This document shows, piece by piece, positions 1-64,000 of a stretch of 64,000 nucleotides of DNA. Source of the stretch: Rubripirellula sp. GTDB taxonomy: Bacteria > Planctomycetota > Planctomycetia > Pirellulales > Pirellulaceae. The stretch lies in the NCBI GenBank assembly GCA_965216875.1, contig OZ244207.1, positions 3,328,001 to 3,392,000 on the forward strand, read 5' to 3'. Both the position numbers and the translations under genes were made by a program. How positions within the stretch are numbered: the first letter of the stretch is position 1; every line of letters begins with the position of its first letter. The notes below the pieces were generated by a model. It was given only the letters and a program-made list of their open reading frames with translations, was not told the origin of the DNA and ran no database searches.

Positions 1-848
1 AACAGCGACTCGCAGTAACGACGGTAGAGGTAGTCGAGACCATTGTTGCTGTGATACGAAAAATCGATTCCATGCCAACTGTTGCGTTGATCTCGAACCC
101 AACGCGGGGCATCATTCTCGGCCGTGATCTCTTTTCCGCGCGGCAAGAAAGTCAAATCCGCGTCTTTGTAGCGATCCGCATGTCGCTTTGCCGGTGTGAA
201 ATTCGAGTGGACGGCTTTGTGTGAAAGGTACAGAAAGAAAGGTTCGTCGCTCTCTTTTTGTGTCTCCAGCCAATCGACCGCATAGTCGGTCAATTCGTCG
301 GTGATGTATCCCTTTTGCTTCACTCGCTCGCCGTTCACGTTCAACGTGTAACGAGGTCCCGGCGGAAGGTAGTTGCCTTGACCGCGGAAGCTGACCCAAT
401 GGTCAAAGCCGGGACGGGGGTCATCGTGATGGCCGCCCATATGCCACTTGCCGATGAACGCTGTCGAGTAGCCCGCCTTTTTCAGGTACTGAGGAAAGAA
501 GACCGTTCCGTCTGGAACCAACCGGTTGTTGTCGATCACACGATGCTTGTGCGTGTAAAGCCCGGTCAAGATCGACGCTCGACTGGGCGAACAAAGCGAC
601 GTGGTCACAAACGCATTCTTCAAATGCACGCCATTGGAAGCGAGCGAATCGAGGTGAGGCGTTTCAAGAAAGGGGTGCCCAGCAAACCCCATCGCGTCAT
701 AACGATGATCGTCTGTCAGGATGAAAACGACATTGCGTGGCTTGACGCCGTCGCGTTTGGAGGTCGCCGGAAGAGGCTGGCTCATCGCTTCAGAAGCAAA
801 ACATGCTAGAAGCGCAAAGGAAAGGAAAAGGGACAATTCCCGCTGCAT
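1..848 (-). CDS. Sulfatase, exported; 3' part runs off the left edge of the window
   Basis: Not in the ORF track because it is open-ended. Manual minus-strand reading gives ATG at 848 with GGAGA upstream, then RNVVFILTDDHRYDAMGFAGHPFLETPHLD...TTSLCSPSRASILTG...GKWHMG, which includes the formylglycine CxPxR motif. Confidence 0.9.
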   Translation of the reverse strand, partial: MQRELSLFLSFALLACFASEAMSQPLPATSKRDGVKPRNVVFILTDDHRYDAMGFAGHPFLETPHLDSLASNGVHLKNAFVTTSLCSPSRASILTGLYTHKHRVIDNNRLVPDGTVFFPQYLKKAGYSTAFIGKWHMGGHHDDPRPGFDHWVSFRGQGNYLPPGPRYTLNVNGERVKQKGYITDELTDYAVDWLETQKESDEPFFLYLSHKAVHSNFTPAKRHADRYKDADLTFLPRGKEITAENDAPRWVRDQRNSWHGIDFSYHSNNGLDYLYRRYCESL

Positions 849-1030
849 CGAATGGTCTCCGCAAGGTGAGGGTGTGTGGTGGTCGCGGCACGCACAAGAG
901 ACCGTTCGCAGCAGCGGTCTTACACGAGCTTTTTCGCTGATCGAACCAACAAGTTCGACCGCAAGCATCCTAACTCAACCCACACCAAAAAGCGACGCGG
1001 GGAATGGCCACTCCGCTCACCTCGTTGCCC

Positions 1031-1060
1031 CTCGTCCCCACGGTCCCCGTGGGAACGCAC
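1031..1060. repeat. REP-like palindrome (ctcgtccccacggtccccgtgggaacgcac)
   Basis: Intergenic hairpin cccacgg/ccgtggg; single copy in this window. Confidence 0.55.
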
Positions 1061-1086
1061 TCTTGGCCGCTCCGCGGCTCTGCCAC

Positions 1087-1114
1087 TGAGCCGCGATCGC
1101 GAAAGCGGCCGGGC
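1087..1114 (+). repeat. REP-like palindrome family B, copy 1 (TGAGCCGCGATCGCG-nnn-GCGGCCGGGC)
   Basis: A near-identical copy lies in reverse orientation at 33231-33258. Confidence 0.65.
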
Positions 1115-1230
1115 CTTGGTTTTCTTTTTGCAAAACAACGCGGCTCAAGAAAAACCGGCACGAGCACGGCGGATTGGAGTTGCGGTGCCGTGAGGTGAAT
1201 CGTCGGCTCAGGCTAACGCGTGTTTCAAAA

Positions 1231-1343
1231 ATCACCCTCCCGCTTGCGGGAGGGTCGGACGCAAAGTCCGGGGAGGGAATGATTCTCTTGAAACAGACCC
1301 TCTCCGGGCCTTAGAGCCCGACTCTCCCAAGGGAGAGTGTTAT
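1231..1343 (+). repeat. ~110 bp composite palindromic intergenic repeat family A, copy 1
   Basis: atcaccctcccgcttgcgggagggtcggacgcaaagtccggggaggga...ccctctccgggccttagagcccgactctcccaagggagagtgtta; copies at 5722-5828 (+) and 44591-44703 (-). Confidence 0.9.
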
Positions 1344-1376
1344 CGTGCGCAGCAACGGTGTCATGCACAGCATGAC

Positions 1377-1805
1377 CTACTCGTATTGGCGGGGTCCGAG
1401 AGACACCGATTCGGTGTCCCCGTTCTCGAGTTTGAATTGGATTTGCGGATCCGACTCGACTTCGATCAGTTCTTCCGAGCTCAACTCTTCGACCACTTTC
1501 CGTCGGGTCAATTCGATGTCCAAGAACTCGATCGCGATCTTCGCCACGCCTGCCGAGACCACGAGCGTCACACCAATGATTCGAACGGCGGGAATGGGCA
1601 AGAAGATGACACGTTTGCCGATTTCCCAAGAGATGATCTGAAAGCCGCGCAGCACGACTGCGGTCTCTTCGAGCGATTCCGTCTCGATCCCCTCCGCGGC
1701 CCCTTCGACCGCATCGGACACATCGCTCTTGGAGCACCCCACGGCGACAGGCACACTGATCGCAGCAGCGGACAACAACATATTTCGACGATTCATCCGT
1801 TTCAT
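1377..1805 (-). CDS. Hypothetical protein, probable Tat-exported lipoprotein
   Basis: MKRMNRRNMLLSAAAISVPVAVGC has a twin-arginine motif and a lipobox-like VAVG-C. Start moved to M43 of the track ORF. Confidence 0.6.
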   Translation of the reverse strand: MKRMNRRNMLLSAAAISVPVAVGCSKSDVSDAVEGAAEGIETESLEETAVVLRGFQIISWEIGKRVIFLPIPAVRIIGVTLVVSAGVAKIAIEFLDIELTRRKVVEELSSEELIEVESDPQIQFKLENGDTESVSLGPRQYE

Positions 1806-2022
1806 GGTCTTTCGGACTCGCTCGAGTTCTACTTTCTTCATCCGCGAAACAAGCGAAGCGTTGTTCCGGCATCCTGGTTGTGCGGAGAACGTCCTTGTGC
1901 GGAGAACGTTTCCAACATCCACCAAGGCCAAGATGGTAAAAAGTTTGGGCGCGCCGATCCAGATTGAACCGCTTGCTTGTGATAACCATCACGAGCGGCA
2001 TTGCCACCACGGAGATTTCAAC

Positions 2023-3522
2023 ATGTTGATCCGCCTTTATGCGAGTTTGGTCGTCGTGGGCTGCGTCGGATTCATCCCCGCCGCCTCCGCCGAAGAGTCA
2101 TCCGCCACCCAAGAATCAAAGTCCAAACGGCCCAACATTGTTTGGATCGTTGGTGAGAATTTCGATTTGGATTTCGGTTGCTATGGCGCCGAGAACGTTG
2201 CCACGCCCAACGTCGACTCTCTCGCGGCTGATGGTGTGCGTTACACCAATGTCTTTTCAACATCGCCCGTTTGCGCCCCAAGTCGGTCGGCTTTTTTTGT
2301 CGGCATGTATGCGACCACCACCGACACACATCACATGCGTTCTCATCGCGAGGATGACTATCGTTTGCCCGATGGTGTGCGGCCCATCACGCATCGACTG
2401 CAAGAAGTTGGCTACCAAACCGTGAACCTCACGCACATCGGCGACAAGGTGGTTGGCACAGGCAAGCTCGATTTGAATTTTGTGAACGAGGGCGAGCTAT
2501 ACCAAAAGAAAACTTGGGCCGAGATCGACACAAAGCGTCCATTCTTTGTTCAGGTCAACATGCCCGAGGCGGAGTATGACATTTACGATCGCAAGTCGTC
2601 TGAAAAGAAACGTGTACCTTGGGTCGGCGAAGAGTGGCACCCTAAGGTTGCCACTGCTGAAAACGTAACGCCGCCACCCTATTACCCGGACCACCCAACC
2701 GTCCGAGAGGAATGGGCTCGCTACCTCAATTCTGCGAGCGGCATGGATGTGAGGATCGGTTGGATCCTTGAGCAGCTCAAGAAGGATGGCGTCTTCGACG
2801 ATACGGTCATCATCTTCTTTGGTGACAATGGTCGCCTCGAAGCCCGCGGCATCCATTGGTGCTTTGACAGCGGTCTGCACGTGCCAATGGTCATTCGATG
2901 GCCCGAACGTTTTGAAGTTCCCCATCACTTCAAGCCTGGGTCCGTTGACGAGCGAGTGATCTCGTTGATCGACCTCACCGCCACAACGCTTGCGATCGCC
3001 GGGATACGGATCCCACACTCGATGCAGGGACGACCGTTCTTGGGCAACGAGGTCGGCCCCGACCGCACCTATGCCTTCAGCGCTCGTGATCGGATCGACG
3101 AAACCGTGGTGCGTCAACGGTCGGTGCGTGGCAAACGTTTTCACTACGTTCGCAATTTCACTCCCGGTGCCGGATTCGGGACGCTGAATCGGTACAAAGA
3201 AAAGTGCTTTCTGGTCAAGCCACTGATGAGAAACTTGCAAGCCGAGGGCAAGCTTTCGGGGCCGCCACTGGAGCTGATGAAGCCCTTTGCGGCCGAGCAA
3301 CTTTTTGACACTCAAAGCGATCCGTTCGAGATCAATAACCTCGCCGATTCGAAGGATCCAACTCATCAACAGGCGCTTCGCGACATGCGTGCGGCCCTGA
3401 ACACTTGGATGATCGAGACGGGTGACCGAGGCCATATCGCCGAACCGCCCGACGTCGTCGCTCCCTTCCTGAAGGAGATGCACGATTGGTTTGGCACCCC
3501 CGACTGGGCCGCCGCTCCTTGA
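2023..3522 (+). CDS. Sulfatase family protein, exported
   Basis: GGAGA RBS before ATG 2023, signal peptide, RPNIVWI, CAPSRSAFFVG, GDNG, EQLFDTQSDPFEINNLA. Confidence 0.92.
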   Translation: MLIRLYASLVVVGCVGFIPAASAEESSATQESKSKRPNIVWIVGENFDLDFGCYGAENVATPNVDSLAADGVRYTNVFSTSPVCAPSRSAFFVGMYATTTDTHHMRSHREDDYRLPDGVRPITHRLQEVGYQTVNLTHIGDKVVGTGKLDLNFVNEGELYQKKTWAEIDTKRPFFVQVNMPEAEYDIYDRKSSEKKRVPWVGEEWHPKVATAENVTPPPYYPDHPTVREEWARYLNSASGMDVRIGWILEQLKKDGVFDDTVIIFFGDNGRLEARGIHWCFDSGLHVPMVIRWPERFEVPHHFKPGSVDERVISLIDLTATTLAIAGIRIPHSMQGRPFLGNEVGPDRTYAFSARDRIDETVVRQRSVRGKRFHYVRNFTPGAGFGTLNRYKEKCFLVKPLMRNLQAEGKLSGPPLELMKPFAAEQLFDTQSDPFEINNLADSKDPTHQQALRDMRAALNTWMIETGDRGHIAEPPDVVAPFLKEMHDWFGTPDWAAAP

Positions 3523-3754
3523 ATCAAACCGCGAACCCACGGCCTGATTCTGCCCTCTTTTTTGCCGGATTCACCGCTGTTTTGTGAATCCAAAATGAAT
3601 CGTTGGTGCGCCGGTAGGACCGATTCGAGGCTCGGTTTATACTGTGAATTGGTGGCTCGGGCATCCCGATCGAGGACAGTCACTCATCGAAGGCGGCCGA
3701 AAGCCCGCTGCCGCGTCCACCACAATCCTTTTCCGGCGAACCAGGAGGTTTTGC

Positions 3755-4498
3755 ATGAGCCAGTACGGCGCCTTCAGTGATGATTTCTATCTGAACATGA
3801 ATCTGTCGACCGAGATGGAGCTACCCCAGGGTCGCGAATCGGTCCTGCATTTCTTTGAACAGATCCGGCGCCGCTACCCGAAAATGCAAAACTTCTACTC
3901 GCGAGACAAAGGCGAGTTCGTCCTCGAAGAAGAGAAAGATGCCGGCGCCTACCGCTGGGCATCCTGCGAAGCCAAACGGGTCAATAGCGGCGTCGTCAAT
4001 CCAGACTCGTTCGAGAGTGCCGCCGAGCAGCATCGTTCGATCCTGGAGATGGTGCCTTACGAACTGTCGATCAGCCCGCTCGATTGCGAGTCGGTAAGTG
4101 TGATGTTGGGGTTCGATTTTGCCTATCGTGGCAACCACAACGAAATCCTTGCCGAAGCCATTGGAATCGCACCAGGACTCGAACGTTTCTCACAGGTCCC
4201 CTACGGCAAACTTCTGTCACACGAGCCTGCGATTCAGTTTGCGCTCGACGAGGAATGTCGGACTCAGTGCCGGGTCAGCTTTGAATCACGCACCAATGCG
4301 TACCAGGTACGCACTGGCGAATACGGCGAAGACCAGTTGAGTGTTTATTTGACCGTCCGGCGGTTTGACAGTCTTGGGGTTGGTGAAACGTTTATCGGTG
4401 AGTTCGATCGACTCGCTGCCCTCTGTCGTGACCTTGTCGACGAGTACTTGGTTGGCAGCGTGCTACGTCCGCTGCAACAAGCGATCTCGCTGCGTTAG
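3755..4498 (+). CDS. Conserved hypothetical cytoplasmic protein
   Basis: AGGAGG RBS before ATG 3755; well-formed 247 aa ORF (MSQYGAFSDDFYLNMNL...). Confidence 0.8.
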   Translation: MSQYGAFSDDFYLNMNLSTEMELPQGRESVLHFFEQIRRRYPKMQNFYSRDKGEFVLEEEKDAGAYRWASCEAKRVNSGVVNPDSFESAAEQHRSILEMVPYELSISPLDCESVSVMLGFDFAYRGNHNEILAEAIGIAPGLERFSQVPYGKLLSHEPAIQFALDEECRTQCRVSFESRTNAYQVRTGEYGEDQLSVYLTVRRFDSLGVGETFIGEFDRLAALCRDLVDEYLVGSVLRPLQQAISLR

Positions 4499-4541
4499 GC
4501 GACGGTCGCAACAAACCCATCCCCCAAACGCAGGTTCGCTC

Positions 4542-5702
4542 GTGTGGGACGCGTCGCTGATCGGTTTCTCGATCCTAAGTGCAGTGATGTCCGCCAGTCT
4601 TGGCGTCGCGTTTGTCTACACGTTGCGACTGGTCGGACAGGTCTCTGTCGAACCGCTCCACGATGTCGGACCCGATGAGGGCCCGCAAGGAAAGGTAAGC
4701 GTCGTCATCCCGGCGCGCAACGAAGCCCTCGATATCGAAGCCTCGGTGCGAAGCGTTCTCGCGATGGAACACGTGGACCTGGAAGTGATCGTCGTCAACG
4801 ATCATTCAGAAGACGAAACAGGTACGATCCTCGACGCAATTGCGGCGGAAGATTCACGTTTGACCGTCGTTCATAACCCGCAGCTACGAGAAGGATGGCT
4901 CGGCAAACCAAACGCGATGGATGCGGGTGTCGCTCATGCCCACGGCGAGACGATTCTCTTTTCCGATGCCGATGTGCTGCATCACAGGTCGGAACTGGCA
5001 ACCGCACTCGATGTGATGCACCGCGAACAGCTAGACATGCTGAGCCTTTGTCCGCGTTTCCACTGTGACTCGCTTTTCGAGAACGTGGTCCTTCCGCATC
5101 TGTTCATCGCCGGAACCGTCCAATTCTGCCTGCAAGCGATCAACTCCCCCACTTCGCCGCACGGAGCGGCCGCAGGAGCATTCATTCTCCTGTCGCGTCA
5201 AAAGCTTGACGAGCTGGGCGGAATCCATGCGATTCGAAACGAATTCCTTGACGATGTTGCGATCGCTCACGAAGTCAAACGCAGGGGTGGCACAGCACGA
5301 TTACACTTTGCCCCCGAGCTTTCCGATGTGCGCCTGTTCAAAGGCAACCATCATGCAATCTGGGGGCTGACCAAAAACATCTTGGGCGCCGTCGACCACA
5401 TCGTGATGGCGATCCCTGCGATGTTCTTGCCGCTGGTGGTCTACTGGATACCACTGATTTGCTTCGGCATCGGACTGGCCAAAGGGTCCTTGCCGATGAC
5501 GATCGCCGGCGCCACGGCCTATGCAATTCAATGCCTGCTCTTGATTCCTGTCGCAAGGTACGTCCGCTTCAACCCCATGGTTGCGGTTCTATTTCCACTC
5601 GGCATCATTCCAGTGATGTGCAGCTTTTCCGCAGCACTCTACCACCGAGTGGTCAGCGGCTCGGTTGCCTGGCGCGGCCGAGTGATCCCGGTCACGTCTT
5701 AG
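4542..5702 (+). CDS. Membrane glycosyltransferase family 2 (HpnB/CrtQ-like)
   Basis: VSVVIPARNE, VVNDHSED, GWLGKPNA, FSDADV and C-terminal TM helices. Start uncertain (GTG 4542 assumed). Confidence 0.85.
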   Translation: MWDASLIGFSILSAVMSASLGVAFVYTLRLVGQVSVEPLHDVGPDEGPQGKVSVVIPARNEALDIEASVRSVLAMEHVDLEVIVVNDHSEDETGTILDAIAAEDSRLTVVHNPQLREGWLGKPNAMDAGVAHAHGETILFSDADVLHHRSELATALDVMHREQLDMLSLCPRFHCDSLFENVVLPHLFIAGTVQFCLQAINSPTSPHGAAAGAFILLSRQKLDELGGIHAIRNEFLDDVAIAHEVKRRGGTARLHFAPELSDVRLFKGNHHAIWGLTKNILGAVDHIVMAIPAMFLPLVVYWIPLICFGIGLAKGSLPMTIAGATAYAIQCLLLIPVARYVRFNPMVAVLFPLGIIPVMCSFSAALYHRVVSGSVAWRGRVIPVTS

Positions 5703-5721
5703 CGTCCCCCTACGTCCCCGC

Positions 5722-5828
5722 AATCACTCTCCCGCTTGCGGGAGGGTCGGACGTAAAGTCCGGGGAGGGAAAAATCCAAACAGCCCTCTCCGGGCCTTAG
5801 AGCCCGACTCTCCCAAGGGAGAGTGTTA
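5722..5828 (+). repeat. Repeat family A, copy 2
   Basis: Near-identical to 1231-1343; lies between convergent genes. Confidence 0.9.
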
Positions 5829-5880
5829 AATGGCCGAGTGGTCTAGCTCGTCGGATAGGCTGTTCCGCCGAAAGGCTGCA

Positions 5881-6792
5881 CTACGAACGGTACTTGCCAA
5901 CTGCCGTCACGGTCACTTCGCAAGTCACCTCGTTCGGATTGTCTGCCATCACCTCGAAGTCGCCAGTGTCGGGATCGGCTTTCGGTTCCTCGCCAACTGA
6001 GTTCCCGTAATAGTCGGGCTCGGCAGAGAGGACATCAAATGAACTCGATACCGGTCGCGTGAATTCGAGCTGCGTCTTCGTGACGTCGCCGATCGTCTTG
6101 ATCTTTGCCTTGGTGTCACGAAAAGCCGACGCGATGGCATCACGGTAATCCGCCGCGGGCACAATCGCCATAAAGGTGAATGTCGGGTCACCTACCTTCG
6201 TTGTTTCCTCACCGTAGCTGTACTCACTCATCATCGCTTCCATCTCGACAGCCAACTCTTCCTGAGCGGCCGAGACAGGTTGCTTGTCCGCGCTGCTGGC
6301 AACATCGCGTTTACGTATCTTTTCTGTTAGCGATTTCGTTTCAACGATTCGTTGCAGGTCATCATCACCCGGCAGCGGCCATCTCGCGGTCAGTGTTTGA
6401 AGAATCGACACGCTACGCGTTTGCTCGAGCATCTGTTTGCCCCGTTCGCCACCGCCATATTGCTGCATCATCATTTGCATACGCTGGGCCTCTTCCTGAG
6501 AACTGGTCCCCGAAAGCGTCGGCTTGCCCAGTTCGATGCTCTCGGCAATCGCCTCGAGTTCGACCAAGCGTTGCTTCGCGATATCGATACGTCGCTTCAG
6601 TTCTTCTGCGGCTTGCGGCAACTCGCTGCTACGTCCTTCGATCTGAACAGTCATCACGAGGAATTTCGGTGTCGCTTTGATTGCTGAGGTGGCCGTCGCA
6701 TAAACGCCATCGCTACCCGACCGACCCTCGTACTGTGCCGACGCCACCGACACGGCGCTGATCAGTAGCACCACAAACGCAATGATTCTCAT
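5881..6792 (-). CDS. Exported hypothetical protein, possibly SIMPL/DUF541-like
   Basis: Clear signal peptide (MRIIAFVVLLISAVSVASA). The beta-strand/helix pattern and C-terminal VTCEVTVTA resemble SIMPL proteins; this assignment is weak. Confidence 0.65.
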   Translation of the reverse strand: MRIIAFVVLLISAVSVASAQYEGRSGSDGVYATATSAIKATPKFLVMTVQIEGRSSELPQAAEELKRRIDIAKQRLVELEAIAESIELGKPTLSGTSSQEEAQRMQMMMQQYGGGERGKQMLEQTRSVSILQTLTARWPLPGDDDLQRIVETKSLTEKIRKRDVASSADKQPVSAAQEELAVEMEAMMSEYSYGEETTKVGDPTFTFMAIVPAADYRDAIASAFRDTKAKIKTIGDVTKTQLEFTRPVSSSFDVLSAEPDYYGNSVGEEPKADPDTGDFEVMADNPNEVTCEVTVTAVGKYRS

Positions 6793-6984
6793 CTCTCATC
6801 CTGTTGAAGTAAGCCAAATGAAGTTGATAAGTCTCGATCGTCGCGAATCGAAGATTCCTTCGGACGAATGTCCCAATCAAGATGCGTGCCCCGGATAGTG
6901 GCCCGGAACGTGTCTTGCGATCAAGCCCTGAAAAGTCCTGCCTCATGACGCGCTAAAGCAACGCGTTGGCAACGTTCTCGCAAG

Positions 6985-9900
6985 TCAGGTGAGTTGTTCC
7001 ATTCCAACATCTTTGCGTATCCGTTTGCGCAGCGCGAGTGCCTTGGGGCCAGTCATGATGCGTATTTTCCAGTAGAACTCTTTGATGTAGTAGTTGTCGC
7101 GCAATTGCGGATAGATCTCTTCGAGAATCGAAACATCCTCGTCGTGGTTGCGTGCGGCGATTGCCATCACCAACAAATCCGTTGTTCCCGACAGGTAGCG
7201 GCTGAACCCTTCCGATTGCGCTTGATCGAGAAGCGGGCCAAGGTCAACCGATTCGCCCATCACGACAAGCGCATAGGTCGCGAGGGCAACAATCTCCTCT
7301 TCTTCACTATCCAACAGCGGAAGAAGATGCTCGCGAGTGACATGGGGTGTGATTCGGGCGATCGTCAATCGACCACTGGCATACACGTCCTCTTGCAGAC
7401 CTGAAACGTCCAAGTGGCCCACCTCGGTCGAGGAGACTCCTTCCTGCCCTTGCGTGATGTAGCTCAGCGCGACCGGACGCAGCACATCGTCATCGAGAAA
7501 CTTCACCGCCAATGCTGAAGCTTCCGGAGCTTTCCGAGCCGACATGGCGAATCGCGCCCAGTCTCGTCGCAGCGGCGCCGAAAGAGACGCATCGGCGTAA
7601 TCATCACGGACCACATCGACGACTTTCGCCGGGTCAATCTCGGAAAGGACGGAGAGACCGACCATCAACGCAGCCGATGGCTCAAGCGATTTGAGATCTT
7701 CGGACAAGCTCTCCGCAACCACATCGTAGCTCTGCCCGTCTTGTTGCATGAAATACTCGGATCCGGTTGCCACCATCATCAAGTTCGTGCGCAACTGCCA
7801 TCCATGATCAAATGCGTCGATATCGATTTGCTTGAGCGAATTCCAGAATGCTTGGTGTGACACGGTCGGGTCGTACTTCCGCGACTCTTGCAATATTCGC
7901 GGCAGCAAGTCCGCGGCTTCCGGCGTCGCCCCAATCAACTGCAACAGTTCCCGGCGTGTTTTGGGATCAAGCCATTTGTACACGTTGGTGATCTGTTTGC
8001 GTGATGCCGATTCGGATGCGACGTCAAGAATCTCTTTTGCCGATGCCGTTCCGCCCAGTCGCAAAACGGCCATCATGACGTCGAATTCAGCTTCACCACC
8101 CTTGGCCGCCAGCTCCTCAAGCGGTTGCCGCAATCCTTCGAGCCACGATTCAATGTCATCCGGTCGCTCTCGCCAACGTGCCAGCCAGTCATCGTATTTA
8201 CGCGTTGCTTCGAGCTGGCGGTTGTTGGTCGGTTCGCCCGACTCTTGAACTGCCTGTGGCGGTGCGTCGCCCTGAAAGGGATCCTCCATCAGTTCGACAA
8301 TCTCCGTCGGATCCGCGTCAACTTGGATGGGGACATCACCACCGAAAAGATTGCCGAGAGCCTGAAGAATACCGCCCTGTTGAACTGCGTCTTGGCCATC
8401 GGGCTTGGCTTGAACGTTAGGAGTTACGGGAACGGTTTCCTGGGTCGGCTCGACAAACGGGTCGTCCTCTGTCACCGCAACGCCTTGCTGATCGAGGCCG
8501 GTTGCATCAACAACCTGGAAGGGCGAGTTATCTTCTTCCGAAGCCTCCACGGCAGGTACGCCACCTTCCTCAATCACTTGAAGCATGGTTTCGATGTCTG
8601 CCTCGGCGGGAATTGCAGCGGGTGCAGCAAACAGATCCTCAATCGCCGCATCAAACTCGGCCGGTCCCATTTCCAAGTTGGACGGTGGACTTACCCCCAC
8701 CTTCACACCGATTCCGCCAGAGCGGATCACGGGCACGGCAGCCCTTCCCGGTACAGGGCGTGCCGATCCGCTGGACGTTGGCACACCAAACGGCGAATCA
8801 TATCCGAACCCAAGCTGATAGACATTTTCCGTAGGAGGCGTGGGCGGAACAGGTGCCAAACGGGAATGATTAGCATCCAGCCATGACGAAAGCGCACGTG
8901 CAGCGGAGACCTTTACTTTCGGATCACCATCAAGCACGCCGCGGCGGATGAAGTCTTTGCGGTCCTTGGTCGAGAATCGAGTCATCGCTTCGAGGGCAAA
9001 GATGCGATCGGCCGCAACCTCCGATTCGAATCGTTTCACCAAGAATTCGCGCGCGTCACGTTTCCCTTCCGAGTAGGTCAGCCGCGGCAGAATCTCAGCA
9101 CGAATGTTCGGGTTCTTCCAGGCAACTTCGAGTAACTTCGAAAACGACTCTTTCTGGTCGCCGGCAACGACCGCGGGAACAATCTTGCTGAGAACAAAAC
9201 TGTCATCGTCTTCGAGAAGGTTCCGAGCCGCCTCTTTGAGATCAACAGGGAACGCCACTTTTTTCACGCCACCAACACTTGGCGCACTCTTCGCTGCTTC
9301 AGTGATTCGATGTGAAATTGCCTCGGCAACCGCGGCTCGCACCTGCCAATCGGAATCCGAAGAAAGCCGTTTCAATGCGGCATGCGATTGTTCGAGATTG
9401 CTGTTGAGTTCCTTCAAAAGCCGCACGTAGTAGACCAACAGTCCCGAATCGGTTTCTTTCAATGCATGCTGGCTGACTGGCTTGACCAACGACGCCTTGG
9501 GGTTGTCAAGCCAAAGCTTCAGTACCGCAGCTCGAACGTTCTTGTCGGGATCATCAAGCAGCCGGGTCAATCGCGTTGTGTCACCACCGCCAGCGTTTTG
9601 TAGCCCACGCAAAGCCAACTCACGAACGAGCGGGTCGCTGTGTCCGAATAGCGTCTCCAACAGCGGCAAGTCTTCCGAGCGTGCTTGATCGGCGAGCTGC
9701 TTGGCAGCAGTGCGCCGCTCGTCGGCGTCCATCGATGCAAGGGAGTCGGTTGCCTCCGGCAGGCGAATCGCAAGCGTTGGCGCAGAGACCAAGCGGTACA
9801 AAACGGAAGCGAGTCGCTGGCGCGCCGTGTCCGTCGTCTCCGTTTCAAGTCGCTTGTCGACCGATGGTTGTAGTTCTTTGCCGGCCATCCCGAGCGACTC

Positions 9901-10782
9901 CACGGCACCATCACGGGCATCACCGCGTCGCACGAGTCGATCGAGTTCCAACTCCGCTTCGTCGAGTGCTTGTTGCTGCATCTGCGAATGCAAATCGCTT
10001 TGCTCGGAAAACGTTTGACTCCAGATCTTCAGCTCAACGATTCGATCTTTCGTGATCGTCTCGGGCTGCCAGGGATCGAGGCCGTCAACTGGAGCCGTCC
10101 ATCGACGCAGGACATCGAGCGCCGCAAGACGGCTGCGTAGCCTCGGTTTTTCAAAGGCCGTGATCACGCTTGCGGCAACCGATTGGGGATGGGCGATCAA
10201 CAAACCGGACGCGGCTGCACGCTGCCGTGGCGAGCGATCCGCCAGCATCTCCAACAGCACTTCCGTCTGCTTGTCGCTAAGCGATCCTCCGTTTCCCAAA
10301 CTCTTGACCAACCGCAGCGCCGCCCGTTTCGCTTTGTACTGCTCTTGGCCGTCGCGCAGAAACTGCATCAAGGCTTCGCCTTCGATGTATCCAACATGCT
10401 CGGCGATCACTTCACCGGCCGAATTCATCACACGCATCGTGGGTAGAGCGGCAACGTCGTCGACCGGTGCCTCTTCGCTTGGATGGTCAACGTCGATCTT
10501 GACCAAGTGCATGCGAGATAGCAGATGGATCGCCTCGGCATCCTTCATCGCTTCGGTCAAGAGTTTGCAGGGGCCGCACCAAGCCGCTTCAAACTTAACC
10601 AAAATGGGCTTCGAGTCGTCTTCCTCTGCTGCTTCGATCGTTGAAATCCAATCCTCACTCCAAGAATCATCTGCGCGCAGGTGCGTCCCCGGAGCAGGCA
10701 ACAGCATCACGACAACCGCACTGGCAAACGCCCGCAGCATGACAGTGTGCATTCGACGAAGAACACTATTCTTTTGCGTCAT
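6985..10782 (-). CDS. Large exported thioredoxin-domain + HEAT-repeat protein
   Basis: Signal-like hydrophobic N-terminus, KFEAAWCGPCK, repeated HEAT motifs (DPLVRELAL, DKNVRAAVL, DWQVRAAVA, DPKVKVSAA) and a long acidic/Pro-rich linker. Start uncertain (10752-10860). Confidence 0.85.
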   Translation of the reverse strand: MTQKNSVLRRMHTVMLRAFASAVVVMLLPAPGTHLRADDSWSEDWISTIEAAEEDDSKPILVKFEAAWCGPCKLLTEAMKDAEAIHLLSRMHLVKIDVDHPSEEAPVDDVAALPTMRVMNSAGEVIAEHVGYIEGEALMQFLRDGQEQYKAKRAALRLVKSLGNGGSLSDKQTEVLLEMLADRSPRQRAAASGLLIAHPQSVAASVITAFEKPRLRSRLAALDVLRRWTAPVDGLDPWQPETITKDRIVELKIWSQTFSEQSDLHSQMQQQALDEAELELDRLVRRGDARDGAVESLGMAGKELQPSVDKRLETETTDTARQRLASVLYRLVSAPTLAIRLPEATDSLASMDADERRTAAKQLADQARSEDLPLLETLFGHSDPLVRELALRGLQNAGGGDTTRLTRLLDDPDKNVRAAVLKLWLDNPKASLVKPVSQHALKETDSGLLVYYVRLLKELNSNLEQSHAALKRLSSDSDWQVRAAVAEAISHRITEAAKSAPSVGGVKKVAFPVDLKEAARNLLEDDDSFVLSKIVPAVVAGDQKESFSKLLEVAWKNPNIRAEILPRLTYSEGKRDAREFLVKRFESEVAADRIFALEAMTRFSTKDRKDFIRRGVLDGDPKVKVSAARALSSWLDANHSRLAPVPPTPPTENVYQLGFGYDSPFGVPTSSGSARPVPGRAAVPVIRSGGIGVKVGVSPPSNLEMGPAEFDAAIEDLFAAPAAIPAEADIETMLQVIEEGGVPAVEASEEDNSPFQVVDATGLDQQGVAVTEDDPFVEPTQETVPVTPNVQAKPDGQDAVQQGGILQALGNLFGGDVPIQVDADPTEIVELMEDPFQGDAPPQAVQESGEPTNNRQLEATRKYDDWLARWRERPDDIESWLEGLRQPLEELAAKGGEAEFDVMMAVLRLGGTASAKEILDVASESASRKQITNVYKWLDPKTRRELLQLIGATPEAADLLPRILQESRKYDPTVSHQAFWNSLKQIDIDAFDHGWQLRTNLMMVATGSEYFMQQDGQSYDVVAESLSEDLKSLEPSAALMVGLSVLSEIDPAKVVDVVRDDYADASLSAPLRRDWARFAMSARKAPEASALAVKFLDDDVLRPVALSYITQGQEGVSSTEVGHLDVSGLQEDVYASGRLTIARITPHVTREHLLPLLDSEEEEIVALATYALVVMGESVDLGPLLDQAQSEGFSRYLSGTTDLLVMAIAARNHDEDVSILEEIYPQLRDNYYIKEFYWKIRIMTGPKALALRKRIRKDVGMEQLT

Positions 10783-12130
10783 CGGTCGCCTCATCGGTTC
10801 CATGAACGATTTGGTCCCAGTAGTCGTCATAGTCAAAGTGCGGGCTGTTTTCATGGTCATGGCACACCAGACACGATTCGGCAGCTTGCCAAGGTGTTCT
10901 CACATCGGTGTCGGCAACGTGCCCGCTGCTTGGCCCATGACAACTTTCACAGCCCACTTCGATTCGATCCATCGTTCGCCGGCGATTGATGAATCCTCCC
11001 GCTAGTCCGAACCCCGTTGTGTGGCACCTCTGGCACGACGAGTCGACATGCGCCCCCACCTCTTCGAGCGTTGCCCACGCGTGGGCATGAGCCGATTGGT
11101 GCCAGATTTCTTGGTCCGCCTCGTGGCACTCTTTGCAGGATTGCGACCCAACGAAGGTGTTCTCTTGATCTCCCGCTTCGCTCCCCACGCCCATCGAATC
11201 AAAACTGGTATCGAGCGCAGCGAAGTCGTATTTGTCTAGCCGCTCGCGAAACGACTTCAAGTTCGCCTGCTGTTGCTCATCCTTGTCGAGAGATTCAACC
11301 ACCTCGTGCAAGTCCGCCTCCCAGTGATCGCCGTCACCTGAACTCGCGACCTCGCCCGTAATTCTTGCGATGAATTTGCCTTTGCTCGCGATCGCGGTCA
11401 TCAAAGTTTGTCCGAATCGCTTTGGCGCGACACTCTGCGGAGTCTTGCCACCAATGATGACATCCACTTCAGGAAGATTGCTCGACAACTCAGTCAGTTC
11501 TTCCGGCTCGACATAGGCTAGTACAACCGCCGAGTCGTAGTCGCCACGCCGGTTTTCCAGTTCGGCAAGGATGGCCTTCTCGGGGTCTTCTGCTTCGAAA
11601 GATGTCAACGACGGACTGATGACACCGAGTACGAGGATCTTTCGATTGCCACGGCGGACAATCACCGATCGCTCCGCCAGGCTGCAGTCGTTGGCAAGCG
11701 TGTTGGTGCCAACAAACTCAAGATCTCCCTCTGAACTTGCTACCCGATCAATCCCGATTTCAAGCTCTTCGGTTCCGAGGTTGTGGACGGCGTACCCCAT
11801 TGCTGCTTCACCGGCAAGAATCGCGCGCAACTTCTCGACGTCGTACGCACTCGATCCGAGTGTCGCACCGCCGACGCTGACCAACAAGGATTCGCGTCCC
11901 TCGGCAAGTTTCTTCATCAACGTCGCTCGACGACTGAGCCCACCCGATTGCCCGCTCGCGCAACCGCACGGCTCAATCCAGCCTTGCGTGTCGCAGCTCG
12001 CAAGAATCACGACCGGTTGCTTCGCCGGTTTTTCAACCGTCTCGGAAGAACTGCATCCACACGAATACAGCAGCACGATCCCGCACGTGAAGCCAACCCA
12101 ATTTCGAAAACGCAACGCAAACACAGGCAA
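10766..12130 (-). CDS. Lipoprotein: 5'-nucleotidase/UshA-like N-terminal domain fused to a tetraheme cytochrome c (c554-like)
   Basis: Lipobox-like SCGC; EPCGCASGQSGGLSRRA; four CxxCH motifs (CKECH, CQRCH, CESCH, CLVCH). Confidence 0.85.
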   Translation of the reverse strand: MPVFALRFRNWVGFTCGIVLLYSCGCSSSETVEKPAKQPVVILASCDTQGWIEPCGCASGQSGGLSRRATLMKKLAEGRESLLVSVGGATLGSSAYDVEKLRAILAGEAAMGYAVHNLGTEELEIGIDRVASSEGDLEFVGTNTLANDCSLAERSVIVRRGNRKILVLGVISPSLTSFEAEDPEKAILAELENRRGDYDSAVVLAYVEPEELTELSSNLPEVDVIIGGKTPQSVAPKRFGQTLMTAIASKGKFIARITGEVASSGDGDHWEADLHEVVESLDKDEQQQANLKSFRERLDKYDFAALDTSFDSMGVGSEAGDQENTFVGSQSCKECHEADQEIWHQSAHAHAWATLEEVGAHVDSSCQRCHTTGFGLAGGFINRRRTMDRIEVGCESCHGPSSGHVADTDVRTPWQAAESCLVCHDHENSPHFDYDDYWDQIVHGTDEATDDAKE

Positions 12131-12862
12131 TCAATAACTCAAGGCATAGGCGAGGATGTTGACATTGACCACTTCGGCGTTGGTGATTTCGTTCCCGCCA
12201 CAGCAACAACAGCCCTGTGCGTGCGACGTATCGTTCAACCCATCCTGGCTGTACAAAACCGCCAACCGGTCACCGATCGAGATGCCTTCAAGGGGCCTTG
12301 GCGTGCCATGCTTGGCGGTCAACTGGTCAATGTCATAGACAGTGTGAAAAACCGGATGCTTCAAGTCGAGTTGTTGCATTTTGGTTTCCTCAAACAAGGT
12401 CGCCATTTCTCGGCGAAACGAACGATCCCATTCCGGCGAAGAACAACCTGAGGAAGCGAGCAAGAACCCACCACGCTTCAAATAGGCTCTCAGGTTGGTT
12501 CGCTCGGCATCGCCGAGCACAAATTCGCCTTCGCCCGTCATGATCAGCAGCGGATAGTTGTAAATCTCTTCGCTGCTAAGTTTGACGGCATGAAAACGGC
12601 GACTGGTCGAAATCGTCGAATCTTTTTCGGCTCGCACAAGAAAGTGGTCGGCAAAACACTCGCTAGACTTCGATCCCGCGTAAACAAGATTTGCAACCTG
12701 GACGACGCTGCCCGATTCGCCACCGACATGCGTGGGATCGGGCACCGTTTTGATCGCAGCCTCTTTGTCAGCCGGATCCTCCGCACTGCTGGTTCCAGCC
12801 AGGCAGACCGTCGTCATCATCGCCAGGCAAAGCGTTTGAATTCTCACCATGCGTCGCTCCAT
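12131..12862 (-). CDS. DUF4159-like exported protein with a C-terminal CCCC motif
   Basis: Signal peptide; YPLLIMTGEG...LRAYLKRGGFLL...HPVFHTVY; ends QGCCCCGGNEI...NILAYAL. Start uncertain. Confidence 0.8.
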   Translation of the reverse strand: MERRMVRIQTLCLAMMTTVCLAGTSSAEDPADKEAAIKTVPDPTHVGGESGSVVQVANLVYAGSKSSECFADHFLVRAEKDSTISTSRRFHAVKLSSEEIYNYPLLIMTGEGEFVLGDAERTNLRAYLKRGGFLLASSGCSSPEWDRSFRREMATLFEETKMQQLDLKHPVFHTVYDIDQLTAKHGTPRPLEGISIGDRLAVLYSQDGLNDTSHAQGCCCCGGNEITNAEVVNVNILAYALSY

Positions 12863-12890
12863 TTCGATCACGTCGTAATTGGTACGTGCT

Positions 12891-15713
12891 TTATTGGTCC
12901 ATGCTTTCAGCAATCCGGCGCAGATACTGTTCGGTTTGGCGTCGGTACCTTAGTGGCACATCACCGGAACTCGTCCGCGCCGTTTCGGGCAGTTCCGCAA
13001 TCGGATCTTCGCCTATCGAACCGACCCCAGCGGCACTTCCGCCATCGCCGCGGGCAGGCATCATCTGATTCCGATCGCCGCGTCCGCCACCACGAGGCTG
13101 CGCAAAGGGTTGATTCCCGTACAACCCGACGTTCTGGCCCGAGTTACCTCGCATCGAGTAGCCAGCGTTGGGCCCTGAATTGAGCCCCATTTGATTGAGC
13201 ATCTCTTGTAGCGCGTTGCTTCCTTGACTGGGAAGCCCCGGCGCAAACTTCTTCTTCAAACAATTGCCGGCCTTCTTGCCATTGCCTTTGCATTGTGACA
13301 AGAACTTTTCCATCTCTTCGAGTGCCGTGATCGCATGCCCATAGCCGTCGGCACCGTCAAAGCGGCCGAGGCTTTGGCGTGCTTCCGAAAGCTCCGCATC
13401 GATCGGACTTTCACCCACCGCCATCACAAAGTCAATCGAAGACTGTTTGAGTTCTTGCATGTCGGGATCGTCGCCAAGACCTTCCGCGGCCGTCGCGATC
13501 TCTTGCATCAATTCGCCTAGCTCACGTCGAATCGCAGCTTCCTCTTCGCGTAGCTGCACCACCTGTTGGCGATCCGCTTCGTCGCGAACCGTATCGTCCT
13601 GGCGGTATCGGTCAAGCGCATCGACAACAGCCCGTTGCCGCTCAACCAATTGAACAAACTTGGACTCTGCAGCAAGGATCGGTGCGATCTTTTTCAGAGC
13701 GTCCATCGGCTGACCAATCTTTTGTTTCTGGTCGTTACGTGCCTTATCGATTGCCTTTTGCATCTCGTCAGCTTGCTCTTTGGCAGTCTTGCCCTCCGAT
13801 TTCATGCTTTTTCCGCTCTTGGCCGCTTCGCGCAACGCCTTGGCCTGTTCTTTGAGTGCCTTGTTCCACTCTTGGTCGATCTCAAGCGGCAACTCCTGGC
13901 GAGCGATTTCCTCAAGGTTGCGGGCCGCCCTTTCCATCTTTTCACGAAGCGTGTCAACTTTTTCTTGAAGCTCTTTCTGCGCCTCGGCGTCATTCGGGTC
14001 CGCTGCATCAAGCTCTTCTTGCAACTTCGCCGCTTCGGCCGACAGTTCCTCGAGCATCCGACGTGCTTGACGGAACTTGTTCTCGAGCATTTGACGTCCC
14101 TGCTGAGCCGCAATGATTCGATTGAACTCTCGTTGCGAAATGATGTTGATGTGCGCGAGCGGACTTTCGCCTCCTTGCGATGCCCCTGGCCGCGTGTCGT
14201 CAACGCGCGCGAAGAGCGTGATTTTGTCACCCGGTTCAAGGCCAAACGCCGCCAATGGCAAACTCGAACCGCCTTGAACGGTACGCCTCGTTTCCACAAT
14301 TGGGATTTCCAGTGGAACGGGACGCGAGCCATCAATGACTCGGTAGATCCGCATACGAGCGACACCAAAATCGTCTTCGCCGATCGCAGCGACGGGTACT
14401 TTCGTTGTCGGCGTTGCATACGACTGAGGACGTGGCTGGGCGATGCGCGCGATCGGTGGACGATCCACAAGGAGTTCGACTTCCAAACGAATCGGCGACT
14501 CACACTCAACGTCGTTTGCACCGGTCACCGAAACAATCCAGTTACCCGATCGCTTGATCGTCACTTCGCCGACGGCACGTTGTGGGTTGTCTGGCGATAC
14601 CGAAAGATCGACCGTCTGAGGCGCGAGATCACTTTCGTCGTCCAAAGGCATGAGTGTGACGCTGCCAGACTTGAGCGGACGATTGGCATCAATCGAAAAC
14701 GCGACGACCGTTCCCGAGAGTCCTGAAATGCGATCTTGCGGATATCGTGCCTCGCGCGGAGGCAGACTCGTGTAAGCCGGCGGCGTGATTGTGAAGGTCG
14801 CTGATTCAATCTTGGGTGTCTCCATCACCTGCAAATCAAACAAGCGGCTTCTGCCTCGGTCCGCTGTCACGCAGTAGGTCGTCGATTCCGTCACACGAGG
14901 CACGACCGCCTGCCAACGTCCGCCACCCCGTGGAAACATGGCAACTCGTTTTGCGTCGGGATCATCCGGTTGCCCCAACACGAGCAGCGCGTTCTCAACT
15001 CCGCCTCCGGTGATCGACGCGGTCACTTCCAAGGGCTTGCCATAGTTCAAACGAATGTCGCCGGGGCTGACATCGAACTGCAGTGGCGAATAGGGGGGCG
15101 TGTCGACGGTCGGCGCTGTGAATCGATTCCACGAGGTCCCGAATGCGCCAGGTGCAATCACGGCAAAGGCGATCATCACCAAACCAACGACACCTGCCAC
15201 GATGCTGCTCCGCCGCGATTGACTCCAAGGCGCCGCCTTCGCCGGATCCACATCGGTGGCACGCTTGGAAGCCTGTGACACCGCTACCGAGGCGATCCCA
15301 CGGGCCAGAGCTTCCGTTTTGTCGTTCTGGCCCGTCATGTTTCGATCCGCATTCTCGGGAAGTAGCTCCCAACCCGACAAGATTTGTCCACCGGTCTCGC
15401 CGACCTCATCCAACCGCCTCGCGATCCGCTCGGACGATGCACCTTTCCAAACTCGAACGAGCAACCACAAGAAGGCAACCGCACCAACCAAGATCGTTGC
15501 CGGCAAGATGCCTTGCCGCAGGCTCATCGGCAAATGCCAAATCACATCCATCCATGCCAACAAGAAAAGCACAACACCGACAGCCGCGATTGACCAAAGA
15601 CAAGCATCGACCGCACCGATCAATCGGACGCGTTTTGCCACTTCGGCAATTTGATTCTGCAAACTGCGTCCAGCTTCGGTCGATTTCGATTGTTCGGGAA
15701 TGACAGTTGCCAT
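12891..15713 (-). CDS. DUF4175-like membrane protein with Ig-like and long coiled-coil regions
   Basis: Three N-terminal TM helices, ITPPAYT, DRPPIARI, EDDFGV, a Q/E/K-rich coiled coil and C-terminal VPLRYRRQTEQYLRRIA. Confidence 0.8.
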   Translation of the reverse strand: MATVIPEQSKSTEAGRSLQNQIAEVAKRVRLIGAVDACLWSIAAVGVVLFLLAWMDVIWHLPMSLRQGILPATILVGAVAFLWLLVRVWKGASSERIARRLDEVGETGGQILSGWELLPENADRNMTGQNDKTEALARGIASVAVSQASKRATDVDPAKAAPWSQSRRSSIVAGVVGLVMIAFAVIAPGAFGTSWNRFTAPTVDTPPYSPLQFDVSPGDIRLNYGKPLEVTASITGGGVENALLVLGQPDDPDAKRVAMFPRGGGRWQAVVPRVTESTTYCVTADRGRSRLFDLQVMETPKIESATFTITPPAYTSLPPREARYPQDRISGLSGTVVAFSIDANRPLKSGSVTLMPLDDESDLAPQTVDLSVSPDNPQRAVGEVTIKRSGNWIVSVTGANDVECESPIRLEVELLVDRPPIARIAQPRPQSYATPTTKVPVAAIGEDDFGVARMRIYRVIDGSRPVPLEIPIVETRRTVQGGSSLPLAAFGLEPGDKITLFARVDDTRPGASQGGESPLAHINIISQREFNRIIAAQQGRQMLENKFRQARRMLEELSAEAAKLQEELDAADPNDAEAQKELQEKVDTLREKMERAARNLEEIARQELPLEIDQEWNKALKEQAKALREAAKSGKSMKSEGKTAKEQADEMQKAIDKARNDQKQKIGQPMDALKKIAPILAAESKFVQLVERQRAVVDALDRYRQDDTVRDEADRQQVVQLREEEAAIRRELGELMQEIATAAEGLGDDPDMQELKQSSIDFVMAVGESPIDAELSEARQSLGRFDGADGYGHAITALEEMEKFLSQCKGNGKKAGNCLKKKFAPGLPSQGSNALQEMLNQMGLNSGPNAGYSMRGNSGQNVGLYGNQPFAQPRGGGRGDRNQMMPARGDGGSAAGVGSIGEDPIAELPETARTSSGDVPLRYRRQTEQYLRRIAESMDQ

Positions 15714-15758
15714 TTCGAATCGCCTTGAAATTGAGTTCTCTGGAATCAAACGCGCCGG

Positions 15759-18050
15759 TCAAACCAGTCCGCTGCGACGCCGCAGTGTCCAGGTTGCTGT
15801 CCACATACCAAGGATGCCCAGCAAGACCCACCAACGGTCCCACGCCGGAGTGCGACGCGTCTCGATGGGAAGGTCATCAATGATTTGTTGCTGGATGGTT
15901 TCGGCGATCCGTCCCGCATCCAGCTTGTCGATTACCCGACCACCACTTTCCTTTGCAATACTCGCCAAAAGATCGTCGCGTGGATTCATGTCGAGCGCTT
16001 CGGCGATGGGTCGTCGAACTTCGAAAGCTGTCACGCTACGATCGGTCTCAGCCGCATCCTTCAGTGTGACGCGATAGTTGCCCGGTGCCAACTTTCCGAA
16101 TCGAGCCTGATAGACGCCTGGTTGATCGCCGGCGGGTTCGCAGATGATCTCTTTTGAATCCATATCACCCTCGCGAACCAAATGGACAACGGGCATTCCT
16201 TCGACCGGAACGGTATCTCGCACCAGAAGCGTCGCGGTGGCTGCCATATCGGTGGTGAACTGCGTTCGATCGCTTTGCAGCGCACGATCTTGGCCCGGTG
16301 AGAGCGCAACCCGTGACACCAGCCACTGCAGCAGTCCATTCCAAACGCTCGCGTACGTTTCGTCCGACGCGGCAAACTCGGGCGGCAGCAGCGCCCAACG
16401 CCACATGCCCGAACCCTCGACCACCACCGTGCGGCCAGCGCCGTAGGGTTGGTAGGTCACAATCGGAACCGATCCATCCGTCGCATCGCTGGCGACCAAC
16501 ACGCGCGGCAAACCGCCGCGTTTTTCGGGCGACGCATCGGTCGCCAGTGACGGCAGCGCCGCAAGCGGATCGATGTCGCCGCGCCGAGCAAGCCATCCCT
16601 CGCTGGACGAAGCGTCGGTCACCGTTGCGCGAAAACGCCGCTCGGTGTCGCGCGTCCAACGCACTGGCAACATGCGACCGAGCTTTTCCGAAAGAGTCGA
16701 CTGGGGCGCCCCCCGGGCACAGACGAGCGAACCGCCTTGCGTCGACACCCACGTTCTCAAGCGGGTCACGGTCGTGTCATCGAGATACGCTTCCGAATCA
16801 CGACCAAGCACAATCACTTGGTATTTGTTTAGCGAGTCAGCCGAACCAATCACCGACTCGGGAGTTGGCAAGATCTCCCATGGTGGAGCTTCACTCCCAG
16901 CATCCTCATTGGCCGAATCCGCATCGGCCGCAGCCTCTTCTTCGCCGCTGGGGGCACTGATCCGTTGACGACGATGCAAAAACCGATCGCTTCGCATCAT
17001 CACGAGACTCTCCAGCTCAATCGACGGATCGGACGCGAGTTTACGAGCCAGGAACTTGCTATCCCAGTACGGCTTTCCCTCGAGCAACAGCACACCGATC
17101 GGCGAATCAACGACCCGAACGAGCAAACTTGCACTGTTGTCTTCGTCGGTGGCTTCTGCTGGAAGCGAACCGACGGCAATCGAATAACGATAGAGTCCTG
17201 GTTGCTCCGGCTTTGCCGTGAAGGAAACCTCTTGTCGACCATCGCTACTGAGGGTGACCGTTTTGGTTTCGACCACTTGGCCATCCCGCATCAACCGTAC
17301 ATCGAGCGGCGCCGACTGATAACCTGCGCCCGTCACTTCGGCGGTGAGCTTGACCGGTTGCTCAACAAACGCAAGTCGATTCGCCGCCGACGTTTCGACC
17401 GCCAGGTTCTTAACCACGAGAGGCTGAGCGACCTTGACGGGAAAAAGCGGCGCGCCACGACCGCGCGCGGCCCGTGACGCCGCAACGACACGACGCGCTG
17501 CGCCGGTGTTGTGAATCCCATCGCTCAAGAACACGACCGCTTGCCCACGGGGTCGATCGGAATTGGCAGCAAGCGCGATCGCAGATGCGAGATCCGTCTT
17601 TTGGCCAGGAGCGATCTCGCCCAATTCCCCAAGCTCTCGCCCCCGCGCGTCAGCATCAAACGACAACAATCTTGTTTCGTAGGTTTCATCAAACGACGAA
17701 AGCAAGTCCTCGGCGATCTTGGTCGCAATCTGTAACCGAGTCTCGTCAGCTTCGTCTTTGTCGATAACGTCCATGCTTGCGCTGGTGTCGACCACGACCG
17801 TCACGAGCGGCCGGCCTTCGGGTGGTGGCAACGCTTCGACCCAAGTCGGGTTCAACAGCAGCACCAAGGGAACAGCCCCGGCGACCAACATCAACGCGAG
17901 TGTCCAAAGACGATTGGGGCGGGCGATGGAACTACCGCATCGCCATGCATAAACGCACCAAGCGATCGCCAGCGCAGCGGCCAACGCCACCCAAAGCGGC
18001 AATGACACGCGAGGGTCAAAATCAAGCCATGCGGGAATGATCAAATACAT
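15759..18050 (-). CDS. Membrane vWA-domain protein with CARDB-like and glutamine-amidotransferase-like domains
   Basis: VVDTSASM (MIDAS), FLSDGIHN, VLLLEGKPYWD, PYGAGRT and a C-terminal TM ending LRRRSGLV. Confidence 0.85.
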   Translation of the reverse strand: MYLIIPAWLDFDPRVSLPLWVALAAALAIAWCVYAWRCGSSIARPNRLWTLALMLVAGAVPLVLLLNPTWVEALPPPEGRPLVTVVVDTSASMDVIDKDEADETRLQIATKIAEDLLSSFDETYETRLLSFDADARGRELGELGEIAPGQKTDLASAIALAANSDRPRGQAVVFLSDGIHNTGAARRVVAASRAARGRGAPLFPVKVAQPLVVKNLAVETSAANRLAFVEQPVKLTAEVTGAGYQSAPLDVRLMRDGQVVETKTVTLSSDGRQEVSFTAKPEQPGLYRYSIAVGSLPAEATDEDNSASLLVRVVDSPIGVLLLEGKPYWDSKFLARKLASDPSIELESLVMMRSDRFLHRRQRISAPSGEEEAAADADSANEDAGSEAPPWEILPTPESVIGSADSLNKYQVIVLGRDSEAYLDDTTVTRLRTWVSTQGGSLVCARGAPQSTLSEKLGRMLPVRWTRDTERRFRATVTDASSSEGWLARRGDIDPLAALPSLATDASPEKRGGLPRVLVASDATDGSVPIVTYQPYGAGRTVVVEGSGMWRWALLPPEFAASDETYASVWNGLLQWLVSRVALSPGQDRALQSDRTQFTTDMAATATLLVRDTVPVEGMPVVHLVREGDMDSKEIICEPAGDQPGVYQARFGKLAPGNYRVTLKDAAETDRSVTAFEVRRPIAEALDMNPRDDLLASIAKESGGRVIDKLDAGRIAETIQQQIIDDLPIETRRTPAWDRWWVLLGILGMWTATWTLRRRSGLV

Positions 18051-18062
18051 CGTCGCAATTCT

Positions 18063-20180
18063 CTATGACTTGAACCAAACAAGTGTTGCCAGTTCACCAA
18101 TCACACAACCAAGCATGGCAAGTGCGGCCCACACCCAAAGTGAGTCGGTTTGCGATGCCGATTGCGCCGTCGTTTCGTAATCGAGTTTCCGACCACCCGA
18201 AAGACGCTGCTGCAAGACCTCCTGTGACAAAGCCCGCAAGTCCTGCTCGGACGGATCACTACGAACCGCCTCGGCCCACAGTGTTTGGTTCTTGTTGTCT
18301 TTGACGCGATAGACACCTGGAGCGGTCGCAGCCGTCCAGTTCCAAACGAGCGTCCCGTCATGAGATTGAATCTTCCCAGCCGGTGGATCGTCTTCGCTTC
18401 CCGTCGTGCGCGAAACCGCCACGTCATCGGGGCTCGCAATCCCAGCGGGTAGGTCACGCACAATGGGCTGACCGCTCGACGTTCCACCCACCGCGCCACC
18501 CGAGTCGGTCAGTCGCCCAACGGTTTCGACCAACATCGGAATGAAGCCCGCCTGGTAAGCGATGTTACTTGCCGACAGATCGGCGTTGAGCACGGCGAGT
18601 TTTCCAGCACCGACATCGGTGAAGTACAACAGCGTCGAACGATCCGAAAGTGTGGCGGTAACCGCATCGACGATCGCATCATCCAGTGTTCTGGTCGGGC
18701 ATCCTCCACCAACGCGCCAATGCTTGGCGGCAACCGTCAGCGTTTCGCCGAATGCGTCGAAGGGTGCACTTTCGCGATCAAAGTCTTCCACTTTCAAATC
18801 GCGTCGCTTGTCCGATTCCATCGATGCGATCAACTCGACTGGCGGCTGCATCTCGCTGCCAAGATTCTCTTGCAAGCTCTTGAGGTTGTTTGCGTCGGCG
18901 GGCCCACGAGCGATGTAAAGAACGGATTGGCCACGTCGAAGCCATGACGCAACTCGAGGCGCGACCGTATCGTCCCAGGCCTCAACATCGGTGATCACCC
19001 AAAGCCGCGCGGCTTGTGCCGTCGGAGTGTCGAGCGTGCCGGGCGTGATCAACGCCAAGTCCGAATCCTTCTGCTGTTCAAACGATTCGTCGTCGCTGTG
19101 CCGCGAAAGCGCCTGTCGGACAAAAAACGCACCATTGCCCGGACGGTTCTCGGCCTCGGTCACAATCGCAATGCGAGTTTCAGGCCGCACGCCGATGGCG
19201 ATTGGCAACACGTCATCGGCAGGCAATGCGTCATGCGCTTCGACCAACCGGACGTTTCCCCACTGCCAGCCCGAATCAGGCCAGTCGACCGAAATCTGCA
19301 TCGTCGATTCGGATTGCGCATCGACGTTGCCTTCCACCGCCCGCGTGAGTGGGCCGAGCTCAAGTTCCACTTTCACATTTCGATTGTCACCGCTGTGGTT
19401 GGCGACATCGACCAACAATGTCACCGGCTTTCCGGCGGTCGGCGTCGCCGTCAATCGCACTTCTTTGATCGCCAAGTTGCCCGGTGTTTCCTCTGACGAC
19501 ATCGCGATCAATCGAACCTCGGTGTCTTCCGGCAATGCACTGAAGTCGGCCCGTGCCCAACTTGCCCGTTGAAAGTCGCTAATCACAACCAGTTCGCGTT
19601 TGGCATCGCTTGCCGATTGAGCGAACTGGCGAGTCGCTTCGTCAAATGCAGCCGAAACGTTGATCGCGGCCCCCGTTACTTTGGCATCAGCCAATCGATC
19701 GCGCAACAGCCGCAGGTTTGCACTCGGCGTTTCGAAGACCGCACCCGGATCGTGTGAGGCAATCAACAGGTTCGCCGCGAGATTCGGTTTGTAAGCGAGT
19801 TCCTTGGCCGCCGCAGCTCTCGCTTCGTCAAACCGTGTCGCAGCTTCAGCGATCGCCCCCATGCTTTGACTTGCATCGACCAAGACAATCTTGACTCGAT
19901 CCGCTTGCTCGCCGGTTTGGGGTCTTTGGTCACCATCGAGCAATGGTCGCGCGATCGCCATCGCCAATAGCGCCACGGCCAGCGACCGAAATAGCAACAC
20001 CAGAAAATCACGCAACCGATCTTTTGCTCGTCGTTGATGCAAGGCGTCCGAAACCAATCGGATCGTCGACAACGGCATCCGAACCGGCTGAGGCCGTGTC
20101 AACAGATGGACGACGACTGGAATCGCAGCGCCACAGAGTCCGATGACAAACAACATTGGATGCATGAACATGGCGGTCAC
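18063..20180 (-). CDS. BatA-domain / vWA protein
   Basis: N-terminal AAIPVVVHLL...LLAMAIARP (BatA), LVDASQSM, VVISDFQ and a C-terminal TM. Confidence 0.88.
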   Translation of the reverse strand: MTAMFMHPMLFVIGLCGAAIPVVVHLLTRPQPVRMPLSTIRLVSDALHQRRAKDRLRDFLVLLFRSLAVALLAMAIARPLLDGDQRPQTGEQADRVKIVLVDASQSMGAIAEAATRFDEARAAAAKELAYKPNLAANLLIASHDPGAVFETPSANLRLLRDRLADAKVTGAAINVSAAFDEATRQFAQSASDAKRELVVISDFQRASWARADFSALPEDTEVRLIAMSSEETPGNLAIKEVRLTATPTAGKPVTLLVDVANHSGDNRNVKVELELGPLTRAVEGNVDAQSESTMQISVDWPDSGWQWGNVRLVEAHDALPADDVLPIAIGVRPETRIAIVTEAENRPGNGAFFVRQALSRHSDDESFEQQKDSDLALITPGTLDTPTAQAARLWVITDVEAWDDTVAPRVASWLRRGQSVLYIARGPADANNLKSLQENLGSEMQPPVELIASMESDKRRDLKVEDFDRESAPFDAFGETLTVAAKHWRVGGGCPTRTLDDAIVDAVTATLSDRSTLLYFTDVGAGKLAVLNADLSASNIAYQAGFIPMLVETVGRLTDSGGAVGGTSSGQPIVRDLPAGIASPDDVAVSRTTGSEDDPPAGKIQSHDGTLVWNWTAATAPGVYRVKDNKNQTLWAEAVRSDPSEQDLRALSQEVLQQRLSGGRKLDYETTAQSASQTDSLWVWAALAMLGCVIGELATLVWFKS

Positions 20181-21202
20181 CCTGCGCGCTGCACGAGGAA
20201 TTGGCTCAGGGTATCCAAGTAGCTGGTCGCCGTACTGATCCGACGATAGTCCGCACCGACGGCGGTCGATATCGTTCGAGCCCGCTCAAGATGCTCGCGC
20301 CAACGTTTGCGGTAGAGCTCGCGAACCTCATTGACGCGGCAGCGCACGTTGCCTTCGCCTTCGAGACCTTCGAACTGAAACGCAACACCTTCGGGCAAGT
20401 CCTCTTCGTCCGGATGGATCAAATGCAAAATGACAATCTCCCATCCGCGATGACGGTAGTTTCGCAGTGACGCCGTCAAATCGGTCAGATCGTCGACCAA
20501 CAAATCACTCAGCAACAACATCACGCCGCGACCATGGACGCGACCGATGATCGTTTCGAGTCCGCCCGCCAAGTCGGTTTCGGGAACCGTCTTGATCGAC
20601 TCGATCGCTTCATAAAGTGACCGAGCGTGCGATTCGGTACTTCCCGGGGCCAAGTATTGATGTAGCCCGCCGCCTACAAGTCCCAATCCCGCTTGATCGC
20701 CGCCGCGTGTGACGAGATGTGTCAGCGCGGTAGCAAAGTATTGCGCGTACGTCAGCTTGTCGGGTGCGTCGCTGCGACTAGCGCCACCCGGTAACTTTTT
20801 ACGTAGCCAACCGGTGGCGGCACCTTGAGTCGGGCGACCGTCGAATTGCATCGAACCGCTGCAATCGATCACCGAAAGGCAGGAAAGATTCGTGTCTTCC
20901 TGAAAGCGTTTGATGTAAGCGCGACCGGTCCGCCCGAGGACCCGCCAATCGAGGCGTCTCAGGTCGTCGCCTGGCGTATAGGGTCGATAGTCCGCGAACT
21001 CACCCGAGCCGCCCATCGCGCGCGATCGGTGACGGCCACTGTAGGGACCGTCGACCCGATTGGGCGTCACGAACCGCATGTGTTCGAGCGCCACCAATTG
21101 ACGTAACTCAAGGAAGCGGTATTGCGTTTCGGATCGGCCCTTCGCCCCCTCTGCCGCGCTCGCGCCAATATTCTTCGCCCCAACCCCCGATGCAACACTC
21201 AC
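20177..21202 (-). CDS. DUF58 protein (MoxR-associated, vWA-like)
   Basis: GRHRS...GSGEFADYRPYTPGDDLRRLDWRV, IDCSGSM, LLSDL. Confidence 0.93.
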   Translation of the reverse strand: MSVASGVGAKNIGASAAEGAKGRSETQYRFLELRQLVALEHMRFVTPNRVDGPYSGRHRSRAMGGSGEFADYRPYTPGDDLRRLDWRVLGRTGRAYIKRFQEDTNLSCLSVIDCSGSMQFDGRPTQGAATGWLRKKLPGGASRSDAPDKLTYAQYFATALTHLVTRGGDQAGLGLVGGGLHQYLAPGSTESHARSLYEAIESIKTVPETDLAGGLETIIGRVHGRGVMLLLSDLLVDDLTDLTASLRNYRHRGWEIVILHLIHPDEEDLPEGVAFQFEGLEGEGNVRCRVNEVRELYRKRWREHLERARTISTAVGADYRRISTATSYLDTLSQFLVQRAG

Positions 21203-22200
21203 GATTGCACCTTGTCGAGCAAGTGTTGCACGATGCCATCGGCGTCAATCTGATCGCCGATCGCGCGGTGATTGCCGAGAACGCGATGCCGCAAGACAGG
21301 CAGGGCAATGGAACGCACATCTTCGGCTGTGGGAGCGGCGCGGCCCGACAAAAGCGCCTTCGCTTTCGATGCCATCGCAAGGCACTGAGATCCACGAGGG
21401 CCCGCCCCAAAAGCGACGTATTGCTTGACGAATTCGTCAGCGTCCGATTCGTAGGGGCGACTAGCGCGACACAGGCGAACCACATAATCGATGACGTTAT
21501 CGGGCACCGGGGCGGCCGTGACCAGCTCACGCAATTCGATAAACGCGTCTCGAGTCAGCGTCGATTGCGGAAGCTCCGGTGTGGCGCCCGCCGTCCGGCG
21601 CACGATATCTTTTTCTTGATCCGAGGTTGGGTAGCCGACATGAATCTCCATCATGAAGCGGTCAAGCTGAGCCTCGGGCAACGGGTAAGTCCCCTCCTGC
21701 TCGATCGGGTTTTGCGTCGCAACCACCAAGAAAGGGTCGTCCATCGCATGCGTCACGCCAGCAACCGTTGCGTGCCGTTCGGCCATCGCTTCCAAAAGAG
21801 CCGATTGCGTCTTTGGCGTCGCGCGGTTGATCTCATCTGCCAAAACCAAATTGGCAAAGATAGGTCCGCGCCGAAAAACCATTTCGCGTTTTCCCTCTTC
21901 GCCTTCGCCCATCAACTCATAGCCCGTGATATCCGAAGGCATCAGGTCAGGCGTGAATTGGATTCGCGAAAAGTTCCAATCGAATGCCGATGAAAGCGCT
22001 TTGACCACAAGCGTCTTTGCCAAACCGGGTACACCAACCAAGAGGGCGTGCGATCCGGTCAAAGCGCAAGTTAGCAATTGATCAATCGTCTCCTCCTGAC
22101 CGACGATGACCTGATGCAACGCATCGCGAATCGACTGAACCTGACGACCAAACCCTTCAATCCGTTGGGCGGTGCTGTTGTCACTAATGTCCACTGCCAT
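21199..22200 (-). CDS. moxR: MoxR-family AAA+ ATPase
   Basis: Walker A GVPGLAKT, RIQFTPDLMPSD, Walker B LADEINRA, ATQNPIEQEGTYPLPEAQLDRF. Start set at MAVDIS (22200). Confidence 0.95.
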   Translation of the reverse strand: MAVDISDNSTAQRIEGFGRQVQSIRDALHQVIVGQEETIDQLLTCALTGSHALLVGVPGLAKTLVVKALSSAFDWNFSRIQFTPDLMPSDITGYELMGEGEEGKREMVFRRGPIFANLVLADEINRATPKTQSALLEAMAERHATVAGVTHAMDDPFLVVATQNPIEQEGTYPLPEAQLDRFMMEIHVGYPTSDQEKDIVRRTAGATPELPQSTLTRDAFIELRELVTAAPVPDNVIDYVVRLCRASRPYESDADEFVKQYVAFGAGPRGSQCLAMASKAKALLSGRAAPTAEDVRSIALPVLRHRVLGNHRAIGDQIDADGIVQHLLDKVQS

Positions 22201-22751
22201 ATTCAAGCTACTCAAGCAATAGGGAGGAGAGATTGCCGAACACGCAAAGTGATGCGATGCAAACGGCCGCGAGCGAACGAGAAAACCCTTCCAACACGTC
22301 TGCCAAGTACGTTTGCCCAGCATGCCTTTTGCTTGACCGCACCACCCAGCCAGACAACCCGTCTAATGATAAGGGGCTCTCAGGCTGACATGCAAACTTT
22401 TACATTCGCCTGACATTCCCAAACGAACTCGGCTCAATGAGTACGATCGACGGGCGGGAAAGTTAGGAAATTTCGCCGTTTTTCTCTCTGCTGTTCCACG
22501 TCTCAATCATTGCGATCAAGCGAGCCAAATCCCCAGGAACGCCCGGCGCATCGACGAAGAACCATGGCAAGCGAGTTGATGAAACAGAAAGAGGGCTGAC
22601 TGAAAAATCCAAGAAACCGCCAACCCTTGGGCGGATAACTCGATAGTGCGTGCCGCAGATCCAACGTTTTCGACGCGTAACAAGCCGTTGGCAACTGCTA
22701 TCTGTTTAGGATCGGATATCCTTTTCACGAGTCAGCCCAATCGAGTAGCCG

Positions 22752-23333
22752 ATGGATCCTCAACAACTGGAACAGCACATCGAGGCGGTCAAAGGGGGCA
22801 AACGCGCTCAGTTTCGTCCCATCGTCGAGGCGATGTTGCCGGTCCTTCGCTCCTACGTTGTGGCGCGCAGCCTGCCCGGAATCGATGTCGACGAGATCAT
22901 TCAACGCGTTTTCGTTGAAACCTACAAGCGAATCGGCGAATACCGTTCAGGAACCCAGTTCCGCGCCTGGCTGATCACGATCGCTCGCTACCAACTACTG
23001 ATGGAAGCGACGCGTCTCAGACGCCAAGCCGATTACCATTCGCGTTTTGTTCCGGTCGCCATTGCCAGACAGATGGAGCAGCGACTTGCCGATGACGATT
23101 CCGAAGATCAACGATTGCCCTACCTTCGCGAATGCCTCGACGAGATCCAAGGCACTTCACGGGAATTGATCCGCCATCGATACGAAGCCGATCTATCGAT
23201 GAACGACATTGCAGCAATCACTCAAAGGACCAACGGCGCAATTCGCAAACAACTGTGCCTGATCCGCAAACGCTTGCACGAATGCATCGATGCAAAGATG
23301 AACGCGCAAAACGGTTTCGTGGGAGGCATCTAA
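22752..23333 (+). CDS. ECF-type RNA polymerase sigma-70 factor
   Basis: DEIIQRVFV...FRAWLITIARY (region 2) and LRECLDEI...IRKRLHECI (region 4). Confidence 0.92.
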   Translation: MDPQQLEQHIEAVKGGKRAQFRPIVEAMLPVLRSYVVARSLPGIDVDEIIQRVFVETYKRIGEYRSGTQFRAWLITIARYQLLMEATRLRRQADYHSRFVPVAIARQMEQRLADDDSEDQRLPYLRECLDEIQGTSRELIRHRYEADLSMNDIAAITQRTNGAIRKQLCLIRKRLHECIDAKMNAQNGFVGGI

Positions 23334-25004
23334 GTGACTTCCGAAAGATCCGAAGAACTACTCGGCGCAATCCTCGATGGCGAGGCGACGGAACTGGAAA
23401 TCGCCGAACTCAACACACTGGCCGAGCAAGACGAAGCCCTGGCGATGGAGGTTGCTGATCGTATCAGCGAACATCGGCTGCTTGGCCTGATTCATCAACC
23501 CTTCGATTCCGAGCTCTGTGTCGATGCAATCATGGACGCGATCGATCAGGAGGATCAAGCGACGTCGGACCAAATTTTCTCAGGACTCCCCGATCACCAA
23601 TCGACGACTCCCGATTACCACCGCAGACGTGTCCTCCTTGCCTCGATCGCCGCAACGATCGCATTGGCTTTTTGCGTCTATTGGCTGGCGTTCCGATCCG
23701 ATTCTGAAAAGGATTCAACGTCACCCTTGCAAGCGGAACGTCGATCGCCGCGAGGATCGATTGCCACGCTCGTCCTTGATGAAAAATGTGCTTGGTCGCC
23801 GACCAACCCACTTGTCGAAGGCGAGCGAATAGGACGAGGACCTATCGAACTAAAAAGTGGCACGGCAATCTTTCGGTTCGACAACGGTGCTGAGTTGGTG
23901 ATGAGCGGGCCTGCGACGATCGAGCCACAATCGGCGGCCAGTGTTGCGGTGCATCTTGGCGACGTGGTGGTCCGCGCCACCGACGGCGCCGAGGGGTTCG
24001 TTGTCCTCACGCCAACAAGTGAAGTCATCGACCTGGGCACTGAATTCGCCGTCAAAGTCGAGGCCGAAGGCAACACCGAACTGCATGTGCTCGATGGCGA
24101 AGTGAGTTGCCGCAAACTCGGTGACCCCGATCAATTGGCCAAGATTGTTCGTGCCGGCCAAGGGCTATCAATTCACTCGGATAGCCGGCCGGTCGCCGTC
24201 CCGATGAACTCGCCTCGTTTCCGCGAATATGTCCGGCAACTCAACCCACGTCCCCAATCCCATCTGCTGGACGTCTACGAAGGTTTCAATTATTCGCCCG
24301 GGTTTCTCCCGCTCGGTGACAGCACCGTTGGAATCGGTTGGCGTGGGCCTTGGCGAAAACGCAAGCCCTTCGAAATGACGCGTCCGTATGAAGATGCGTC
24401 GCCGGACGAACTCGAAATCGTTCACGGACAAATGAACGTCACATGGCCCGTTCCAGGCGGACGGATGGGCATGCTGAAACTTCCGGCGGGAAACACCTAC
24501 TACGTCAGGCCGATGGAACACGCGATCGACCTCGGCGAGAACTCGATCACGTATGTCAGCATGATGGTGCGAGAAACGGAGCGTCGAAATAAAAAAAGAG
24601 GGCCACGCGAACGGTTGCGTTTAACGTTTCGTTCACTCGACCATTACTATTCCCAGTACATCAGTTTTGGGCACAGCGGCCGCTACCAACCACGTGTGCA
24701 AACCGGCGACGGAGCGCTTCACCGTTCGCCTCAAATCTTGCCAGCCGAACAGACCACTCTTTGGATTGGCAAAATCATCTCGCGCAAAAATAGCGAAGAC
24801 GAAATCTATTTTCGCGTCTACGGCGAAGGTGACACACTCGGGTACGCCGAACCTGCTTCGTGGCACGTCGTTTCGCGTGGCGTCGACTTCGACAACCGCC
24901 TCGATTGCGTGATCCTGAGCTCCGAAGGCACCACTGAACGGATTGTCGACGAAATCCGAATCGGCCCCACCTGGCGTAGCGTCGCCCCCATCATCACGCA
25001 GTGA
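23334..25004 (+). CDS. FecR-domain anti-sigma factor with an extended extracytoplasmic domain
   Basis: Starts directly after the sigma stop codon; one TM; GFVVLTPTSEVIDLGTEFAV...LHVLDGEV; C-terminal VDEIRIGPTW. Confidence 0.9.
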   Translation: MTSERSEELLGAILDGEATELEIAELNTLAEQDEALAMEVADRISEHRLLGLIHQPFDSELCVDAIMDAIDQEDQATSDQIFSGLPDHQSTTPDYHRRRVLLASIAATIALAFCVYWLAFRSDSEKDSTSPLQAERRSPRGSIATLVLDEKCAWSPTNPLVEGERIGRGPIELKSGTAIFRFDNGAELVMSGPATIEPQSAASVAVHLGDVVVRATDGAEGFVVLTPTSEVIDLGTEFAVKVEAEGNTELHVLDGEVSCRKLGDPDQLAKIVRAGQGLSIHSDSRPVAVPMNSPRFREYVRQLNPRPQSHLLDVYEGFNYSPGFLPLGDSTVGIGWRGPWRKRKPFEMTRPYEDASPDELEIVHGQMNVTWPVPGGRMGMLKLPAGNTYYVRPMEHAIDLGENSITYVSMMVRETERRNKKRGPRERLRLTFRSLDHYYSQYISFGHSGRYQPRVQTGDGALHRSPQILPAEQTTLWIGKIISRKNSEDEIYFRVYGEGDTLGYAEPASWHVVSRGVDFDNRLDCVILSSEGTTERIVDEIRIGPTWRSVAPIITQ

Positions 25005-25111
25005 GAGAGCTGAAAGTGTTGCGGCGAGCGTCTAGAATCTCTTGAGACGGTTGCACGCCAATCGTGCAACGCCTGCCACCTCTCGCTCAACACCCATCCG
25101 GAGAAGCCTCC

Positions 25112-25579
25112 ATGCGTCGCATCCTTTGCACCTGCGCGATCCTGCTCTTGTCCCTTCCCACCGTCGCCCTGTCACAAGACGCGACCGAAGGCGAACACCC
25201 GCTCGTTACTGACGTGAAGGAGCAACTTGGCAAACGCAAACACACGCTCCCCTTCATCATGGTGATCGACCTGCAATGCAAGAAAGAAACGCGAGCCGAT
25301 TTTGTCGCGGCGATGCGAATTGCGATCGCAGAAACCCGAAAAGAAGAGGGTAACGTCCGCTACCAATTGGTCGCCGACCCGAAAGATCAAACACAGTTCC
25401 AAATGTACGAGCAATGGCGAAACATGGACGGCTTTCTGGCACACATGAAAGCACCTTACATCGCCGAGCTCGAATCAAAACTCGGTGACCTGCTCGAAGG
25501 TGACATCGAACTCAAAGTGATGGTCCCCGTGCCCAACAAGGCCGGCGGCAAGAAAGGTGGCAAGAAGAAAGCGAAGTGA
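25112..25579 (+). CDS. ABM / putative quinol monooxygenase family protein with signal peptide
   Basis: GGAG RBS; ETRKEEGNVRYQL...FQMYEQW...AHMKAPY; Lys-rich tail. Confidence 0.85.
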   Translation: MRRILCTCAILLLSLPTVALSQDATEGEHPLVTDVKEQLGKRKHTLPFIMVIDLQCKKETRADFVAAMRIAIAETRKEEGNVRYQLVADPKDQTQFQMYEQWRNMDGFLAHMKAPYIAELESKLGDLLEGDIELKVMVPVPNKAGGKKGGKKKAK

Positions 25580-25586
25580 TCGCTCT

Positions 25587-28500
25587 CTAAGAATCGTCAC
25601 CGATGCAAATGATTTCTTTGCTGGTGCGTTGATAAAACCGTCCGTTGGCCGCTGCCAACGGACTTAGCGACCACGTCTGGCCTGGCAATCCGAAATCGCA
25701 AACATCCAACAAAGCATCAGGGCCAAAGTCTTTGGCCGTCGCGTCGACCACGTAAACCGTCCCCAAGATCGTGCTGAAATAGATCTTGTCGTTGACCACG
25801 ATCGGTGTGGCGGCCGAAACATGTCCGAAACCATGACCGAGTCGACGGCGGTCACCTTCGACCGCGAATCCAGAACCGGTCTCATCCCCCGAACGAAAAT
25901 CGTTCCACGCATAGACGGCCTCTCCATGCTCGATCTTCACTTGCAACGGAACCTGCAGGTAGTTCACTTCGCCCGAGCCGAGATTCACACGCCCGATAAA
26001 TCCTGGCTTGCCACTCAGGAAAAAGTGGTAGTCACCAACACCGATGTTGGTTCGATGCGTTAGCAATCGAGACATCTTTAACTCAGACACATCAACTGGC
26101 TCGTTGTATTTCCCGGTCGCTTCATCAAATGTGATCGCAGTGCCAGCGCCGCTGAGGTTAATCGTCTTGACCGTTTTACCGGTTGCCACATCGAGGACGT
26201 GCATGCTTTTGCGGTCGAAGCAATAGGCATGCTTGTTGTCGATAAAATGCGTTCCTTCAACAAAGAGATTGGGTCGGTCCCAAACCGAGTCGAACGAATC
26301 GTTGAGGCGAGAGAGGCTAAGGCCATAAGGTTTTTCAGGGGGAAAATGACTCCCGCCCTTGGCATGTAAAAGAACGATGTCGCCGTCAAGTTGACCGATC
26401 GCCCCCTTGCTGTGAACGGTGATCCCCCCGGCCATGACACCACTCGGATCGCCGGTCAACGCATCGAAGCTTCGCACGAACATCCACGGCCAACCCGCCT
26501 TGCTGTTCTTGTCATAGTCCTTTGCAGTCTGCGGACGCCGCAGTGGATCGCTTTCGTCACGTAGCGCGGCGTAAAACAGTTTCCCATCGTGCAGGAACGG
26601 CTGAAATTGTTTCGCCGAATGTTTGGTCCGGACTTCGAACGATCTTTCCCACACCAATTCGCCATGAACGGTATAGCAAGCCATGAATCCGCCAGCGTTG
26701 ACGAACCAAACATGCTGGCCGTCAGTAACGGGTGTTGGCGTGGTCGAGTCATTGAACACACCGTTGACCTGATTGGGACGTTTGCCCGGCAGCTCGCAAC
26801 TCCAAAGGATGTCGCCGGTATGGGCAGAAAGACAGAATCCTCGCGTCTCGGCCGCCCATGTTCCGCGTTTGTCATTGTCGGCTTCGGTCAGCTCGCGAAA
26901 ACAAGTCAGAAACAACTTGTCACCCCAAACTGCGATCCCGCTTTGCCCCGTTTCTGGCAGCGGTCGTCTCCACAACACGTTCTTGTTTGTGCTGACACTC
27001 CAACTGGTTGGATACGATCGCGGCGATGTCACCGTGTAGTCTTGGTTGGGGCCCCGATGATTCGCCCATTGATCGCTCGCCTTCACGGCACCAGTCGTTT
27101 TGGCCGAGCCTTCGCCGTCGCGGGTGCGGTACAAGAATGCATCGGAGGTGAGTAATGACGTGAGCAGCGCTTTCATGCTGCCGTTGTTGTCACGATACGC
27201 GTGCCAGGCCGCTTGGAGCACAGGCGCGTCATGAATGGTTTCGTTGCGTCCCATCCAAAACCGAAACACGTGACGTACAAAGACTTGTTCGACCCGCTTG
27301 CTCTCGGCCAACCGATCGATCATTTCGATCGCATTGTCGACCGGGCCATCGAGGTCTTTGTCGCCGCTACCGATCACTTCGCCACTGGTATCCACCGGCT
27401 CTTTGAGTTCGATCGTGCGGTAGAGTCCGAGGTGGTTGTACATTTCAAAAGGCAACCCGAGCGGATCCATCTTTTGATGACAGCGCCAACATTCGCTCTC
27501 GCGAGTGACGCGCATGCGGTGCCGAAGCGTTTGCTTCGGTTCATCCGGCAGCATTGCATCGACCGTGATGGGAACGTCCGGAACGGCACCACCAAGCAGA
27601 CGTTCTCGCACCCATTTGCCGCGCAGAATGGCATGATTGTCCATTGCGTCCGAATGCGAGACCAACCAGCTTGGATGCGTCAGAATCCCGCGACGTTGCT
27701 CGCGTGGAAGCGTCGTCAGTCGCCGCTGCGTCTTTCCGCGTTTGACGACGCGCGCGATGCGAACATGAATCGACTCACCGCCTGGCAGCTCGGCCGGCTC
27801 GATCGTGACGCGGCGTTGATTGCGACGCTTCTTCGGATTCGGATCAGGCTCAGGTTTGTCGCTACTGATGTACTGGCCCAAATAGGCTGCATCGTTGTTG
27901 GGATCAGCAACCACGCGGTCGGTCGTCAGAAGCTGGCGAAGAACCTGTCGATCCTCATGCAAAATCAATTCCACCAAACGATCCGTACTCGCAGTCATCG
28001 CGAACATGGCGCGGTAATGGTTTTGCGGATTTGGCATCCCGCCTGCCGCCAAGAGCGCTTGGTTGTCCTTGCAATTGGCGCCTGCTCGATCGTAGTCAAA
28101 GTACTCTCGAAAGAACTGCAAGAGCCTCGGCTTGCGGATCGAATCGTCCTCGAGAATACGTGCAACTTCTCGCCGAACATCTTCTCGAGTTCGCAGCTGA
28201 CCGCTTGCGGCTGCTTGCTTCAGCTGTGAATCGGGCGGCAAATAACTCAGCGCGGCGTTGATCGCCAACGCAAGTTCCTGGTCCTGGAGCATCACGCGGC
28301 CATGAGCATCTGCGGCACCGGTTTCAACCAGTTCGGCACGAAACAGTGCGTCGCGATCCAAAAAGATCGGTGTCAATCCGAGGATCACACCGTCCTCTTT
28401 GCCAAGGTCGTCGATCGCTTCTTTTGCAACGGCGATGTAGTCGGCCGTTTCTGATTCAGTGGGCGGTCGGCACGTTAATGACTCGAACAAAAACTCGACC

Positions 28501-29468
28501 GCCGCTTTCAAACGCTCGTCCGATACCCCAGGTTCGTTCATCAAGTCATAGACCGGTGTAAGTGGCCGCTTGATCTCCTTGGCATAGAAAAGGCTCTGCG
28601 CGAGCCCACGCAGGTCGCCATGTTTGTACTTCTGATCGATCTCGCTCACCTTGTCGGCGTATTGATAGGGTTCGGCATCCGGGCCGAATGCCATGAACCG
28701 CAAGATGTCTTCAGCATGACTGGCGATCTGCGTCGCTTCCGCACCGTTGACGGAATAGAGAATGGGATAGTTGCGTAGCCCATGATGATCGTCCGTCGTC
28801 AGGATCGGTGGGAATCCGGTGATCGCCGCCGCATAGGCGGCCGTGCCACCGACCCATCCAATCACGCGATCGAGACCATAGTAAACCTTGGTTTCGCCAT
28901 CTTGGTTGGGCTGGATGTGATCTCCTCGAGCGCGCAATCCTGGACGATTGGGATCAAACGCCGGTTCTCGATTGATCAGCGCGCTTAACCGCACGAGATG
29001 TTCTTGAGGATGAATGCGCCAAAGCCGCGCGGGCGATGAGGTCGGTACAAGGCCTTCGGGAATCTCTCCAAACAACAAGTCGTGATCGAGGTGATTCCCT
29101 TTGGCGGGCAGGTGATGCGTCTCGAACCCGCCCCTGTTTTCCATTGCCACCTGCAATTGACTGGTGATCCAGTCGGACAGCTCAAGCCGCCGCATGGGAT
29201 CGGGCGTGTCACCGGAATCCTCGGGAGGCATTTCGCCGAGAGAAACCTGTTCCCAAACCCGCTTCCAAAGTTCGGCGTTTTCAACCGTCACTCCATTCAG
29301 GTCATGCAATGCGACGTCACCTTCCTGAGTGTCACCGTTGTGGCAATCGAGACAGTGATCAGTCAAGAAAGGCTTGATCGTGTTGTCAAAGGAAGCGGCA
29401 TCCTTGGCTTGGGCAGAGAGCGCAGCCAGAGGGATGCACCCTACGAGAAGGACGAGAAGTCTGAGCAT
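25587..29468 (-). CDS. Planctomycete cytochrome c / DUF1592-1588-1585-type protein fused to a PQQ-like beta-propeller
   Basis: Signal peptide; CLDCH and CWRCH; RGILTHPSWL, RGKWVRERLLG, MDPLGLPFE, LLTSDAFLYR; then WANHRGPN...TPTPVTDG...SPLAAANGRFYQRT. Confidence 0.88.
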   Translation of the reverse strand: MLRLLVLLVGCIPLAALSAQAKDAASFDNTIKPFLTDHCLDCHNGDTQEGDVALHDLNGVTVENAELWKRVWEQVSLGEMPPEDSGDTPDPMRRLELSDWITSQLQVAMENRGGFETHHLPAKGNHLDHDLLFGEIPEGLVPTSSPARLWRIHPQEHLVRLSALINREPAFDPNRPGLRARGDHIQPNQDGETKVYYGLDRVIGWVGGTAAYAAAITGFPPILTTDDHHGLRNYPILYSVNGAEATQIASHAEDILRFMAFGPDAEPYQYADKVSEIDQKYKHGDLRGLAQSLFYAKEIKRPLTPVYDLMNEPGVSDERLKAAVEFLFESLTCRPPTESETADYIAVAKEAIDDLGKEDGVILGLTPIFLDRDALFRAELVETGAADAHGRVMLQDQELALAINAALSYLPPDSQLKQAAASGQLRTREDVRREVARILEDDSIRKPRLLQFFREYFDYDRAGANCKDNQALLAAGGMPNPQNHYRAMFAMTASTDRLVELILHEDRQVLRQLLTTDRVVADPNNDAAYLGQYISSDKPEPDPNPKKRRNQRRVTIEPAELPGGESIHVRIARVVKRGKTQRRLTTLPREQRRGILTHPSWLVSHSDAMDNHAILRGKWVRERLLGGAVPDVPITVDAMLPDEPKQTLRHRMRVTRESECWRCHQKMDPLGLPFEMYNHLGLYRTIELKEPVDTSGEVIGSGDKDLDGPVDNAIEMIDRLAESKRVEQVFVRHVFRFWMGRNETIHDAPVLQAAWHAYRDNNGSMKALLTSLLTSDAFLYRTRDGEGSAKTTGAVKASDQWANHRGPNQDYTVTSPRSYPTSWSVSTNKNVLWRRPLPETGQSGIAVWGDKLFLTCFRELTEADNDKRGTWAAETRGFCLSAHTGDILWSCELPGKRPNQVNGVFNDSTTPTPVTDGQHVWFVNAGGFMACYTVHGELVWERSFEVRTKHSAKQFQPFLHDGKLFYAALRDESDPLRRPQTAKDYDKNSKAGWPWMFVRSFDALTGDPSGVMAGGITVHSKGAIGQLDGDIVLLHAKGGSHFPPEKPYGLSLSRLNDSFDSVWDRPNLFVEGTHFIDNKHAYCFDRKSMHVLDVATGKTVKTINLSGAGTAITFDEATGKYNEPVDVSELKMSRLLTHRTNIGVGDYHFFLSGKPGFIGRVNLGSGEVNYLQVPLQVKIEHGEAVYAWNDFRSGDETGSGFAVEGDRRRLGHGFGHVSAATPIVVNDKIYFSTILGTVYVVDATAKDFGPDALLDVCDFGLPGQTWSLSPLAAANGRFYQRTSKEIICIGDDS

Positions 29469-29616
29469 TTGAGCTTGGTCGCGAATAAAAGCGTCAATGA
29501 ATTGTCTTGGCCACCATCGTCATCCGCTGAGATCGGTGAGGCCAACACGAAAGGCCCCACGCTCTTCATGAGCGTGGCAACGATCCTCTCGAGAACCACC
29601 GCAATCGGGACCGCTG

Positions 29617-30951
29617 TTAGGCCATCAGCGACTCGATCGGACCAACCGCCGAGTCATATTTGCTGGCCATGGATCGATCCATGTTGAAGCGGTCGGCGGG
29701 CGCACCAATCGCATGCAACAGCGTTGTGTAGAGGTCGTTGACGGGGCGATGCCCCTCAACGTGTGTGTACTGTCCCGTCTTGATGTTGCCGGCGCAATTG
29801 CCGAGCAGGATGAACGGCCAGTTCGCACCGTTTGTGTGCTGTTTGTCTGCGTTGTTGCTCGTGTAAACGATGAGGGTGTTGTCCATCATCGTGCCATCAC
29901 CTTCGGGCATCGACTCAAGCTCTTGCATCAGCTTCACCAACATCTGGCAGTTGTATTGGCGAATCTTGATCCAGATGGGATTGTCGGGTTGTTTCATGTG
30001 ACCGAGGTTGTGACCTGCCTCGGTAATCCCCAAGCCTTTCCAAGAGCCAAAGATCTCGCCACGCCCTGATCCGATCGTCAGTGTGTTGGTGATGCCCGCC
30101 TTGAGCGTGGCGATGCCAATCTCGAGCAGCGAGTCGTGCCAGTCCGTTTCGAACTCAGGCTTGGTGAACTTCTCGTCGTACTCGGGCGCGAAGCTGCGAA
30201 GATGATCGGACACACCGAGCAAGCGCTCGCGCAACCCATTGATATCTCGAAAGCCATCGACGTAGCTTCCGTAGCGAGCACGATCGCCAGCAGGCAATGA
30301 CGCCTTGCCCTGACCAGCAAGCTGTTCAATCCGGTTAAACACTTTCGAACGGGCTTCATAGCGTCGCTTCACATCGCCAGTGGCGATCCCGCCAAACAGA
30401 AGCTGATAAAGATCGTTCGGATTGGAATGCATGAACAGAGGCTTGCCAGCGTCGGCGGCCGACAAAGTCGCTAGCGTTGGGCGCGAGATCATGTTCTCGA
30501 TCGCATCCATTCCAATGCATAGATGGGGCAAGATCGTTTCGGGAAGCGACTCGCTAATCACATGGTCGATCGTGGGGCCAGCTGGCGGAATACCGATGCC
30601 ACCTCGATAACCGCCCAATGCGCCAAAGAACGCACTGTGCGATGGACTGGTGTGCAGTCCGTGCAAACCCGAGATGATGTTGATCTTGTCTTTGTAGGGT
30701 TCCAACGCGCTAACAGGCTCGGGCAGAGCCACATCGGACAGCGACGTGCTTGCTTTTGCACCGAGCAGTTCTTTCGGAACGCAGGTCGCAGGATCGAGGC
30801 CTTGATTCTGCAGAAAGAAGATGACCCGTTTCGGCTTACCGCTCACGGCCGGTGCTGCCTTGACTTGATCGGGAATCAGGGGAGAACCGAACGCGGCGCC
30901 GAGGCCGGTCGCCACTCCTTGCAGCATCTTTCTGCGGTTCAGCATGATCAT
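29617..30951 (-). CDS. DUF1552 (HXXSHH-type) protein, Tat signal
   Basis: [51 protein letters not shown]. Confidence 0.88.
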
Positions 30952-31172
30952 TCTTTCGGCGGGACTGACGGCCGGCCACGACTCCTCAAAAGAGGGGCAG
31001 GGCGGTATATCAGTTGAAGTAGGTGATGGGTGTGCGCAAACTTATCTGACAGGATGCGCAAGCCAGCCGAATTATTTTAGCTTTCCCAAAACCGGCTGCA
31101 AATTTCCGTGTTTCAAAGTGATACAGCAACCTCTTTGGTCAACCACACCCCCTGAAAAAGCTGGCGGAGCCA

Positions 31173-32153
31173 ATGTTTTCCCCGAGCCCCCGACTCAGCA
31201 ACAACGCTTGCCTGGTCATCCCAATCACGCTCGTTCTCGCCATTTTTCAGACGTGTCACGCTGCTGATGGTGTTAGCCAGCTACTGCTGGACCCAGTCGA
31301 CGCGAAGCGTTCGAGGACGGTACCACTCAAGGTCTACCTGAACCCAACCGCAGAGCCGCAACCGGTGATCTTGTTTTCGCATGGACTTGGCGGTTCGCGG
31401 GAAAACAATGCCTATCTCGGAGTCCATTGGGCAGAAGCTGGGTATGTCGCCGTCTTCATGCAACACGCAGGTAGCGATTTGGACGTTTGGAAAGACGCGA
31501 AGCTTGGCGAGCGATTGAAAGCACTTAAAGAGGCGACCGGCGCCAAGAGTTTGATCGATCGCGCCGAGGACGTTTCCTTTGTGATCGACCAATTGGAAGC
31601 TTGGACTCAAGAGGCAAACCATCCGCTTCACGGCCGCTTGAATCTTGATCGAATTGGCATGAGTGGCCACAGCTTTGGTGCTGCAACCACGATGGCCGTT
31701 TCCGGCCGTAAGTACCCGCTCAATCGAAGCTTCGCCGAAAAGCGGATCGATGCGTTTTTTGCGATGAGTCCCCCACCTGAAAAACGCTTTTCATCCGATC
31801 GCGCATTTGGCCACCTGGCGCAGCCCGTCCTCTGCATGACCGGCACCGAAGATGCCAGCCCGATCGACCCAACCGTCAAGCCTGAGCAACGACTGAGAGT
31901 ATTCGAAGCGATGCCAAGCCCCGACAAATATCAACTGGTTCTCGACGGCGGTGAGCATCATGCATTCGGAGACAGCAAGGGACGCCGCAATCGGAAAAGG
32001 AACCCCAAGCATCATCCCGCAATTCAAAAGATCAGCCTTCAGTTTTGGGACGCCTACCTTAAGGAAGATTTGGAAGCAAAGTCGTGGCTTCAGTCCCAGG
32101 CCCCGATTGGCGAGTCCGACCTTTCAAACGCTGATGCTTGGCATTGGAAATGA
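31173..32153 (+). CDS. Exported alpha/beta hydrolase (dienelactone hydrolase / PAF-acetylhydrolase-like)
   Basis: FSHGLGGS, nucleophile GHSFG, TGTED, GEHHAF. Confidence 0.9.
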   Translation: MFSPSPRLSNNACLVIPITLVLAIFQTCHAADGVSQLLLDPVDAKRSRTVPLKVYLNPTAEPQPVILFSHGLGGSRENNAYLGVHWAEAGYVAVFMQHAGSDLDVWKDAKLGERLKALKEATGAKSLIDRAEDVSFVIDQLEAWTQEANHPLHGRLNLDRIGMSGHSFGAATTMAVSGRKYPLNRSFAEKRIDAFFAMSPPPEKRFSSDRAFGHLAQPVLCMTGTEDASPIDPTVKPEQRLRVFEAMPSPDKYQLVLDGGEHHAFGDSKGRRNRKRNPKHHPAIQKISLQFWDAYLKEDLEAKSWLQSQAPIGESDLSNADAWHWK

Positions 32154-32203
32154 ATTCGAGCGACATCGCCCAGCCCTAACCCGGTATTCTCAGCACGGGT
32201 CAC

Positions 32204-32473
32204 CTACTCAAGGAACTCATCGGAAAAGTATTGCTCCGCGGCTTCCGTGAGTGCGAGTGGCTGGCTGCCGCCACCTGTCAAGAACTCAACGACGTTAATA
32301 AACGGCCAGGTCGACTTTCGCTTGTCCACAAAGCGGATCCCACTTTCGCTTCCGCGATAGTCATGCCATACGTGTGCAACTAGATGATCGTTTCGGTACA
32401 CCTCATACCAGTACGCCCCGAATGAGTCTCTTGGATCCGGTGGCTGAACAATGCTGAATCGATCAGAACTCAT
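32204..32473 (-). CDS. Small hypothetical protein
   Basis: Globular-looking 89 aa ORF starting MSSDRF; no motif recognised. Confidence 0.6.
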   Translation of the reverse strand: MSSDRFSIVQPPDPRDSFGAYWYEVYRNDHLVAHVWHDYRGSESGIRFVDKRKSTWPFINVVEFLTGGGSQPLALTEAAEQYFSDEFLE

Positions 32474-32568
32474 GACTTTGCAAATCCCCAAACAATAAGA
32501 ACCGGGCGTTTGTGACTCAAACGCACACCGGACGACGAGGCCCAAATCCACAACAATTGAGCAGAGTG

Positions 32569-33084
32569 TCAGAGTTTGGATTGCACCTCCGCATCGAGTG
32601 CCGGCAATCTACCATTGCCACCTTTTTCAGGAGGATTCAGTTGGTCCCACAAGCGTTGGGCGTCGGGCCACGAAGGGTCGCGCAGAGGCACCGATTTTAC
32701 GTCAAGTTTGACACTCTTCGGTTTTGAAATCGTGTCGCCGTAAAAGACCAGTACCGAGTCATCGGCGACAACCTGATTGCCTTCTACGAAAAAACACAAT
32801 CCGGCGTCAGAACGCCACACGTACTCGACCCAATCAATTGACTCTCGTTCGGACCATTGCTTTTCGGTTTCGATTTTCTGAAGACAAATGATGCGAACCC
32901 GTCCCCCATTCGGTTCATGGACTGCCAAACATCGAATAAATGGTTTCTTGAATTCGGTCGGCCAGCCCGAAGTACAGACATTCAAATCCGAGTAGGTTTC
33001 CACGCGAAACAAAGGCGGGAGTACGAGAAAACTATTAGCCCCCACGGCAACTGCAACAAATAGCGAACGCAAGCCATACTTCAT
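32569..33084 (-). CDS. Hypothetical protein with N-terminal anchor
   Basis: MKYGLRSLFVAVAV N-terminus typical of planctomycete orphan genes; AAGGG upstream. Confidence 0.6.
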   Translation of the reverse strand: MKYGLRSLFVAVAVGANSFLVLPPLFRVETYSDLNVCTSGWPTEFKKPFIRCLAVHEPNGGRVRIICLQKIETEKQWSERESIDWVEYVWRSDAGLCFFVEGNQVVADDSVLVFYGDTISKPKSVKLDVKSVPLRDPSWPDAQRLWDQLNPPEKGGNGRLPALDAEVQSKL

Positions 33085-33230
33085 GTGCCCTTAGACCCTC
33101 GCCACAAACGGTTTCATGCCGACTATCAGTCGACATGTAGGAATGCAATGAAAGCGAGCACCCTACCACACCGTCAATTCCGAGGTTGATGAAGTTCTTG
33201 CGCGAGGGTGACTTTCGCCGAACTTGCAAA

Positions 33231-33258
33231 GCCCGGCCGCGCACGCGATCGCGGCTCA
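33231..33258 (-). repeat. REP-like palindrome family B, copy 2
   Basis: Its reverse complement, tgagccgcgatcgcgtgcgcggccgggc, matches 1087-1114. Confidence 0.65.
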
Positions 33259-33286
33259 AAGGATGACTCGGAAAATCGCTGGCACA

Positions 33287-34546
33287 CTAGAACGTGAACG
33301 TCCCTGAACTCGAGCCGAACTTGTCCGTTTCGACTCCAACGTTGTTGAGTAGATTCACGAACAGGTTGCACAGCGGTGTGTTGTCTGTCCGGCTTCCTGA
33401 GCGGACAACCTTTCCGTGTCCAAATCCGCCGCCCGAGACGAGGATGGGAAGATTGGTCGGATCGTGTGCGTTGGCGTTTCCGAGATTGCTTCCGAAAAGC
33501 ACTGACGTGTGATCGAGCAACCTCGCGTCCCCTTCCGATTTCTTCATCGACGCAAGTAGTTCGCCATAACAACCCAGCAGCCGACTCTCGATCAGTTTGA
33601 GTTGCTTGATCTTGTCGGGATCTTGGCCGTGATGGCTCAGGTTGTGGTGTTCGGACGTGACCCCTTCGATGGTTGGAACCACTCCATGGTCTTGGATCAC
33701 CATCGCGATCACCCGAGTCGAGTCGGTTTGCAGGATCAGCGGGATCAGATTCATCAACGTGCTGGTACGACCGATCAGGTCACGGCGATCGGCGACGTCA
33801 GCGGGAGGCTCGGCATCGACCTTTGGCTTTGGCTTATCGAGCCACTCTTGGCGCGTCTTCAAGTCGGCCTCGGCCAAACGGATCGCTTCAAAGTACTCAT
33901 CAAGCTGTCGGTGATCGCGATCACTCGTTTTGCGTTTGAGCTCACGCGTTTGCTCGGCAACGGAATCGAGAATACTGCGTCCGTTGGCGAGTCGGTATCG
34001 TTGCAACCCGACCTGCGAGCGACTCCCTGAAAGGAACAACTGCGAAAAGATCTCAGATGGCTTGTCGTGAGCAGGGATCATCACCCCGTTTCTCGTATAC
34101 GACTGACTCTTGACCGTGTTCGTGCTAAGCGACAGTGACGGAAAACGCGTTGCATGACCAAGCTCTTCGGCAGCGACCTGATCCACCGAAATCGAGTTCT
34201 TGAACCCGCCCAATCCAGGATTACGCGCCGACGACAACCAAGTCATTTCGGTATCGTGCGGCTGTTTTCCATTTTGGTCGGGATGTGACAAACCTGAGAT
34301 GAGGGTGAAATCATCGCGATGCTCGCTGAGCAAGCTCAGGTATTCCGTCTTTGCATCCTCAGGAGCATCCGACTTTGGAAACAGAGATGGCGGGTGCAAC
34401 CCTAGCGTGTTGCAAATCAAAACCATCCGTTTCGGTGGCGTCTGAGTGGCACTGGCCAGCGCAGGACTCATCGTCTCGAGCAGTGGCAATGCGATCGCGA
34501 TGCCCGATGACTTCAGCAAAAAACGGCGGCTAATCGGAGTGTGCAT
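33287..34546 (-). CDS. DUF1552 (HXXSHH) protein, Tat signal
   Basis: ISRRFLLK...IALPLLETM, PPKRMV, SISVDQVAA, HHNLSHHG, LLDHTSVLFGSNLG, PLCNLF. Confidence 0.93.
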   Translation of the reverse strand: MHTPISRRFLLKSSGIAIALPLLETMSPALASATQTPPKRMVLICNTLGLHPPSLFPKSDAPEDAKTEYLSLLSEHRDDFTLISGLSHPDQNGKQPHDTEMTWLSSARNPGLGGFKNSISVDQVAAEELGHATRFPSLSLSTNTVKSQSYTRNGVMIPAHDKPSEIFSQLFLSGSRSQVGLQRYRLANGRSILDSVAEQTRELKRKTSDRDHRQLDEYFEAIRLAEADLKTRQEWLDKPKPKVDAEPPADVADRRDLIGRTSTLMNLIPLILQTDSTRVIAMVIQDHGVVPTIEGVTSEHHNLSHHGQDPDKIKQLKLIESRLLGCYGELLASMKKSEGDARLLDHTSVLFGSNLGNANAHDPTNLPILVSGGGFGHGKVVRSGSRTDNTPLCNLFVNLLNNVGVETDKFGSSSGTFTF

Positions 34547-37023
34547 CAGCGGTTCCTGAACATGCGAGAGTCGATCACTTGATGGATCATTGTTCGTATC
34601 GGATACCCATCCTCTTTTGAGTCGGCGAGTATCTTCCTGACGACCTCACGATCGGCGAATTGAATTTCGCCGCCGGTCGAAAAGGCGATCAGGTTGGACA
34701 ACAAATTGCGGGCAACCTGCTCTTGTGACTTAAGAAGGTGCTGTTTGTATTGACGAATGCCGTCAAACTCATCGCCGTCAACGGTCTCGCCCGACGAATC
34801 CACGTCGAGGCCGAGATCATATTCCTTGTGCAAGAATCGAAGCCCGACGTTCACTTCCCGTCGAATCCCCTTGCTGTTTCGATACCGCTTGCGATAGTTG
34901 CCAATCGGATCAAAGCATTCAAGTGCAAAACCGGGCGGGTCAATGTGGCGGTGACATGCCGCACACTGCGCAACGGCCTGATGCTTCTTGAGTGTCTCTC
35001 GAATGGTTGTCGCGCCACGTGTGTCTGGTTCGATCGAACCAACGTTGGGCGGCGGCGGACTCGGAGGTAGGCCAAGCAGGTTTGCCAACACGAAGCTGCC
35101 ACGTTTTACCGGGGTGGTGACAGTGCCATTGGCCGTCACTTTGGCGATTGAAGCGTGCGACAAGATTCCTCCACGCACACTTCCGGCGGGCAGTCGGACT
35201 TTGCGAAACTCTTCGCCCACCACGCCTTCGATTCCATAATGCTCGGCAAGTTTTCGATTCAAGAACGTAAAGTCCGAATCAATCAGGTGCGAAACGCTGA
35301 GATCTTCTTCGATCAAATGAGCAAAGAACTCACGAGTTTCGGCCAACATCGCCGCGCGCAGCAAGTCATCGTATTCGGGATACAGATAGGTATCGGGCGT
35401 GGTCGCGTCGATATGATCAAGGTCCAACCATTGATCAAGGAACGAATCCACGAACCGCCGAAACTTGCGATCCTTGACCATCCGGTTCACATGTTTCTTG
35501 AGCTCGTCGTCATTACTGAGTTTCCCCTCCGCTGCAGCCTCAAGCAGCTCGTCATCGGGAATGCTCCGCCACAAGAACGACGCCAATCGACTGGCCAAGT
35601 CGGCAGGTTTCAATTGGCCGGGATCTCCCGTTTGGAAAACCAATTCTGGTGAAACGAGGATTGCCCGTAGTGGAATCCTAGTCGCTGCGACAAGATCGCC
35701 ACTCGAGTCCAACACCGGTTTTGCAAGCGCGACAAACTCATCCACTTCATCGCTTGTCACTTCACGACGAAAGGCGCTCCGGCCGAGGCTTGCGATCGAT
35801 GCGCGAACATGTTCGATCGGCGTCTGAGAAAGAATGGGTTCATAGATGCGATACCATGTTTTGGTTTCGCTCTCGTCCGTCCATTCAATACCCGGAAAAA
35901 GATCACGTGTGCGTTGGGGTGGCCAAGCCGATTCGAGAGGCCCTTTCACGGAGACGTGGCGAATCTTGACGCCTTCACCACCAAAGGCACTCGCTGGCTG
36001 CGAATTGTAGATAATGCCCCCGTTGGGCGCTGGCTCGAGTTCATCGGCACTGACGTAGATGTAATCATCAGGACGCAAATAGGCTTCAACGCTCGCCTCG
36101 CGATAATCGGAGCCGACCAGGTCCCAAGCGGCGAGCAAGGCACTGTCGCCCTGGTTGTCATTTTGCCGCTTCATACTGACGGATACCGACGAGCGGGGCT
36201 GATGCGCTGCCGCTTTGACCGTGATCAGGTAGTTACCCGCGACCGGCGGTAGAAACCCGTTGGCATCGGATCGAAACACGAAATTCTCACCACGAAAGGT
36301 CACCACGTCCTTGTCGGTTTTGAAGACCGTGCCACCGCCCCGACGGACTGGACGATCGACCCACATCTGGATGTAGTCGTTGCCGAGATAGTCAATCTTC
36401 CGATCCCCCATCGGCGGCTTCTTGCCCAACTGAATCGCTTCGTAAAGGGCGAGGTCCGCGGCCCGCAGAAGCCCCTTCACATGGACTGCCGACATCTCTT
36501 GGTTCGCCGCCACGACATCGAACGAAGCCGATTCGTTCTCAGGCGGCAAATGTTTCGCGTAGTTGCCGCCAATGCCAAGCAAGTCGTGCAACGTGTACTC
36601 GTATTCTTGACGCGTCAGTCGCCGAGAAGGAACACGGCCGTGAATCTGTTGCTGCTTCAAGCTCGCGTCATGAAGATGTTTCTGGAGAACGTCTAGGATC
36701 TCACGACGCTCCTCTTTGCTGGGTTGATCGGCGTCACTCGGAGGCATCTCGCCGCGATCGATCCGATCAAAAACCTTTTCCCAAACGCGAAGTGCAACCT
36801 CATCGCTGGGATCGCCTCCTAACGAGGTCAAGTCGAGACGCGTTTCGGTGTCAGCATCATGGCAATCAATGCATGAAGACTCGACGAACGGCGCAAGTCG
36901 CTCCGACAAATCGATCGCAGACGCCGGCGCCGACCACAAGACGCTCATCAAAACGGCCGCGGCGGATACAACCCGACGCAATGCAGCGAGACGCATCAAA
37001 AACACTTTGCCAGTCTTTGTCAT
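34546..37023 (-). CDS. DUF1592-family (PSCyt/PSD) protein with heme c motifs
   Basis: CIDCH, RRLTRQEYEYTLHDLLG, LASRLASFLWRSIPD, RGGILSHAS, CAACH, IDPPGFALE. Confidence 0.93.
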   Translation of the reverse strand: MTKTGKVFLMRLAALRRVVSAAAVLMSVLWSAPASAIDLSERLAPFVESSCIDCHDADTETRLDLTSLGGDPSDEVALRVWEKVFDRIDRGEMPPSDADQPSKEERREILDVLQKHLHDASLKQQQIHGRVPSRRLTRQEYEYTLHDLLGIGGNYAKHLPPENESASFDVVAANQEMSAVHVKGLLRAADLALYEAIQLGKKPPMGDRKIDYLGNDYIQMWVDRPVRRGGGTVFKTDKDVVTFRGENFVFRSDANGFLPPVAGNYLITVKAAAHQPRSSVSVSMKRQNDNQGDSALLAAWDLVGSDYREASVEAYLRPDDYIYVSADELEPAPNGGIIYNSQPASAFGGEGVKIRHVSVKGPLESAWPPQRTRDLFPGIEWTDESETKTWYRIYEPILSQTPIEHVRASIASLGRSAFRREVTSDEVDEFVALAKPVLDSSGDLVAATRIPLRAILVSPELVFQTGDPGQLKPADLASRLASFLWRSIPDDELLEAAAEGKLSNDDELKKHVNRMVKDRKFRRFVDSFLDQWLDLDHIDATTPDTYLYPEYDDLLRAAMLAETREFFAHLIEEDLSVSHLIDSDFTFLNRKLAEHYGIEGVVGEEFRKVRLPAGSVRGGILSHASIAKVTANGTVTTPVKRGSFVLANLLGLPPSPPPPNVGSIEPDTRGATTIRETLKKHQAVAQCAACHRHIDPPGFALECFDPIGNYRKRYRNSKGIRREVNVGLRFLHKEYDLGLDVDSSGETVDGDEFDGIRQYKQHLLKSQEQVARNLLSNLIAFSTGGEIQFADREVVRKILADSKEDGYPIRTMIHQVIDSRMFRNR

Positions 37024-39506
37024 TGCCCCGCTTGCTCACTCGATTGCAGGTAGGCAACCAGATCCAGGATTTCGTCTGCAGTGAAAGTATCAAGCAGGCC
37101 AACCGGCATCGACGATACATCCGCGGTCTGTCGCTTTTCGATCGCATCTTTGTCGATCATTTCCACCTTTTCCGGCTTCAGGAGGTTGGGCACCATTTTG
37201 ATATGATCCTTCGTCTCTTCGACCACGACGCCCGTCAACATTCGACCGTCGTCGACCAAGAACATCTGTGTTTGAAAGTCCTTGTGAATGTCGGTCGACG
37301 GGTTCACGATTTGCTGCAACAGTTTCGATCCCTTGAGTCGCTTGGTCACCTCGGCAAAATCGGGGCCGTACTTCGCTCCCTTTCCACCGATGGAATGGCA
37401 ACGGTTACAGGCCGCCTGTTCATAAACCAGTCTTCCGTTCTTGAGCGAACGGTTCGAAAGATCATCAGCGGCCCTTCCGAAGTAATGGTGCTGCCACTTT
37501 TTCACAAAACGTCGCGGAGCCTTGTCGTCGGACTTGTCGCTCGCGACGTGATTGAGGATCCGAACAAACATCTGCCCGTCGCGGTTGCGGTCAGGATAGT
37601 GCTGACGGAATTCATGCCACAACCGACCGACGCGGCCTCGCTTGTGGTTGGGCAGGTTTGACATCACCGCGTCGACATACTGCTGGTGCGGCTGCGACAG
37701 GTAGGCGGCGGGCAGTTCATTCTTTTCGATTTTTGCCAACAGGGCTCGGTTGTCTGTGACTGGCTTGGGCGACGACGCCAAGTTTCCGATGTCATGCTTC
37801 GAGTCGTAGAACTTGCCAACGAGTTTGAGACCGCGTTGGTCGTCCACCTCCTGTGGAAGAGCAATACGAATCACTGCACCGACCCCGCGTTCCATATGGC
37901 GAGCTGGTCCCGACGTGCTTGTCCAAACGTTGCCGTCATCGTCGAATTCGATCTCACGTGTGTAAGACACTCGCGTCGGCAGCGGTATCTCGACCAGCGT
38001 CTCGGTGACTGGATCAAAGCGATTGATCGTGTCGTTGCCTGTGCCGCAAATCCAGACGATTCCCTTTGCATCAACGTTCAATGCATAGGGGATTTGGTTT
38101 TCGGCGTCGGGCAGATCGTAAACGGTCCATGATTCGGCACTGGGGTCAAACTTTGCAAAGACACCCGATCCAAAGCCTGGCACCCACACCATTCCGTCCG
38201 GCGCGACGTGCAATCGACGTGGTCCGCGAAACGGTGGATTCCATTCTTTGATGTCGCCATCATCAGCATTTGGATCGATACGCCCGATTCGGTTGCCGTT
38301 CAGCTTTGAATACCAAATCATGCCATCGATTGGCGAGAAATCGATGCCATACGGTGTGATGCCGCGAGATTCGCCGCGGCCGGCACCAATCGCCTGGCCG
38401 GCACTGAGCAGTTTGTATTCTTTGACCACATGGGTTGTCGGATGGATCGAAAAACAGGAATTCGATCCCGCGTCGGTGTACCAAATCAACCCTTCGGGGT
38501 CTTTGGGATTGATCCGAAGGGTGTGTGGGTAGTTGCCTCGACGTCTCGGCGCCTCGGCACTGCTAAAGGTCTCAAACTCTTTCGTCTTCAAGTCGAAGCG
38601 CACCATCTGGCCGCTGCCACACATCGTTGTCCAGAGACTGTCATCGTTGGCCGACTCGATCGAGTGTGGACCATACGATCGAGCGGGGTAGCGATAAGTC
38701 GTCTGCTCGCCCGTATCGGGATTGAGTGCGATCATTCGCTGCTTGCTGATGTTGACCGCATAGACCAAACCATCACGCCCGATCTCTAAATCGTGAAACG
38801 AACCTTGAAGTGGCTTGTCCATTTCCCACATGGTGATCGTCGCTTTGGCAGCCAGCCCGCTGGGCGCAGGTGGCGGCTCAAAGGCTGGCCAACGGTCAAC
38901 GGCATTGTCGCGATACGTTTCCATCAATCGTTTGACGATCGTATCTTGAGTGTGCTGGTACAGACCGCCGAATCCATCCATCCGCCGAATCATCGTTTCC
39001 CAATCGACCGGTTCTTCGGGCGTCCGAAAACCGAGCGTGCCAATTTGGTGACAGTACGAGCACATCATTTTGAAGTTCAACTTGTCACGCGGGTCATCAA
39101 ACGCGAGCATGCTAAACGCGCTGCTGGCCGGGCGTTGTGCTTCGAGTTCAGCGCCCTCTGCGAGATGTGTTTCAATCACCAAATCGCCTGTGCCTGCGGT
39201 GACGTCACTGATCCACTCGTCACCAAGTCCCATGCGGCGGGTTCGTACGCTATGGTCGACGTCACGCAAATCGCTTACCGAAAAGGTGCCATCCTCATTT
39301 GTGAAGACCGACACCCACTTGCGATGCTCGTCGTCGATCGCAGAAACCATCACGCCGCCGACGCCAGTTCCCGACGAATCGACAACACGTCCCGAAATGG
39401 AACGTGATGTGTCCGATTGGGCGAACAACGGCGTGCCCGTCATCGACAGCAACGCTGCAACGGCACACGAGAACCAGCGATCGCATCTTCGCACGGAAAG
39501 GTTCAT
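37020..39506 (-). CDS. Exported multidomain protein: carboxypeptidase-regulatory-like + heme c + Vgb-lyase-like beta-propeller + C-terminal heme c domain
   Basis: Signal peptide; ISGRVVDSSG; CSYCH; propeller repeats (IWYT, PYGI, NRIGRIDP, VWVPGF); GRLVYEQAACNRCH...GPDF...SSMPVGL...DLVAYL. Confidence 0.85.
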   Translation of the reverse strand: MNLSVRRCDRWFSCAVAALLSMTGTPLFAQSDTSRSISGRVVDSSGTGVGGVMVSAIDDEHRKWVSVFTNEDGTFSVSDLRDVDHSVRTRRMGLGDEWISDVTAGTGDLVIETHLAEGAELEAQRPASSAFSMLAFDDPRDKLNFKMMCSYCHQIGTLGFRTPEEPVDWETMIRRMDGFGGLYQHTQDTIVKRLMETYRDNAVDRWPAFEPPPAPSGLAAKATITMWEMDKPLQGSFHDLEIGRDGLVYAVNISKQRMIALNPDTGEQTTYRYPARSYGPHSIESANDDSLWTTMCGSGQMVRFDLKTKEFETFSSAEAPRRRGNYPHTLRINPKDPEGLIWYTDAGSNSCFSIHPTTHVVKEYKLLSAGQAIGAGRGESRGITPYGIDFSPIDGMIWYSKLNGNRIGRIDPNADDGDIKEWNPPFRGPRRLHVAPDGMVWVPGFGSGVFAKFDPSAESWTVYDLPDAENQIPYALNVDAKGIVWICGTGNDTINRFDPVTETLVEIPLPTRVSYTREIEFDDDGNVWTSTSGPARHMERGVGAVIRIALPQEVDDQRGLKLVGKFYDSKHDIGNLASSPKPVTDNRALLAKIEKNELPAAYLSQPHQQYVDAVMSNLPNHKRGRVGRLWHEFRQHYPDRNRDGQMFVRILNHVASDKSDDKAPRRFVKKWQHHYFGRAADDLSNRSLKNGRLVYEQAACNRCHSIGGKGAKYGPDFAEVTKRLKGSKLLQQIVNPSTDIHKDFQTQMFLVDDGRMLTGVVVEETKDHIKMVPNLLKPEKVEMIDKDAIEKRQTADVSSMPVGLLDTFTADEILDLVAYLQSSEQAGQ

Positions 39507-41575
39507 TCAAAATCTCCGGTATTGTCCATTACGGTCGCTTGCAGAATCTGTTTTCGAAAATCGGCCTCAGACACATCGCCTAGCGAGCCGACGAAGGCGT
39601 GCAGTTGTTTCAATTCGTGATCGGTCAAGCTGTAGTCGTCGTGGGTTGGGGCCGCCAACACATCGCTCAATTGACTTGGCGAAAGGCTGAGGTTTCGCAG
39701 CGACGGTACGCTTTCACCATCGCCAAGGTCTGAGAATTGATGACAGCTATAGCAATGCCCGAGCTTGTTCGCACCGGCGGCATGCAGAGAGGTCTTGAAG
39801 CCTTCGTACGCCCGCTGCCCCATACCCGGCGGCAACTTCACAAGGACGCGACCTTCTTGATTTGCCAGCCGACCAAGGATTCGGCCAGCCAAGTCTTCGT
39901 GCGTTTCGTCCACTTCCCGTTCGATAGGGATTCGATTGACGTAGACGAACGCATCAAAGGGCGAACGTTTTGTTGAAGTTAACCGATGGATCGTTTTCTT
40001 TTTCGCGTCAGTTCCCCAATCGGGAGCTTCTTCAAGAACGTCACCATGAACCGCGAGGACATGCTGCTTGAGGCGACGGGCAAGGTCAGGCTTTTTGGTG
40101 ATAAGGTTGTGTTGCTGCCCAGGATCGACTGACAGATCGTACAACTCGAATCGAGCCGTCCCGCCGAACCCGTCCTTGATCAACGGAATCCAAGACTCTT
40201 GGAAAGTGTTGAGCATCACGAACTTGCTACGCAGCTTTTTCCATTCCGGCGTATTGAGCGGACTGTTGTAACACTGATGCCAAAGCTCAGACCTCGACAA
40301 GGGGCGTCCGACTTCTTGCTCGAGGATTTCGCCCATCGCCGCCATCACCGAATCGATCGCGGCCTTGTCTTTGGGATACTCGGCCTCGCGAAACCCGACG
40401 AGCGAGTAATTCCCGTGACGAATCGCGACAACGGGCTGGCTTGTTGGCGAATGCCACGTGAGTGGACGCGATCGTTGGAAGCCCGTTTCTTCGCGGCGCA
40501 GGACGCCCGACAAGTCGACACCATCCAGCGGCACATTCTTGGGCGGGTCGATTTGAAGCAGGCCACAGATCGTTGGCACAAGGTCGATCGCGCCGGCAGG
40601 CGTCTCTTCAACAAAACCGGGCGTGATCCCACTTGGCCAGCAGACAATTCCCGGCGTCCGCAAACCGCCGTCGTAGAGCGAGCCTTTTCCGGCGCGGAAA
40701 CCGCCGTTGCGTTCGTGGCGATAGCTGCCATGATCCGATGTGTAGATCACGATCGTGTCGTTGAACTCACCAATCTCTTTCAGCTTGCTGATCAACCGCG
40801 AGATCGCTCGGTCGGTGTTGTCGATGGTCGCTGAATAGATCGCCGCTTGATCGGCTCGGTCGCCATAGTCCGAGACGATTTCAGGTGGAGCGGCCAGTGG
40901 CGCGTGCGGCTCGTGAAACCAAAGGTTCAAAAAGAAGGGTCGTTTTGGATCGCGATGTTGGTCGAGCCAAGTGGTCGCTTCGTCCACCACCAGATCGCAA
41001 GCGTATCCTTCGAGCGGGCCAACACGTTTGCGGTTTCGCCAAAAATTGGTCGGGTTCCGATGCGAGGGAGCCGCGTTCAAGTCGGTCGCAAACCAATGGT
41101 CGAACCCGTGCTCGTCAATCCAAGGCTTGTCCATTGACCGAAACGGAGTGCCAAGGTGCCATTTACCTGAGTGAACGGTCTGGTAGCCATTTTGCTTGAG
41201 AAGTTCTGCAAGCGTCACTTCATCGCGTCGCAGATGCATCTGGTGCACATGATCTTGAATCACCGTGTAGACGCCGGTGCGCAAATGATGCCTTCCGGTA
41301 AGCAGCACCGCGCGAGACGTCGAACAGACCGGTGCCCCTGCGTAGAAGTTGGTGAAGCGAACACCTTGCGCCGCGAGCGCATCCAAAGCAGGTGTCTTGA
41401 CGGGGCCACCGTAACATCCAAGATCACCGCATCCCAAGTCGTCGGCCAACAGCACGACGACATTCGGATTCCGCTCGTCCGCGACGACGCCGTTGGCTGC
41501 CTGTGAGAGACAAGCAATCAAAAAGCACGATGCGATCAAGAACGTTCGAGCGAAACTCATGATACGAAATGGCAA
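39503..41575 (-). CDS. Arylsulfatase-family protein with a C-terminal c-type heme domain
   Basis: PNVVVLLADDLG, CSTSRAVLLTG, GKWHLG, ELYDLSVDPG; extra C-terminal region RSPFD...CYSCH...VPSLRN. Confidence 0.88.
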   Translation of the reverse strand: MPFRIMSFARTFLIASCFLIACLSQAANGVVADERNPNVVVLLADDLGCGDLGCYGGPVKTPALDALAAQGVRFTNFYAGAPVCSTSRAVLLTGRHHLRTGVYTVIQDHVHQMHLRRDEVTLAELLKQNGYQTVHSGKWHLGTPFRSMDKPWIDEHGFDHWFATDLNAAPSHRNPTNFWRNRKRVGPLEGYACDLVVDEATTWLDQHRDPKRPFFLNLWFHEPHAPLAAPPEIVSDYGDRADQAAIYSATIDNTDRAISRLISKLKEIGEFNDTIVIYTSDHGSYRHERNGGFRAGKGSLYDGGLRTPGIVCWPSGITPGFVEETPAGAIDLVPTICGLLQIDPPKNVPLDGVDLSGVLRREETGFQRSRPLTWHSPTSQPVVAIRHGNYSLVGFREAEYPKDKAAIDSVMAAMGEILEQEVGRPLSRSELWHQCYNSPLNTPEWKKLRSKFVMLNTFQESWIPLIKDGFGGTARFELYDLSVDPGQQHNLITKKPDLARRLKQHVLAVHGDVLEEAPDWGTDAKKKTIHRLTSTKRSPFDAFVYVNRIPIEREVDETHEDLAGRILGRLANQEGRVLVKLPPGMGQRAYEGFKTSLHAAGANKLGHCYSCHQFSDLGDGESVPSLRNLSLSPSQLSDVLAAPTHDDYSLTDHELKQLHAFVGSLGDVSEADFRKQILQATVMDNTGDFE

Positions 41576-41578
41576 CGA

Positions 41579-42805
41579 CTAAAACTCTTGGTCAATCACT
41601 TCCTTGGAAGCCCGAGTCCCAAGTGCACCCCAGAGACCATACGGACTGGGCAGCCCCGCTCTTGACGATGTGACCACGGGCGAGGTGCTGTCACCCGCTT
41701 CGATCGAATCGCTGACAAAACGGACGGCGCCGTCGGCCATCAAGACGTGAACGCCGCCCGGGTGTCGACTGCTTGCCGGAGCGTGCCCTCCTGAATTGGC
41801 ATTCGCCCCCAAGCAAACTTCGTTGTTCGGTGGCAGCGCCGTATTGAAGCCGCTGTACAGTGGACGTCCATCAGCCCATCGGTAACCGCGACGCTCTTGG
41901 TCGGAACCAATGTTGGTGAAAGAGTCATCCCAAAACAACGGTCGGTCGGGATCGCGATCGACTTGGCAAATCATGGGATTGGAATGCACACCAACGGGCC
42001 CCCATCCCGAAAACAGATGCGCACTCGTGCGAACATCTCGATCACCGAGGTCGGTCGCGATTTCGCCACACGCAATCGTGTTGGCGAGTCCGTCTTGAAT
42101 GTCTTTGAAACCAGTGAAGATGCGCGGCACAAAAACGCCGCGACAAGAACCGCGTGCACGAATCGCTTGGGTCGCATCGGATACCCAGCGGCCTGCGTTG
42201 TTGTCCCAACGGGTGTAGCCCGTTTCGACCCAGTCGCTGCTGTCGCCGTAACAGGCAGCGTAATTGGTGCGGCCAAGTGATGGCGTCCCCGTGCCGGGAT
42301 CACTGGGGCAACGCAGTGTCGGGATCTGCGCAAGCCACGGTCGGTAAGTCGGCTCGGCTGGTCCGGGGCCCATCGCTGGCCATGACGGCGAAACCACCGT
42401 TTGACCATCGACATCAAACGCGTACGGGTTGCTGATCTGCTCCCACAACGTTTGCTGCTCCATGAACGAAGTCAGCCCCACGAGGAAACTGAGGTTGAAA
42501 CGGTTGGTGGCTCGATGTCGGTCCGCTCCGTTGTAGGCAGCGTTCTCGCGGGGGTGGTAGGTCCCGCCAATGTGCATCGGCAAATTCTTGTACGCCGAAT
42601 GATAGTTGTGCAGCGCAAGACCGACCTGCTTGAAATTATTGCTGCAGGACATCCGCCGCGCAGCCTCGCGCGCCGCTTGAACGGCAGGCAGCAGGATGCC
42701 AACCAAGACACCGATGATCGCAATCACGACCAACAGTTCAACCAATGTAAAGGCGGGTCGTTGGGGCCGATGAATCATCGAACGCCTCACCGAAAAACGG
42801 AACAA
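41579..42805 (-). CDS. DUF1559 prepilin-type N-terminal cleavage/methylation protein
   Basis: [62 protein letters not shown]. Confidence 0.96.
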
Positions 42806-43084
42806 ATCAGGGGCACGCTTATCCGTCTACGAGATTAGCAGATCACCGCAAAAACTGACGGCCCGCTTCGTACCAAATGGTAACTCTCGGCATCGAAATA
42901 GACGCAAGAAACCGACGCACCATTGCCCACTGACATCAAGGAAAACCTGGCCGTCCAGTGACACTCGGCGGCCCCCTCAACCTTCGGCAACGCCCCGATG
43001 AAGCATGCCAAATCGGAATCGAGTATCATACCGGCGGCACGCATTTTGACTCTCTGATGCATCACATCGATCGGGTACGGCTCG

Positions 43085-44572
43085 ATGAACTCCGATGACG
43101 AAACCAGAATTGATTGGTCGTCACAAATATCGATCATCTGCAAACGCTTCGACGCAGCGCTCGCTTCGGGCGAAACGCTGGCGGGAATTGACGATTGGCT
43201 TCGGCAAGTTCCCGAGGAAGTCCAGCCGCAACTCAAAGCCGAACTGCATCGCCGACAGAGTGTGTTCACCGCGTCCTCTCAAGAGACCCTCCATGCGGGG
43301 CTCGGTGGCGACACTCGCGACCTTCCCAGCGAACTGTTGGAGTCGGAGATCCATTCGCCGCATGCTGCGATTGACGATTGCCGAACCTTTGCAGGCCTCG
43401 CTCACGCCGCGCGGCGCGCATTGCGATCCGAATTGAAACCTCAGTCGTTTGCGGCAGGCACCTGCTTGCTGCAACAGAATGAGGCAGCCAGTGGCCTCTA
43501 CCTTTTGACGGAAGGTGATGTCAGGATCATTGACCGGCGAAACGAAGCAACGATTGCGACCGACAGCGCGGGCTCGGTACTTGGCGAAATGTCGCTTCTG
43601 ACGGGCCAACCCTGTTCCGCAGAAGTCGTTGCCACCACAAACGTCGAAGCACTCGTGCTCTCGACCGACAGTTACAAGCGGTTGAAAGACGAGCACCCTG
43701 AAGTCGAAATCGTCTTAAGCCAACTTGTCAGCGATCGGCTTGGGGGTCGCGAACATGACGCATTGTGTGGCAAAACGCTCGGGGGATACCAGCTCAAACG
43801 CTGCATCAGTCGCGGCGGCATGGGAGTCGTCTACGAAGCGCAGCGTGCCAGCGACAAGACACCGGTCGCGATCAAAATGTTGCGTCACCGTTTCATCTAC
43901 GACGAAACCGTCCAAGGACGTTTCGACCAGGAAGCCGACCTGCTTCGATCGCTCGAGCATCCCAACATCATTGCGATGCGTGACCACTTCCTTGCCTATC
44001 GCACACGTTTTCTGGCCCTCGAACTCTGCGACGGATCCGACTTGTTCCAGCTTATCCGCAAGCATGGAAAGTTAAGCCCGGCGCAGTGCATGGCAATCAT
44101 TGGGCAAATCGCAAAAGGACTTCAATACGCCCATGACTGTGGCGTCGTGCATCGCGACTTGAAACCAGCCAACGTGCTGGTCGGTCGACGTGGTGATATC
44201 AAGTTGGCCGATTTTGGACTGAGCAAACTGATTGAATCGGAAACATCAGAAGCAAGGGCCGTGGGGACCCCCGCCTACATGCCACCAGAGCAGTTCTTTG
44301 GAGGCGTCATCGGACCAGAGAGCGACTACTACGCGCTCGGTTGCCTGGCCTACGAAATGCTTACCGGCAAAATGTTGTTCGAGGCGTCGGGATGGTTCGA
44401 TGTGCTTGACAAAAAACGTTCACAAACGCCAAGCGAAGATTGGCCGCCCCTTCCGGTGGAGTGCGATTTGCGTGATCTGATCGTTACCTCGCTGCACAGC
44501 GAACCACAACAACGCAAACTGGACCTGCAAGAGATTGCGAATTGGGCGTCGCCGGTCATCGATCTCTTTTAG
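43085..44572 (+). CDS. Ser/Thr protein kinase with an N-terminal cyclic-nucleotide-binding domain
   Basis: LYLLTEGDV...GEMSLLTGQPCSAEV (cNMP); GGMGVVY, VAIK, HRDLKPAN, DFG, GTPAYMPPEQ. Confidence 0.93.
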   Translation: MNSDDETRIDWSSQISIICKRFDAALASGETLAGIDDWLRQVPEEVQPQLKAELHRRQSVFTASSQETLHAGLGGDTRDLPSELLESEIHSPHAAIDDCRTFAGLAHAARRALRSELKPQSFAAGTCLLQQNEAASGLYLLTEGDVRIIDRRNEATIATDSAGSVLGEMSLLTGQPCSAEVVATTNVEALVLSTDSYKRLKDEHPEVEIVLSQLVSDRLGGREHDALCGKTLGGYQLKRCISRGGMGVVYEAQRASDKTPVAIKMLRHRFIYDETVQGRFDQEADLLRSLEHPNIIAMRDHFLAYRTRFLALELCDGSDLFQLIRKHGKLSPAQCMAIIGQIAKGLQYAHDCGVVHRDLKPANVLVGRRGDIKLADFGLSKLIESETSEARAVGTPAYMPPEQFFGGVIGPESDYYALGCLAYEMLTGKMLFEASGWFDVLDKKRSQTPSEDWPPLPVECDLRDLIVTSLHSEPQQRKLDLQEIANWASPVIDLF

Positions 44573-44590
44573 CGTTACAAATTGCGTGTG

Positions 44591-44703
44591 ATAACACTCT
44601 CCCGTTGGAGAGTCGGGCTCTAAGGCCCGGAGAGGGTTTGTTTAGCGGAATCATTCCCTCCCCGGACTTTGCGTCCGACCCTCCCGCAAGCGGGAGGGTG
44701 ATT
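44591..44703 (-). repeat. Repeat family A, copy 3 (inverted)
   Basis: Reverse complement of 1231-1343; lies between the convergent kinase and aroA genes. Confidence 0.9.
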
Positions 44704-44866
44704 GTTGGAGCCCGCGTTGACTTGCGCAAGCACTGCACCTCATGGCACGGCAACTCCAATCCGCAGCGCTAGCGCCAAGTCGATTTTGGCAAATCCTTGC
44801 GTAGGTCCCCGTCAACAGCGCCGTACGCTCCAGCAGGCGGCGCGGGACAACCGGCGACGAAACAAC

Positions 44867-46237
44867 CTAAGCCCAGAGGTGGGCCCGTCCGATGAGCTTT
44901 TCGAGATCCGCAAAGAACTCGGGATAGGTCTTCGCGGTACAGGAGGGATCGAGAATCTTGACACCGGACGCTCGCAGCCCAGTGAGTGCAAAGCTCATCG
45001 CCATCCGATGATCGTGATAGGTTTCGAGCGTCGCTGGCTGGATGCCATCGACCGGCGGATGAATGGTCATCCCATCTTCGTGCTCGTCGACTTTGGCGCC
45101 GAGCTTACGAAGTTCGACGGCGAGATCCCCGATTCGATCGGTCTCTTTGAATCGGTTGTGGGCAACGCCGCGCACGCGTGTGGGGCCGTCGGCAAACAGT
45201 GCAACGATCGAAAGCGTTTGCACCGTGTCGCTGATCGCGTTCATGTCGATGTCGACTCCGCGAAGTTTGTTGCCGGTAACGGTCACGCTGTCGTCTTGAT
45301 AGTCGACCTCGCATCCCATCTTCGACAAGACTTCGCAAAAACCGACGTCGCCCTGCATCGCCTGCTTTGATAATCCTTCGACCGTGATTTTGCCGCCCGT
45401 GATCGCGGCGGTGGCCCAAAAGTAACTTGCCGCCGAGGCATCCGGTTCAATCGCGTAGTCGATGCCTTTGTATCCCGCCGACGCAATCTTGAAGGTTGCG
45501 GATGCGTCAAAATCGCTAATGGAAACGTCGGCGCCGAACGACCGCATCACATTGGCAGTCATGGTGACGTAGGGCCGCGAGACCAATTCACCAATCACAG
45601 CGATCTCGGTCTCCGCTCCCGCTCGTGAAAGTGGTGCCGCCATCATCAGGCCGCTCAGGTATTGGCTGCTGACCGCCCCACCCACTTCAATTTTCGCAGC
45701 GTTCCAACCATTGGACGCAACCAAAACCGGCGGGCAACCCTCGGGCGATTGAGCTTCAATGGTTCCATCGAGCACCGGCGCGATCGCCCCGATCAAGTCG
45801 GCGATCGGTCGCTGGTGCATCCTGGGCACGCCATGCAATCGAAAGTGCCCGCCCGCTGCCGACAACGCAGCGGTCAGGAAGCGGACGGAGGTCCCGCTAT
45901 TGCCGATGAAAAGCTCAATCAGCTCGCTCTCGGATGACAGCGGTTTGCGATCACTTGGATCGACGTGCAACGTGCGTCCGCCATCGCGGACTTCGATGGA
46001 GACGCCTGCTTGATCGAGTGCGGCGATCATCACCTCGGTGTCTTCGCTGCGCAACGCTCCGGTCAGCTGCGAAGGAGCGCCGGCGAAGGCGGCGCAGATC
46101 AATGCGCGATTGGTCAGACTCTTGCTGCCTGGGGGGCGGATCGAGCCCACAACCGGGCCGCCGGGCACCACCTCAACTTGCGAGGGCGTGGCAGTCGGAG
46201 ATGTGGCAGAAGGAGATGCGGAGTCGGAGGAAGCCAT
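44867..46237 (-). CDS. aroA: 3-phosphoshikimate 1-carboxyvinyltransferase (EPSP synthase)
   Basis: PGSKSLTNRAL, GNSGTSVRFL, SSQYLSG, KETDRI, DHRMAMSF, KTYPEFF. Confidence 0.97.
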   Translation of the reverse strand: MASSDSASPSATSPTATPSQVEVVPGGPVVGSIRPPGSKSLTNRALICAAFAGAPSQLTGALRSEDTEVMIAALDQAGVSIEVRDGGRTLHVDPSDRKPLSSESELIELFIGNSGTSVRFLTAALSAAGGHFRLHGVPRMHQRPIADLIGAIAPVLDGTIEAQSPEGCPPVLVASNGWNAAKIEVGGAVSSQYLSGLMMAAPLSRAGAETEIAVIGELVSRPYVTMTANVMRSFGADVSISDFDASATFKIASAGYKGIDYAIEPDASAASYFWATAAITGGKITVEGLSKQAMQGDVGFCEVLSKMGCEVDYQDDSVTVTGNKLRGVDIDMNAISDTVQTLSIVALFADGPTRVRGVAHNRFKETDRIGDLAVELRKLGAKVDEHEDGMTIHPPVDGIQPATLETYHDHRMAMSFALTGLRASGVKILDPSCTAKTYPEFFADLEKLIGRAHLWA

Positions 46238-46400
46238 CGCGAAAAACTGTCAATCAACTCGGGTCAACTTGGGGGACATACCACCAGCGGCAACTCAGGG
46301 TACATACCGCAAGCAAATTGCCAGATGTTCGACCTGTCTGTTGGCCAGCCCTTTCGCCCAACCAACGTCGATGATTGACGATGCGCGTGAGAACTGTCGC

Positions 46401-46688
46401 TCAAACAGCGACCGAAGCCTGTTGGTTCGGGACGACAAGTGATGCCACGATCATTGTCGCCAACGTGCTGGTATGGAGTAACCAACTATCGTCAAGCGTA
46501 ATCACTGTTCGAAGTGTGATCACGGTCATGACAACGAGCATTGCCAGGAACTGACGCTCGGCTCGACGGCCAGCTTCGCCCTGACAAAACTTTGCTAGCG
46601 TGAGCACGACCAAAGTGATCAGTGGCAACACGATTGCATCCAACACACCGATAAGATAGGAAAATTCGGTCAACTGAACAGGCTCCAT
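46401..46688 (-). CDS. Small integral membrane protein
   Basis: Three hydrophobic segments; start at MEPVQ. Confidence 0.65.
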   Translation of the reverse strand: MEPVQLTEFSYLIGVLDAIVLPLITLVVLTLAKFCQGEAGRRAERQFLAMLVVMTVITLRTVITLDDSWLLHTSTLATMIVASLVVPNQQASVAV

Positions 46689-46943
46689 TCTCTTTCTGTT
46701 GATCCCTGGCGCGATCGTCGCACAGGTCCCACCTGCTGATCGCTGGCTTTCTTGTGGCATGATTCACTTAGCGCCCGATAGATCGACTTAAGCCAAAGTC
46801 TCAAAAAAGTGGGAAATGTTTTTTTGCTTTGTGCTAGACCTTCCCGATCACAATGCGCAACAATGTCTACTAACGCGTCTGAAGGGAGTTTGAGTCGGAC
46901 CTTGAAGTAAGAAGACGCGCATCCCGCCTTGAAGGAGTAAGCG

Positions 46944-47702
46944 ATGTCGAATCAAGTTGCTGCCGCCGCTGTCATCGACTTAGGTGACTTTTCGCACCCG
47001 CACATGGCTGACAAAGCCGCTCGCTTTGCACAGCGCAAACTTGGTGGCCTGCCGCTGACGGTTCGGATGGCAAGACGGCTAAGTGATTGTGCCCAGCTTG
47101 ACCAAGTCTACGTTGTTGGCTCAGACATGCCTTCATCGCTGCTGACCTCGGGCATTGCGGGGGTCAACACGATCAACCTGCCTTCAGCGCATCGATGCGA
47201 GCGATTTTGTGCAGTTGCTGATGCGACCGGCGCCGATTGGTTGGTTTGCGTTCCGGCCAACCAGCCCTTTGTCGACGCAACGTTGATCGACCAATTGATT
47301 GCCAAAGCCAAAAAAATGCCCGAGTGTGATTACGTGGGCTACGCATCCTGTGGCGGCGATTGGCGCCGCATGGTTCAACTCGGCCTGGCAGGCGAGGCCT
47401 GCCACAGCGACACATTGCGGCGGCTGCGGGCCAACGCTGACCGGATGACTTCGGGCGAGGGTCAATCGGTCGCGTCGATGCTCGAATCGGCTCCTGGCGC
47501 GTATCACCTCAAGTTTGTGCCCGTTCCAAGTGAACTGGATCGTGACGACCTGCGGTTTGCTGTCGAAGATGAATCGGATTGGGACGACGCCCAGTTGCTC
47601 TGTGAAACTGTGACCGAAGAAGATTCGGCTTGGCAGCAACTCACGCAGCTCTTGATGGGCAACGAACCACTGCGTGAATCGATGGCGACTCGCAATTCTT
47701 AA
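46944..47702 (+). CDS. Cytidylyltransferase-like (SpsF/CMP-Kdo synthetase fold) protein, divergent
   Basis: AAGGAG RBS; KLGGLPL..RMARRL, ANQPFVDATLIDQL, LRFAVEDESD. The canonical ARxxSxR motif is absent. Confidence 0.7.
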   Translation: MSNQVAAAAVIDLGDFSHPHMADKAARFAQRKLGGLPLTVRMARRLSDCAQLDQVYVVGSDMPSSLLTSGIAGVNTINLPSAHRCERFCAVADATGADWLVCVPANQPFVDATLIDQLIAKAKKMPECDYVGYASCGGDWRRMVQLGLAGEACHSDTLRRLRANADRMTSGEGQSVASMLESAPGAYHLKFVPVPSELDRDDLRFAVEDESDWDDAQLLCETVTEEDSAWQQLTQLLMGNEPLRESMATRNS

Positions 47703-47902
47703 CCTGAGCGAATCAGGAATCGTCAAAGCTTTCCTCAAGGTACCAGTCTGCCTAACCGATACAGACCGATAAGGAGACGACCTCTGGTCTTCTCCTCGTG
47801 TTGGGCAAACGATGCGATTGGCGCCTGAGAAGAATGCATCGCTTGCTTTTGTCGCGTGATCATCTGCCAATGATCACAGACTTTGAGACCAAGTGATTGC
47901 TC

Positions 47903-48412
47903 ATGACGATCCAAACGAAATCGAATTCGAATTCAAAAGCACGCACTGCGCTGACCGCATTCCTGTTGGTCGCGACAGCGATTCCGGCGGGCGGCTGCCG
48001 AATCTGCGCCGAGTGCAACGACTTGGACTATCCAGCCTACGGCGGCGCTTGGCAACGAACGCGGCGTGATGCCGGTCGAGTCGGCAGCGTCTTCGATCCT
48101 GCGGGCGCAAAGGCCGCCGATTTGGTCGCACGTGACGAACCCGAACGGCCGGACCAGCGCGAGCGTCGACGCCAAACCGAAGCAGGCGTGATCTCGCCGT
48201 TCCGACGTGATCGCGAAGAAAGCGATACCGGCAACGCTGATCCCGTCGAGTCGGACGACGCCGATCAATTGCGCGAGCGAAGCGAAGAACTTCGCAACCG
48301 ATCCCTCGATGACATCCAAATCGAAGGCGAAGAGAACCTGCGCAACAAAGGCATCGACGACATCGAGATCAACGTCGTTCCGGGCCAACCAGCCCCACCC
48401 GCCGTGCTGTAG
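47903..48412 (+). CDS. Hypothetical lipoprotein-like protein
   Basis: Signal-like stretch followed by GGCRICAEC; acidic, disordered C-terminus. Confidence 0.65.
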   Translation: MTIQTKSNSNSKARTALTAFLLVATAIPAGGCRICAECNDLDYPAYGGAWQRTRRDAGRVGSVFDPAGAKAADLVARDEPERPDQRERRRQTEAGVISPFRRDREESDTGNADPVESDDADQLRERSEELRNRSLDDIQIEGEENLRNKGIDDIEINVVPGQPAPPAVL

Positions 48413-48510
48413 GGCGATCTTTTCGTCGCCTGCTACCGCGACAGAGCTGCCTGGATTAGGATTCGTCGGTTCCCGATTTGCTTCCAATTGGATCCGACAA
48501 CACCGACGCC

Positions 48511-49059
48511 ATGGTAGATCTGCAAAGTTACGTTCGTGACATCCCCGACTATCCCAAGCCGGGAATCTTGTTTCGTGACATCACCCCGTTGCTTGCCGAT
48601 CCCGAAGCGATCAAGGCCGCCGCAGCTGCGCTCGCAGAGCCGTTCGTGGGCAAAGGCATCGACATTGTCGCCGCAGCGGAAGCCCGAGGCTTTATCTTTG
48701 CCGCACCTTTGGCGATTCAGCTCGGCGCAGGGTTCGTGCCGATTCGGAAACCAGGCAAACTTCCCTTTGACCTGCACTCGTTCGCCTACGAACTTGAATA
48801 CGGGACAGATGAACTACAGATTCACGTCGATGGGGTGAAACCTGGGCAACGCGTGTTGATCGTTGACGATCTGTTGGCGACCGGTGGCACGATGGAAGCT
48901 TGCCTCAGGCTGCTAGAAAAGTGCGACGCCGAAATCGTTGGCTGCACGTTCTTGATTCACCTGGCACAGCTAGGCGGCGAAGCGCGGCTGAGTCCCTATC
49001 CGGTTCACTCCGTGCTCCGCTACGACCAAGACGACCACGAAGCCGAACTGAATTATTGA
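48511..49059 (+). CDS. apt: Adenine phosphoribosyltransferase
   Basis: IPDYPKPGILFRDITPLL, EARGF, RKPGKLP, YELEYG, VDDLLATGGT. Confidence 0.97.
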   Translation: MVDLQSYVRDIPDYPKPGILFRDITPLLADPEAIKAAAAALAEPFVGKGIDIVAAAEARGFIFAAPLAIQLGAGFVPIRKPGKLPFDLHSFAYELEYGTDELQIHVDGVKPGQRVLIVDDLLATGGTMEACLRLLEKCDAEIVGCTFLIHLAQLGGEARLSPYPVHSVLRYDQDDHEAELNY

Positions 49060-49069
49060 GTTGGCCAAC

Positions 49070-49139
49070 GTAGGGTGTGTGCTTGCACGCACCAAATCGA
49101 GTGGCATTGATGGGTGGTGCGTGCAAGCACACACCCTAC
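49070..49139. repeat. GTAG-type REP doublet (perfect 25 bp inverted repeat, 20 bp spacer)
   Basis: gtagggtgtgtgcttgcacgcacca (49070-49094) and its exact reverse complement (49115-49139), between convergent genes. Confidence 0.9.
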
Positions 49140-49163
49140 AAGATCATCCCACAGCTCGACCGT

Positions 49164-49682
49164 CTAGATCCAGCGGTCGAGTGTGTCTTCAGCGACTTCG
49201 AAGACAGAGGTCAACGTTTCCTGAATGCGATCGGCCGTTCCAAGTCGGTCACCCAAACCGGGTGTGGCCATCAGCGCAAACAGGAACAACACGAACCCAC
49301 CGAAGACCACCGCAGCGCTGCTGGGATCTTCGTAGCGTTTGCCACCAATACGCGCCAGCCAAGAATTGCGAATCGGTTCTGGCTTGGTCAAATCCCTCAA
49401 GCGGCGCAATCCCATCTGCACGTGACCGTCGGGCGCGTTGAAGAACCATTGCGGGTGGACTTCGTGTTGAGTGCCGTCAAAGTCGAGCACCCATGGCCGT
49501 CCCACCTTTAGCTTCGCAGCATCTTTTGGTCCCACCAAGACGGTGAAACCATCAATCGATGTCTCTTGAATCGTCGCCTTGGCTTTGCGGCGTCCAACAC
49601 GCACCAGAGCATTGCCTTGTTGCGATTGAACGGGGCACCGGTAGAAGCTGGGTTGATCGGCAGTGTCAGGAGCGTTGTTCAT
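49164..49682 (-). CDS. Hypothetical protein with a PilZ-like beta-barrel and a C-terminal TM
   Basis: FYRCPV...ATIQETSIDGFTVLV resembles a degenerate PilZ (D/NxSxxG) domain; one TM. Confidence 0.6.
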   Translation of the reverse strand: MNNAPDTADQPSFYRCPVQSQQGNALVRVGRRKAKATIQETSIDGFTVLVGPKDAAKLKVGRPWVLDFDGTQHEVHPQWFFNAPDGHVQMGLRRLRDLTKPEPIRNSWLARIGGKRYEDPSSAAVVFGGFVLFLFALMATPGLGDRLGTADRIQETLTSVFEVAEDTLDRWI

Positions 49683-50085
49683 CGGATCTAGTCACAAGGA
49701 GATAAGCTTTGTGGTCAGTCACGCCCCCGATTCCGCCCCCTGCTGCGATCCCTCCGAGACGAAGGGCCCTCCGAAACGAAGGGACAACTGGCGCGGTATG
49801 ACTCGCCACCAAAACCTATGTGACAAACCTGATCTTCGCGGCAAACTTGATCAAATCACGATGATTCTCATGGGGATAACCCTCATGCCGTGGCAGGCTG
49901 TGACGGTTATTCCGAACACGGCGTCCCCCTGAGGTGGGTCGGCGTGCCCTGGTGCACCGAGGGTCAGCATCATCGACCTTAACGGTCGTAACCATTGTTT
50001 GTGCGGCGCCCATCAAACGCATTGTGACGGTCCAATCATGTCGATGGCTTATCCGGTGGAATGAATCCCTCGGTAAGACCATCCT

Positions 50086-52200
50086 ATGCGCAGATTTTCC
50101 CTCGCACCCATCGCCTCGATCGTCACCCTGGTCGCGGCAAGCTGCATTGCCAGCGCCGACGAACCCTACCGTAGGACCGGTCAGGACATCATCGATTTCT
50201 ACCGATCCGCCGCACTTGCCGATCGCGTAGAAACCGGGCTGCAGCTCGTTGGCCCCGAGGATCTCTCGGAGACTCGCGAAGCGTCGGATCAGCTCATCGA
50301 CGAGGAGCTACTGGACGGTACCGCGTTATCGGACGATCTGCTGTTGAACGATCGGGAAGACAGCGTCTTGCTTGACGGCGACGACCTGCTCGGGGGCGAC
50401 GATCTGATTGGGGGCGGGAGTGAGAGTGACCCGCTGAGCGACCTCGGTTCCGAACCGATCGTCTTGCCGCCCCCCAATCAAGTCGACCCGCACGAAGCTC
50501 TATGGACCGAAGACTGCTACCCATCGGCCGAGACCTGCCGCAAGTGCCACCCGAGCCAGTACGAGGAATGGCGCGTGAGCGGTCATGCCTACGCGGCGGT
50601 GTCGCCGATGTTCCATCGATTCGAACAGGCGATGACCGAATACACGCAGGGGACCGTAGGATCCTTTTGCGTTCGGTGCCACTCGCCCGTGGGCACTCAA
50701 TTGAAATACCCTCGATCGGACAGCTACCTCGACGCGCCGCCGGTCGTTCGTGAAGGTGTCACTTGTATCTCCTGCCACCGCGTTCGAGAACACTACTGGC
50801 GCAGCAACGGCGATCGGCGGATTGAACCGGGCAACATTCATCAAGGTGTCGGCGGAACATCCGGAGGCGCCGGAGTCGCCGAAGCAGTCTCAAGAGCGGC
50901 CGAGCTCAAGCTGAAACTGTCAGCCGATGGCTCCGCACATTCCTACCACACCCATTCTTCGCCACACGGCTCTTCTGGACATGGTGGTTCCAATTCTGGC
51001 GCAACCGGTCCGGGCCAACCTATGCATGCTTCGTCGTACTTCTTCGAGCCGCTTAAGAACAGTGATGTCTGCGTTTCCTGTCATCAGGTCGCCGTCCATC
51101 CTGGCATCTGGCTGGAAGTCGTTCACGCGCAATACCGGAGCGGTCCAGCGGCGGAAAAGGGCATCACGTGTCAACAATGTCACATGGGATCGGTTCCAGG
51201 CAAACCAGATGGCTACGATTGGGGACATGTCGCGGAAATCAACGGCAAGCCCTTCGGAGCGCCGCGCAAGAAATCGAGCCACATGTTTTGGGGACCGGGT
51301 TTCTCGATCGCTCACCCAGGCATCTTTCCTCACAATCCTAAGGCCGCCCAGTATTCGCCGCGTCAATGGTTGAAATTCGACTACCGCGCCGGATGGGGCA
51401 CCGAGGCCTTTGAATCCGCAGTGCAGGTGGGAACCTTTTTCCCACCTCCATGGGACAACGCCGACGATCGCCGCGACGCACGCCGCATCATCGACAAGAA
51501 CTTAGCCAAGCTTGACGAGAAACGTGGCTCGGCAATCATCACGATGGAAGCCGGACTCGATGTCGAAGGCCCCTACTTTGGAAAGCAGCCGCGTGTTGGC
51601 CAACCACTCACGGTTCGCTACAAGGTTTCCAACAAGAGCGAAGGACACAACCTTCCAACGGGATCCTTGGGAGCTCAACCGCAGCTATGGCTGAACGTTG
51701 TTTTGATCGATCCTGATGGCTGCCGGGTTTGGGAAAGCGGTTACCTTGACCGCAACGCTGACTTGGCCGACATGCATTCGGTCGAAGTCGCCAAGGGGCG
51801 CATTCGGCGCGATAAAGACCTGTTCAATTTGCAGACCAAGTTCCTGATCAACAACATTCGCGGAACGGATCGCGAGGCGGCATTGCCTCTCAACTTTAGC
51901 CTCGACCAGCTCGCGTTCCTGCGTCCCGGTGCCGTCCCCGTCAGTGTGTTGAACCATCCGCCCTTGATCCGAATGGAAGCACATTCGATTCCTCCATTGG
52001 ATCACCGAATGCCTGCCTATCGGATTCCCGCATCGGCCTTCCGCAAAAAGGGGGCCTATCGGTTGAGCGTTCGGATGCGCAGCCGAACCGAACCTCCCTA
52101 TTTCATGCGTCAAATCCATAGCACACCCGATATGATTCGCCGAATGAGCGAGAACATCTTGGACCTGCGTCAAAGCAGCCGCACGTTCCTGGTGAAGTGA
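50086..52200 (+). CDS. Exported multiheme cytochrome c (5 CxxCH, c554-like N-terminal part)
   Basis: Signal peptide; CRKCH, CVRCH, CISCH, CVSCH, CQQCH; EGHNLPTG. Confidence 0.92.
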   Translation: MRRFSLAPIASIVTLVAASCIASADEPYRRTGQDIIDFYRSAALADRVETGLQLVGPEDLSETREASDQLIDEELLDGTALSDDLLLNDREDSVLLDGDDLLGGDDLIGGGSESDPLSDLGSEPIVLPPPNQVDPHEALWTEDCYPSAETCRKCHPSQYEEWRVSGHAYAAVSPMFHRFEQAMTEYTQGTVGSFCVRCHSPVGTQLKYPRSDSYLDAPPVVREGVTCISCHRVREHYWRSNGDRRIEPGNIHQGVGGTSGGAGVAEAVSRAAELKLKLSADGSAHSYHTHSSPHGSSGHGGSNSGATGPGQPMHASSYFFEPLKNSDVCVSCHQVAVHPGIWLEVVHAQYRSGPAAEKGITCQQCHMGSVPGKPDGYDWGHVAEINGKPFGAPRKKSSHMFWGPGFSIAHPGIFPHNPKAAQYSPRQWLKFDYRAGWGTEAFESAVQVGTFFPPPWDNADDRRDARRIIDKNLAKLDEKRGSAIITMEAGLDVEGPYFGKQPRVGQPLTVRYKVSNKSEGHNLPTGSLGAQPQLWLNVVLIDPDGCRVWESGYLDRNADLADMHSVEVAKGRIRRDKDLFNLQTKFLINNIRGTDREAALPLNFSLDQLAFLRPGAVPVSVLNHPPLIRMEAHSIPPLDHRMPAYRIPASAFRKKGAYRLSVRMRSRTEPPYFMRQIHSTPDMIRRMSENILDLRQSSRTFLVK

Positions 52201-52207
52201 AGCAACC

Positions 52208-54043
52208 TTGATCAACCCTTTCAAACACAACCGCTTCCGAGCAAACGTTCGGGCAATCCGAAAACGAGCCGCCCATCGGCTGGTCGTTCTGGGTGCGTTG
52301 TGCGCAAGCTGCATCGGATCGATCGCCCACAACGCGAATGCCGATCCACCGTCCTACGCAACCGCATCGACCTTTCGATTACCAGATCGAACCGTGCCCC
52401 TGCGACTGCCCGCGGTCACCCAGCCGACCTGGGGTGAAGTGTCACCTGAGGGTCTCAGCGAAATCCAAACCGCTGCCGCGTCTGCCATTGGCAGCGAACT
52501 TCAGCCGCCTCGCACGGACGCACAGGGCATCCGAGTCACAGCTCTTGATCCCGTTCGCTTTGATCGCGCGATCGAGGCCTCACTCGCTTCGCTCGTTGCC
52601 GAGTCCGTTCCCTCACACTCAGCGGTCGATCCAGAACCCATTGACTTTGCCCCTTGCGAAAGCGAGGACTGCAGCGATGCAGCTCGCTACGCAAACGACT
52701 TTTCGCCAACGCCGCTGCCGCAAGCTGGCATGTACCACGATGGCGATCGCGAACAATGGGTTTACGATGCGAAGCGAGCGGTCCCGACGCAACACCCGTG
52801 GGTCGAATGGGGACGGATCTTTTATGGGGATGGCATCACGCCGCGCGGTCGCAATTGGTGGGGCAGCAAGAACCTGGCCCGGCCTAAGTTCTATGTGTAC
52901 GGCGACTACCGCACCGCGATTGCTACTGGCCGAAACGCCGTGGGTCGGACGGACAACTGGGGCAATCGACTCAACCTCGATTTTGATCTACAGCTGACCG
53001 ACACCGAACGATTCCACGCGTTCATTGGACCACTCGACAAGGGCGCTCAGGTCACGCGTTGGGAACGAGTTGCAGGCGACTACAAGTATCGTGAGGAGTT
53101 CGACCTTACTCCTGTGACCGGCTACTTCGAAGGTGACCTGGGAGCCATTTTGGGTGCGCTCGACAATCACTCATCACCATTCGAGTTGCCCTTCACAATC
53201 GGCTTGGTCCCACTTCTGTTTCAAAACGGCATTTGGATGGAAGACGCTGTGACGGGCGCTGCTTTTGCATTGCCAGCTCGACATAGCCGCCTTCTCAATT
53301 GGTCCAACTACGATGCCACCTTCTTTGCTGTGGTGGACCAACTCAACAGTCCCGCCTTTGCCAGTGACCATTCAGCACAAGCGTTTGGGACCGCTTGGTT
53401 CATCGAAGCCTATGGCGGATACATCGAAGCGGGATACGCCTACCTGCGTGACCGCAACTTCAGCCAGCTCAGCTACCACAACATCACGGCGAGTTTTACG
53501 CGGCGTTACTTCGACCGCATCAGCAACAGTGTTCGTGTGATCGTCAACACAGGACAAGAACTCGATGATGCCGCGCGGACCGCCGACGGAGTGTTGTTGC
53601 TGGTCGAGAACAGTTGGATCACCGCGGCACCCCTAACCGTCGTCCCCTACGCCAACTTCTTCGTTGGTTGGGACCGCCCCCAATCGGTTGCTCGTGCCGG
53701 CGTTTCGGGAGGCATCTTGCGAAACACAGGAATCAACTTTGACACCGACGGCGTCAATGGCTTGGCGACTCTCGATCCGACGGCCAGCGACACCGCTGGG
53801 TTTAGTCTCGGGATTGATTTGCTTGGACAAGATCTCGACCGACAACTTCTGCTCGAGTTCGCCTACGTCACACCGCACGGCAATAAGAACGCTTCCGTTC
53901 CAGACGACCAATACGGTGTTGCGGCCCGCTATCAGTTTCCGATTTCGCATCGGACACTCTTGCGATTCGACACCCTCTATGGCTGGCGTCGAGGCCTACA
54001 TGACGTCTACGGAACGCGGATGGAATACCGCTGGAAGTTCTAA
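52208..54043 (+). CDS. Putative outer-membrane beta-barrel protein
   Basis: Signal-like N-terminus; alternating aromatic beta-strands; C-terminal strand GTRMEYRWKF ending in Phe; starts 7 bp after the cytochrome stop. Start uncertain. Confidence 0.7.
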   Translation: MINPFKHNRFRANVRAIRKRAAHRLVVLGALCASCIGSIAHNANADPPSYATASTFRLPDRTVPLRLPAVTQPTWGEVSPEGLSEIQTAAASAIGSELQPPRTDAQGIRVTALDPVRFDRAIEASLASLVAESVPSHSAVDPEPIDFAPCESEDCSDAARYANDFSPTPLPQAGMYHDGDREQWVYDAKRAVPTQHPWVEWGRIFYGDGITPRGRNWWGSKNLARPKFYVYGDYRTAIATGRNAVGRTDNWGNRLNLDFDLQLTDTERFHAFIGPLDKGAQVTRWERVAGDYKYREEFDLTPVTGYFEGDLGAILGALDNHSSPFELPFTIGLVPLLFQNGIWMEDAVTGAAFALPARHSRLLNWSNYDATFFAVVDQLNSPAFASDHSAQAFGTAWFIEAYGGYIEAGYAYLRDRNFSQLSYHNITASFTRRYFDRISNSVRVIVNTGQELDDAARTADGVLLLVENSWITAAPLTVVPYANFFVGWDRPQSVARAGVSGGILRNTGINFDTDGVNGLATLDPTASDTAGFSLGIDLLGQDLDRQLLLEFAYVTPHGNKNASVPDDQYGVAARYQFPISHRTLLRFDTLYGWRRGLHDVYGTRMEYRWKF

Positions 54044-54101
54044 GCGTAGGTCATGCTCCGCATGACAATCGAACAGTGTCATGCACAGCATGACCTACCA
54101 G

Positions 54102-54929
54102 CTAAACCCCGCCCTGAGCAATCATCGCGCCGTAGAACCCGCCTGCGATGAAACCCATGATCATCGCGGCAACGAAAAACCGCCAGGTTTCATCCCAATT
54201 CTTAATCACATGATAGAGGATGTAGAAAGGCACAAACATGCACAGAACACCCTTGACGACGTCCTGCTTGAACGCATGGACGACTACCAACAACTGAGCC
54301 CCCATGCTAACCATCTGGCACCCGAGAGCCGCCAAAAAGAAGAACAGAGCAAGTGGGTTAAAGTTGAAATTGGTGTCAACGCGGCGCGATGCATTGACTG
54401 CCAACACGGCAATCGTCAGCCCGCTGCCGATCATGAACAAGACCAGAGCAAGCATCCACCAAGGCATGCCGGCACCGGCGATCATGTCCTTCTGCATCTT
54501 CTTGGCTTCGGCCATATCGGACTCGGCCTTCTGCAGAGCGATCGTCCCCTGGTCGATATCAACGCCAGCGGTCTTGTGCGATTCGTAGCGTTCGCCCGTT
54601 TGTGTGTGGTAGCCACACTTGGTGCACAGCACCGCTCCCGCAGGCATTTCTGCACGACACGCCGGGCAGACCGCTGCGACTTGTTCGCTAAAGCCCTCTT
54701 CGTTGAACAGGTCGTCCATCCGACTGCTCGCTCCCGCCGTAGCTGCTGGACGGGGCGCGGCCGGCCGAGGCGGTGGTTGCTGCGGCGCGGGCTGCTGCGT
54801 TGCACCTTGTTGCGATCCACCAGGTACTTGCAGCACGCTGCCACACGCTGGGCATTTCACCTTTTTTCCCGCATGTTCATCGCGGACGTTCAGCGTTTTA
54901 CCGCACTGACAGCTAAGAGGAATCGGCAT
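54102..54929 (-). CDS. Zinc-ribbon membrane protein
   Basis: CQCGK...CPACG and CPAC...CTKCG zinc ribbons; several C-terminal TM helices. Confidence 0.8.
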   Translation of the reverse strand: MPIPLSCQCGKTLNVRDEHAGKKVKCPACGSVLQVPGGSQQGATQQPAPQQPPPRPAAPRPAATAGASSRMDDLFNEEGFSEQVAAVCPACRAEMPAGAVLCTKCGYHTQTGERYESHKTAGVDIDQGTIALQKAESDMAEAKKMQKDMIAGAGMPWWMLALVLFMIGSGLTIAVLAVNASRRVDTNFNFNPLALFFFLAALGCQMVSMGAQLLVVVHAFKQDVVKGVLCMFVPFYILYHVIKNWDETWRFFVAAMIMGFIAGGFYGAMIAQGGV

Positions 54930-55055
54930 CGCGGTTCGGTCGAATCGTAGAGGAGACGCAGGAAGTTGGCGGGGCAAGTCCCTATTCTACTTCCTTTTTT
55001 CAAAGGGTCGAAAGGTGACCACCTGGAAGCGAGCTCAAATGTGAGCCCGCCTGCA

Positions 55056-58000
55056 TTACCCCATTTTTCGCTTCAACCGTTCAATATCGGCTTCCACCGA
55101 CTCGCGCCGGCGGATCAATTCAGCGAGCGATTCTCGCTCTTTTTGCACAACTTCTTCGGGGGCACGCGCGACAAAGTTCTCGTTCGAGAGCTTTCCTTCC
55201 TTGCCCGAGATCTGCTTGGTCAACTGTCCCTGCAGCTTTTCGAGTCGGGCAAGCTCCGCTTCGACGTCAATGAACTTCTCGAGGTCGACATGGACATCGA
55301 TGTCGATTGCCGTCAAAGCCATCGGGGCATTCGTCTCGAAAGGCTCAACGCCCGGGCCGAGTTGAACGATGTCGGCACCGCAAAGACCTGCGAAGTAACT
55401 CTGCATCGGTTCAAGCAAACTCTGCGAAGACTCGCTGCAACGGATCGCGACCGGCACGGTTTCCTGAGGTGGGATGTTTTGGCTCGCCCGGATTTGGCGA
55501 ATGGCACTCACCACCTGCTGGAACTCACTGAACTGACGCTCGATCGCTTCGTCATGATGGCTCGCTTCGGCAACGGGCCAATCGGCCAGCATTGCGAACT
55601 TCGAAACCGACTTCGGCTCGGGCACACCGCGCTCGGCGGCGGCATCATTGAGGTGTTCCCAGATCGCTTCGGTAACAAACGGCATCGTTGGATGCAACAA
55701 ACGCAGCAGCGTGTCCAAACCGTGCGCAAGCACAGCCTGGACGGTGGCTCGTTTGTCCGGATCGTTCAAACGCGGTTTGGCGATCTCGACGTAGAAGCTA
55801 CAGAACTCATCCCAAGCAAAGTCGTAAAGAATCCGGCTCGACTCCGCATAGTGGTAATGCTCGATCGCCTCGGTCACTTCCGACGTCACCGTCGACAAGC
55901 GACTCAGCAACCAACGGTCCTCCAGTGGAAGCGATGCCACATCAACCGACTGTGGGGCGTAACCTTCAAAGTTCATCAGTGCGAAGCGAGCGGCATTCCA
56001 CAACTTGTTCACAAAGTTGCGCGCGGTTTCGAAACGTTCCGAAATCACCGGTGCCCGAGGATGCGCACGATCTTCTTCGCTCTCAGCCCACTGTGTCGAA
56101 AAGGTCTTGCCGCATTTGGGGCAGGGAATCGTCTTGAGCTCACGGTTCTTCTTGGTTTGATCAATACGCTCTTCGCAGTGGGGACACTCAAACGACACCG
56201 GCATGCGAACGTCTTGCGTGTCGGTCGCAATTCGGGCCAGTCCAAACCGCAGCGCATCGGGGCCGAATTTGTCGATCACGTCGATCGGATCAACACCGTT
56301 GCCCTTACTCTTGCTCATCGTCTCGCCAAGACCATCAAGGATCTTGGGATGAATAAAGACTTCGCTAAACGGGATCTCACCGAGATTGTTCAGGCCCATC
56401 AAAACCATCCGCGCGACCCACAACGTGATGATGTCACGCGAGGTGATCAACGTGCTGGTGGGATAGAAGTAGTCAAGCTCGGCCGTTTTCTGAGGCCAAC
56501 CGAGCGTGCTGTGTGGCCACAGCGCTGACGAGAACCAAGTATCCAGAACGTCGGGGTCCCGTTCGAGTCCCAGCGCTTCGACCTTTTGCTCGAGCGATTC
56601 GTTCTCTTCACGCAGACAAACGAAGACGAAAACGGTTCCGTCTTCGCTTGCATCGGCGCGCGTGGCAATCTGATCCGATTCCTCAATGGCATTGACTTTC
56701 TCGAGCAACGCATCCGCGTCGGCCTTGCTCGCGCAACTTGCCGACCAAATCGGAATCCGGTGTCCCCACCAAAGCTGACGACTGACCGGCCAATCGCGTT
56801 TTTCGCCCAGCCAATCGAGGTAACCTTTTCGATAACGCTCGGGAAAGATCTTCACGCGTTGGTCTTCAACGGCATCGATCGCCGACTGAGACAACTCGGC
56901 CATCGCCACAAACCACTGATCGGCAAGGTACGGTTCAATGGCGGTCTTGCTGCGGTCACTCAGCGGAAGCTCGATGTCGCGGTCTTCGACATCGCCAAGC
57001 AGTTCGAGCTTTTCCAAGTCGGCAACCACTTGCTTGCGAGCTTGTTTGATCGTCAAGCCAGCGTATTTGCCGCCGTCGCTGTTGATCGTGCCATCCGAAT
57101 TCAAGATGTTGATCATCGGCAGCTCACAGCGCAAACCGACTTCGTAGTCATTCGGGTCGTGCGCGGGGGTGATCTTCACACAACCGCTTCCTAGTTCCGG
57201 CTTGGCCCATTGATCAGCAACCAGCGGAATGGGTCGATCCATCAGCGGCAACATCAATTGACGTCCATCGAGCGCCATGTCGCGAAGCTGCTCAAGCGAA
57301 CCGAGCATCGACGCACGGCGCTCGGCAAGGGCATCGAGCTGCGTTTGGATTGGTTCCTTCTCTTTGTCGGTCGCCTCGTCCAGCTTCTTCTTCAGCTCGG
57401 CTTCGACCTTGTCGAGTGCCTTTGCGGGATCGGGGTGAACGGCAACAGCCGTATCGCCAAGCATCGTCTCGGGACGCGTCGTTGCAATCTCAATCCTCTC
57501 CGGCTCGCCAGGTTTCGGATCGATCACTGGATAGTAGAAGTGCCAGAAGTGACCTTTTTGGGTGACGTTCTTCACTTCGTCATTGCTGACCGCGGTCTGC
57601 AAAAACGTGTCCCAGTTGACCAAACGCTTGCCGCGATAGATCAACGATTTTTCGAATAGGTCAAAGAACGTGGCGCGAACCGCCGCGGCGCACGTTTCAT
57701 CGAGGGTGAATCGGGTACGGTCCCAATCACAACTGCACCCCATTCGCTTGAGTTGTCCGAGGATGCGAGCTTCGTACTGGTCCTTCCATTTCCAAATGCG
57801 CTCGACCAGCGCATCACGACCGAGATCGTGACGCGTCTTGTTCTCATTTTCTTTGAGCCGGCGTTCCACCACGGCCTGGGTCGCGATACCCGCGTGGTCG
57901 GTGCCGGGCATCCAAAGTGCTTCGTAACCTTGCATCCGCTTGGTGCGAATGACAATGTCTTGAAGGGTGTTGTTCAGACCGTGGCCAAGGTGAAGGGCGC

Positions 58001-58142
58001 CGGTCACGTTCGGCGGGGGAATCACGATCGTGAACGGTTTGCGGTCGGGGTTCACTTTCGCTGCGTTGCACTTGGCGTCATCCCACGCCTCTGTAATCTC
58101 TGCAGCCCGCTGGGCATGATCGAATCGAATTGGAATCGTCAT
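55056..58142 (-). CDS. valS: Valine--tRNA ligase
   Basis: PPPNVTGALHLGH, GTDHAGIATQ, ATTRPETMLGD, SRQLWWGHRIP, DVLDTWFSS, TMSKSKGN and a C-terminal coiled coil. Confidence 0.97.
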   Translation of the reverse strand: MTIPIRFDHAQRAAEITEAWDDAKCNAAKVNPDRKPFTIVIPPPNVTGALHLGHGLNNTLQDIVIRTKRMQGYEALWMPGTDHAGIATQAVVERRLKENENKTRHDLGRDALVERIWKWKDQYEARILGQLKRMGCSCDWDRTRFTLDETCAAAVRATFFDLFEKSLIYRGKRLVNWDTFLQTAVSNDEVKNVTQKGHFWHFYYPVIDPKPGEPERIEIATTRPETMLGDTAVAVHPDPAKALDKVEAELKKKLDEATDKEKEPIQTQLDALAERRASMLGSLEQLRDMALDGRQLMLPLMDRPIPLVADQWAKPELGSGCVKITPAHDPNDYEVGLRCELPMINILNSDGTINSDGGKYAGLTIKQARKQVVADLEKLELLGDVEDRDIELPLSDRSKTAIEPYLADQWFVAMAELSQSAIDAVEDQRVKIFPERYRKGYLDWLGEKRDWPVSRQLWWGHRIPIWSASCASKADADALLEKVNAIEESDQIATRADASEDGTVFVFVCLREENESLEQKVEALGLERDPDVLDTWFSSALWPHSTLGWPQKTAELDYFYPTSTLITSRDIITLWVARMVLMGLNNLGEIPFSEVFIHPKILDGLGETMSKSKGNGVDPIDVIDKFGPDALRFGLARIATDTQDVRMPVSFECPHCEERIDQTKKNRELKTIPCPKCGKTFSTQWAESEEDRAHPRAPVISERFETARNFVNKLWNAARFALMNFEGYAPQSVDVASLPLEDRWLLSRLSTVTSEVTEAIEHYHYAESSRILYDFAWDEFCSFYVEIAKPRLNDPDKRATVQAVLAHGLDTLLRLLHPTMPFVTEAIWEHLNDAAAERGVPEPKSVSKFAMLADWPVAEASHHDEAIERQFSEFQQVVSAIRQIRASQNIPPQETVPVAIRCSESSQSLLEPMQSYFAGLCGADIVQLGPGVEPFETNAPMALTAIDIDVHVDLEKFIDVEAELARLEKLQGQLTKQISGKEGKLSNENFVARAPEEVVQKERESLAELIRRRESVEADIERLKRKMG

Positions 58143-58298
58143 GAAGTTGCTCGTTTCAAAAGCAATGGATGTGTGGTGATCGGCACGAGAACGCAGGGAC
58201 GAGGACCTTGTTAAATCCCCAGTATTGCTCGGGGTTTTCCCGAATCGGGAACGTTCTCGAAGCCGGAAGGGTATCGAACCTGAGAATCGGCTGGAAGG

Positions 58299-59921
58299 TT
58301 ACTCTGCTTTCACGCCGCCCAGAGGCATCGATTCTTTGTGCAATTTGTATTCGACGGCGTCGACAAGGGCCTGCCAACTCGCCTCGATGATGTTTTCGCT
58401 AACACCGATCGTGCCCCACGTTTCGTCGTGGTCGCAGCTTTCGATGTTGACGCGAATCGATGCCGCAGTCCCGCCACCCGACTCGGCACCTTCGCCTGCG
58501 TCGACCACACGGACCTTGTAGTCGACAAGTCGCATGTCTTGCAGGCACGGGTAGTTGTCGAGTAGGGCTTTTCGCAAAGCCGCATCGAGTGCGTTGACCG
58601 GACCATGTCCCTCGGCAGCGTCAAACCAAAGCGTCTCGCCGACCTTCAACTTGATGATCGCCTCGGCAAAGACGACGTTGACATTGCTGTCTCGATCACC
58701 AGCGACGATCCGATACTTGATCGGTTGGAAGTGCGATTGGAACGTTCCGGCGATCCGTTTGACCAACAAGTCGAATGATGCTCCCGCGCTTTCAAACTGA
58801 AAGCCTTGATTCTCAAGCCGAACGACTTCGGCCAAGATCTTGTCCATCAGTTCGCGGTCATCTTCGATGTTGTGCTTGGTCGCAACCGCAACAATGTTAC
58901 TGCGTCCGGAAAGCTCACTCACCAAAATCCGACGTTCGTTGCCTACCAGCGCGGGATCAATGTGCTCGTAGGTTTGCGAGGCCTTGTTGATCGCATGGAC
59001 GTGCATCCCACCTTTGTGTGCAAAGGCGCTCTGTCCAACAAAGGGTTGTCCGTTGCGCCACTGCAAGTTCGCCGTTTCATAGACGAAACGACTCAGCTCG
59101 GTCAGGTGCTGCAGCGAATTGCCGCCAAGGACTTCGTAGCCATTCTTCTTGAGCGCCAAGTTGCCCATCACGGAAAGCAAGTCGGCGTTCCCGCAACGTT
59201 CCCCGATTCCGTTGATCGTGCCTTGCACCTGGGTCGCACCGGCGTCCACTGCGGCAAGCGAGTTGGCAACGGCGAGTTCACCATCGTTATGACAATGGAT
59301 GCCCACTTCGATGTCATAGTCCGAAAGTGCTTCGAGCGTTTTCTGTGTCAGCTCGGCAATTTCTTCAGGCAGCGTGCCACCATTGGTATCGCATAAGACC
59401 ATCCACTTTGCGCCGGCCGACGCGGCTGCCTTGAGTGTCTTGATGGCGTACTCGGGGTTGGCTTTGTAACCATCAAAGAAATGTTCGGCATCGTAAATCA
59501 CGTCGCTGTGCCGACCGAGAAACTCGGCACTTTCACCGATCATCGCCAAGTTCTCGTCAAGGGTTGCGCGAAGCACTTCGATGGCGTGATAGTCCCAAGT
59601 CTTGCCAACCAAAGTTACGCAAGGCGTTTCGGCTCCCACGAGCGCTTGCATCCCGGGATCGTCTTCGGCCTTCATCGACTTGCGCCGCGTCATGCCAAAA
59701 GCACAGACCTTGGTTTTGCCAACGTCGCGCGTCTTGATCTGCTTAAAGAACTCGACGTCTTTCTCGTTGCTAAGTGGATAGCCGCCTTCAATGAAGTCGA
59801 CGCCGATTTCAGCGAGACGTTCGGCAATATTCAGCTTGTCCTGCAAGGAGAAGCTGACGCCTTCACCCTGCGAGCCATCTCGCAGGGTCGTGTCGTAGAT
59901 CAGGATCGGTTTGAGACTCAT
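58299..59921 (-). CDS. cimA: Citramalate synthase
   Basis: DTTLRDGSQGEG, YDAEHFFDG, GIHCHND, AFAHKGGMH and regulatory domain GPVNALDAALRKAL...DYKVRV...WGTIGVSENIIEAS. Start at MSLKP. Confidence 0.92.
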   Translation of the reverse strand: MSLKPILIYDTTLRDGSQGEGVSFSLQDKLNIAERLAEIGVDFIEGGYPLSNEKDVEFFKQIKTRDVGKTKVCAFGMTRRKSMKAEDDPGMQALVGAETPCVTLVGKTWDYHAIEVLRATLDENLAMIGESAEFLGRHSDVIYDAEHFFDGYKANPEYAIKTLKAAASAGAKWMVLCDTNGGTLPEEIAELTQKTLEALSDYDIEVGIHCHNDGELAVANSLAAVDAGATQVQGTINGIGERCGNADLLSVMGNLALKKNGYEVLGGNSLQHLTELSRFVYETANLQWRNGQPFVGQSAFAHKGGMHVHAINKASQTYEHIDPALVGNERRILVSELSGRSNIVAVATKHNIEDDRELMDKILAEVVRLENQGFQFESAGASFDLLVKRIAGTFQSHFQPIKYRIVAGDRDSNVNVVFAEAIIKLKVGETLWFDAAEGHGPVNALDAALRKALLDNYPCLQDMRLVDYKVRVVDAGEGAESGGGTAASIRVNIESCDHDETWGTIGVSENIIEASWQALVDAVEYKLHKESMPLGGVKAE

Positions 59922-59954
59922 TTTGGTCCGGCTTTGTTTGGAAGCGTTCAATTA

Positions 59955-59992
59955 CGAAAAAACCCCCGAAGCTAAGGTTGGCCTCGGGGGTT
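59955..59992 (-). terminator. Intrinsic terminator (attenuator) upstream of cimA
   Basis: mRNA AACCCCCGAGGC-CAACCUUA-GCUUCGGGGGUUUUUU, ending about 35 nt before the cimA start. Confidence 0.85.
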
Positions 59993-60055
59993 GGATGGTG
60001 TGGCATGAGGATGTGTTGGTTCGAGCGTTGTCGCCCAACTTTTCTCGCCCCCGCG

Positions 60056-60121
60056 TCAAGGCTGAATCGCAATCACGATGACGCGGACAATAATCGAAGT
60101 GGTGTTAGTCACAGATCTCAT
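60056..60121 (-). CDS. Ile/Val-rich attenuator leader peptide MRSVTNTTSIIVRVIVIAIQP
   Basis: Read manually: ATG at 60121, TGA at 60058-60056; 5 Ile, 4 Val and 3 Thr codons in 21 codons, upstream of the terminator and cimA. Confidence 0.8.
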   Translation of the reverse strand: MRSVTNTTSIIVRVIVIAIQP

Positions 60122-60243
60122 GCCAAAGGTGGTTTGGTTGGGATAAAGGATACGCGGGCCCGATCGACTGTCAATTCCGTTTGAAGCGTTGGCGGGAATT
60201 TGGGAGGTCGCAGTACCGCATCCAGCCAATGTACCGGAAGATT

Positions 60244-60263
60244 CCGGCTGAAGCCGGTACTAC
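60244..60263 (-). repeat. GTAG-type REP-like palindrome (GTAGTACCGGCTTCAGCCGG)
   Basis: Palindrome ccggctgaagccgg plus GTAG on the minus strand, followed by a degenerate ~15 bp tandem unit. Confidence 0.6.
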
Positions 60264-60333
60264 AAACACCGGTACGACGAACACCCGAATACCCGACCCC
60301 ACAAACGGCCGACAAGTTCGCTTGTTTGGCTCT

Positions 60334-60744
60334 CTAGACGGCGCCAGACGCCGCTTTTTTTGCGGTCGTGCCGCCATTTCCGTTGCGACGGCGAGCCTGG
60401 ACGAACGACGAAACGCAGATCAGCACAAAGACCACACAGAGCGCAGCCATTCCCACTGACATCTTAAATGCCATGTGCTCGCCTCGGTCCCCATCGGACC
60501 ATTGGACGCCAAAGTAGATGACGCGTAGGAGGCCGATGACGACGCCCAATGCTGCGATCGACGCGGACGCGTGCATCGCGTGCTTGCGACGATGGGGGTT
60601 CAACGCAACCACACCGCAAAATAACGTCGGAATCCCCAACATCATTGGGACGAACTGACCGACGCCTTTGTCGAGCGATGTAACCAAACCGACCACCGTC
60701 AGTGCGCAGAGGAGCAATCCAAAAATGATGCCAACGCGTGCCAC
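60334..60744 (-). CDS. Small 4-TM membrane protein
   Basis: Four hydrophobic helices, RRKHAMHAS, VSSFVQARR. Start uncertain (GTG 60744 assumed). Confidence 0.7.
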   Translation of the reverse strand: MARVGIIFGLLLCALTVVGLVTSLDKGVGQFVPMMLGIPTLFCGVVALNPHRRKHAMHASASIAALGVVIGLLRVIYFGVQWSDGDRGEHMAFKMSVGMAALCVVFVLICVSSFVQARRRNGNGGTTAKKAASGAV

Positions 60745-60865
60745 TGAGTTGATCCGCCTGTGTCTGTCTCGAAGGGGTTGCCTGGTTGAAAGGGCCGCGG
60801 TTTCGGCCCGGTTGGGGCCGGAGTGTAACGAGCCGACCAGGGAATTAACAGTTGTTGACCAGCCT

Positions 60866-61966
60866 CTACTCGATCCGCAGAACCGGCAACCTTCCTCTGG
60901 CCTCGATCTGATTGCGAATCGACTCGGGTGTCTCATCGGGTGGAACGGGACGTTTGGCGGTCTCCTCAGGCTGGATATATCGGTCCCCCTGGCGAGTGCC
61001 GCGCCTAGAAAACTCGGCCTCCAGTTCGATCCTCAATGCTGATTTTTCGAGACACCATTGCGGCTCGATCAGGAAATTGGGCGGTGCATCACCACTGATC
61101 CGCTCAACAATCACGTGCGGCGGGATCCGCTCGAGGAAGTCGACGACCGTCTGCAGGTAGGCGTCGCGCTCCATCATCTTGACCTTCCCGGCCAGCACTT
61201 CCTCACCGAGCGGAGTCCCTCGAACCGCGTACAGGTTGTGGAGCTTGACGGCGTCAAAACCGAGCCGACCGACCTCATCGGCGGTTTGCATCATCATTTC
61301 GTAGGTCTCGCCGGGGACCCCCAGAATGATGTGGGCACAGGTTTCAAAACCGCGCCCACGACTGCGATCGATCGCGTTGATCATGTGCTCGTGACGGTGG
61401 GCGCGATTCATCCACTCAAGGCTGTCGTCATGGATGGTTTGCATACCATATTCGAGTGAAACGGGAACGTTTCTCGCCAACTCCTCGATAAGATCGAGCA
61501 CACAGTCGGGCACGCAATCAGGCCGCGTCCCGATCGCCAGTCCCACAATGTCAGGACTGATCCCCAAAGCAAGCTCATAGACCTCACGCAACTGGTCGGC
61601 CGGCGCGTAGGTGTTGGTCGCAGGCTGGAAATAGGCAATGAATCCCTGAACGCGGTCGTATCGCTTTCGGACCGTTTCCATCCCGCTAGTGAGCTGGTCG
61701 GCGACCCGTTGCAGTCGAACGCGACGCGATGGGCTGAAGGAGCGGTTGTCGCAAAAGTTGCATCCGCCCTTTGCGACCGCCCCGTCGACGTTGGGGCAGG
61801 TGAATCCAGCGTCGATGCTGACCCGCTGCACGCGGCCACCAAACTTTCGGCGCAGCGCCGCGCCGTAGCTGTTCATTACCAATCCGGCCGATTTCCAGGC
61901 CAGGGTGTCGTCAATTTGGGGGTCCTTCACGGTGGACGCAGTTGCCAAATGGGATGTGAGAGTCAA
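60866..61966 (-). CDS. TIGR01212 / YhcC-family radical SAM protein
   Basis: DAGFTCPNVDG...GGCNFC, AYFQPATNTY, IGTRPDC, HIILGVPGE, VKLHNL. Start uncertain. Confidence 0.92.
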   Translation of the reverse strand: MTLTSHLATASTVKDPQIDDTLAWKSAGLVMNSYGAALRRKFGGRVQRVSIDAGFTCPNVDGAVAKGGCNFCDNRSFSPSRRVRLQRVADQLTSGMETVRKRYDRVQGFIAYFQPATNTYAPADQLREVYELALGISPDIVGLAIGTRPDCVPDCVLDLIEELARNVPVSLEYGMQTIHDDSLEWMNRAHRHEHMINAIDRSRGRGFETCAHIILGVPGETYEMMMQTADEVGRLGFDAVKLHNLYAVRGTPLGEEVLAGKVKMMERDAYLQTVVDFLERIPPHVIVERISGDAPPNFLIEPQWCLEKSALRIELEAEFSRRGTRQGDRYIQPEETAKRPVPPDETPESIRNQIEARGRLPVLRIE

Positions 61967-62035
61967 AATAGTGCAAGCTGGGCGTGTCGCGCATCATCCC
62001 ATCTCTTTTGTTCACTGTCACGGGCGGGAGAGAAA

Positions 62036-62533
62036 ATGAACAAAAGTACACATTCCGAACCTGATTCGAGGCAGTCATCCGTGACCGAAGAGGAAAAGAA
62101 AGAATTCGCTGGACCGTTCGGTCAATTGACGCCCTGTGGTGGTGGAGACCCGATTCCGCTCCTGAAAAAGCGACTCATGGTTGGCCGCAAAGGGGAAGCT
62201 GACATCCAGTTGAAGTTCAACAACGTCTCGACCCAGCATTGCCGCCTCACCCTCGAATACGGCTATTGGTTTGTCCGTGACCTCAACAGTCGCAACGGAA
62301 CCAAAGTTGACGATCGCACGGTGATGCGTAAGCGAGTCGACCCCGACAGCAAACTGTCCATCGCGCGGCACGACTATATCATCGAATACGAGCCCCAGCA
62401 GCTCGGCGCTTACGGCCCTCCGCCAGCCGACGATGATTACATGGACGAGCTGATGCGTAGTTCGTTGATGGACCGAGCCGGTTTGCGAAAACGCGACGAG
62501 AAAAAGTACGGCAATCGCAAAGACCCATCCTAG
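62036..62533 (+). CDS. FHA-domain protein
   Basis: VGRK...VSTQHC...VRDLNSRNGTKV; GGAG upstream of ATG 62036. Confidence 0.9.
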   Translation: MNKSTHSEPDSRQSSVTEEEKKEFAGPFGQLTPCGGGDPIPLLKKRLMVGRKGEADIQLKFNNVSTQHCRLTLEYGYWFVRDLNSRNGTKVDDRTVMRKRVDPDSKLSIARHDYIIEYEPQQLGAYGPPPADDDYMDELMRSSLMDRAGLRKRDEKKYGNRKDPS

Positions 62534-62706
62534 GTGCGGGTGGCACGCCCATACTGCTGCGTTAACCGTTCACAGCTCGCCAGAGCGTGGGGCTCCACCA
62601 ACCACCTTCTGGCGATGGTAGGAACACTCCTTGTGCATTGGTGCCGCCTCGTAGAAGCTGTGCGAGTTAACCACTTCTACGTCACCCCCACTTTACGGCT
62701 TGATCG

Positions 62707-63018
62707 ATGGCTCAGCTCGCACACCACGTTTTCTTTACTCTCAAAGACAAAAGCGAAGAAGCTGTTGAAGCTCACCTGGCAGCTTGTCGCAAATACCTCG
62801 ACGACCATGACGGCTTGGTCGACTTTTCGATCGGTCGCCGCGATCCCGAGCTCGTTCGTGAAGTGAACGCACGTTACGACGTCTCGCTGCACTGCGTGTT
62901 TGCTGATCGCGCCGCGCACGACGCCTATCAAGTGCACCAACGTCACCTCGACTTCATCGAAGAGAACAAGCACAACTGGGAAAGTGTGCAGGTTTGCGAT
63001 AGCACGATCGAAGCGTAA
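62707..63018 (+). CDS. Dabb-family (stress-responsive A/B barrel) protein
   Basis: HHVFFTLK...YDVSLHCVF...AYQVHQRH. Confidence 0.88.
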   Translation: MAQLAHHVFFTLKDKSEEAVEAHLAACRKYLDDHDGLVDFSIGRRDPELVREVNARYDVSLHCVFADRAAHDAYQVHQRHLDFIEENKHNWESVQVCDSTIEA

Positions 63019-63089
63019 TCACGCGGTCGCCAAACACACGTGGGTTTGCGATAAACCGATTGCTCTCCTATCAAGCCGATTGAATCACG

Positions 63090-63437
63090 ATGAGCCAATT
63101 GATTTACAAGGTCGTCAGCCGATCGGCCTGGGAAGCAGCCATCGCTTCAGGCACCTTCACGGGTGCTGAAATCGATCTCGCCGATGGCTACATTCACTTT
63201 TCGAGTGGTGCGCAGCTTGCCGAAACCTTGCGGCTACATTTTGCTGGCCAAGAAGATCTCGTCCTCGTCGCCGTCGACACCGATTCACTCGGCGATCAAT
63301 TGAAATGGGAAGCGTCTCGTGGTGGTGCTCTGTTCCCGCATCTCTACAGCACCCTCGGAGTCGAAAAGGCGGCCTCGGTACACGCTCTCGAATTACGAGA
63401 CGGCGTCCACGTGTTGCCAGACGGGATAGCCTCGTAG
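63090..63437 (+). CDS. DUF952 protein
   Basis: IYKV...DLADGYIHFS...LKWEASRGGALFPHLY. Confidence 0.92.
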   Translation: MSQLIYKVVSRSAWEAAIASGTFTGAEIDLADGYIHFSSGAQLAETLRLHFAGQEDLVLVAVDTDSLGDQLKWEASRGGALFPHLYSTLGVEKAASVHALELRDGVHVLPDGIAS

Positions 63438-63475
63438 ACGACGTTGATCTCGAAACGCTGCCTGCTGAGACAGGA

Positions 63476-63677
63476 GCGATGGAGCTCGGCAGGAGCATCG
63501 CCCTCCCGGTTAGCGATTTTCGTGCTATTCGATTGATTCGTGGTTAATGATCCCCTACCGCTTGCTGGTCCAGGAATGCCGGTACTTTTTGTGCCTTCTC
63601 GTGCTTTTCGTGGCCAATCATTTCGCGGCCGAATTTGCGATGGAGCTCGGCAGGAGCCTCGCACTCCCTGTTAGCGA
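63476..63677. repeat. Two 41 bp direct repeats (REP-like), with TTCGTG-rich units between them
   Basis: gcgatggagctcggcaggagc...ctccc.gttagcga at 63476-63516 and 63637-63677 (3 mismatches), between convergent genes. Confidence 0.85.
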
Positions 63678-63716
63678 CTCATCAGTTGAATGTGCGCGGG
63701 CGAGCGCCCATCCCGC

Positions 63717-64000
63717 TCACTTGCCGATCGCTTTCAAGAACTGCTTTGCGGTCTTTGTGTTGGCGATGTCCTGTTTGGTTAACCCGCCGCGGCGGGCTTG
63801 CTTGATGCCGTATTGCATCACGTCCATTCCGCTGGTCGAGTGCGCATCGGTGCTAATCACAATCGGAATCCCGAGACGCTTGGCGGCAGCCAGGTGCAAG
63901 TCGTTCAGATCGAGCCGCGCGGGGTTCGCATTCAGCTCCAACATTTTCCCCGCGTCTTTCGTCGACTTCATCACTGCGTCGATGTCGACTTCATAGGGAG
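63717..64000 (-). CDS. polX: C-terminal PHP domain of DNA polymerase X (PolX/YshC-like); 5' part outside the window
   Basis: LELNANPARLDL...ISTDAH...YGIKQARRGGL. Confidence 0.8.
   Translation of the reverse strand, partial: PYEVDIDAVMKSTKDAGKMLELNANPARLDLNDLHLAAAKRLGIPIVISTDAHSTSGMDVMQYGIKQARRGGLTKQDIANTKTAKQFLKAIGK

Follow-up and report, generated by a model that had tools for sequence, protein, structure and literature searches.

A MoxR-DUF58-BatA-vWA operon with a putative exported thiol-disulfide relay in Rubripirellula sp.

The nine-gene run

The window, i.e., the whole stretch of 64,000 nucleotides that was analysed, contains nine ORFs, all located on the minus strand and co-oriented. 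From moxR to the SIMPL-like gene, these are:

21199..22200, minus strand: MoxR-type AAA+ ATPase, predicted cytoplasmic (Pfam AAA_3, E 7e-61)
20177..21202, minus strand: DUF58 vWA-like protein, predicted cytoplasmic adaptor (Pfam DUF58, E 1e-34)
18063..20180, minus strand: membrane protein with a BatA-N double TM, a vWA domain (DASQS) and a C-terminal TM (Pfam BatA (PF07584), VWA_2; TIGR02226)
15759..18050, minus strand: membrane protein with two N-terminal TM, a vWA domain (DTSAS), and Ig-like and GATase-like parts (Pfam VWA_2, CARDB)
12891..15749, minus strand: DUF4175-like protein with three TM and a long C-terminal coiled coil (no Pfam match)
12131..12913, minus strand: CCCC-type DUF4159 protein of GATase-like fold, predicted exported (Pfam DUF4159, E 1e-26)
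10766..12130, minus strand: UshA-like pseudo-phosphoesterase with PCGC and a fused c554-type tetraheme domain, predicted lipoprotein (NF041198; Cytochrome_C554, E 7e-12)
6985..10860, minus strand: thioredoxin (WCGPC) on a long HEAT-repeat scaffold (Pfam Thioredoxin, HEAT)
5881..6792, minus strand: SIMPL (DUF541)-like protein with a signal-peptide-like N-terminus (Pfam SIMPL, E 1e-3, below cut-off)

With the longest starts, the successive intergenic gaps are -4, -4, 12, 9, -23, 0, -95 and 192 bp. Likelier internal starts, placed at Met positions, give a gap of about 28 to 40 bp between the DUF4175-like and DUF4159 genes, and a 17-bp overlap or a 13-bp gap at the cytochrome/thioredoxin junction, the true start of the thioredoxin-HEAT gene being likely near 10782 or 10752. 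The moxR reading frame is open to 22323, while homolog alignments begin at 22200. Promoter and terminator scans of the region gave scores at or below the level of shuffled sequence.

An earlier note on this DNA had described nine co-oriented genes and their Cys motifs, all of which are confirmed by the ORFs and by the motif positions (CCCC at 12200-12211, PCGC at 11960-11971 and WCGPC at 10567-10581). Most of its gene labels are matched by Pfam or NCBIfam, the SIMPL match staying below cut-off, while two labels are weaker than the note had them. The DUF4175-like label of the 952-aa coiled-coil protein, for which a Pfam search gave no match, comes from 24% identity to a paralog with a weak DUF4175 match (E 1e-4), and the 763-aa protein is labelled GATase-like on account of paralogs matching GATase1_like. 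The SIMPL-like gene closes the conserved run and has no conserved Cys. Export was called from hydropathy, a lipobox-like Cys and inspection by eye.

The MoxR-DUF58-BatA-vWA core

The core of the operon is ordinary. The MoxR protein has an AAA_3 domain with intact Walker A (GVPGLAKT, 22012-22035) and Walker B (DEIN, 21826-21837) motifs, which are kept across 44 homologs, and its gene lies beside a vWA/MIDAS gene. DUF58 carries the MIDAS-type motif DCSGS at 20852-20866, and D.SgSM and SDFL are conserved across 50 homologs. The next gene encodes the BatA N-terminal double TM and vWA that characterize Bat operons (PF07584, TIGR02226), in a protein with three hydrophobic segments and an Arg-rich loop joining TM1 to TM2. 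Several further core copies are present in this genome without redox genes, and no thioredoxin, VKOR or cytochrome family was found among the 31 proteins scanned in seven paralogous loci.

Operons of the batA-E type contain genes for BatD and for the TPR-type BatC and BatE; profile searches with the nine proteins matched neither BatD nor a TPR family. Similar to Bat operons and their MoxR partners, the locus encodes MoxR, DUF58-type and BatA-N/vWA membrane proteins side by side. Unlike Bat operons, it also encodes DUF4159, membrane proteins with GATase-like and coiled-coil parts, and a thioredoxin and a cytochrome of its own. Going by the title of Vanderlinde et al. 2011, RL3499-RL3502 of Rhizobium leguminosarum reportedly form a broadly conserved operon for cell shape and envelope integrity, for which we know of no redox arm. 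For the Bat (Bacteroides aerotolerance) operons of B. fragilis, a periplasmic complex and the export of reducing power were proposed (PMC3557215).

NorQ/NorD, CbbQ/O and RavA/ViaA also associate a MoxR ATPase with a soluble MIDAS partner, with a predicted cytoplasmic-side action on a membrane protein. In NorQ/NorD, the MIDAS of NorD is predicted to grip an acidic residue of NorB on its cytoplasmic face (PMC9976466). Unlike NorQ/NorD, the partner at this locus is DUF58, and two further vWA domains are predicted to be periplasmic. Moreover, the mapped loci show no recurrent metalloenzyme gene whose product could be a linked client accessible from the cytoplasm. The MoxR-vWA ternary conflict systems are described as having a third core component (VMAP, iSTAND, FtsH or beta-propeller) and variable effectors (PMC7159879). 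None of these four components was found among the nine proteins, and the gene set of the operon is stable.

The earlier note had further suggested that the ATPase machinery assembles the Cys proteins, as its client or partner complex; neither such assembly nor metal loading by the ATPase is supported. Hydropathy finds no hydrophobic segment in MoxR or DUF58 and the Cys proteins look exported, hence any action would pass through membrane proteins, and topology makes it unlikely that the ATPase assembles Cys clients directly. In addition, the metal ligands of the nucleotidase fold are lost, some loci have the Cys module with no core in the vicinity, and in 19 of the 69 mapped loci the fetched stretch contains CCCC-DUF4159 but none of the redox partners. 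CCCC and CGC could still be metal sites of clients served by the MoxR/vWA set: Cys clusters and Sec can ligate metals, the three MIDAS-type motifs of the operon proteins are intact, and other MoxR/vWA pairs work in metal insertion (PMC9976466). However, the ATPase is predicted to lie on one side of the membrane and the Cys proteins on the other, the nucleotidase fold no longer has its metal site, and the genes that recur in the vicinity encode disulfide enzymes and not metal transporters. We regard this metal-loading or assembly of clients as very unlikely.

The CCCC-DUF4159 subfamily and its neighbours

Judged from sequence, the special part of the operon is the CCCC-DUF4159 subfamily and not the MoxR core. 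The gene occurs in 7-8% of the sampled Planctomycetota genomes: motif-independent profile searches gave 33 matches in 31 of 401 genomes, and the mapped relatives from profile searches (n=32) have CCCC in 31 cases and CxCCC in one. Conservation of CCCC among the 80 syntenic loci is partly circular, CCCCGGNE being a search pattern, which does not apply to the motif-independent searches. According to their record titles, the 80 loci span Pirellulales, Planctomycetales, Isosphaerales and Phycisphaerae. A metagenome scan with P0017 gave 11 distant loci, and all clusters contributed by atlas searches were either unnamed or DUF4159.

Synteny of the Cys genes with this MoxR clade and conservation of their Cys residues, on which the earlier proposal depended, were both borne out. 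Among those of the 80 loci with room, the UshA-like gene is present in 73/77 and the thioredoxin in 68/71, with the core genes ranging from 43/53 (moxR) to 67/73. The full nine-gene set is found in 25/44 loci with room, and the SIMPL-like gene in 43/57 by a profile count, which replaced a single-query tblastn count of 33/57. CCCC is kept in 85/85 DUF4159 homologs, PCGC in 84-85/86 cytochrome homologs and CxxC in 88/90 thioredoxin homologs.

The two halves could nevertheless be independent neighbours, an ordinary MoxR core and a Cys-redox cassette that do not work together. Cys genes without the core nearby were found at L037, L089-L091, L111, L112, L126 and L164. In the present genome, the paralogous cores lack Cys genes and a second UshA-like tetraheme gene stands alone. 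Against this, DUF4159 comes after the coiled-coil gene in 67/73 loci and likewise in the majority of the distant loci, and VKOR and CcdA-like genes lie before moxR in several lineages, flanking the whole operon. That the two modules are unrelated is very unlikely.

DUF4159 has six conserved Cys (C86, C157 and C235-C238), all kept in 54/62 single-domain representatives, with C157 invariant just past the GGF strand. Its structure model (pLDDT 77.6) matches PDB 4I66 in Foldseek with a TM of 0.76, in addition to GATase domains, suggesting a DUF4159 fold shared with Hoch_4089 (PDB 4I66), in which, unlike here, the elbow Cys is missing and the CCCC loop has a single Cys. The Cys-His-Glu triad of class I glutamine amidotransferases is not kept: the C-terminal region of DUF4159 shows no conserved His-x-Glu. 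The CCCC codons in the window are TGT TGT TGC TGT. Among the Verrucomicrobiota-type database proteins (homologs of P0098, n=120), 63 end at ..GCCC, 56 have CCCCGG and one has CCCWGG; a stop exactly at the fourth Cys makes a selenocysteine at the C238 position probable. A Cys-to-Sec swap at one position usually marks a catalytic residue. The CCC-TGA pattern gave no match in viral contigs and none in 401 Planctomycetota genomes (0/401), and DUF4159 is not named as a selenoprotein family in the main text of a 2026 review.

The six Cys might instead form structural disulfides, with thioredoxin, VKOR-DsbA and CcdA as folding helpers of DUF4159 and the machine devoted to a non-redox envelope assembly. 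Their number is even, and in sister DUF4159 families of planctomycetes Cys cluster at the same sites (CC at the elbow, CxxC in the same loop), hence some of them may be structural. In one homolog, the third Cys of the loop has disappeared along with that of the elbow, and the 19 loci without linked redox genes agree with this view. Covariation offers no more than a hint of the disulfide pairing, drawn as it is from single sequences. It is opposed by the probable Cys-to-Sec swap at exactly one position, the usual mark of catalysis, and by the tetraheme CxC/CxU protein, which is not a known folding helper. We consider a structural role quite unlikely. A conserved Cys link between DUF4159 and the coiled-coil protein was also entertained and downgraded, as the C-terminal Cys motif of the latter (C820) is present in 61/87 intact homologs and its invariance in alignment A2 is an effect of how the sequences were selected.

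The cytochrome matches the UshA-like profile NF041198 with an E of 8e-57 and 193 bits, under the cut-off of 275, and does not reach the cut-off of NF043010. UshA-like (seleno)protein NF041198 is a listed CxU family (PMC13188914; PMC2398784). Both have a nucleotidase-like domain, PCG(C/U) and a tetraheme tail; on these sequence grounds, the protein of the operon is a related subfamily, in Cys form, of the catalogued selenoprotein. The second Cys of PCGC is invariant (17/17). Compared with 2Z1A, the first Asp alone is kept among the binuclear metal ligands (DxH, GD, GNH, H and GHxH), and an identity as a 5'-nucleotidase/UshA/SoxB metallophosphoesterase was rejected for this loss. The predicted lipoprotein motif is LLYSCGC, with C26 in 74/86 homologs. 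The heme domain, with its four CxxCH, aligns with Nitrosomonas cytochrome c554 (PDB 1BVB, E 4e-21), with which it also shares three conserved distal His (H348, H404 and H443, in 82-85/86); c554 is a free cytochrome without a CxC domain, while here the CxC domain is fused to the hemes. A single-sequence fold of the cytochrome reached a pLDDT of 35 and was discarded.

In the thioredoxin-HEAT protein, the dipeptide within CxxC varies and the cis-Pro-type position is kept (xPxxR loop). The protein has one N-terminal hydrophobic segment and lacks a CcdA-like tail.

Redox partners and the direction of the putative relay

CCCC-DUF4159 lies beside a thiol-redox partner in 50/69 mapped loci, namely the heme lipoprotein in 31, VKOR-DsbA in 8, a CcdA-like domain in 6 and thioredoxin alone in 5. 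At three loci without the core (L111, L112 and L164), DUF4159 and a thioredoxin or VKOR stand as a pair. No locus is shared by any two of the heme, CcdA-like and VKOR partners. The exclusivity of heme against CcdA/VKOR (0/30 vs 14/38) has a naive Fisher p of 1e-4, but no more than 3-4 independent pairs underlie it and significance is lost on correction. The thioredoxin-HEAT protein of the nearest sister loci ends in a glutaredoxin-like and a CcdA-like membrane domain. The CcdA-like domain was recognized in 6 sister loci from its motif and its TM pattern, with no Pfam DsbD match; it is absent at the present locus, and the query used gave no match for it in G000. CcdA-like genes are found elsewhere in two heme-carrying genomes (G549 and G642), and the present genome has unlinked DsbD-TM and DsbB-like matches. 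The VKOR-DsbA and CcdA-like partners, together with the probable Sec forms, give independent support to the thiol-redox reading of the earlier note.

In the DsbD/CcdA-thioredoxin and DsbA-VKOR/DsbB pathways, an exported CxxC thioredoxin works with an electron partner at the membrane, and sister loci contain partners of both types. Unlike in these pathways, a tetraheme lipoprotein stands in their place at this locus, and the relay would be tied to an AAA+ machine. We give an even chance to the interpretation that the nine genes form an envelope operon in which MoxR and DUF58 remodel a scaffold and an exported thiol-disulfide relay ends at DUF4159. The predicted cytoplasmic ATPase and its adaptor would likely remodel the three membrane-anchored scaffold proteins, the MIDAS of DUF58 gripping a membrane partner by an acidic residue on its cytoplasmic face, by analogy with NorD on NorB. 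Hence, the ATPase would reach the periplasm only indirectly, via membrane proteins. The relay would likely run from the tetraheme PCGC lipoprotein to thioredoxin-HEAT and to the reactive fourth Cys of CCCC-DUF4159. In sister loci, the CcdA-like tail would supply cytoplasmic electrons. Because this clade has lost the tail and carries the cytochrome, the latter likely takes over the membrane-side supply, which an unlinked DsbD could provide as well. The likely purpose would be to hold the DUF4159 thiol reduced for disulfide repair or reshuffling of envelope proteins on the scaffold.

The same relay could run in reverse, the tetraheme lipoprotein acting as a thiol oxidase in place of VKOR/DsbB, with electrons passing from thioredoxin to CxC, to the hemes and to O2 or the respiratory chain, and disulfides being formed in envelope clients. 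In 8 loci, none of which has the cytochrome, VKOR-DsbA stands at the start of the operon or immediately before DUF4159, and within genus g67, G115 has VKOR without the cytochrome while G423 has the cytochrome without a VKOR match. The three fully conserved distal His for four hemes, as in c554, suggest that one heme may have an open site. However, the closest sister loci have the CcdA-like domain on the same thioredoxin-HEAT protein, and VKOR and heme loci fall in different parts of the tree. VKOR and DsbB are both missing in 17/31 cytochrome genomes and also in 10 genomes whose locus has no heme cytochrome, on which ground a requirement for the cytochrome where both are missing was rejected. 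On the whole, an oxidase is unlikely.

The reducing relay ending at DUF4159 has its own difficulties. Apart from the 19 loci without any linked partner, VKOR-DsbA is normally oxidising, which points the other way, and c-type hemes accept electrons from disulfide chemistry more readily than they donate them to disulfides. Furthermore, deleting bat genes in Leptospira caused no oxidative-stress phenotype (PMC3557215).

A more specific version is possible, if doubtful: the UshA-like CxC/CxU tetraheme lipoprotein would be a third membrane-side coupler, swappable with CcdA and VKOR and serving a selenoprotein family not yet listed, CCC-U DUF4159, which would be the catalytic subunit of an AAA+-powered trans-envelope machine for redox repair or refolding of envelope proteins. 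MoxR-DUF58-BatA operons are widespread, and the reducing-power role of Bat operons is a proposal. The subfamily described here brings its own redox parts and single residues (C238 of DUF4159, C57 of the cytochrome, and C95 and C98 of thioredoxin), which make the Bat-type proposal testable, and the operon places the UshA-like selenoprotein family in a gene context. What is new here is that the arm is heme-based and that its partners interchange, and if the tetraheme cytochrome can replace CcdA or VKOR, it would represent a new route between heme and periplasmic disulfides.

A conserved operon with an ordinary MoxR core

The operon lies between two plus-strand units.

22200 to 5881, minus strand: nine ORFs, moxR, DUF58, BatA-vWA, vWA-GATase-like, coiled-coil (DUF4175-like), CCCC-DUF4159, UshA-like tetraheme cytochrome, thioredoxin (Trx)-HEAT, SIMPL-like
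22752-25004, plus strand: genes for an ECF sigma factor and a FecR-like anti-sigma factor, divergent from moxR
4365-5702, plus strand: family 2 glycosyltransferase, convergent with the operon end

With the longest starts, the intergenic gaps are -4, -4, 12, 9, -23, 0, -95 and 192 bp, which confirms the earlier note's description of co-oriented, mostly abutting genes (-95 to 12 bp) followed after 192 bp by a SIMPL-like gene. Pfam and NCBIfam matches are MoxR (AAA_3), DUF58, BatA with vWA and vWA with Ig for genes 1-4, and DUF4159, c554 with UshA-like NF041198, and thioredoxin with HEAT for genes 6-8; the SIMPL match of the ninth gene is weak, and the fifth product has no match in either database. 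By hydropathy, MoxR and DUF58 contain no hydrophobic segments, the BatA, vWA-GATase-like and coiled-coil proteins have 2-3 each with basic loops between them, and Trx-HEAT and the SIMPL-like protein have a single N-terminal one. The GATase-like domain of the 15759-18050 protein carries a Cys, C444, that is invariant in 48/48 close homologs and missing from a more distant clade. The ECF sigma/FecR-like pair was not found at the corresponding place upstream of the operon in the relatives examined; in a same-genus genome (G002, loci L001/L137), several multiheme cytochrome genes lie immediately upstream of moxR.

A GTDB genome scan found at least 581 relatives; the best 80, which it returned, are all titled Planctomycetota.

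Genes found as neighbours among the best 80 of at least 581 relatives (only loci with room; several loci frameshifted or split)
moxR: 43/53
DUF58: 46/55
BatA: 48/56
vWA-GATase: 52/60
coiled-coil: 67/73
cytochrome: 73/77
Trx-HEAT: 68/71
SIMPL: 43/57
complete nine-gene set: 25/44

The operon is real and conserved, and the synteny of the Cys-rich genes with moxR, expected by the earlier note, is borne out; that the core and the Cys genes are neighbours by mere chance is highly improbable. Of the accessory genes, DUF4159 shows the closest linkage. Motif-independent profile searches found its subfamily in 31/401 genomes of the phylum, 25/301 of the class of genome G164 and 28/401 of the window's own class, in samples that overlap one another.

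The MoxR-DUF58-BatA core itself is ordinary. The whole genome contains 16 MoxR-like and 10 DUF58-like matches. At seven other loci, the paralogous operons end in extra genes encoding prenyltransferase-like toroids, other DUF4159 types, and TPR/TPR-peptidase and EF-hand proteins, with no match to thioredoxin, VKOR or cytochrome families among the 31 proteins scanned.

The fourth cysteine of DUF4159

Cys residues of the three predicted exported proteins are kept across homologs, at C86, C157 and C235-238 (CCCC) of DUF4159 in 85/85, at C55/C57 (PCGC) of the cytochrome in 84-85 of 86 and at the CxxC of Trx-HEAT in 88/90. The DUF4159 protein, whose signal peptide was called by eye, is modelled with a class I GATase-like fold similar to PDB 4I66, with the CCCC loop itself at low confidence; it lacks a Cys-His-Glu triad. 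Among the best 120 homologs of protein P0098, compared as protein sequences only and with named members from Verrucomicrobiota, 63 terminate precisely after ..GCCC, 56 continue as CCCCGG and one has CCCWGG, as expected if the codon of the fourth Cys were replaced by a TGA in frame. A search of 401 Planctomycetota genomes found no TGA form of the motif, and the window uses TGT despite a tRNA-Sec gene in this genome (contig positions 7784436-7784530), both Sec-type positions of the operon being Cys. This Sec-like pattern makes the fourth Cys the likely reactive residue. Invariant cysteines could also form structural disulfides, a reading we consider improbable for DUF4159. In tandem DUF4159 proteins (P0054-P0150), the elbow bears CCG and the equivalent loop often contains CxxC, so that Cys clustering at the CCCC site is a family-wide trait.

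The heme lipoprotein and its counterparts

The cytochrome is a predicted lipoprotein (lipobox-like Cys kept in 74/86 homologs), and its N-domain has lost all phosphoesterase ligands except the first Asp. The second Cys of PCGC is invariant (17/17) and the first is Ala in one; PCGC is the Cys form of a CxU selenoprotein motif listed in the available text of PMC13188914 and PMC2398784. The heme domain aligns with c554; for its four hemes it has three distal His that are fully conserved. A second UshA-like PCGC tetraheme gene (L100:7096-10171, contig about 2635096-2638171) lies outside any MoxR operon, preceded by DUF1573 Ig-like and O-antigen-ligase-like genes and ~12 kb from the genome's DsbD-TM match.

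Redox partners in 69 mapped loci (the window and 68 from compared genomes; L003 and L136 were excluded because their contigs stop at DUF4159)
Heme lipoprotein: 31/69
VKOR-DsbA, first operon gene or immediately 5′ of DUF4159: 8/69
Glutaredoxin-like with CcdA-like membrane domain, fused to Trx-HEAT in 3 and adjacent in 3: 6/69
Trx only: 5/69
None of heme lipoprotein, VKOR-DsbA, CcdA-like or Trx within the stretch fetched: 19/69

The CcdA-like domain takes its name from an NPC/CTG Cys pair together with 5-6 TM segments; it has no Pfam DsbD match. No mapped locus combines any two of heme, VKOR and CcdA-like (L110, truncated by a contig end, was left out of the exclusivity test); a naive Fisher test of heme against VKOR/CcdA-like gives p 1e-4, but there are only 3-4 independent pairs, and the corrected test is uninformative. 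In the DUF4159 tree, the clade that holds the window is well supported and comprises 30 rows, of which 28 have the cytochrome; loci of the CcdA-like type adjoin this clade with moderate support, and those with VKOR are more distant. Genomes G549 and G642 have the cytochrome in the locus plus a CcdA-like gene elsewhere, and the window's genome has unlinked DsbD-TM and DsbB-like matches, which argues against strict replacement.

Variant arrangements were also seen. L114 (11585-16155, 679-1881) encodes a heme-less UshA-like protein (PCIC, DUF1573 tail) and a Trx-HEAT lacking CxxC, with a CcdA-like gene immediately before moxR. At L126:7438-11348, a DUF255/DsbD-N thioredoxin protein and a WCGPC thioredoxin flank a CxCCC-type DUF4159, and the vicinity has no MoxR core; L164:7031-9018 is a VKOR-DsbA and CCCC-DUF4159 two-gene unit without MoxR.

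A putative thiol relay

The conserved Cys and the redox partners in sister loci uphold the earlier note's thiol-redox idea. A reductive relay, in which Trx-HEAT would recycle the fourth Cys of DUF4159, has in our view about an even chance of being correct on these sequence comparisons. Electrons would arrive via the CcdA-like tail in sister loci; for the window's operon, the likely route is the PCGC cytochrome or else a DsbD encoded elsewhere in the genome. The same relay running in the oxidative direction is rather unlikely. In NorQ/NorD, according to the available text of PMC9976466, the MIDAS engages acidic residues located where a membrane helix ends on the cytoplasmic side; by analogy, MoxR-DUF58 would exert a pull on one of the three membrane proteins and so shift their arms in the periplasm (vWA, Ig and coiled-coil). 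That the ATPase directly assembles the Cys proteins, as formerly proposed, or inserts metal into them does not follow from the evidence, and we give metal loading only a slight chance.

For Bat operons, the available text of PMC3557215 gives a proposal of reducing-power export and Leptospira bat deletions without an oxidative-stress phenotype (further comparison sources: PMC8926400, PMC7159879, PMC3495828, bioRxiv 10.64898/2026.09.08.750141, PMC5118466). Full-text searches, outside which most subscription papers lie, gave no description of the nine-gene operon among the titles and abstract openings listed, and DUF4159 in a Pfam update alone; DUF4159 (PF13709) is missing from the main text of PMC13188914, and DUF4159 from that of PMC13326102, though the supplements of both could still include it. 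What is new may also depend on Haft and Tolstoy 2025 and Vanderlinde 2011. The operon belongs to a known type of envelope system, MoxR-DUF58-BatA; its thiol-redox arm, heme-based in the window, is apparently undescribed.
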